A stretch of DNA of 32,000 nucleotides, taken from NCBI RefSeq assembly GCF_000014265.1, contig NC_008312.1, forward strand, positions 1,650,001 through 1,682,000, given 5' to 3'. The translations under genes were made by a program, and so were the position numbers. Position 1 is the stretch's first letter. Each line of letters starts with the position of its first letter. The DNA is from Trichodesmium erythraeum IMS101. GTDB lineage: Bacteria; Cyanobacteriota; Cyanobacteriia; Cyanobacteriales; Microcoleaceae. The notes beneath the pieces were generated by a model that saw only the letters and a list, made by a program, of their open reading frames with translations, was not told where the DNA came from and ran no database searches. This document shows positions 1 to 32,000 of the stretch, piece after piece.

Positions 1-159
1 TCATTTGCCCGAAATCTGCTGTATGTTAGAGACTATTTGTAAAAAAAAGCTCAAGATAGCCATAAAAAAGTATTGAAGGTAGGAAAATAAAAAATAATGA
101 TCACTGTCAAATAAATGTCGTGAAAATGTGAAAATTTTTAGACAGAGCTCTAAGGGCTC

Positions 160-595
160 GCCAGTGGGAACTACTCGAACCTATGCTACTGAAACACCTC
201 TCAACCAGGGCTAAAACTAAATGCTAATCTCACAGAAGTAGTAAATAGTATATTCTATATCCTTTACTCTAGTTTTTATTGGCGTTCTTTGCTGTAGAAG
301 CTACCACCTTGGCAAACTGTATCAACAAAATTTTGTAAATGGCACGGATATGGTGTTTAGGAAGAAATCAATCATACTCTAGGGCGAGAGACAAGAGTCC
401 AAGAAGCAAGACATCAAGAATTTACTGTAAATGAGTTGGGGCTGAGTCTAGTTATAGATGAGCGAAGTTTGCTATGGCGATCACAGATTTGATTTCAGCA
501 GCAGTTGAAATAGTCAAGGGTAATACTCAAGAATTTGAAGTCTTATCTAAAGGAAGTGATACGGCTAACGCCACCCTCCGCGAACATAAATAATA
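160..595 (+). mobile_element. Degraded IS5-family transposase remnant (IS1031/IS427-like N-terminus) with stops, frameshifts and an internal deletion
   Basis: Plus-strand frames read RQWELLEP..., then after a frameshift LTEVVNSIFYIL...KLPPWQTVSTKFCKWHGYGV.EEINHTLGRETRVQEARHQE. This is the hallmark N-terminal block of IS5-family transposases (QWELIEPLLP..REVVNAI.YVLR.GCQWR.LP.DFPPWQTVYYYFR.W). It is broken by in-frame stops. A short FEVLSK/VIRLT tail near 530-595 resembles the C-terminal GFEVLPKRWVVERTF block, so the catalytic core appears to be deleted. Confidence 0.65.
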
Positions 596-950
596 GTTGC
601 CACAGCAGGAATATTCTATAGTCTGAGAAATGCGATCGTGTACATCTTCAAAAAAGCTTAATCCTAGCTTACGAGTGGTAGCAACCAGGGACATAAAAGT
701 ATCCCAAGATGCAGTCTCCTCTATCGTCTGAGTTCTATAACTGATATGGCTTTAAGTCAATATAGCTCAAGCGGATAAAGGCATCTGGTTATTATGGAAT
801 GGCAATTGGGGATGCTCCAACACCAACAGCAACTGTAAAATGAAGGGTAACAGTTAATCGTTTTGGTTCTACCAAAGATAAGTTCTCATTACAAGCACTT
901 ACACAGGTTTTTTCCTCATTTTGACATAGATACCAGAGAATTCGTCTAGA
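596..950 (-). mobile_element. Unclassified transposase-like C-terminal fragment, degraded
   Basis: Minus-strand translation of about 600-715 reads SWDTFMSLVATTRKLGLSFFEDVHDRISQT. I associate this pattern with the C-termini of cyanobacterial transposases. Upstream frames are broken by stops and no intact ORF remains. I could not resolve the family. Confidence 0.3.
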
Positions 951-952
951 CT

Positions 953-1712
953 GTGATTGCCATTATGAACTACTTACAAAAGTGGGTTTTGAGTAATTAC
1001 CGAACTCAATGGCAGCTTGGAAAACATACATACAACATTCTCCTGTTAGGAATTGCTGATCACGGTTTGGCAATTATCATAATTTGGGAGATTTTGCCGA
1101 AAAAAGGAAATTCCCAAACTACTGAACGAATAGGAGAAATTTGCTTTCCTATTAGGTAAGGGGTGAGTAGCATACTTAACAGTAGGTATAGAATTTCTAG
1201 GTAAACAATGATTTAAATATCTTTCGTTTAATTGGGGGTTTCCCATCAGCATTGGTCACACAGACTTAATTGGTGATAGAGGCCGATATTTACCTTTAAG
1301 GGTGATTTTTAGGAGTTTAGCCGTTGTTGAAGTCAGAAGTTTCCTCAAATGCCAGAACGTTTGGGGAATCTGAATATATGTATCAGCCTTAAAATTTGAA
1401 TCACAAGAACTATTGATACTAGTTAGCGTTGGCAGAGAATGGTGACGGCAGCTATATCGCCCCGGGGAAAGTGCGATTCACGATTATGGTTGTTGCTGGA
1501 AGATTGAAACGTTGTTTGGTTGCCTTCAAAGTAGAGGTTTTGACCTTAAGTCAAGTCACATAACTGAACCAAAATGTCTAACTAAAACGATATTTTTATT
1601 AACTTTAGCACTGTGTTGGGCATATCACGTATATGTTTGGTTAGATGAGTATTGTCCTCTACTCATCAAAAAATATGGGGGTAAAGCTCAAAGTTTTTTC
1701 CCTATTGTCTAG
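953..1712 (+). mobile_element. Degraded IS4-family transposase: two ORF fragments with a frameshifted middle
   Basis: ORF 953-1159 (WQLGKHTYNILLLGIADHGLAIIIIWEILPKKGNSQTTERI) matches the IS4-type block W.FG..INILML....AIPL.W..L.KKGNSN..ER. Region 1490-1712 reads WKIETLFGCLQSRGFDLKSSHITEPKCLTKTIFLLTLALCWAY, the RW.IE.LF..LK.RGF..E block that carries the catalytic Glu. The two parts are in different frames and separated by stops. Confidence 0.6.
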
Positions 1713-1768
1713 TCTAGAGTTTTGGCGTATATATATTCTTCAAGATATCTAGCCAAATAGATGATTTT

Positions 1769-2068
1769 CTAGGATGTTAAAATTTTTGTCCTGTACTTAG
1801 GTCCTTGTCTTGTACTGTTAATATCAGCAACTATTATCTCAAAGCGATCGAGCTGTTCAAAGATTTCTTGACAAGTGGCTAATAATTCTCTACCAACGCT
1901 TATTAAGTACAATTGCTTATCAATTTGCTCGAATTGCTTGACTTGAGCAGAGACAGTGGGTTAAGTAATAAAAACTCTTCAGTAGTTTTACTAAGGCTGC
2001 CGTGACAAGCCACTGTCTGGAACACTCTTAACTAATATAAAGTTGCCTGAATCAAGGACTTTTCCTCC
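1769..2068 (-). pseudogene. Decayed N-terminal fragment of a CbbR/CmpR-type LysR transcriptional regulator, divergent from the bicA-like gene
   Basis: Minus-strand translation gives ..FILVKSVPDSGLSRQP**NY*RVFIT*PTVSAQVKQFEQIDKQLYLISVGRELLATCQEIFEQLDRFEIIVADINSTRQG... PTVSAQVKQ(L)E is the LysR/CbbR helix-turn-helix recognition helix. LYL(T)EAGRELL...C.EIF..L..FE...ADL.G..QG is the following linker, as in CmpR/CbbR proteins. There are stops inside the HTH, about 10-12 residues are missing after the QFEQ motif, and the substrate-binding domain is absent because the sequence runs into IS debris. Confidence 0.6.
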
Positions 2069-2248
2069 TGTAATAAGAAAAATAAAGAAAATATTAATAT
2101 TGATATAAGTAATTGCAAACTCTTAAGTATTGCATTTACTATCAATTTTTATAACAATCGTGCCATATATGATAGTCAATGTTATATATGAATAATATCG
2201 ACTAAATTCAATAAACAAATTACTTGAACTTATTCATCAAATCAAGCT

Positions 2249-3973
2249 ATGGCTACGCAAGTTTTCAATAAAATACATTTCAGAAACCTTCAGGGCGACA
2301 TTTTCGGTGGCTTAACTGCTGCCGTGATTGCTCTTCCAATGGCACTTGCCTTCGGTGTTGCTTCAGGTGCAGGTCCTGCTGCTGGCTTATATGGTTCTGT
2401 ATTAGTGGGTTTGTTTGCAGCACTGTTTGGTGGTACTCCTACTCTAATTTCTGAACCTACTGGACCAATGACGGTGGTAATGACTGCAGTGATTGCGAAC
2501 TTAACTGCTACTAACCCAGAAAACGGCATGACAATGGCATTTACAGTGGTAATGCTAGCTGGTTTATTCCAAATCAGTTTTGGTTTCTTAAAGCTGGGTA
2601 AATATATTACCATGATGCCTTATAATGTTATATCTGGTTTCATGTCAGGCATTGGTCTTATCCTAATTATCCTGCAAATAGGTCCTTTTCTCGGACAAGC
2701 TAGTCCCAAGGGCGGTGTAATTGCTACTATTGAGAATCTTCCTCAACTTCTAAATAATATTAATCCCATAGAAACAGGTTTAGCAGTTCTTACAGTAGTT
2801 ATCCTGTTTTCTATGCCAACTAAACTCAAGAAAATTTTTCCAGCACCATTGGTAGCATTAGTAATAGGAACAATAATTTCTATTGTATTTTTCTCAGATA
2901 TTGATATTCGTCGTATTGGTGAAATTCCTAGTGGTCTTCCTAGCTTACAACTACCTTACTTTACTGCCGGTCAGTTACAGTTAATGGTAGTTGATGCTAT
3001 AGTATTAGCAATGCTGGGTTGTATTGATGCTCTTCTTACTTCTGTGGTAGCTGACAGTTTAACTCGTACTCAACACGACTCTGATAAAGAATTAATTGGT
3101 CAAGGTTTAGGGAACCTAGCTTCTGGTTTATTTGGCGGTATTCCAGGTGCTGGTGCGACTATGGGTACTGTAGTCAATATTAATACAGGAGCTCGCACTG
3201 CTCTATCTAGTATCACCCGTGCTGTCATTTTAATGGTTGTAGTTTTGGGAGCTGCCAGTTTAACAGCACAAATCCCAATGGCTGTTTTGGCAGGTATTGC
3301 CTTCCAGGTAGGCATTAAGATTATTGACTGGGGATTCCTCAAGCGTGCTCATCGCATTTCCTGGAAGTCGGCGATCATTATGTACGCTGTTATTGGTTTA
3401 ACTGTATTTGTTGACTTGATTACTGCTGTAGGTATTGGGGTATTTATCGCTAATGTTTTGACTATTGATCGCCTGACTCAGCTAAAATCTGAAGATGTTA
3501 AAGCTATTACTGATGCTGATGATGCGATCATTTTAGACAATGATGAAAAAGAATTACTAGATCGTGCTGAAGGTCGAATTTTACTGTTTCATTTAAGTGG
3601 TCCCATGATATTTGGTATTTCTAAAGCCATCTCTCGACAGCACACACATTTAAATAATTATGAAGTTTTGATTGTAGACTTGAGCGAAGTACCTCACATG
3701 GGTGTAACTTCAGCTCTAGCAATAGAAAATGTAATTCAGGAAACTATTGATACAGGTCGTAATGTATTCCTAGTTGGTGCTGCAGGAAGTGTCAAACTCC
3801 GATTAGAAAAATTAGGAGTTTTAAATATTGTACCTTCAGAAAATATGTTGATGGATCGCAAGCAAGCATTGGTTAAAGCTGTGGCCTTAGTTACTTCTGA
3901 TGTTAATATTAATGATCCTATTCAGAACGGAGCTAAGGGTATTCAATCTGGGATTGATAATATTATCAAATAA
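2249..3973 (+). CDS. bicA: SulP-family anion transporter with C-terminal STAS domain, BicA-type (probable Na+-dependent bicarbonate transporter)
   Basis: Intact 574-aa ORF. The N-terminus (IHFRNLQGDIFGGLTAAVIALPMALAFGVASGAG...GGTPTLISEPTGPMTVVMTAVIA) and the core (LGCIDALLTSVVADSLTRT.H.S.KELIGQGLGN..SGLFGGIPGAGATMGTVVNI) closely follow my recollection of Synechococcus PCC 7002 BicA. The STAS tail reads LLFHLSGPMIFG...VPHMGVTSALAIEN. The gene symbol is tentative because substrate is not provable from sequence. Confidence 0.88.
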   Translation: MATQVFNKIHFRNLQGDIFGGLTAAVIALPMALAFGVASGAGPAAGLYGSVLVGLFAALFGGTPTLISEPTGPMTVVMTAVIANLTATNPENGMTMAFTVVMLAGLFQISFGFLKLGKYITMMPYNVISGFMSGIGLILIILQIGPFLGQASPKGGVIATIENLPQLLNNINPIETGLAVLTVVILFSMPTKLKKIFPAPLVALVIGTIISIVFFSDIDIRRIGEIPSGLPSLQLPYFTAGQLQLMVVDAIVLAMLGCIDALLTSVVADSLTRTQHDSDKELIGQGLGNLASGLFGGIPGAGATMGTVVNINTGARTALSSITRAVILMVVVLGAASLTAQIPMAVLAGIAFQVGIKIIDWGFLKRAHRISWKSAIIMYAVIGLTVFVDLITAVGIGVFIANVLTIDRLTQLKSEDVKAITDADDAIILDNDEKELLDRAEGRILLFHLSGPMIFGISKAISRQHTHLNNYEVLIVDLSEVPHMGVTSALAIENVIQETIDTGRNVFLVGAAGSVKLRLEKLGVLNIVPSENMLMDRKQALVKAVALVTSDVNINDPIQNGAKGIQSGIDNIIK

Positions 3974-3981
3974 GTAATACC

Positions 3982-4014
3982 AAATCCGCTTGCAAGTTGA
4001 GTATTAGCGGATTT
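3982..4014. terminator. Bidirectional intrinsic-terminator-like hairpin between the convergent SulP genes
   Basis: AAATCCGCT (3982-3990) and AGCGGATTT (4006-4014) form a perfect 9-bp inverted repeat around a 15-nt loop. The GC core TCCGCT/AGCGGA is followed by TTTG on both strands. It lies 9 nt after the stop of the + gene and 45 nt after the stop of the - gene. Confidence 0.5.
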
Positions 4015-4058
4015 GATCTAAAAAAATTTGATAATTGTTGACAAACAACCTCTAGGTA

Positions 4059-5711
4059 TTAAATTTTTCGTTCAACCAGGAGGTTAAGTGTCTGTTGCAA
4101 AGCCTTGATGCGTGTTCCTACTAGGTTCTGTCGAGGTACAAAGTTCCATATCTTTAACTTTCCCAGTCTAGTTTTAACTCCACCAGATGCACCTACAATA
4201 AACACCTCACGATGTTTTCGACTTGCTTCTGTAACCATATTTTCAAGAGCAAGGGACATAGTAATTCCAAGGTAGGAAACATCGCTGAGGTCAAGAATAA
4301 GAACATCATACTGTTGTACCATCCCCATGTGTCTAGAGAGAGCCTTGGCAGCCCCAAAACTCATTGGTCCACCAAGATGTAATAGAAGAAGATGACCCCG
4401 ACATTCCTTAAGTAGTTGTTTTTCTTGATCCCGTAAAGGAATTTCATCATTCGGTTCAACTATAGCCTTAATATCATTAATTTGCATATCACTAAGACGT
4501 TTGACAGTCAAGAGATTTGCAATAAATATACCAACTGCGACTGCAGTAACTAGATTAACGAATACAGTCAGTATCAATACGCTGTACATAATGCCAGCAG
4601 CTTTGAGTGATAAATTATGTGCTCGTTTGAGAAATCCCCAGTCAATAATATCAACTCCGACTTTGAGTAAGATACCTGCGAGGATAGCTTGAGGAATTGC
4701 TTCAGTCAACTTTCCAGCCCACAAAAGGATAAGTAATAGAATAATAGAATGGACAATACCCGATAAGGGAGTTTTTCCACCAGCATGAACGTTAACAACA
4801 GTCCGCATTGTTGCTCCCGCTCCTGGTAGTCCACCAAATAATCCAGACATTATATTTCCAATTCCTTGACCAATTAATTCGTGATCGGAGTCATGATTGC
4901 TTCGGGTAATGTTATCAGCAACCAGAGAGGTGAGTAGGGAGTCAATAGACCCTAGGGTTCCTAGTACCAAACCATCCACAAGCATATTTTGTAGTTGATT
5001 GAAGGTAAATACTGGTAAGTGTAGCTTGGGCAAACCAGTAGGGATTTCTCCAATAAGTATAAGATTACTGTCTGACAAGAAGAATACCGAAATCAAAGTT
5101 CCAGTTAATAATGCTAACAATGGAGACGGTATAATCGCAGTTACTTTACGTGGTGTGAATAAAAGAATTACTATTGTGAGAATTCCTAACCCTACTGCAG
5201 CGGGATTAAGATTAATTAAAAATTCTGGGATTTTCTTGATAGATTGAGCTACACTAGCAGAGGCCGGATGACCGAGAAACGGGCCGATTTGAATGATGAT
5301 AATAATTACACCGACTCCGGACATAAATCCTGAGATTACAGCGTAGGGAATTAGGACAATATATTTTCCTAGCTGAAGAACCCCAAAAAGTATCTGGAAT
5401 ATTCCGCCGAGCATGACAACGGTAAATGCCATCTCCAGACCGGCATCTGGGTTATCAGCGAGCAGAGTGGTAAAAACCGTTGCCATGAGTACGGTCATAG
5501 GACCAGTCGGACCGGTAATCTGTGAGGGTGTACCTCCACAAAGAGCAGCAAAAAAGCCAACAAAAATGGCACCGTAGAGACCTGTGATTGCTCCAGCACC
5601 GGAAGATACCCCGAATGCTAAAGCTAGAGGTAGTGCAACAATTGCCGCAGTCAGACCACCCAATAAATCACCGCGCAGGTTATTGAAATGTAAACTGTTA
5701 ACAAGTTGCAT
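4059..5711 (-). CDS. SulP-family anion transporter with STAS domain (BicA-like paralog)
   Basis: Intact 550-aa ORF with the same architecture as 2249-3973. It has LHFNNLRGDLLGGLTAAIVALPLALAFGVSSGAG, GPTGPMTV, SLLTSLVADN.TR..HDSD.ELIGQGIGN..SGLFGGLPGAGATMRTVVNV, and a STAS tail LLLLHLGGPMSFG...VSYLGITMSLALEN. Confidence 0.88.
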   Translation of the reverse strand: MQLVNSLHFNNLRGDLLGGLTAAIVALPLALAFGVSSGAGAITGLYGAIFVGFFAALCGGTPSQITGPTGPMTVLMATVFTTLLADNPDAGLEMAFTVVMLGGIFQILFGVLQLGKYIVLIPYAVISGFMSGVGVIIIIIQIGPFLGHPASASVAQSIKKIPEFLINLNPAAVGLGILTIVILLFTPRKVTAIIPSPLLALLTGTLISVFFLSDSNLILIGEIPTGLPKLHLPVFTFNQLQNMLVDGLVLGTLGSIDSLLTSLVADNITRSNHDSDHELIGQGIGNIMSGLFGGLPGAGATMRTVVNVHAGGKTPLSGIVHSIILLLILLWAGKLTEAIPQAILAGILLKVGVDIIDWGFLKRAHNLSLKAAGIMYSVLILTVFVNLVTAVAVGIFIANLLTVKRLSDMQINDIKAIVEPNDEIPLRDQEKQLLKECRGHLLLLHLGGPMSFGAAKALSRHMGMVQQYDVLILDLSDVSYLGITMSLALENMVTEASRKHREVFIVGASGGVKTRLGKLKIWNFVPRQNLVGTRIKALQQTLNLLVERKI

Positions 5712-5800
5712 GAGTAATTTTATCTATTTTTATATTTTTCTAGTTAGTATATTAAATCCTAAATCTGAAAATATGCTACTCCCTTTCTGTTAGAAAATTA

Positions 5801-5833
5801 CTTATTATGTAATATATGTTATTACATAATAGG
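5801..5833. promoter_or_regulatory. AT-rich palindrome in the promoter region of the second SulP gene (candidate operator)
   Basis: TATTATGTAATA (5803-5814) and TATTACATAATA (5820-5831) are perfect 12-bp inverted repeats around TATGT, extendable by C5801-G5833. The element lies about 90-120 nt upstream of the ATG at 5711. Confidence 0.3.
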
Positions 5834-5921
5834 TAATAAGGGATGAATCATGATTAAATCTTTAGGGAATAAAACTTTTAGGTTAGGCGATCGCTAATTA
5901 AATTTAGAATCGTGGCCATAA

Positions 5922-6380
5922 TTGTACTACAGGTGTCAACAAGAATATTTAAGGAAAAGATTATTGGCAATTAAATACTTGTATGAAAGAAAAACTAGAA
6001 CAGAAGTATCAGATTTATTAAATTGTCATTCTCAAACTTTATCTACTTGGATAGATAAATTTTTAGAAGGAGGATTAAAGAATTTACTAGAACTAATGAC
6101 TCACCAAGTATCATCAAGATTAAATATAGAGCAGAAACAGGAATTAAAAATAATGATACTGGAAGAATTACCCAGAGATTATGTGGTAGATAGAAACAAA
6201 TGGAGCTGGTAAAATTATTAGTAATGTTATTGAATTAAGATGGGGAGTAAAACTGAAAATAATCGAGAATATATGAAATTTTAAAGAAACTAAATTTATC
6301 AGCTCAAAAAGCCCATAGAAATTATGCTAATGCCAGCCAAGAACAGCAAAAAACATTTTTTTTAAGTCTAAAAAAAATTG
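5922..6380 (+). mobile_element. Truncated, frameshifted IS630-family transposase remnant
   Basis: ORF 5922-6212 reads RKRLLAIKYLYERKTRTEVSDLLNCHSQTLSTWIDKFLEGGLKNLL...LNIEQKQELK..ILEELPRDYVVDRNKWS. This is a typical IS630 N-terminal HTH region. It continues after a frameshift as KIISNVIELRWGVKLK..SRIYEILKKLNLSAQKAHRNYANASQEQQKTFF. The DDE catalytic part is missing. Confidence 0.65.
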
Positions 6381-6559
6381 GCATCATATTTGTACTTTAG
6401 CTTAGCTAGATTAAAGTGTACATAACTACCAATAATTGTTTTGGTAAATATTCTTTTTGGGGGTTTGTATTATAGTTTTTGCTGTAATTCAGTGTTTAAG
6501 ATCGCGATCGCTAAATTGAACCATTCTATATGGATAAAGGTTTTATCGTTTTGCTGCTC

Positions 6560-7070
6560 TAATTGGCCTTTATAACATTTATACTACATAATTGGTAATC
6601 TTCTAGCAGGAAAGGAGTAGTCATAGCGACATCACTGCTTAGGTTATTACAGCTACTGTTTCCATCTCTCCTGTTGCTTAATTGACACCTAGATATAACT
6701 TGCCCTTACCTAGACCATGCTGCCTAATTTTCCACTTTCCCCCACCATAGACTTTGACTACCGTAGAGTCTACTAACAGGTGTATTGCTTTGCTCCCAAT
6801 GGTACTACTGACATTAGTATGTCCATTTTTTTTGATTCGACGGGATACAGTAGTGTAATTTTGTATAGATAAATCTAGTTCCATGGCTGGTAGATATAGA
6901 TTATAAAAAGCCCTCTTGTTGCTTGTAGTCCTGGCTAAGTATAAATAGATTTTAGTATTACCATTAATTCAATGGCGACATTACTGTACGTGTTAGATAC
7001 TCTTAATAGTGCAGTTTTGCTTGAATTCAAACACTTTTCTATCACCTAGGGGAGATAGCTAAAATTTTAG
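6560..7070 (-). mobile_element. Degraded IS5-family (IS903-like group) transposase remnant
   Basis: ORF 6678-6884 reads NYTTVSRRIKK....KAIHLLVDSTVVKVYGGGKWKIRQHGLGKGKLYLGVN, matching the IS903-type block YTTVS.R.K......G.IHLVVDSTGLKV.GEGEWKV..HG...RR.WRKLHLGVD. Downstream, out-of-frame text ATGEMETVAVIT resembles ATGEI.A..LT. Upstream, YSNVAIELMVILKSIY.LPGLQATRG resembles YSD.AI....VIK.VF.L.LR..QGF. Several stops and frameshifts are present. Confidence 0.6.
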
Positions 7071-10000
7071 GTTTCCTGTCTATTTTAAGAACACATAATA
7101 TTTAGATTAGTTATTCACCCAGTAGTTAAATTTGGACTGAATATAGACTTACTAATGTTTACTTCGTGGAGTAGCTTTTAATCAAGTTATCCTTTCTAAG
7201 TATACCTCATATCTCATACTAATGGATATGATATTTTTTATGTTTCCTATGCCTTAAAATTAAAAAAAATTGTACACTTTAGACAGGTTAAAAAGCCTAT
7301 AAGAGATTTGTCGTAAAATTAAAAGAAAATTATAATTTATGAGTAACATCAATTTGAGCTAATTTATTGTCATAAATATAGCAATCCTATTTTTACATTC
7401 TGCAGAATATTGCCACTTTTTGTCAATATAAATTGGCTTAATAGGCAAGAGTTTTGGAATTTATTTCTAGTCTAGTTTTTGAATTTTTACAACCTAATTT
7501 AGAATTGCTATATACTATTCAGTTTTGATTATTTTTATCCTTAGGGAATGAAAAGCTAGCTGAAAGCTATATAGAGCATTAATTTTGCTATCGGTAACTG
7601 AAAAATGCTTCAACATTAAAAAATGTTTATTGAGAATTGATGAGGGTAAGGCGCGAGAAATACACCCCCTACCCTAGAATAATTATTTATTTATTATAAA
7701 CAACTTTTAAAACAGTTAAAAATATGATAAAAATGGTTGATAATTACAAACAAAAAAGAATCAAAAGTGAATATATTGAGCGTTATTCAAGACCTTATAT
7801 AAAAAAATTAAGTTCATTTCAACTAATAACATTATAAATATTATTTATTATATTTAATTGACCGATATAAAGCTGTACAAATATCAAAGCTAATCAATTA
7901 TTGTTTTCGAGCATAACAGAGAAAGTAAAATAAAAAATATACCAATTTTTTTAACTATTTAATTGCTTTATTTGTCAATTTATATCTTCAATTTTTCATA
8001 TGATTTGAAACTCAAACTCAGAGGGCATAAGTGTGATGATTGGCTTAAGTCATTACTTGCAATATATTCTCCTGAAGTTGGAATAAAAATTTTCTCATAA
8101 GGAGTTTTACTTTTTGCTCCCGAAGGAATTCCTTTAATCTTAATTATTTTGCCTGATATTTTATCTGACTCAACCCAATTTAACTATTCAATATTTTTAT
8201 ATTTTTCTACATTGTTAGTATCATCAACGTACTAGATTTATTTTTAATGGAAATAATAAATTTTTCTTAAGTTATCTCTCAATGCCATTAACCTTTTTTT
8301 TAAATACCAACTATCCATTAATACAGTTGTAAATAGTATTTTTTTTGTTTATAGCTATATTCAATAATTTATTTAACATAGTCTCTCCTCAGGTTTTTTT
8401 CAGCATCTAGGTCATCAATGCCATTACTAATAATCTATAATTATTATCTTTGAGGATAAAAATAGACACAGCTAATTACTCCTATACCTAAATTAATTAA
8501 TATTAATTACTACTATATTGTCTGCCGAAAAGTACCTCTTTCAGAGAAGCGACCCTCTCAATCAGGGAGCAAGTTTTTTGTTAATAATTATGTCATCAAA
8601 ATCAGATATCCTTCTGTTTCGGTCACAATTTTTTTTGACATTTTGTCATAAATATAGAAAGCTTAAAGTTACTATTTTGAAATAATGATTATTGCATCAT
8701 GGCTAATCTTTTAGATTGGAGTTTTCTGATTTTTTTATAGTATAGTTAGCTTAAAAAAAATCAGCAAATAAGTATTGACAGTAATCAATATAGTTAAAAT
8801 TAATATTCTCTATATTTAGATATTTTTTTATTGTTTAATAATTAGATTTTTCATTTAATTTATTCAATAAAATTAAACCATATTTTTCATAATTTTTTCT
8901 ATAATTACTACTTAAAATAACTGGTATTAAAGATAGTTTCTATTCAGAAAAAAAAGGGGCCATAATTGAAAATACTCAACCCCAGAATGTACACTGTATC
9001 TATTGTACCCGTGTAATTCCTAGCAATATTTAAAGACTATAAAATAGTGGTTATAATTTGGAAATAGACTACCTGCCTGCGACTAATCAATTAATAACAT
9101 AATAACAGATTTATTTTAAAAAAAACTAATATTAAGTCTGCTTTAATGGGGAGATATTCATAAAACTCAAAACTCTTGCCTTATAATAATTTGGGTACTT
9201 AAATACCTACTTTATAATAACCAGATTTTATCTGAAAAGTCAACGGATAGACAGGGGAGGCTTTAAATCAAATTTTTCGGTAAAAATACCAAAAATTCCC
9301 TAAGACTATTTAGTTCCATTTACTACTTTATTAATATATTTTTTTTATAACTATTAATTTTGGTAGAGCTAGATCTAAATACAAAATAATGCCATCTCAA
9401 ATAACGGTAGAGTAGAATCAAATTTTGAGTAGGTAGTACGAGTACAACACAATACTTAATACTTTAGAATAACTAATTTTATTTTTACCTTCTTTGTGGC
9501 TTTTTTCTTTGTTTGTCAGCTAACTTTGAGGTGCTGGTATCTGCACTAATTAAACATTGGGGTTCGGTGTGAGGACATATCTTAATTTTATTCTTTTGAA
9601 GCACATCCCCTATCCATTACTCCTACTCCATTTTTGGGAATTGTCTCTATAGTTTTAAATACTTATGTATCGTCATGTCTTTGCCCAAAATGAATGGCTA
9701 TTATTCCTACTTCTGCTGTCCAACTATATTGTCTACAAAAAAAACTTTCCCGGATGGTATCCTTGACTCGATAGTAGTTTACTTGTTAACCCAATTATTA
9801 TTGAATTAATTAGAAATAATCTTAGACTTTATGCTACTCCTTATTTGATTATTTAATTGTTTTTTCGCTTGATAATTATTTCTTGAAAAATTAGCGAATT
9901 TCTTTTTGAAATAGCAATCATTAAATTTGATATTTTTAGGTTTATTCCTTGATAGTTTAGTCTTTGAAATAAATCCCCCATACTGCGTATACTTTGGTTC

Positions 10001-11571
10001 ATTAAATATATATATTTTAACCACAACTGAAAAATGTAAATTTATCTAAACTAGATAATCTTTTCTCTGGTTAGGTTTTCAAATATATCTCACTAATATA
10101 CAGAAAGCTTCTTACCATAATCATTCACAATTAGCTTTTCTTTCTTTTTTGCAATTGTATCATATAAATAACTTTTTTCTAACATTCAATACTTTTTAGA
10201 AAAACCTAAACATAGATTTATATCTCACTTGAAAAAACTAGATCAATAACTGTAGCAATAGACAAACTTGATACTTTATTTATTGGTTAGTTAAAATAGC
10301 TTAAGTAGGTCGGTGTTAAAATTTGTCGCTATGTAACAAAATATAAATTCACCTCAAATAAACTCTGTGAATAAGCTTGGAGTCGGTCCACAAATATTAA
10401 TATGGCTAAGTTTTTTTATACTTATTATATATAACTTTGATTTTTATTCAAAAATGTCATAAAAACCAACTAATCAATATAAGTGTCATTAATTATTATT
10501 ATTGGAATTTAGAAAAAAATAAAAATAGTTATGGTAAATATTAAACTAACTACGATAGAGTTTAAAGGCAGAGTTAAACCAAAGATAATGTTTATTTATC
10601 AACGTTTTGAGAATCTTAAAAAGGATCATCATTGGTCTGCTTCAATTCTTCCACCAAAAAATGTTCAAATAACCTTATTAAAGGAAATAAACTATCATCT
10701 TTAACTAATCAATAAAATTCCTTAGATCTATTTTTTTGACTGTATCAATATGAGCTTCACTACCAGCTTTTCCTAAATATTTATATTGATTTTTTTTCTG
10801 ATGATCAGTAGCCTGATTAAAAATAGTATATCTAGATTTTAATTAATAATAATAGTAAAGTTTTTGATTGATATTGACTTAATAAAGAATGAGATACACT
10901 TTAGGATAATTGACCTATCCCTCTTGTTCAATGGTAGTAATTTTTTTGCTCTTACTTTATAAATTAAGCTCTTGATTTGTTTCCCTATAAGGCTAGTTTA
11001 AAATTTAGTTTAACAGATTTTTTATGTATTTATTATAGTGAACATAACAACCTTTTTTGCAATCATATATTTATCTATTCAATGAGTTAATACTAATCAA
11101 AAATCAAGAAAAAAATTAAAATAGTCAAGGATTTCTTATGCTGGAGAAAAAACCTATATAATGGACTTAGTACAAGAAAAAAAACTCATATAACTACTAA
11201 ATACCTTCTCATCAAATACTCATAGTCTATTCAAAAATAGCATCTTATAATCATCCTTACTACGAACTCCCCATCAAGTTATCATCAAAGGTAAAAAAAT
11301 CCAAAAAACAACAAAAAGTTTTTTAGGAGTAGGTGACAACTTTTAATTATTGTCATTTTTTGGTGATTAAATTCACTTGAGACAGGGAAATAATTCTCAT
11401 GTTTAGTTAGTGTAATATTGACCCTAACTATTTTCCTTTTGTCCCAAGTCCAAATTATTAACTGCACTCATGAACAAAATATTCAAGTATAGGATCAATT
11501 AATATTAGAAGAACAAAAAAAAATAAATCAATCTTGTAAAAATCAAGTCTTTCTCTGTTCTAAATACTATT

Positions 11572-12207
11572 TTACAGAGGATATTTCTCTACAGGACTTT
11601 GTCCATAAAAAGGTAATGCTTCTGACCAATGTGGTCTGTTTCCTTTTTGCCATTCTAAATGAGCTAATTCTAATAAACTTACAACATATTTTCCCAAGCT
11701 ATTTTTAACCTGGATTAAATGATAAGAATTGTCCCAGTCTACTAACATTTTTTCCCATACTAGCGGATTCATTAGTGTATCTCCTGAAATAGGATTTATA
11801 CCCATTTCTTCTACCTGATAAATAGCTGTAAATAATTGCCCTCTTTGAGCATGCATTTGTAGGAATAAATTATGACTTTTTTGTTTATATGACCAAGCTA
11901 TAGTTGCCAAAGTTGAAATGGCAAATAGTGGTATATTTAATTGTTGAGCTAAAGTTCTAGCTGTGACTACACCAATACGAGTACCTGTGAAACTTCCCGG
12001 ACCTTTAGCAACAGTAATAAAGCTTAAATCTTGCCATATTTGAGGTAGTATAAACTCTTGTAATTTTTGATGTAGGTTATTAGATAAATCTCGCCCTAAG
12101 TTCCAAGTTTGAGAGCGAGTATATTCATCAAAGTTACTAATAGCTAAACCTAACTCTGGACTGGTAGTATGAATTGCTAAACCATATTTTTTTTCCGTAT
12201 TTGTCAT
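11572..12207 (-). CDS. tsaB: tRNA threonylcarbamoyladenosine (t6A) biosynthesis protein TsaB (YeaZ family)
   Basis: 211-aa ORF. It has an N-terminal GLAIHTTSPELGLAI and the family motif VAKGPGSFTGTRIGVVTARTLAQQLNIPLF..STL. Confidence 0.85.
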   Translation of the reverse strand: MTNTEKKYGLAIHTTSPELGLAISNFDEYTRSQTWNLGRDLSNNLHQKLQEFILPQIWQDLSFITVAKGPGSFTGTRIGVVTARTLAQQLNIPLFAISTLATIAWSYKQKSHNLFLQMHAQRGQLFTAIYQVEEMGINPISGDTLMNPLVWEKMLVDWDNSYHLIQVKNSLGKYVVSLLELAHLEWQKGNRPHWSEALPFYGQSPVEKYPL

Positions 12208-12562
12208 TTGTTTGAAGGCAGAAATAAGAAGTTATAAAGAAGAAGAAAAGAGGAGGAATGGTGATTTATTTTTTAGTAAGAAAGTTATAGCTAAAGTCAT
12301 AAAGTGAGAAGGGGTGAAGTCAAATTATTACTGTAGATAATTTTATGGCACTAACCCCAATTCAGAAATCAGAAGTTATTCCTAAATTAGTTTCAGCATT
12401 TATAAATATGCTAATCTATTTGCGTAGTTCTGTACTTATTAATATTCCCATCTCCCTATCAATTATGGGTAGCAAAAATTAAGCTATTTCTATTAGGTGA
12501 AGTATAGTTATGGTAGGCAAGATACCTGTATACTTATTAACTTATTTCATTTTAGGTTGAAT

Positions 12563-12811
12563 TCAGGTAGGGATAAGTTCACCAGGTCTTAATTTTGCCC
12601 ATTTGCCCATTTCTTCTAGAAAACTTTCACAACCGACAACATCCCATTCCATCTCAATTTCGTTTTGTTTGGGACGAATATTAACATTTATAGTAGGTTC
12701 AACTGGGTCAAAATCTGGATTTTCTGTTAAATGAAGTTGTTCGTGCTGAGTTTCTACAGCATGATAAGTCACACACTGATCCACATAGTGGCAGTTCACA
12801 CAAATACACAT
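12563..12811 (-). CDS. ycf34: Ycf34 family protein (small Cys-rich, cyanobacteria/plastid conserved)
   Basis: MCICVNCHYVDQCVTYHAVE..HEQ.HLT..PDF.P..P.I.VNIR is the characteristic Ycf34 N-terminus. I chose the second ATG (12811) because GAGG lies about 10 nt upstream of it. The ORF-track start at 12826 would add only MRYLK. Confidence 0.85.
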   Translation of the reverse strand: MCICVNCHYVDQCVTYHAVETQHEQLHLTENPDFDPVEPTINVNIRPKQNEIEMEWDVVGCESFLEEMGKWAKLRPGELIPT

Positions 12812-13279
12812 TTTTAAATACCTCATTGATGGTCATTTTAGTTATCAGTTAATAGTTATCAGTACTTCTGAATGAAGCCAGGGTTTTGAAACACTGAAGT
12901 TTATTCTTTTCATCCCCTGAAAAAGGGAGGCTTGAAACCTTGTTTTTTTTGTTAAGTTTAATCTTAATTGATACAATAATTTTCGATCTTAATGGTTTGA
13001 TAAGTTTATATTTTAACCTAAATTAATTTGATCTGGAATTTATAAAATCTTGTCCAAGAGAAAAAGTGGTTTTTATACTGATAAAAAATATACTTTTTTC
13101 AGAGATCATGTTAACTTTAACCTAGGTAAAATGGGATTTATATACCTAAACGAGAAACCGGGTTAATTGTCCTAATTATTGTTTTTCGCATGCCATGAAA
13201 AATTTTATCTCATAACCTGGTTTCTGGAAAAGTCCTATAAAAGTTTAACTGCAAAGAAATTCATTTTATTTTTGTGGCA

Positions 13280-14551
13280 ATGTTGATAAATTCCCTGTCT
13301 GCTTTATCACCAGAAAATTGGCCATTTGAGGCAAAAATGCTGCCCCAAAATGTTTACTTAGTGGGTGGTTCAGTGCGAGATGCTTTACTGAAACGGAAGA
13401 CTACATATTTAGATTTAGACTTTATTATCCTTGACCAAGCAGTTAGTATTGCTAGAAATATTGCTAAGGAATATCAAGCTGGTTTTGTGGTTTTGGATGC
13501 GGAAAGAAAAATTGCTAGGGTAGTATTTAAAGGAACTACAGTTGATTTTGCTGAGATTGAAGGTAATAGTTTGAAGGAAGATTTATGGCGACGAGATTTT
13601 ACTATAAATGCTATTGCTTATAATCCTTTTACTAATGAATTGATAGATTTATTTAATGCTCTAAAAGATTTGCAAGACGGTATTATTAGAATGGTAAAAT
13701 CTGAGAATCTTAAAGAGGATCCTCTCCGACTATTACGGGCATATCGTCAAGCAGCACAATTAGGTTTTATTATTTCCCCAGAAACTCAAACAACTATTCG
13801 AGAGTTTGCACCTTTAATTACTCAAGTTGCAACAGAAAGAGTGCAGACAGAATTAGGTTATTTGTTGAGTCATCCCCAAGGAATGATTTGGATAGAAAAG
13901 GCTTGGAAAAATGGTTTACTCTCAGATTATTTTCCTGCAGCAACAGAAAATTTGGGAATAGGAAAAAAGGTAGAGATAGTAGTAGAAAAATTACAAAAAA
14001 ATTGGTCTACTTTAAAAGTAGAGTTAGGGAGTGGGGTGCGCAATACAGTCAAAACGTCTTTATTGGCAATTGCTAAATTAGCAATATTAGTTAATTCTAA
14101 CCCACAAAAAGCGGAAGTTGAACTAATGCGGTTAAAGTATAGCAATGCAGAAATTAGAAGTACAATTGCAGTTCTTAAAAGTTTAGAAAAACTGTCAGAA
14201 ATAGAAGTTCTTCATATGTCTGTTAGAGAACAATATTTTTTCTTTCAACAAATAGGAAAAAATTTTCCTGCTTTAGCAGTTGTAGCAGTGGCAAAAGGAA
14301 TATCGATGGAGGAAATTAATTGTTTAATTGAACGTTATATTAATCCAGATGATCTAGTTGCTCATCCCACAACTTTATTGAGTGGAAATGATTTAATTAC
14401 AGCTCTAAAATTACCTAAAGGTCCCATAGTTGGTCAGCTTTTAACTGAGATTCAAATTGCACGAGCTGAAGAGAATATTTTAACTCAAGATGAAGCTATT
14501 AAATTAGCACAAAAATTAATTGCATTCAGGAATGATCCTTCTTCTTTCTAA
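13280..14551 (+). CDS. cca: CCA tRNA nucleotidyltransferase / poly(A) polymerase family protein
   Basis: YLVGGSVRDALL....YLDLDF (GGxVRD plus DxD nucleotidyltransferase motifs), RRDFTINAIAY, and EDPLRLLRAYRQAAQLGF. The ORF track opens at a GTG (13274). The ATG two codons later (13280) is an equally plausible start. Confidence 0.85.
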   Translation: MLINSLSALSPENWPFEAKMLPQNVYLVGGSVRDALLKRKTTYLDLDFIILDQAVSIARNIAKEYQAGFVVLDAERKIARVVFKGTTVDFAEIEGNSLKEDLWRRDFTINAIAYNPFTNELIDLFNALKDLQDGIIRMVKSENLKEDPLRLLRAYRQAAQLGFIISPETQTTIREFAPLITQVATERVQTELGYLLSHPQGMIWIEKAWKNGLLSDYFPAATENLGIGKKVEIVVEKLQKNWSTLKVELGSGVRNTVKTSLLAIAKLAILVNSNPQKAEVELMRLKYSNAEIRSTIAVLKSLEKLSEIEVLHMSVREQYFFFQQIGKNFPALAVVAVAKGISMEEINCLIERYINPDDLVAHPTTLLSGNDLITALKLPKGPIVGQLLTEIQIARAEENILTQDEAIKLAQKLIAFRNDPSSF

Positions 14552-15617
14552 ATATGACGTACTTTTTTATTGGTGGATATCTTTGTTATGAAACTACATT
14601 TATGAAAAATTATTATTTGCTCCAATACCAAGGTTGATCCATTAATTGAATAAATAGATTATCTATATCATTTAGTTAATGTTCATAGTAAAGGTAAATA
14701 GGTAAAATTAATTTTGAAAGCCAAAGTAAATATTATTTTTCCGAACTAGCATAACTCATAAATTTTAGTGCTGAATTAGCCAATAATTTTTTTTTTAATA
14801 TTTGAAAGCGTTATGCTGATAATACTAATATTGCCCTAAAATACCCTATTATGGGAGAGTTATTTCCAGATATTTATGACCTTGTCAAAAATGTAAAATT
14901 TATATTTATTATTCAAGAACTACGAGATACTATTGTGTCTTTAATTAAAGTAGGAAATAAAATGGCTATTTAGGGTTAAATTAGGCATTTAAAACCGATG
15001 TTTACAGAAATAAAATAATCATAATTTATAAATTTTTATTGTCGTACTTATCCACCTTAATACAATTGTCAATTACTAGGTTTTTAAATAATGGTTGGTT
15101 ATATCAAATATAAATTTTAGTACTTAATCCTGAAAGGAGAATTAAGCAACTTCAAGACTTTACTGGTTTAAGTTTAGGTAGCTTTATAAAAAATTATAAA
15201 TGCCAGGGAAGTAAAATTAGTTATAGTCAGTTAAGTGATACAGAAAAACCTTGGTATTCATAACTTTATGGCAAAGAAATATTAGCTGTAAGTGTGGGGC
15301 TTTATCTTCAGGTTTTGCGAAAGGAATAAATTTAATTTATTCATAAAGAGGGAACAGATATATTTATAATTTTTAGATATTAAAAAGTAGCGATCGCCTT
15401 TCATAGCAATTAGAAAAAATAATCTGAGAAATCTCAAACAAAATAGTTAGAAATTTTTGCCGAGGAGCTACCTATATTTCTACGTGCCAGTCAAAATTCA
15501 ACTTCCCTAACCCCCATAATACAAAATTAATCTATGAATGAGATTCATAATTTACTGATGTCTGTATCTCTAAAAATCTTCAAATTTTACGTGAGGAATA
15601 AATTAAGTTGCTTCAGA

Positions 15618-15650
15618 GAGAAGGAATAGAGAAGGAATAGAAAAGGAATA
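15618..15650. repeat. Three tandem copies of an 11-nt unit, GAGAAGGAATA / GAGAAGGAATA / GAAAAGGAATA
   Basis: Read directly from the sequence at 15618-15628, 15629-15639 and 15640-15650. The repeat lies about 100 nt beyond the 3' end of the MscS-type gene. Confidence 0.7.
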
Positions 15651-15755
15651 AATATGTTCAGAATTTTTCCTTACTAAAATCTAACAATAACTAGCCATAA
15701 AAATGATGAGAAATTATCCCACAAAAAGCATTGTTCTTATTCCCTACTTCAATAC

Positions 15756-16877
15756 CTAATTTTGACTAGACTGCCAATTTTGATAAGTTTCTGTATCACT
15801 AAGAATATTCACATCAAATAAATCTATTTCCTCTTGCTCCAATAAAGCTAATATTGCCAAATTTAATTGGTCATAAGCTCTCGAATAATTGTCTAAATCA
15901 TTAGTAAATCCAATTACTCTAATCACACGAGCATTTTTTTCTAATCCATTAAATCTCACGACACAAGAGTCATATAAAAGGTCAATTGATTTGGGAATTC
16001 CTCGAATTTTATCGTTAAGATAAGCTATCTTTCTAGCTGAAATTCCATCAATCTTGATATACAAATCAATAGCTGCTTTCTTCTTTTCATTTGGCTGTTG
16101 GGATAAATTTTTAATATTACCATCAATCATTTTAGAGTTAGGAACTTTCAGGGTAGCTCCCTCAAAACCTATATAAATTGTTGTACTTCTAATACCAATA
16201 TGTTTAACCTCTGCCCAACGACCACTTGGCAATAAAAGCCAATCATCTATGCGATACAAACTATCACTATAAATTATAATAGTAGCTAACCAATCACCTA
16301 CGAAATCCTTAAATAATAGACCTAATGTAAGACCAGCACCACCGATTAAACCAAGTAATGCAGTAGCAGAAGCTCCCAGTAATAATTCTGCTACTTTTAA
16401 ACCAAATATTACGATGGCAGTTAATCTTAGTAGTTTCGGAATATAGGGGCTAATAATATCATCCAATTCAGTGTCTGTTTGAGCTGATAAAATTATAAAA
16501 AATTCTCCTAAAATTGGAGATATACGGTAGATAATTAGAGCGAAATTACCTACTATTGCTAAATTAATAATTCCTGTGATTGTTTGATTTAATTGTGGAG
16601 AAATATAATCTGTCAATATTAATTGTATTATCCACAATCCTAGTAAATAGATAAACCATCCAATAGGCTTTTTAAGAACTGCAATTAATTGATCATCAAG
16701 GGTTGTTTTTGTCTTACTAGTTAAAGCCTCAATTCGTTTAATTACAATTATGCTTAATAATCTTTTGAAGACTAATGTTGTTATTAGTACCAGGCATATA
16801 AAAAGTATTGTTATGACTGGTATATTCATAATTTTGATAGTTGTGATATTGTTGATAATTACCGAAATTGCTTCCAT
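15756..16877 (-). CDS. Mechanosensitive ion channel (MscS family) protein
   Basis: 373-aa ORF with several N-terminal hydrophobic helices. The MscS beta-domain pattern follows: FKDFVGDW...IDDWLLLPSGRWAEVKHIGIRSTTIY...GATLKVPNSKMIDGNIKNLS (GD.I...G.V..IG.RST.I....G..v.vPNs.....i.N.S). Confidence 0.8.
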   Translation of the reverse strand: MEAISVIINNITTIKIMNIPVITILFICLVLITTLVFKRLLSIIVIKRIEALTSKTKTTLDDQLIAVLKKPIGWFIYLLGLWIIQLILTDYISPQLNQTITGIINLAIVGNFALIIYRISPILGEFFIILSAQTDTELDDIISPYIPKLLRLTAIVIFGLKVAELLLGASATALLGLIGGAGLTLGLLFKDFVGDWLATIIIYSDSLYRIDDWLLLPSGRWAEVKHIGIRSTTIYIGFEGATLKVPNSKMIDGNIKNLSQQPNEKKKAAIDLYIKIDGISARKIAYLNDKIRGIPKSIDLLYDSCVVRFNGLEKNARVIRVIGFTNDLDNYSRAYDQLNLAILALLEQEEIDLFDVNILSDTETYQNWQSSQN

Positions 16878-17702
16878 AATTGGCTAATAATAATTAGGTT
16901 AAAGTAATTGAAAAAGTTTGTAGTTTTTAAGTTAATAGTCAATGTTATTAATTAATAAGAAGGTGGTAGATTTAGGTAGAGTGGTAGACTTTTGTAATCT
17001 GGACCTCATTTCCTACAACCTACTCATATATTCAGAGGATAATCCCTATAACTTATAAAGCTTCATAAAGCTTAAAAATCAACTCTGCTCTTACCCCTGA
17101 TCTGAGAGAACTCATCCATTTATAGGTTTATATAGGATACATTTTTTAATACTACTGTAATTTTACCAAATTATTTCACATATATAGCACTTTGCACGAC
17201 TAATTAGTACAGGATAATAGTAAGTAGAATAAGTTCTAATTTGCTCAAAGTTTATGATTCCAATTATTGAGCTTAACTTTTATGGAAAGGACTGTATGTT
17301 TGAAACTACTTGTGATATTTTCTTACTTTTCGTATTACTAGGTTATAAGTACTCAGAGTTTAACTATAAACTATCAGCTTCATTAGTTTTAAATCTCAGA
17401 GTAAATGCTAATAGCTGAATGCTTAAGCTAGATTATAAATGTTTAATATTTTTGTAAGTAAATAGGCAAATTTATATAGTAAATTTGAAATTTGAAATAT
17501 TTAATAATATTCATAACCAATTACTTGTAAGAATTTTCAATTTTAGAAAAATAACAATTTTATAAAACTTTAAAGTATGATATAATTAAAATATATTAAA
17601 AAAACTAAATAACTGTATAATTAGGTTGTTAATGCTAAAGAAAATTTTACCTACATATAGTGTGTTTTTATAATACAATTAAAATCTGTCACTATAGGTA
17701 GA

Positions 17703-20700
17703 ATGCATTATTCGATGAGCCCTAATACTGAACCACAAATTAGTTATTTCCGAGAATGGACTAATAGCTGTGTTGATGACCAATTAATCCACCTTAACGT
17801 TGTCCCATTAGAAGGACAACGAGCTTATGAATTTTTATTTTATTCTGATGCTATTCCTCGACGAAATGATGGTCGAGTCACAAGCGAAATATTAAACCGA
17901 TACCAACATATTGAAGAAGGTGGGTGGTGGTGTTCTGGAATTGATTTATTATCAGGAGAAGAAGATTTTTGGGGTTGTTTTAAACCTAGTCAACCACGTC
18001 ATAGTTACGACGAAAAAAAAATAATTAAATATGAGCACCCTCCCAAAACTCCTACTAGTTTATTTGCTCTAAAAATTCCCCTACATTTATGGCATAAAAT
18101 AGCGAGTCATTATCAATTAACAATTTTGCCAGAAGATATTGATAATAATCAACCAGACTTTGGTTTTTGGCAGTGGTTTATCGCCCATCCTCAAATACCT
18201 TTATGTATTACTGAAGGGGCAAAAAAAGCAGGAGCTTTATTAACAGCATCCTATGTAGCTATTGCCTTACCAGGAGTATTTGGTGGATACCGAGTTTTGA
18301 GAGATGAATATGGTAACCGTATTGGTAAACAACATTTAATTCCCCAGTTAGAAAAGCTGATTAATAATACTCGAGAAATTTATATTGCATTTGACCAAGA
18401 TACTAAAGCTAAAACTATTAAAAATGTTAATGCTGCCATTAGAAAAACTGGATATTTACTCATAAAAAAGGGATGTAAAGTTAAAGTAATTTCCTGGAAT
18501 CCAGAATTAGGTAAAGGAGTAGATAATTTAATCGCTAATCATGGAAAAAATGTTTTTGATGAAGCTTATAAAAAGGCATTACCTTTAGAACTTTGGAAAG
18601 CTAAATCATTTATTCGTCTCACATATCCGGTAAATTTGAGAGTTAATAGTCGCTATCTTTCAGAACAAAATATATTTAATTCTATAGACAATAATAACAA
18701 TAACTTACATAAATTAGACGACATTGATTTAGATTATAGTATAAATTTTCCCGCTAAACTTATAGGAATAAAATCTGCTAAAGGAACTGGAAAAACTAAG
18801 TTTTTAGAAAAAATAGTTTCTGAAGCTGTAGCTCGTAATCAAAAAGTTTTAGTTATCGGGCATCGGGTACAATTAGTACAGGAATTATGTCAACGTTTTG
18901 GATTAAAATATATTACAGAAGTTAACTCAAAATCCCCAGATAAATTATTAGGTTTAGGGTTATGTATTGACTCTTTACATCCTAATTCCCAAGCTAACTT
19001 TAATCCAGAAACTTGGTCAGATGGAATAGTAATTATTGATGAAATTGAGCAAGTAATTTGGCATGCTTTAAATTCTAATACTTGTAGGAAAAGTAGAGTA
19101 AAAATTCTCAGATGTTTTAAAGCGTTAATGCAAAATATTTTAGGGGGTGCAGGTAAAGTATTTATAGCTGATGCTGACCTCAGCGATATTTCTATAGATT
19201 ATTTACAAGCTTTAGCAGGAGTAAAATTAGAACCTTTCATTGTTCAAAATGATTGGTTACCTGGAGAAAAAGAAGCTTGGAAAATTTTTAATTACCCAGA
19301 AACAACTCCCAAAAGATTAATAGCAGATTTACAAAAACATATTCGTGAAGGTGGCAAACCAATAGTTTGTTTATCAGCGCAAAAACTGACAAGTAAATGG
19401 GGGACTCGTGCCTTAGAAGCTTATCTGAAAAAACAGTTTCCCAAATTAAAAATTCTGAGAATAGATTCAGAATCTTTAGCAGAAGTAAATCATCCTGCTT
19501 ATGGTTGTATTAAGTCATTAAATCAAGTATTACTAAAGTATGATATTGTTTTAGCTTCTCCCTCAATTGAAACTGGAGTTAGTATTGATGTTCAAGGGCA
19601 TTTTACTTCAGTTTGGGCAATTGCTCAGGGGGTGCAGGGAGCCACTTCTGTTTGTCAATCTTTGGGTAGAGTTCGTGAGAATATTCCTAGATATTTGTGG
19701 GTAGCTAATTGTGGTTTTAATCAGGTAGGTAATGGTTCTACTTCTATAACTTCTTTGCTCAATTCTGAGCAACGTTTGACTCAATTAAATATTCGGTTAT
19801 TACAACAATCTGATTTTGATAGTTTAGATGATTTGGAAGTAGGTTTTCAGGCAGAATCTTTTTTGTGTTGGGCAAAAATGGCGGTCCGCTTTAATGCTGG
19901 AATGAATCAATATAGAGAGTCAGTTTTAGAATTTTTACGAATAGAAGGACAGCAGATCATAGAAGTTTCTGCAGAAGCTTTACCTGAAAATTTAGAAGAA
20001 AAAAAATCATCAGAAACTCCTGAAGAAATTAATACTTTGCAGGAAGCTATAGCTATTGTAATTAAGCAAAACTATCAGACAGAATGTGAGGCGATCGCTA
20101 CTGCGAAAAGTATTAGTTTATTTGAGTATCAAAAACTCACAAAAAGATTATCAAAACCAATTCAACAACAACGAGAACAACGTAAATTTGAGTTGATGTT
20201 ACGTTATAGTATTCCCATAACTGCTGAATTAGTTCAGAAAGATGATCGGGGGTGGTACCAACAGTTGCAATTACATTATTTTATGACAGTAGGGCGACCG
20301 TATTTACCAGCCCGGGATGGGGAAGTAGTAAAAAAATTGTTGGAGTTAGGTAAAGGTAATATTTTTATTCCTGATTTTAATGACTCTTTATTAGGTGCAA
20401 TTATTGGAGTAATAGAATTATTAAAAATACCTTCATTATTGAAGGATAAAAAACGAGAGTTGAAAAATATAGACCCAGATTTACAATTATTAGGAAAAAC
20501 AGCTTTGTCAAACCGAACAGAAATTAAAACTATATTAGGAATAGGATTAGCTGCTAACTCTAGCCCCATTATAATTGTTAGGCGTTTTTTGGAGAAAATT
20601 GGCTATAGTTTGGAATGTTTACGAACAGAAACTCACCATAAAAAACGATTGCGAATTTATCGAATTTTTCATCCTGATGATGGTAGGTTTGAAGTATTTC

Positions 20701-20750
20701 AGCAATGGTTGAGCTCAAGCCATAACTCAAAGGTCAGAACTTGTGTATAA
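17703..20750 (+). CDS. DUF3854/Toprim-like plus P-loop NTPase protein, resembling cyanobacterial plasmid replication initiators of the CyRepA1 family (primase-helicase-like)
   Basis: Intact 1015-aa ORF. The N-terminal region contains WWCSG, KYEHPPK, ITEGAKKAGALL (Toprim Glu, near nt 18213) and IAFDQDTK (DxD, near nt 18393), then GKGVDNL. Together these are the DUF3854 signature. A Walker A motif SAKGTGKT (nt 18774-18797) and a Walker B motif IVIIDEIEQV (about nt 19026-19055) follow. The long alpha-helical C-terminal half has no motif I recognise. The family name is recalled from memory, not from a search. Confidence 0.75.
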   Translation: MHYSMSPNTEPQISYFREWTNSCVDDQLIHLNVVPLEGQRAYEFLFYSDAIPRRNDGRVTSEILNRYQHIEEGGWWCSGIDLLSGEEDFWGCFKPSQPRHSYDEKKIIKYEHPPKTPTSLFALKIPLHLWHKIASHYQLTILPEDIDNNQPDFGFWQWFIAHPQIPLCITEGAKKAGALLTASYVAIALPGVFGGYRVLRDEYGNRIGKQHLIPQLEKLINNTREIYIAFDQDTKAKTIKNVNAAIRKTGYLLIKKGCKVKVISWNPELGKGVDNLIANHGKNVFDEAYKKALPLELWKAKSFIRLTYPVNLRVNSRYLSEQNIFNSIDNNNNNLHKLDDIDLDYSINFPAKLIGIKSAKGTGKTKFLEKIVSEAVARNQKVLVIGHRVQLVQELCQRFGLKYITEVNSKSPDKLLGLGLCIDSLHPNSQANFNPETWSDGIVIIDEIEQVIWHALNSNTCRKSRVKILRCFKALMQNILGGAGKVFIADADLSDISIDYLQALAGVKLEPFIVQNDWLPGEKEAWKIFNYPETTPKRLIADLQKHIREGGKPIVCLSAQKLTSKWGTRALEAYLKKQFPKLKILRIDSESLAEVNHPAYGCIKSLNQVLLKYDIVLASPSIETGVSIDVQGHFTSVWAIAQGVQGATSVCQSLGRVRENIPRYLWVANCGFNQVGNGSTSITSLLNSEQRLTQLNIRLLQQSDFDSLDDLEVGFQAESFLCWAKMAVRFNAGMNQYRESVLEFLRIEGQQIIEVSAEALPENLEEKKSSETPEEINTLQEAIAIVIKQNYQTECEAIATAKSISLFEYQKLTKRLSKPIQQQREQRKFELMLRYSIPITAELVQKDDRGWYQQLQLHYFMTVGRPYLPARDGEVVKKLLELGKGNIFIPDFNDSLLGAIIGVIELLKIPSLLKDKKRELKNIDPDLQLLGKTALSNRTEIKTILGIGLAANSSPIIIVRRFLEKIGYSLECLRTETHHKKRLRIYRIFHPDDGRFEVFQQWLSSSHNSKVRTCV

Positions 20751-20919
20751 CAAATTTATACTCAACAAAGCTTTATTGTTTTTGGGTTATTTTTTGGGAT
20801 ATTCCTCCGTTTACTAGACCCTATTTACCCTTATTGCAGCATTTTAGATGTGTCATTCAAGAGTGTTCCTAGAAACCATGTTTGGCACAGAAACTTGTCA
20901 TTTTAAAATTGGTAATTTG

Positions 20920-20974
20920 GTAAGTATTTATGCTGTTAAAATTTCTTAGAAAAAGATTTAGCATAAATACTTAC
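20920..20974. terminator. 15-bp perfect inverted repeat between convergent genes (possible bidirectional terminator)
   Basis: GTAAGTATTTATGCT (20920-20934) and AGCATAAATACTTAC (20960-20974) flank a 25-nt loop. Downstream is TTAATTTTTTATTT and upstream is an A-rich run. The stem is AT-rich and the loop is long, so terminator function is uncertain. Confidence 0.4.
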
Positions 20975-21147
20975 TTAATTTTTTATTTCATGTTTACCAT
21001 TATAATTTTCTTCTAACTTATAACTCAGAAACTATTTATTTAAGACTACATTATGTCTGCAAAAATATAGGCTATAATATTGTTAACCTCGAGTTTTTAC
21101 TTGTAGTTGATGACTTATACCTAGAGTTATATTAGTCACATTATTAG

Positions 21148-21966
21148 TCACATTTTTGTTCCTGATGCCACTAACGCAGACATAGGTAAAATTAATGTAT
21201 TTTTATCAACATAAGGTTGTGATATTTGATGAAAAGCTGCTTTAATATCTGCAATATTTTCCTGAGCTTGACTCCGAAGTAAAGCACCTGTTCTAGGAGC
21301 ACCTTTATAGAAAGCATCAAACCATTCATCAGCATTTGCTAACTCCCAGGCCAAAGAAAATTTACTTACTAAAGGACTAGAAAAGCCAGCATTTTTTAAT
21401 CCATAAATACAGTTTTGCTCTTCACTAAAATAAAAAAATGGAGGCCCTTCAGGCAAAGATACTTCTAAATTTCCATGAGCTTTAACTACTTCATAAACTA
21501 GCTTCATACCAATACATTTATCCATTATATCCCAAGCAGTAAAAGCAAATTTTCCTGCATAACGCAAAACTCTAAATGCTTCATTGATTGCCTTTTGAGG
21601 TTCAGCCAAATGTAAAATACCAAAATTCATCACAACAGCATCAAACTCTTCATTTTCAAAAGGTAAAAATTCAGCTCCTCCTTGAATAAATTCTAGGTCA
21701 GGATTAAGTTGTTTAGCCTTATTTAACATCCCATCAGAAAAATCTAATCCAATTACATTACATTCACGTTTAGCAGCATCTGTAGCTACATAACCAGGTC
21801 CAGTAGCAATATCAAGTATTTTGTTTCCTTTTTTGGCGTTGACAGCATTCAGAAGTGGTTGAATCATTTGATTAGTTAGAGAAGCAAAAGAACTATCGTA
21901 TTGGTCTACAGATTTTTGCCACGCATTATATTCAAATTCTCTAAATTTTTTGATTGAATTACTCAT
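21148..21966 (-). CDS. Class I SAM-dependent methyltransferase (Methyltransf_11-like)
   Basis: 272-aa ORF with motif I ILDIATGPGYVA, an acidic post-I residue in GLDFS, and motif II/III FDAVVMNFGILHL. The substrate is unknown. Confidence 0.85.
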   Translation of the reverse strand: MSNSIKKFREFEYNAWQKSVDQYDSSFASLTNQMIQPLLNAVNAKKGNKILDIATGPGYVATDAAKRECNVIGLDFSDGMLNKAKQLNPDLEFIQGGAEFLPFENEEFDAVVMNFGILHLAEPQKAINEAFRVLRYAGKFAFTAWDIMDKCIGMKLVYEVVKAHGNLEVSLPEGPPFFYFSEEQNCIYGLKNAGFSSPLVSKFSLAWELANADEWFDAFYKGAPRTGALLRSQAQENIADIKAAFHQISQPYVDKNTLILPMSALVASGTKM

Positions 21967-22702
21967 TTTAGTTATTAGCTATTAGTTTGACTGCTGATAA
22001 TTATCCAGTAAATTTTATAATATAATTTATTGACATTAATTCTTTGGTATCAATTAATAAAAGTAAGTTTTTTTAGATTGGAGCTTAGACTAAATTTTGG
22101 GGCATTTAAATCATCTTCTCAAAAAGTTTTGAAAACTTGGAACTTAGAAACCTTGGGCAATAAATATAAGAGGTGTAGATGTTTTCGTAATCAGTTGATT
22201 ATTTTTCTTTTTTGGCAAGTTTGAATATTTTAAATTTATCCAAACTATTTAAAATATCTTTCCAGAGCATAATTAAAATTACCTTATAGTAAAACCTGTA
22301 GATAATTGACTGAAAATTCCTGACAATATTACAAAAGAAATAGTTTCCCTGAAGGTAGGCTTCTCTCACTCCAGTTTCCTGTGGTTAAGTTTTCAGGCAC
22401 CAAGAATAAAGTCTACACTCCAGTTCATAATATTATTTAGAGAATAACTTGAACAATAATTCAACTCACTTAAGGTTTTTATTACAAGGGCTATAATATA
22501 AATCTTTAAATTAGCTTATTACTTTGTAAAGTTTTACTTATCAATACAAATATTGGCGTTGGTGAATCAACATAAAATCTAAGTTTGGCCAAACATAATT
22601 TTTTTTCAGTGAATAGTTAGGGGAGCGCCATTAAATGAGAATCAGGCGCCAAAATTACCAACGCCCAGATATTGTTACCCTCATCCCTGTATTTTTATAT
22701 AG

Positions 22703-22761
22703 TAGAGTCTTTTATGTAATAAATGCATTTTAACAATGCATAAATGTCATAAAAGACTCTA
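22703..22761. promoter_or_regulatory. 59-bp nested palindrome about 200 nt upstream of nirA (candidate operator or leader hairpin)
   Basis: The outer arms TAGAGTCTTTTATG (22703-22716) and CATAAAAGACTCTA (22748-22761) are perfect 14-bp inverted repeats. Inside them is a second dyad, ATGCATT-TTAAC-AATGCAT. An NtcA-like box with one mismatch, GTA-N8-TAG (22689-22702), abuts the left arm. Confidence 0.35.
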
Positions 22762-22963
22762 TTTTGTTATATAAGCTACGAATTCTTTATTTCCTTTCCT
22801 TTAAATTGATAAATCAAGAAATTCAAATAAAATTAGTTCAACATAATATGTATTCAGAACATTTAATCTTTTAAAAAAGTTTTTTCTTCTAGTAAAGATC
22901 TTAAAAAAACAAACAATTCACTAAAAATTAGACATAGAAAATATATAAATCAAGGAAAAGTAG

Positions 22964-24496
22964 ATGACTGAGACTATACAGCGCAAAATGAAACTAAATA
23001 GTTTTGATAAATTTAAGGCAGAAAAAGATGGTCTAGCAGTAAAAACAGAAATAGAACATTTTGCTAAAATAGGTTGGGAAGCAATAGACAAAACAGACCG
23101 CAACCACAGACTTAAATGGTTGGGTGTATTCTTTAGACCTGTAACTCCAGGCAAATTTATGTTACGGATGCGTATGCCTAATGGAATGCTCTCAAGTCAA
23201 CAAATGCGAGTCTTGGCAGGAATAGTCCAACGCTACGGCGATGATGGCAATGCCGACATTACCACCCGACAAAATTTACAACTGCGAGGAATTGCAATTG
23301 AAGACATTCCAGACATTTTCAATAGACTTGAAAAAGTTGGCTTAACCAGTGTTCAATCTGGCATGGATAATGTGCGAAATATCACAGGTTCCCCAGTTGC
23401 TGGCATTGATGCTACCGAACTATACGATACCCGTGAGTTAATCAAGCAAGTCCAAGACATGATTACTGACAACAATAAAGGCAACTTTGAGTTTACTAAT
23501 TTACCAAGAAAATTCAATATAGCGATCGCCGGATGTCGTGATAATTCAGTCCACGCCGAAATCAACGATATTGCATTTATTCCAGCCTACAAAAATGATA
23601 AATTTGGCTTCAACGTTCTGGTAGGTGGCTTCTTTTCCGCCAAACGGTGCGAAGCCGCTATACCTCTAAATGCTTGGGTAGAACCCAATCAAGTCATTGC
23701 CCTTTGTCGAGCTATCTTAGAAGTATATCGTGATTACGGACTCCGGGAAAATCGGCAAAAATCAAGGTTAATGTGGCTTATTGACGAGTGGGGGCTCACA
23801 AAGTTCCGCTCACAAGTTGAGAAACAAATAGGGCTAACTCTAGAAACAGAAGCCCTCAAAGATGAAATTCTCTGGGAAAAGCGTGACCACATTGGCATTT
23901 ACAAACAAAAACAACCAGGGTTAAACTACATTGGGTTAAATATTCCTGTTGGCAGATTATATGCTGTCGATATGTTTGACCTAGCTCGTTTGGCTGAAGT
24001 TTATGGCAATGGAGAAATCCGTTTGACGGTAGAACAAAATGTCATCATTCCTAATGTTCCTGATTCTCGGCTGGAAACATTTAGAAGTGAACCCCTCCTG
24101 AAAAAATTTTCTTTTGAGCCTCAACCACTAACTAGAGCTGTAGTTTCTTGTACAGGATCACAATTTTGTAACTTTGCCTTGATAGAAACTAAAAATCGCG
24201 CCTTAGCAATAGCAAAAGAACTAGAAACGGAACTATCAATACCAAAACCAGTACGCATTCATTGGACTGGTTGCCCCAACTCTTGCGGACAACCACAGGT
24301 TGCAGACATTGGTCTGATGGGCACTAAAGTTCGCAAAAACGGGAAAATGGTCGATGGTGTTAATCTATATATGGGTGGGAAAGTTGGTAAAGATGCTCAA
24401 CTTGGCAGTTGTGTTCAAAAAAGTATTCCTTGTGAAGACCTCAAGCCAATATTGCGGAGTTTGCTAATTAAAAATTTTGCTGCTCAACCAAAATAA
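22964..24496 (+). CDS. nirA: Ferredoxin-nitrite reductase
   Basis: 510-aa ORF preceded by AAGGAAAAG. It has the sulfite/nitrite reductase fold signatures and the siroheme/4Fe-4S Cys cluster SCTGSQFCNFA ... TGCPNSCGQ, plus N-terminal NKFEKxKxEKDG-like text (FDKFKAEKDG). Confidence 0.95.
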   Translation: MTETIQRKMKLNSFDKFKAEKDGLAVKTEIEHFAKIGWEAIDKTDRNHRLKWLGVFFRPVTPGKFMLRMRMPNGMLSSQQMRVLAGIVQRYGDDGNADITTRQNLQLRGIAIEDIPDIFNRLEKVGLTSVQSGMDNVRNITGSPVAGIDATELYDTRELIKQVQDMITDNNKGNFEFTNLPRKFNIAIAGCRDNSVHAEINDIAFIPAYKNDKFGFNVLVGGFFSAKRCEAAIPLNAWVEPNQVIALCRAILEVYRDYGLRENRQKSRLMWLIDEWGLTKFRSQVEKQIGLTLETEALKDEILWEKRDHIGIYKQKQPGLNYIGLNIPVGRLYAVDMFDLARLAEVYGNGEIRLTVEQNVIIPNVPDSRLETFRSEPLLKKFSFEPQPLTRAVVSCTGSQFCNFALIETKNRALAIAKELETELSIPKPVRIHWTGCPNSCGQPQVADIGLMGTKVRKNGKMVDGVNLYMGGKVGKDAQLGSCVQKSIPCEDLKPILRSLLIKNFAAQPK

Positions 24497-24905
24497 GTCT
24501 GTGCTCAAAGTTATTGAACGAGTACACAGAGAGTTATTCAATTCTTACCCAGTAGTACCATCCTGCTTGATGTAAAGGATAGGTTATGGCTAAGGCCATG
24601 CTCCAAATTTTCCTTTGGTTATACTGCGTCAATTAAAAAGCGAAAATATCAACATATCATCAACACTGGAAAAAATTAAAAAAATAGAATAAAATAGATG
24701 ACAGTGTTATTGATAAGGTAAGAAAAAGATGATATTGTATATGGTATTAGTACAGTAGACATTAGAAAAAGTTGTTAATAAACAAAAAATAATAGAAATA
24801 ATATTAACAACCAGACCTACTCAAAAAGCATTTTCATTTTGATTTCATGGGGGCATTTCAGCTATAACATAGCTTTGGACCATTTCTGCAATTATCAATA
24901 AAAGT

Positions 24906-26414
24906 ATGTTAACAAAACTCTGGTCTTTTCGCGGTCGTTACCGCATTCTCCATTTAACCTGGTTTGCTTTTTTTCTCTCCTTTGTTGTTTGGTTTAACTT
25001 AGCACCATTAGCAACAGCACTAAAAGAAGACTTAGGTTTAGAAACTTCTCAAATCAGAACTATTGCCATCTGTAATGTAGCACTCACAGTACCTGCCCGA
25101 ATTATCATCGGAATGCTACTAGATAAATACGGACCAAGAATCACCTATTCACTCTTGCTCATGTATGCAGCCATTCCCTGTATTGGCTTTGCTTTAGCCC
25201 AAAACTTTAGCCATTTGGTAATCAGTCGTTTGGCATTAAGTATTGTAGGTGGTGGTTTCGTGATTGGTATCCGCATGGTAGCAGAGTGGTTTCCCCCTAA
25301 AGAAATAGGTTTGGCAGAAGGTATTTATGGCGGTTGGGGTAACTTTGGTTCTGCTGGCGCTGCCTTTACACTCCCAACTATAGCGGCTTGGTTAACTTTT
25401 GGTTCAGGCGATGTCTTAAATTGGCGGGTATCGATCGCTCTGACAGGTATTATTGCTGCACTCTATGGTGTGTTTTACTTCTTTAATGTTCTAGACACTC
25501 CTCCTGGTAAAACATATCAAAAACCGAAATGTGCCAGAGGCTTAGAAGTTACTACCCCAAAAGATTTCCTTTTTTTGGTTTTGATGAACATTCCTTTAAC
25601 AGGAGTTCTGTGTTTGTTAGGTTGGCGTTTAAGTAAAGTAGGTTTCTTATCCACAAGTCAACTTTATATTGTCTGGCTAGTGCTATTAGGTTTATACGCT
25701 TTCCAAACTTATAACTGTTGGATAACCAACAAAGAGTTAATTGCTCAAGAAAAACACTATCCCCCTAGCGATCGCTATAAATTCTCTCAGGTAGCAATTT
25801 TAGAGTTAACTTATTTTGTGAATTTTGGTTCTGAATTAGCAGTAGTTTCTATGCTGCCTGCTTTCTTTGAAAATACTTTTGGTCTTAGTAAGACAATGGC
25901 AGGAATGATTGCTGCTAGTTATGCTTTTATGAACTTGGTATCTCGTCCTGGTGGTGGTTTAATTTCTGATAAGTTAGGTAGTCGTAAATTAACAATGACA
26001 GTATTGACTGTAGGGATGGCGATCGGCTATTTGACAATGGGTAACGTTAAAGGAAGTTGGTGGTTGCCTGCAGCGGTGTTGCTAACGATGCTTTGTTCTT
26101 TCTTTGTTCAAGCTGCAGAAGGTTCCACTTTTGCCATAGTTCCCCTAATAAAACGGCGAGTGACTGGTCAAATAGCAGGTAATGTAGGTGCTTATGGTAA
26201 CGTAGGAGCAGTCTTATATCTGACTTTGTATAGTTTCCTGCCTGAAGGTGCTATTGGTGACAAGATTTTCTTTGAAGTTATTGGTGTGACATCAATGATC
26301 GTTGCTTTCATCTGTGCATTCTTTCTCAAAGAGCCAGAAGGTTCATTTGCTGAACACCATGAGGGAGAAGAGGAAGTACAGATAGAATCTCATACCTTAT
26401 TCGCTGAGGAATAA
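24906..26414 (+). CDS. nrtP: MFS nitrate/nitrite permease (NNP family, NrtP/NapA type)
   Basis: 502-aa, 12-TM-like ORF. It carries two NNP signatures, GGWGNFGSAG and AGNVGAYGNVGA, and the typical N-terminus RILHLTWFAFFLSFVVWFNLAPL. It sits between nirA and narB, as in marine cyanobacteria. Confidence 0.9.
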   Translation: MLTKLWSFRGRYRILHLTWFAFFLSFVVWFNLAPLATALKEDLGLETSQIRTIAICNVALTVPARIIIGMLLDKYGPRITYSLLLMYAAIPCIGFALAQNFSHLVISRLALSIVGGGFVIGIRMVAEWFPPKEIGLAEGIYGGWGNFGSAGAAFTLPTIAAWLTFGSGDVLNWRVSIALTGIIAALYGVFYFFNVLDTPPGKTYQKPKCARGLEVTTPKDFLFLVLMNIPLTGVLCLLGWRLSKVGFLSTSQLYIVWLVLLGLYAFQTYNCWITNKELIAQEKHYPPSDRYKFSQVAILELTYFVNFGSELAVVSMLPAFFENTFGLSKTMAGMIAASYAFMNLVSRPGGGLISDKLGSRKLTMTVLTVGMAIGYLTMGNVKGSWWLPAAVLLTMLCSFFVQAAEGSTFAIVPLIKRRVTGQIAGNVGAYGNVGAVLYLTLYSFLPEGAIGDKIFFEVIGVTSMIVAFICAFFLKEPEGSFAEHHEGEEEVQIESHTLFAEE

Positions 26415-26565
26415 GATTGAAAAGCCTTAATAAAAATGGGTTTTAGCGATTTTTATTGCCTTGTATTTACTGACATTTTCTCGGTTATGCTGCACCCTTG
26501 AGGTATTTTTTACCCCAGAAAATTTGTAAGTACTATTAGTAAGTTTCCAAAAAATTAAGTGCACT

Positions 26566-28770
26566 ATGAAAACTACAAAAACTGCTTGCCCTTATTGTGG
26601 CGTAGGCTGCGGATTAGAAGTATCACCACCAGCAACCCCAGGAAAAGTAACAAATCGCGATAGTAAAGGTAATCCAACTTGGCAAGTACGGGGCGATCGC
26701 TCTCATCCATCAAGTCAAGGCAAAGTTTGTCTCAAAGGTGCTACCGTTGGCGAAGCATTGGATAAAAGTCGCCTTAAGTATCCAATGATGCGCAATACCC
26801 TAGATGAAGCTTTTCGTCGTGTTACTTGGGAAGAAGCCTTTCGGCGCATTGTTAACCAAATTCAAAAAGTACGTTTTTCTCAGGGACCAGATGCAATTTG
26901 TATGTATGGGTCTGGTCAGTTCCAAACAGAAGACTATTACGTTGCTCAAAAGTTGCTTAAAGGATGTCTGGGAACTAACAACTTTGATGCCAACTCTCGC
27001 CTCTGTATGTCTTCAGCAGTATCTGGATACATTCAAAGTTTTGGGTCTGATGGTCCTCCTTGTTGCTACGATGACTTAGAAAAGACAGACTGTGCATTTT
27101 TAATAGGTACTAATACAGCCGAATGTCATCCTATTATCTTTAACCGTCTCCGGGCATCTAAAAAAAGAAATAAAAAAGTCAAAATGATTGTGGTAGACCC
27201 CCGTCGTACCAAAACCGCAGAAGTAGCAGACCTACATTTGGCAATTCGACCAGGTACAGATATTGACTTACTTAATGGTATAGCTAATCTGCTCATACAG
27301 TGGGGTTTACTGGATGCAATGTTTATAGATGAGTGTACGAAGGGCTTCCCTGAATACGTAAATATCATTCGTCAGTATCCACCGGGGCTGGTAGCACGTC
27401 ATTGTGGAATTCGCTTGGATGAGTTGGAAACAGCCGCTCGTTATTGGGGAAAATCCGAGAGAGTTTTATCTTTGTGGTCAATGGGGATGAATCAGTCATC
27501 AGAGGGTACAGCAAAAGTGCGAACCTTAATTAATCTTCATTTAATGACAGGTGATATAGGCAAACCAGGCACAGGTCCGTTTTCTCTTACTGGTCAACCA
27601 AATGCCATGGGTGGAAGGGAAGCAGGTGGACTAGCTCATCTTTTGCCTGGTTATCGAATGGTAAAAAATTCTCAACATCGTGCTGAGGTTGAAAAATTGT
27701 GGGAACTAACTCCCGGAAAAATTTCTGATGTACCTGGTCGCAGTGCTTGGGAAATGATTATGGCTTTGGAACGCAAAGAAATTGGTTGTTTGTGGATTGC
27801 GGCCACTAATCCTGCTGTGAGTATGCCTGATTTAAAACGGACTAAGGCTGCTTTGTTGCGATCGCCTTTTACTATTTATCAAGATGCTTATTATCCCACC
27901 GAAACAGCTGAATATGCTCACCTATTATTACCGGCAGCTCAGTGGGGAGAAAAAACAGGCACTATGACAAATTCGGAGCGAGTGGTGACTTTGTGTCCGG
28001 CATTTCGTGAACCTCTCAGAGAAGCTAAAGCAGATTGGGAAATCTTTGCCGAGGTAGGTCGCCGTTTAGGATTTACAAATCACTTTAATTTTGCTGACTC
28101 GGAAGCTGTCAGAGCTGAGTTTTTGGAATTGACACGGGATCGCCCCTGTGATATGACAGGCATTACCTATCAACGACTCCAAGAAAAAGGTCCGACTCAA
28201 TGGCCTTGTCCTGATAGTAGTGGCGTATCTCAGGAGCGTCTGTATACTGACTTTCGATTTAATACTCCCGATGGCAGGGCGAGGTTTGCAGCATATTACT
28301 CTCAAGGACTAGCAGAACCACCTAATCCTGATTATCCATTCATTTTAACAACTGGACGATTATATGGTCATTGGCACACTCAAACCCGTACAGGGCGTAT
28401 TGAAAAAATTCGCAAAATGTATCCCCTACCATTTATGGAAATTCATCCCCAGGATGCTCAGAGATTGGAGATTTCAGATAATGATTGGGTAGAAGTAAGG
28501 TCGCGAAGAGGTTATAGCAGATTTCCAGCCAAAATCACCAAAGCTATTACTCCAGGTACTGTATTTGTACCGATGCACTGGGGTGCATTATGGGCACATC
28601 AGGCAGAGGCAAATACTCTGACTCATCCTCAAGCTTGTCCTGAGTCTGGACAACCAGAGTTAAAAGCTTGTGCTGTACAGTTACAACCAGTTAAATTTCA
28701 AGCAGCTCCTATAGCGCTATGGGCAAGTAAAAAGTCAACCCCCTTGGGAGAAGTAAAAAGCTCAAAGTAA
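26566..28770 (+). CDS. narB: Ferredoxin-dependent assimilatory nitrate reductase (molybdopterin oxidoreductase)
   Basis: 734-aa ORF. The N-terminal 4Fe-4S motif is [10 protein letters not shown]...GD..HP.S.GK.C.KG. Molybdopterin-binding regions follow ([26 protein letters not shown]), then a C-terminal barrel (ILTTGR...HWHT.TRTG, V.V.SRRG). Confidence 0.95.
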
Positions 28771-29424
28771 TTTCTATTTCCTGTTTCCTAATTTATCCCT
28801 ATTTCCCCACCATCCCACCTCTCTCTACTTTGGAGTGTTATAAGAAACCAGATTTATACAAAACAATGATTCCCTATTATTCGGAAATGATAGTCACCCC
28901 AGACTCAAAAAGGTTAATGTGTATTAGGGAATGACATATTTTGTCATAGCCCTGTTGTTTTGATGTTTTACAAATATCATGATCAAGTCTTTTAAAAAAT
29001 ACAGTTAATTCTAATAGAACCCTGAAATCATTAATATCAAAACCTTGAAATACCTGTATAAAAACTTAGTTTTCCCAAGAAGATGTTTAATATTTTTAAT
29101 CTGCTTAATTCCAAAGCTTTTTCAAGGGCTTCTTTTTTTTATTGTTATTTTAAATGAGGAGAATGATCGTAAGTTCCAAAAAGAGACAAAGTAATGATAA
29201 GTCGATAGTTATACAATTTTTGCTTCACAGAACCTGAACGTCTAACTAAGATGATGTTTTGGCTTTGGTAATTTTGGCGCGTAATTATTCTTGAATTGCG
29301 ATCGCCAAACTATTAACTAAAATTTTTTTTATTTTTGCCAAATTTAGATTTCATATTGATTCATCAACACCATATTTTTCACATTGATAAATAGTTGAGT
29401 TTCCTCAAAAGTGTTACTGTTTAT

Positions 29425-29517
29425 ATGGCTAATACTAGCGGCAAAAGTAATTTGATTAAAGTCATGAATTTTCAGGCTTGGTTTATGCTCAATTCACCAA
29501 AAGAAACTCATAAATAA
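29425..29517 (+). pseudogene. Isolated Walker-A fragment of an AAA_15/AAA_21-type ATPase (RloA/abortive-infection-like)
   Basis: A 30-codon ORF, MANTSGKSNLIKVMNFQAWFMLNSPKETHK*, matches the N-terminal G.N.SGKSNL..A..F block of the ATPases that usually precede RloB genes. The remaining ~400 residues of such a protein are absent. Confidence 0.35.
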
Positions 29518-29629
29518 GAAAAATTAATTGCTGATTAAACTAGATAAAATACACTATTTCTTTCTCTAAATGCTCAATTTAACCGCCAAATCTCTACAAG
29601 TATTTTCCTCTGGTTTCTAGAAAGGATAT

Positions 29630-29960
29630 AATTTATTGGCGAGGTTTTCGTAAAAATACGATTTCTTTAGTTACAGAAGATTTAAGGATTAAAGAATAAA
29701 ATAATGACTATGATCAAGTTGTGTGTATATTTGACCGTGATTCCTTTCTGGTAGAAAATTTTAATCAACCCATCAAATATGCTCAAGATAATAATATTAA
29801 GGTATCATATTCTAATTCAACTTTTTAACCTTGGTATTTGTTACATTTTGATGATTGTAATACTGCAATTTATCCCAAACCAGATAAACAACTTTTAACT
29901 TAAAAGTATGAATAAAAAATATGCTAAAAATAGCAACACAATATGTGAAAATAGTGCCTT
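29630..29960 (+). pseudogene. Decayed RloB-like (Toprim-like, OLD-related) protein gene
   Basis: Translation gives YDQVVCIFDRDSFLVENFNQPIKYAQDNNIKVSYSNSTF*PWYLLHFDDCNTAI..., matching the RloB core YD.VWCVFDRD.....F..AI..A...GIKVAYSNPCFELWLLLHF. It has in-frame stops and no intact N-terminus. Confidence 0.55.
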
Positions 29961-30862
29961 TTTCACTCCACAAAAGTACCAGCTTTTGAGTAGCTTAAGA
30001 TCATGTATATTAGTATTTTGGCCAAACAAAAACAGAGAAATCAAAGGACAACTCTGACTCCTACCTCGTAATTAATTTCTATTTATTCCTAATTCCTAAC
30101 TTCACTCATAAGACTTTTTCCGTAAACTCTAAATAGGTGTGAAGCGATACATTTTCATCCTGTGAAGCACCACAAAAAATTTGCATCAATTAAGCTGGCA
30201 TTCTCAAAGCAAATCTGATACTATAGATATTAAAGTACTTGCTTGCACATAAGCTAGATTTTTTATTCAACAAAAAAAATCTAGGTCAATTACCAAAAAA
30301 TTGAGTCTAAAGCCTTGCCCTTTTGGGGTGACTGTTTAGTTATTTTTTTGAATAATGATTTTTTTTGATTCTGGGTGCTGACAATTAACTGTAAGTTATG
30401 GTTTATATATGGAAATGTTCATTAACATACAGTGTATAAATTTTTGATTAAAGGCAGAATGCAGAAGGTAAAAGTCAAAGAGCAGAAGTTTTTTTTAGTT
30501 ATGAAGTAAAAACCGCTATACTTCTTATAAAAGTTATTAGATTAATTTTAAATTCGTTCAAGTTACTACATATAAAATTATCATTCTTGGAATTACTGAA
30601 AATATTCTTCAAAGCCCTATTGGATATTAAAGTTAATTGTTTTGATAAAATATCCTGAAAAAGCCCATAGTTAAGCTTAATAAATTTATATCTTACTTAC
30701 TCAAAACTAAGAAAAACCATATTATTTTGAGCACTTCAAGAGCCAGAAATTATATAATTTATAATAGTAAAATTATATCATAATTGTCATCGTGGTTCCA
30801 AAAGAAGCCACAAACTTTATAAACAAAATAAATTTATTCACAATAAATGGGAATTCATATCC

Positions 30863-31252
30863 TCATATTAAACTATCATATTCATAATCTATACAGATAA
30901 TTAAACCTGCTAGTAACTCTTCAAGAATAGAATTTGAAACTCGCCCAAGACATCTCACAAATCTTTCATTAGCAATACTACGAACTTGAAGCACATTACC
31001 AGCAGAATCGTTATCTAAACCATTTTCATCAGTTTTCGGTATCGAAATCATAAATAGACGGTTTTTAAATTTAGATTGCCATTTAGCTATAGGAACAATA
31101 ATTTTAACACTTACTGATCTAAAAATGTTTGAACTAATCACAATTGCTGGGCGAGTTTTTTTTATTTCTTGACCTCTAGTAGGGTCTAATTTTACTAACC
31201 ATACTTCTCCTCTTTTAGGGTTATTCATCTCCTGTTTCCCAATCTTCTCCAT
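30863..31252 (-). CDS. Type II toxin, PemK/MazF family endoribonuclease
   Basis: PKRGEVWLVKLDPTRGQEIKKTRPAIVIS is the canonical MazF/PemK N-terminal motif. The ORF track opens at TTG 31255. ATG candidates are 31252 (overlapping the antitoxin stop by 32 nt) and 31228 (2 nt after the antitoxin stop). Confidence 0.85.
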   Translation of the reverse strand: MEKIGKQEMNNPKRGEVWLVKLDPTRGQEIKKTRPAIVISSNIFRSVSVKIIVPIAKWQSKFKNRLFMISIPKTDENGLDNDSAGNVLQVRSIANERFVRCLGRVSNSILEELLAGLIICIDYEYDSLI

Positions 31253-31523
31253 CAAGAATAAAAAACTCTGTTAATTCTGGATCATTCAAAAAATCTTCAG
31301 CAGTTTTATCTATTGATGGTGTTAATAATTTATGACGCTCTACTATAGGTAAACGGGCAATTTCTTTAAGAGATAACTGATTATTATAATTAACTTGAGA
31401 GTGGTTCAATTTATGTTGAATAAACTGAATAAAGTCTAGTACTTCCTGTTGTTTTTCTGGTGGTAATAATTTAAGATTATCCAAAATTACTTGCTCAATA
31501 TTATTATTTGTTATTGTCGTCAT
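31221..31523 (-). CDS. Putative antitoxin (DUF2281-like) cognate to the MazF/PemK toxin
   Basis: The gene lies immediately upstream of the toxin and abuts or overlaps it on the same strand. LPPEKQQEVLDFIQFIQHKL resembles DUF2281-type antitoxins, and the C-terminus is acidic (DGEDWETGDE). I chose ATG 31523 (MTTITNNN) because GGAG lies about 9 nt upstream. The ORF track extends to 31613. Confidence 0.6.
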   Translation of the reverse strand: MTTITNNNIEQVILDNLKLLPPEKQQEVLDFIQFIQHKLNHSQVNYNNQLSLKEIARLPIVERHKLLTPSIDKTAEDFLNDPELTEFFILDGEDWETGDE

Positions 31524-32000
31524 AAAATCCATCTCCAACTGATAGAAAAAAGTGAGCATATTGTCTACCCCAAATTCAACTATATCAAAATAGGCATTCA
31601 AATATTTGGCCATAGAATGATAAGTGATGATCGCTGTTTTAGACTTTTCTAGACAAAATTATTCCTTTGCATTCTGATGCAGATTAATTTTTTTAGTCTG
31701 TAACAAGTCTAATTTTTTGAACTGCTCCTAAATATTGGGGCAACTTGGATAACTGAAAACATTTATCAACAAGCCAAAATATTGTCAATTCTCTGCAATA
31801 CATCATTAGGGGCGTTTGAGGACAGAACATTATTTCGATAACTTCATGTTTATGGTCAGGGAAATTTAACAACTTTAGCTTTTTATGATACCTCGTATTA
31901 TCATAGCGGAAAATCAGGTTATTTGAGGTTAGTTAACTATTGTTGAAGATCTAATGTTTATTCACCATTAGTTTATATATATTGATCTAATTATACTGAA

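Follow-up and report, generated by a model that had tools for sequence, protein, structure and literature searches.

A chromosomal gene of the CyRepA1 family with a conserved paired-site promoter region in Trichodesmium erythraeum IMS101

The window, a stretch of 32,000 nucleotides from the single 7.75-Mb chromosome record of T. erythraeum IMS101, contains an intact and uninterrupted ORF of 1015 aa on the forward strand (17703..20750), whose product is ABG50435.1 / WP_370496647.1. The first ATG, at 17703, is replaced by GTG in relatives, and a stop codon follows that position in several Okeania genomes; the ATG at 17715 is kept in 14 of 14 close relatives and is also the RefSeq start. On this comparison ATG 17715 is probably the true start, which gives a putative primase-helicase gene of a chromosomal CyRepA1 clade at 17715..20750 (forward strand, 1011 aa). 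As the original prediction had stated, the gene lies on the chromosome between an MscS gene upstream (15756-16877, reverse strand) and a SAM methyltransferase gene downstream (21148-21966, reverse strand), with no partition, integrase or relaxase gene among the window ORFs of at least 80 aa. No border repeats or tRNA were found at the locus, its base composition is host-like, and the local GC skew gave no informative signal. Decayed IS fragments were seen about 11 kb from the gene.

Profile searches matched aa 155-283 to Pfam DUF3854 (PF12965, E 3.1e-52) and aa 351-972 to NCBIfam NF042913 'CyRepA1' (545 bits, cutoff 200 bits), confirming the family and the DUF3854 Toprim module proposed from motifs alone. 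Toprim, ResIII and Herpes_ori_bp gave Pfam matches below threshold, the UL9-like similarity of the last reaching 17.7 bits against a threshold of 20. The motifs ITEGAKKA, FDQDTK, SAKGTGKT and IVIIDEIEQV, the last two being the Walker A/B pair of the original prediction, all occur in the translation, with key residues that do not vary among the orthologues. The protein probably consists of four parts: an N-terminal module, a primase-type Toprim domain, an origin-binder-like SF2 helicase and a winged-helix-like C-terminal domain. The conserved N-terminal domain (17715..18164, forward strand) carries the motifs PRRNDGR, GGWWCSG, WGCFKP and IKYEHPP, which also occur in plasmid CyRepA1 proteins; its H, C, C and H residues are invariant in the orthologue alignment, AF2 confidence is moderate, and it may resemble a zinc-binding domain. 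The DUF3854/Toprim-like domain (18165..18551, forward strand; pLDDT >90) has an invariant E in ITEGAKKA and an invariant DxD in FDQDTK. The SF2 helicase core (18741..19814, forward strand), with Walker A GTGKT and Walker B DEIE, was supported by both profile and fold matches, and its fold is nearest to viral origin-binding proteins, namely HSV-1 UL9 and those of NCLDV. The best PDB matches were UL9 bound to OriS (E 1e-12 versus 1e-8 for other SF2 helicases), with TM-scores of only 0.3-0.5 for the UL9-type matches, and the best viral structure matches were 'replication origin-binding protein' or 'helicase-primase' (E 1e-28 to 1e-20). The C-terminal helical domain (19812..20747, forward strand; AF2 pLDDT 79) ends in a helix and beta-hairpin that look winged-helix-like in the model; searched alone it had no significant PDB match, the best (E at least 0.4) being winged-helix proteins, and we would guess it to be a candidate DNA-binding domain. 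The protein also matched PHROGs replication and helicase families, and a profile search gave weak sequence hints of PriA.

The same architecture of N-terminal motifs, DUF3854/Toprim domain, SF2 'DEXDc' helicase and C-terminal domain is found in CyRepA1 (Slr7037) of plasmid pSYSA and related plasmid Reps (NF042913; PMC9978351, PMC10079941), and the window protein is 39% identical to Slr7037 from end to end. The founder of the family is a plasmid initiator with its origin just 5′ of its own gene (PMC9978351), whereas the window gene is chromosomal, vertically inherited and of a separate clade, lacks the upstream ssr7036/asRNA1 locus, and has a replication role that is putative only. In T7 gp4, Twinkle and DnaG-DnaB, too, a primase-type Toprim domain is N-terminal to a helicase, and an N-terminal Cys/His module may be shared; but their helicase is a RecA-type SF4 hexamer and that of the window protein is SF2 (monomer or dimer type), with a primase activity that is putative. 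UL9 and the NCLDV and phage origin-binding SF2 helicases or helicase-primases, the best structural matches, likewise place a C-terminal domain after an SF2 helicase, but they are viral rather than cellular and chromosomal; UL9 has no Toprim domain, and its DNA-binding domain is not matched by the C-terminal domain of the window protein alone.

The gene is not solitary as first described, for dozens of cyanobacterial genera have chromosomal orthologues with 55-90% identity. Those of Gloeothece PCC 7424, Lyngbya aestuarii, Moorena bouillonii, ESFC-1, Waterburya, Stanieria NIES-3757, Crocosphaera 51142 and Pleurocapsa 7319 (55-64% identity) are located on chromosome-sized contigs of 3.0-8.3 Mb, and in the two neighbourhoods read gene by gene, PCC 7424 and L. 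aestuarii, they are surrounded by ordinary host genes. A CRISPR-Cas cluster lies 2-10 kb downstream of the orthologue in L. aestuarii. Plasmid CyRepA1 proteins fall outside the chromosomal clade with 38-57% identity, and all 252 plasmid matches in PLSDB were below 60%, typically 40-45%. In a midpoint-rooted NJ tree with seven plasmid sequences, the chromosomal sequences were monophyletic and branched in line with taxonomy, with the plasmid sequences outside; median identity was 63% among chromosomal proteins and 48% between chromosomal and plasmid proteins. The ORF was full-length in every orthologue except L085 and L089, both truncated by the contig end; the full-length ones include those of five spheroid-body (diatom endosymbiont) chromosomes of 2.5-3.1 Mb, from genomes reported to be without dnaA and without intact transposases.

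Synteny comparison found the order TsaB-Ycf34-CCA-MscS-gene to be common to the window and Dapis, and MscS-gene to the window and a Trichodesmium MAG. Relative to Dapis, dS was 0.27-0.31 for the gene and 0.20-0.28 for neighbouring housekeeping genes, while its dN/dS of 0.11-0.19 was below that of the neighbours; the gene is under purifying selection, and selection had been supposed from its intact frame. The marine metagenome contigs examined (23 read, six loci inspected) had identical protein sequence and synteny, and the collection has the protein in 62 indexed blocks. The gene probably belongs to an ancient branch of the CyRepA1/DUF3854 family, here called the slr0554 group, that is carried on chromosomes and inherited vertically.

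Its Synechocystis sp. PCC 6803 member, slr0554, is annotated as hypothetical or DUF3854 with function unknown. It is 56% identical to the window protein over 1005 aa and only 38% to Slr7037 of the same Synechocystis, and it is located on the chromosome among housekeeping genes, in a gene neighbourhood other than that of the window gene. In the Synechocystis data slr0554 is expressed, and its knock-down by CRISPRi has a mild, condition-dependent fitness cost: with guides on the promoter the fitness score was about -0.9 to -1.1 units under some conditions and close to 0 under others, versus -3 to -5 for essential genes. Its mRNA changed by a log2FC of -0.5 to -0.8 under Mn excess, and the Arthrospira homologue dropped 6-fold on heat shift.

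The sole conserved non-coding element of the locus, absent from the original prediction, is a paired-site promoter region of about 55 bp directly 5′ of the start. The distal (left) site, ACCTACATATAGTG (17649..17662, forward strand), overlaps the -35 and spacer of a predicted promoter, TTTACC-17-TATAAT (10/12). The proximal (right) site, the palindromic CACTATAGGTAGAA (17690..17703, forward strand; clade consensus CACTA-N4-TAGTG), starts 41 nt downstream of the left-site start, about four helical turns, and the -10-like hexamer TATAAT (17669..17674, forward strand) is between both; a TAnnnT hexamer is found at this position in most orthologues. Two TAGTG-containing 14-bp sites bracketing a -10-like hexamer form a clade-specific cis element, described here for the first time and present in nearly all members of the clade. 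Between the left and right half-sites, which stand in inverted orientation, is a T/A-rich spacer of 27 nt. In GC-richer lineages (L077, L086) this spacer is not AT-rich except for the hexamer, and the half-sites vary among lineages (CACTA, CGCTA, CCCTA, CCCCA).

The site pair was found at 40-43 nt spacing in 61 of 81 unique upstream regions, at exactly 41 in 42 of those 61. With a PWM trained on the upstream regions themselves, 75 of 83 sites of at least 15 bits lay no more than 160 nt upstream of the start (1.49 Mb of flanking DNA, about 80 genomes). This circularity is mitigated by a pattern taken from the window alone, TAGTG-N26-29-CACTA: of 66 distant orthologues 19 have it upstream of the gene, and the 1.17 Mb scanned contain no other copy. 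A relaxed form of the pattern was present in 51 of the 66, versus 0.03 expected. The motif scans covered 1.17-1.49 Mb of locus-flanking DNA, and further copies, as in a regulon or an origin cluster, may lie elsewhere in the genomes. The paired sites are present upstream of slr0554 and absent 5′ of all seven plasmid CyRepA1 genes checked, slr7037 included; no clear pair was seen at Nostocales-type loci L033, L038, L041 and L042 or in Planktothrix (L054, L055, L076). Across 80 loci no conserved partner gene fit to encode a dedicated regulator was found.

Taken together, the Trichodesmium gene is probably a slr0554-group orthologue encoding a domesticated, origin-binder-like primase-helicase, likely autoregulated, and of the three origins first offered for it a domesticated enzyme with a chromosomal function fits best. 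To judge from its conserved motifs, the protein would be an ATP-dependent DNA primase-helicase working on chromosomal DNA, and the paired sites would hold its gene under tight negative control. The likeliest binder of the sites would be the C-terminal domain of the protein itself, autoregulation being common among replication initiators and plasmid Reps. Binding there could, more speculatively, also open the AT-rich spacer in an origin-like action.

The binder could instead be another host protein, a conserved transcription factor of, for example, a stress or DNA-damage regulon, with the primase-helicase an inducible enzyme of repair or replication restart and not an autoregulated initiator. 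We regard this as somewhat unlikely. Dimeric repressors, those of the LexA type for instance, typically have palindromic sites on both sides of a promoter, an arrangement like that of the 14-bp sites here; the responses to Mn excess and heat shift, the weak PriA hints and a C-terminal domain without a proven DNA-binding fold are in keeping with it. Against it, the motif is essentially confined to one promoter in the DNA scanned, its half-sites drift among lineages, as a dedicated pair could do more readily than a global regulon, and the locus has no linked regulator gene. The cyanobacterial LexA box, RGTACNNNDGTWCB, does not match the motif.

It is also possible, though unlikely, that gene and sites form a chromosomal Rep-origin module, the protein binding the sites, melting the AT-rich spacer, unwinding and priming in DnaA-independent initiation. 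The plasmid founder with its adjacent origin would fit this, as would the fold nearest UL9, which in OriS binds a pair of inverted sites on either side of an AT-rich spacer (PMC12543377), a geometry reminiscent of the half-sites here. All sequenced spheroid-body genomes, reported to be without dnaA, keep the gene intact; Synechocystis 6803, which has it, replicates without DnaA, and in a S. elongatus dnaA null replication of the chromosome can pass to an integrated plasmid origin. An origin role is weakened by the mild slr0554 CRISPRi phenotypes, and the GC-richer spacers are more what one would expect of a promoter than of a DNA-unwinding element. UCYN-A, also without dnaA, had no orthologue seen by name, a weak negative, and the GC skew is uninformative.

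A chromosome-encoded Rep acting in trans on rep-less plasmids, or an anti-phage defence helicase, is very unlikely. Spheroid bodies do have a plasmid of about 6 kb and five genes with no rep gene reported, and the PHROGs matches could suit either role, but a PADLOC search gave no match for the gene and the 80 loci have no conserved defence-type neighbours. IMS101, whose record is the single chromosome contig, is not known to carry a plasmid. Moreover, slr0554 did not rescue pSYSA upon deletion of slr7037 (PMC9978351). A recently integrated minimal replicon or novel mobile element, suggested by a family otherwise known from plasmids and by the IS fragments, is hardly credible and largely refuted by the synteny with Dapis, neighbour-like dS, taxonomy-tracking phylogeny, uniform metagenome loci, lack of mobility genes, border repeats and tRNA, and by the vertical conservation and host-like composition that the original prediction itself had named as counting against it.

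Neither the AT-rich flanks nor the repeats and the hairpin stand out. Both flanks are indeed ORF-free with about 27-30% GC, but other intergenic stretches of the window are equally AT-rich (25% GC at 7-11 kb), and thus the flanks are no special feature. Conservation of the upstream intergenic region ends about 160 nt from the start, and the rest of it (16878..17648) is AT-rich without iterons, much like intergenic DNA elsewhere in the genome; the direct repeats reported for the flanks are weak two-copy families only, with no iteron array. The hairpin (20914..20980) does have a 15-bp perfect core (20920-20934 / 20960-20974, 25-nt loop), but it is common only to near-identical strains; it sits between two convergent gene ends and may be a terminator or due to chance. 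A second promoter-like element with an extended -10, TGATATAAT (17578..17586, forward strand), is kept only in close relatives (Dapis and some Okeania).

An uninterrupted ORF of 1015 aa encoding a putative primase-helicase was found at 17703..20750 on the forward strand, as originally predicted. An exact-sequence look-up identified the product as ABG50435.1 of Trichodesmium erythraeum IMS101, encoded on a contig of 7,750,108 bp. The ATG at 17703 is a GTG in relatives and is followed by a stop codon in several Okeania genomes, while all 14 close relatives keep the ATG at 17715, from which RefSeq starts a product of 1011 aa. The gene is indeed located between an MscS-type channel gene upstream (15756-16877, reverse strand) and a SAM methyltransferase gene downstream (21148-21966, reverse strand); farther out lie genes for a CCA-adding enzyme, ycf34 and a tsaB-like protein upstream, and nirA-nrtP-narB downstream.

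Profile searches upheld the assignment to DUF3854 and CyRepA1 that had been made from the sequence. The NCBIfam profile NF042913 ("plasmid replication protein, CyRepA1 family") matched aa 351-972 with 545.4 bits (E 2.2e-163) against a curated cutoff of 200 bits, and the Pfam DUF3854 domain (PF12965) was located at aa 155-283 (E 3.1e-52); matches to Toprim, ResIII and Herpes_ori_bp were below the Pfam threshold. The protein has the architecture of CyRepA1, with DUF3854 at the N-terminal side followed by a DEXDc/SF2 helicase with Walker A and B motifs. The Toprim-like module and the Walker A/B NTPase recognised earlier were both real, their E, DxD, GTGKT and DE residues being invariant across the chromosomal clade. 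Judged by these profile matches, the protein is a member of the CyRepA1 family. Within the N-terminal 150 aa, H, C, C and H residues are also invariant, in motifs common to the plasmid members, and we conjecture a role like that of a zinc-binding domain.

AlphaFold2 modelling with a 55-sequence alignment gave a mean pLDDT of 76 and a pTM of 0.70, with confident Toprim and helicase domains. The best Foldseek matches in the PDB were 9hgi and 9hgj, structures of the herpesvirus origin-binding protein UL9 of HSV-1, to which the helicase and accessory domains are structurally similar (E 1e-12, with TM-scores of only 0.3-0.5), followed by generic SF2 helicases (~1e-8). Among predicted viral structures (BFVD), the best matches were "replication origin-binding proteins" and "DEXDc helicase-primases" from giant viruses, herpesviruses and phages (E 1e-28 to 1e-20). 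The UL9-type profile Herpes_ori_bp (PF02399) scored 17.7 bits, below the Pfam gathering score of 20, but a PF02399 match is precomputed for some orthologues. A PDB search with the protein sequence found nothing significant. When the C-terminal 312 aa were modelled separately (pLDDT 79), they ended in a helix and a beta-hairpin and had no significant match in a PDB fold search, the best being winged-helix proteins (E >=0.4). From the model, we conclude that the protein is predicted to fold overall like an origin-binding SF2 helicase to which a Toprim domain is fused.

The gene had been regarded as solitary, which proved incorrect, as it belongs to a large group of chromosomal orthologues. In protein searches, the closest relatives (82-90% identity) were found in Trichodesmium, Okeania, Dapis and "Microcoleaceae", followed by a plateau of ~1000-aa proteins with 55-64% identity from many orders, several of them on contigs larger than 5 Mb. 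With one genome counted per species, at least 516 genomes have a relative bearing the N-terminal motifs, a count that may include plasmid-type copies; the best 80 of these at least 516 belong to Oscillatoriales, Coleofasciculales, Spirulinales, Pleurocapsales, Chroococcales and some Nostocales. On the chromosomes of PCC 7424 and Lyngbya aestuarii the orthologue stands alone among ordinary genes, the one exception being a CRISPR-Cas cluster 2-10 kb downstream in the latter.

CyRepA1 is named as a plasmid replication protein, whereas the gene in the window sits on a 7.75-Mb chromosome. All 252 matching plasmid records in PLSDB were less than 60% identical to the window protein (best 51%, typically 40-45%). 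Identity to the window protein was 59% for the chromosomal copy and 43.5% for the plasmid copy of Stanieria NIES-3757, and 62% for the chromosome of Moorena bouillonii versus 45% for a plasmid of M. producens. A neighbour-joining tree built from 980 columns placed all 43 chromosomal-type sequences in one clade and the 7 plasmid sequences outside it; identity between the two kinds was at most 57% (median 48%, trimmed alignment). Branching within the clade tracks taxonomy: Pleurocapsales group together, as do Spirulinales, Crocosphaera groups with spheroid bodies, Stigonema with Aetokthonos, and Trichodesmium with Okeania and Dapis. We defined the slr0554 group, called after the chromosomal member of Synechocystis, by at least ~55% identity to chromosomal members and a position inside this monophyletic clade; the window protein has both. 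ORFs with DUF3854 are also reported among the novel ORFs of the plastome of the fern Mankyua chejuense (PMC6220310), a hint that relatives of the family travel on mobile DNA into organelles as well.

The member in Synechocystis PCC 6803 (P0218) is located on the 3.57-Mb chromosome downstream of asd-dapA-rnj-slr0552-coaE, and the locus was identified as slr0554, a gene annotated as DUF3854, from matches to the published CRISPRi guides for slr0554 and to an internal fragment of that gene. With slr0554 the window protein shares 56% identity, but with CyRepA1 of plasmid pSYSA only 39%, and slr0554 is only 38% identical to the CyRepA1 of its own cell; these values are the clearest evidence for two separate lineages. 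In slr7037 deletion strains, which lack the pSYSA CyRepA1 (Slr7037), pSYSA is unable to stay autonomous (PMC9978351) although slr0554 is present. Evidently, slr0554 does not replace Slr7037, and thus the two paralogues differ in specificity.

Intact orthologous ORFs of 1010-1013 aa were found in the chromosomes (2.5-3.1 Mb) of five spheroid-body endosymbionts of diatoms, those of Rhopalodia gibberula, R. musculus, R. gibba and Epithemia adnata and strain uoEpiScrs1; the R. gibberula copy shares 84-92% identity with the other four. Every spheroid-body genome was reported to be without dnaA and without intact transposases (2026 preprint). The spheroid bodies reportedly have a plasmid of ~6 kb with five genes (feoAB, aqpZ), for which a rep gene is unmentioned.

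Beyond near-identical strains, the alignable upstream sequence was confined to the last 60-160 nt before the start codon, and upstream of the window gene conservation ends ~160 nt out. A block of ~75 nt was nearly invariant in an alignment of 14 close relatives, and the same architecture was found upstream of distant orthologues. It consists, all on the forward strand, of a distal site ending in ATnTAGTG (17649-17662), a TAnnnT hexamer in a T-rich stretch (17669-17674; TAAAAT, TATAAT, TACAAT or TAGAAT among orthologues) and a 14-bp proximal palindrome, CACTA-N4-TAGTG (17690-17703). A generic promoter scan independently listed TTTACC-17-TATAAT ending at 17674. We defined the element of the slr0554 group as a TAGTG pair 40-43 nt apart around a -10-like hexamer, at most ~110 nt upstream of the start, and the window gene carries it. 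Of 81 unique upstream regions, 61 had a spacing of 40-43 nt, and in 42 it was exactly 41 nt.

When 1.49 Mb of loci was scanned with a position weight matrix, 83 sites reached 15 bits, and 75 of these were no more than 160 nt upstream of the start. Since the matrix had been trained on the same upstream regions, a separate non-circular test was made with the pattern TAGTG-N26-29-CACTA, which was taken from the window alone and equals its own reverse complement. Among 66 distant orthologues, 19 had this pattern upstream, and it was found at no other place in the 1.17 Mb; a relaxed form of it was present at 51 of the 66, against 0.03 expected per region. The element was present upstream of slr0554 and in a spheroid body, and absent upstream of all seven plasmid CyRepA1 genes checked, slr7037 included. 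The ssr7036 mRNA/asRNA1 locus of pSYSA is absent upstream of the window gene, where the paired sites take its place, and the small ORF there has no similarity to Ssr7036. These patterns lead us to conclude that the clade has its own putative promoter element with paired sites.

No clear canonical pair was seen at four Nostocales-type loci (L033, L038, L041 and L042) and three Planktothrix-type loci (L054, L055 and L076), where the operator may have diverged or control may have been lost; at two of the Nostocales-type loci, L041 and L042, a single TACTATAT(A)TTGAGTG-like sequence lies near -32. Eight lone matrix matches of at least 15 bits lie away from the promoter, in other orthologue loci (L013:19526, L014:168, L021:16089, L026:40, L031:4636, L043:14788, L007:18097 and L022:6084), and are probably due to chance. 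An RNA hairpin formed by the inverted half-sites was rejected: TAGTG/CACTA is kept with no compensatory changes between the arms (by eye), which favours a DNA site.

The two guides against slr0554 in a published pooled CRISPRi library (8 and 24) target the -10-like hexamer, TACAAT at L099 5974-5979, and the proximal palindrome of the Synechocystis locus (L099 5973-6008). They lie off the real coding region because the annotated GTG start (L099 5962) precedes the conserved ATG (6034); as they should still block initiation, the published slr0554 fitness values stay informative. The guide offsets were rejected as evidence for a transcription start site, being counted from the annotated GTG.

Should the central hexamer serve as the -10, the distal site would cover the -35 and the spacer, and the palindrome would lie at about +5 to +19. 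This predicted geometry is that of classic repression, and a distance of 41 bp, about four turns, would place both sites on the same helix face. The paired sites would then repress the promoter of the window gene, and the primase-helicase, presumably an enzyme active on chromosomal DNA, would itself bind them. Initiators and plasmid Reps typically bind sites in their own promoters. We infer self-binding on four grounds: the motif is essentially restricted to this promoter throughout the sampled sequence, it accompanies the gene in different orders, its sequence varies from one lineage to another, and no regulator gene is linked to it. The main rival is that a separate host repressor binds the sites, the protein then acting in repair or restart. 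A conserved neighbour that might be a regulator or partner was sought at 80 loci and none was found; the only large neighbour cluster, proteins of ~2,000 aa at 19 of the 80 loci, is too patchy for a dedicated partner. Even as an autoregulated repair or restart helicase only, it would still be a new conserved cyanobacterial DNA-metabolism gene with a known operator.

A bolder reading, which we consider unlikely, is that a plasmid replicon gave rise long ago to a chromosomal initiator-origin module, made up of the slr0554-group protein and its paired upstream sites, that supplies or backs up DnaA-independent replication. Many cyanobacteria show DnaA-independent replication, and the chromosome of an S. 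elongatus dnaA null can be replicated from an integrated plasmid origin (literature). The founder of the family is a plasmid initiator with its origin just upstream of its own gene (PMC9978351). UL9 binds inverted boxes flanking an AT-rich spacer (PMC12543377), and the half-sites at the window gene are inverted around a 27-nt spacer; however, GC-richer lineages keep AT-richness only in the -10-like hexamer of the spacer. The gene is kept in Synechocystis and in the dnaA-less endosymbionts, and an origin role would explain its intactness in every dnaA-less spheroid body, but UCYN-A was not named among the 120 relatives closest to the spheroid-body protein. Also against an origin role, slr0554 expression is constitutive and moderate, and guides on its promoter had only a mild cost of -0.86 to -1.08 (padj 0.005-0.01) in high CO2 with intermediate or low light and ~0 in low CO2 with low light, on a scale where essential genes reach -3 to -5. 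The knock-down data thus somewhat disfavour this exciting function.

A recently integrated replicon or mobile element, one of the possibilities raised by the original prediction, was largely refuted by synteny, dS and composition. The order tsaB-ycf34-CCA-MscS-gene is common to three Dapis-type genomes (L013-L015), and the MscS-gene adjacency was also found in a Trichodesmium MAG and another Microcoleaceae MAG; the downstream side is not common to relatives, and Okeania contexts differ. Compared with Dapis, dS of the gene (0.27-0.31) is like that of its neighbours (CCA 0.27, MscS 0.28, tsaB 0.20), and its GC content of 31-34% is host-like. Integrase, partition and relaxase genes are lacking among ORFs of at least 80 aa, as had been noted for the surroundings, and of the other hallmarks of integrative elements, border repeats, a tRNA target, presence/absence polymorphism and atypical composition were not found. 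The inference of selection on the intact ORF was borne out: dN/dS versus Dapis is 0.11-0.19, below that of CCA, MscS and tsaB (0.25-0.42), and every orthologue is full length except those cut by contig ends. We conclude that the clade is chromosomal, vertically inherited and selectively maintained. A defence system was rejected, the window protein matching none of the PADLOC families. The neighbouring methyltransferase (21148-21966) matches PADLOC "mad2" (E 8e-21) over its generic SAM-methyltransferase domain, probably a domain-level match only, because no other defence genes lie nearby.

Public databases already carry an annotation of the window gene, and it belongs to a known family. In open-access full text the family is described only as plasmid Reps and slr0554 only as a protein of unknown function, and no description of the chromosomal clade or the paired-site element was found there; NCBI labels these chromosomal genes plasmid replication proteins too. 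The novelty lies in a distinct chromosomal form of the CyRepA1 family and in its conserved control element. This large, slowly evolving branch, which includes slr0554 of the main model strain and intact copies in obligate endosymbionts without dnaA and mobile elements, corrects a systematic annotation inference. With a sharply defined cis element and a candidate protein-DNA pair now at hand, it offers cyanobacterial replication research a solid, testable lead and a genetically tractable candidate for the factor that lets many cyanobacteria begin or resume chromosome replication in the absence of DnaA.

The flanks of the gene are ORF-free and AT-rich as described, but not special, their composition being equal to that of other intergenic DNA of the window. 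The direct repeats reported there are weak two-copy matches and not an iteron array, and the 15-bp perfect hairpin exists (core 20920-20934 / 20960-20974) but lies between convergent gene ends and is common only to near-identical strains. An origin or iterons in the flanks were rejected, as the repeats are weak and two-copy only, tandem arrays are absent and promoter-like scores are not above those of shuffles. Local GC skew, used as an origin test, tracks gene strand only. No tRNA targets or known RNA families were found across the window.

Two perfect or near-perfect tandem repeats were observed, TATTAGTCACAT x2 (21130-21154), spanning the methyltransferase gene stop region, and AGAGAAGGAAT x3 (15617-15650), just downstream of the MscS gene. 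A stretch at 5900-11500 (25-32% GC, no ORF of 100 aa or more) holds decayed transposase fragments, with an ORF at 5922-6212 similar to an IS630-type HTH N-terminus and 6678-6884 (reverse strand) similar to a C-terminal piece of a DDE transposase (both by eye); it fits the pseudogene-rich, low-coding Trichodesmium genome and, ~11 kb from the window gene, is unrelated to it. Two SulP-family paralogues (sulfate permease with STAS) lie tail to tail at 2249-3973 (forward strand) and 4059-5711 (reverse strand). The nirA-nrtP-narB nitrate-assimilation cluster (22964-28770), with a GC content of ~41%, above its surroundings, lies 2 kb downstream of the window gene. In Lyngbya aestuarii, genes for a nitrate-reductase-associated protein (PF09655) and FdhD/NarQ directly precede the orthologue (L009 9346-9798 and L010 4003-4940), and nitrate genes near both may be a faint relic of ancestral linkage.
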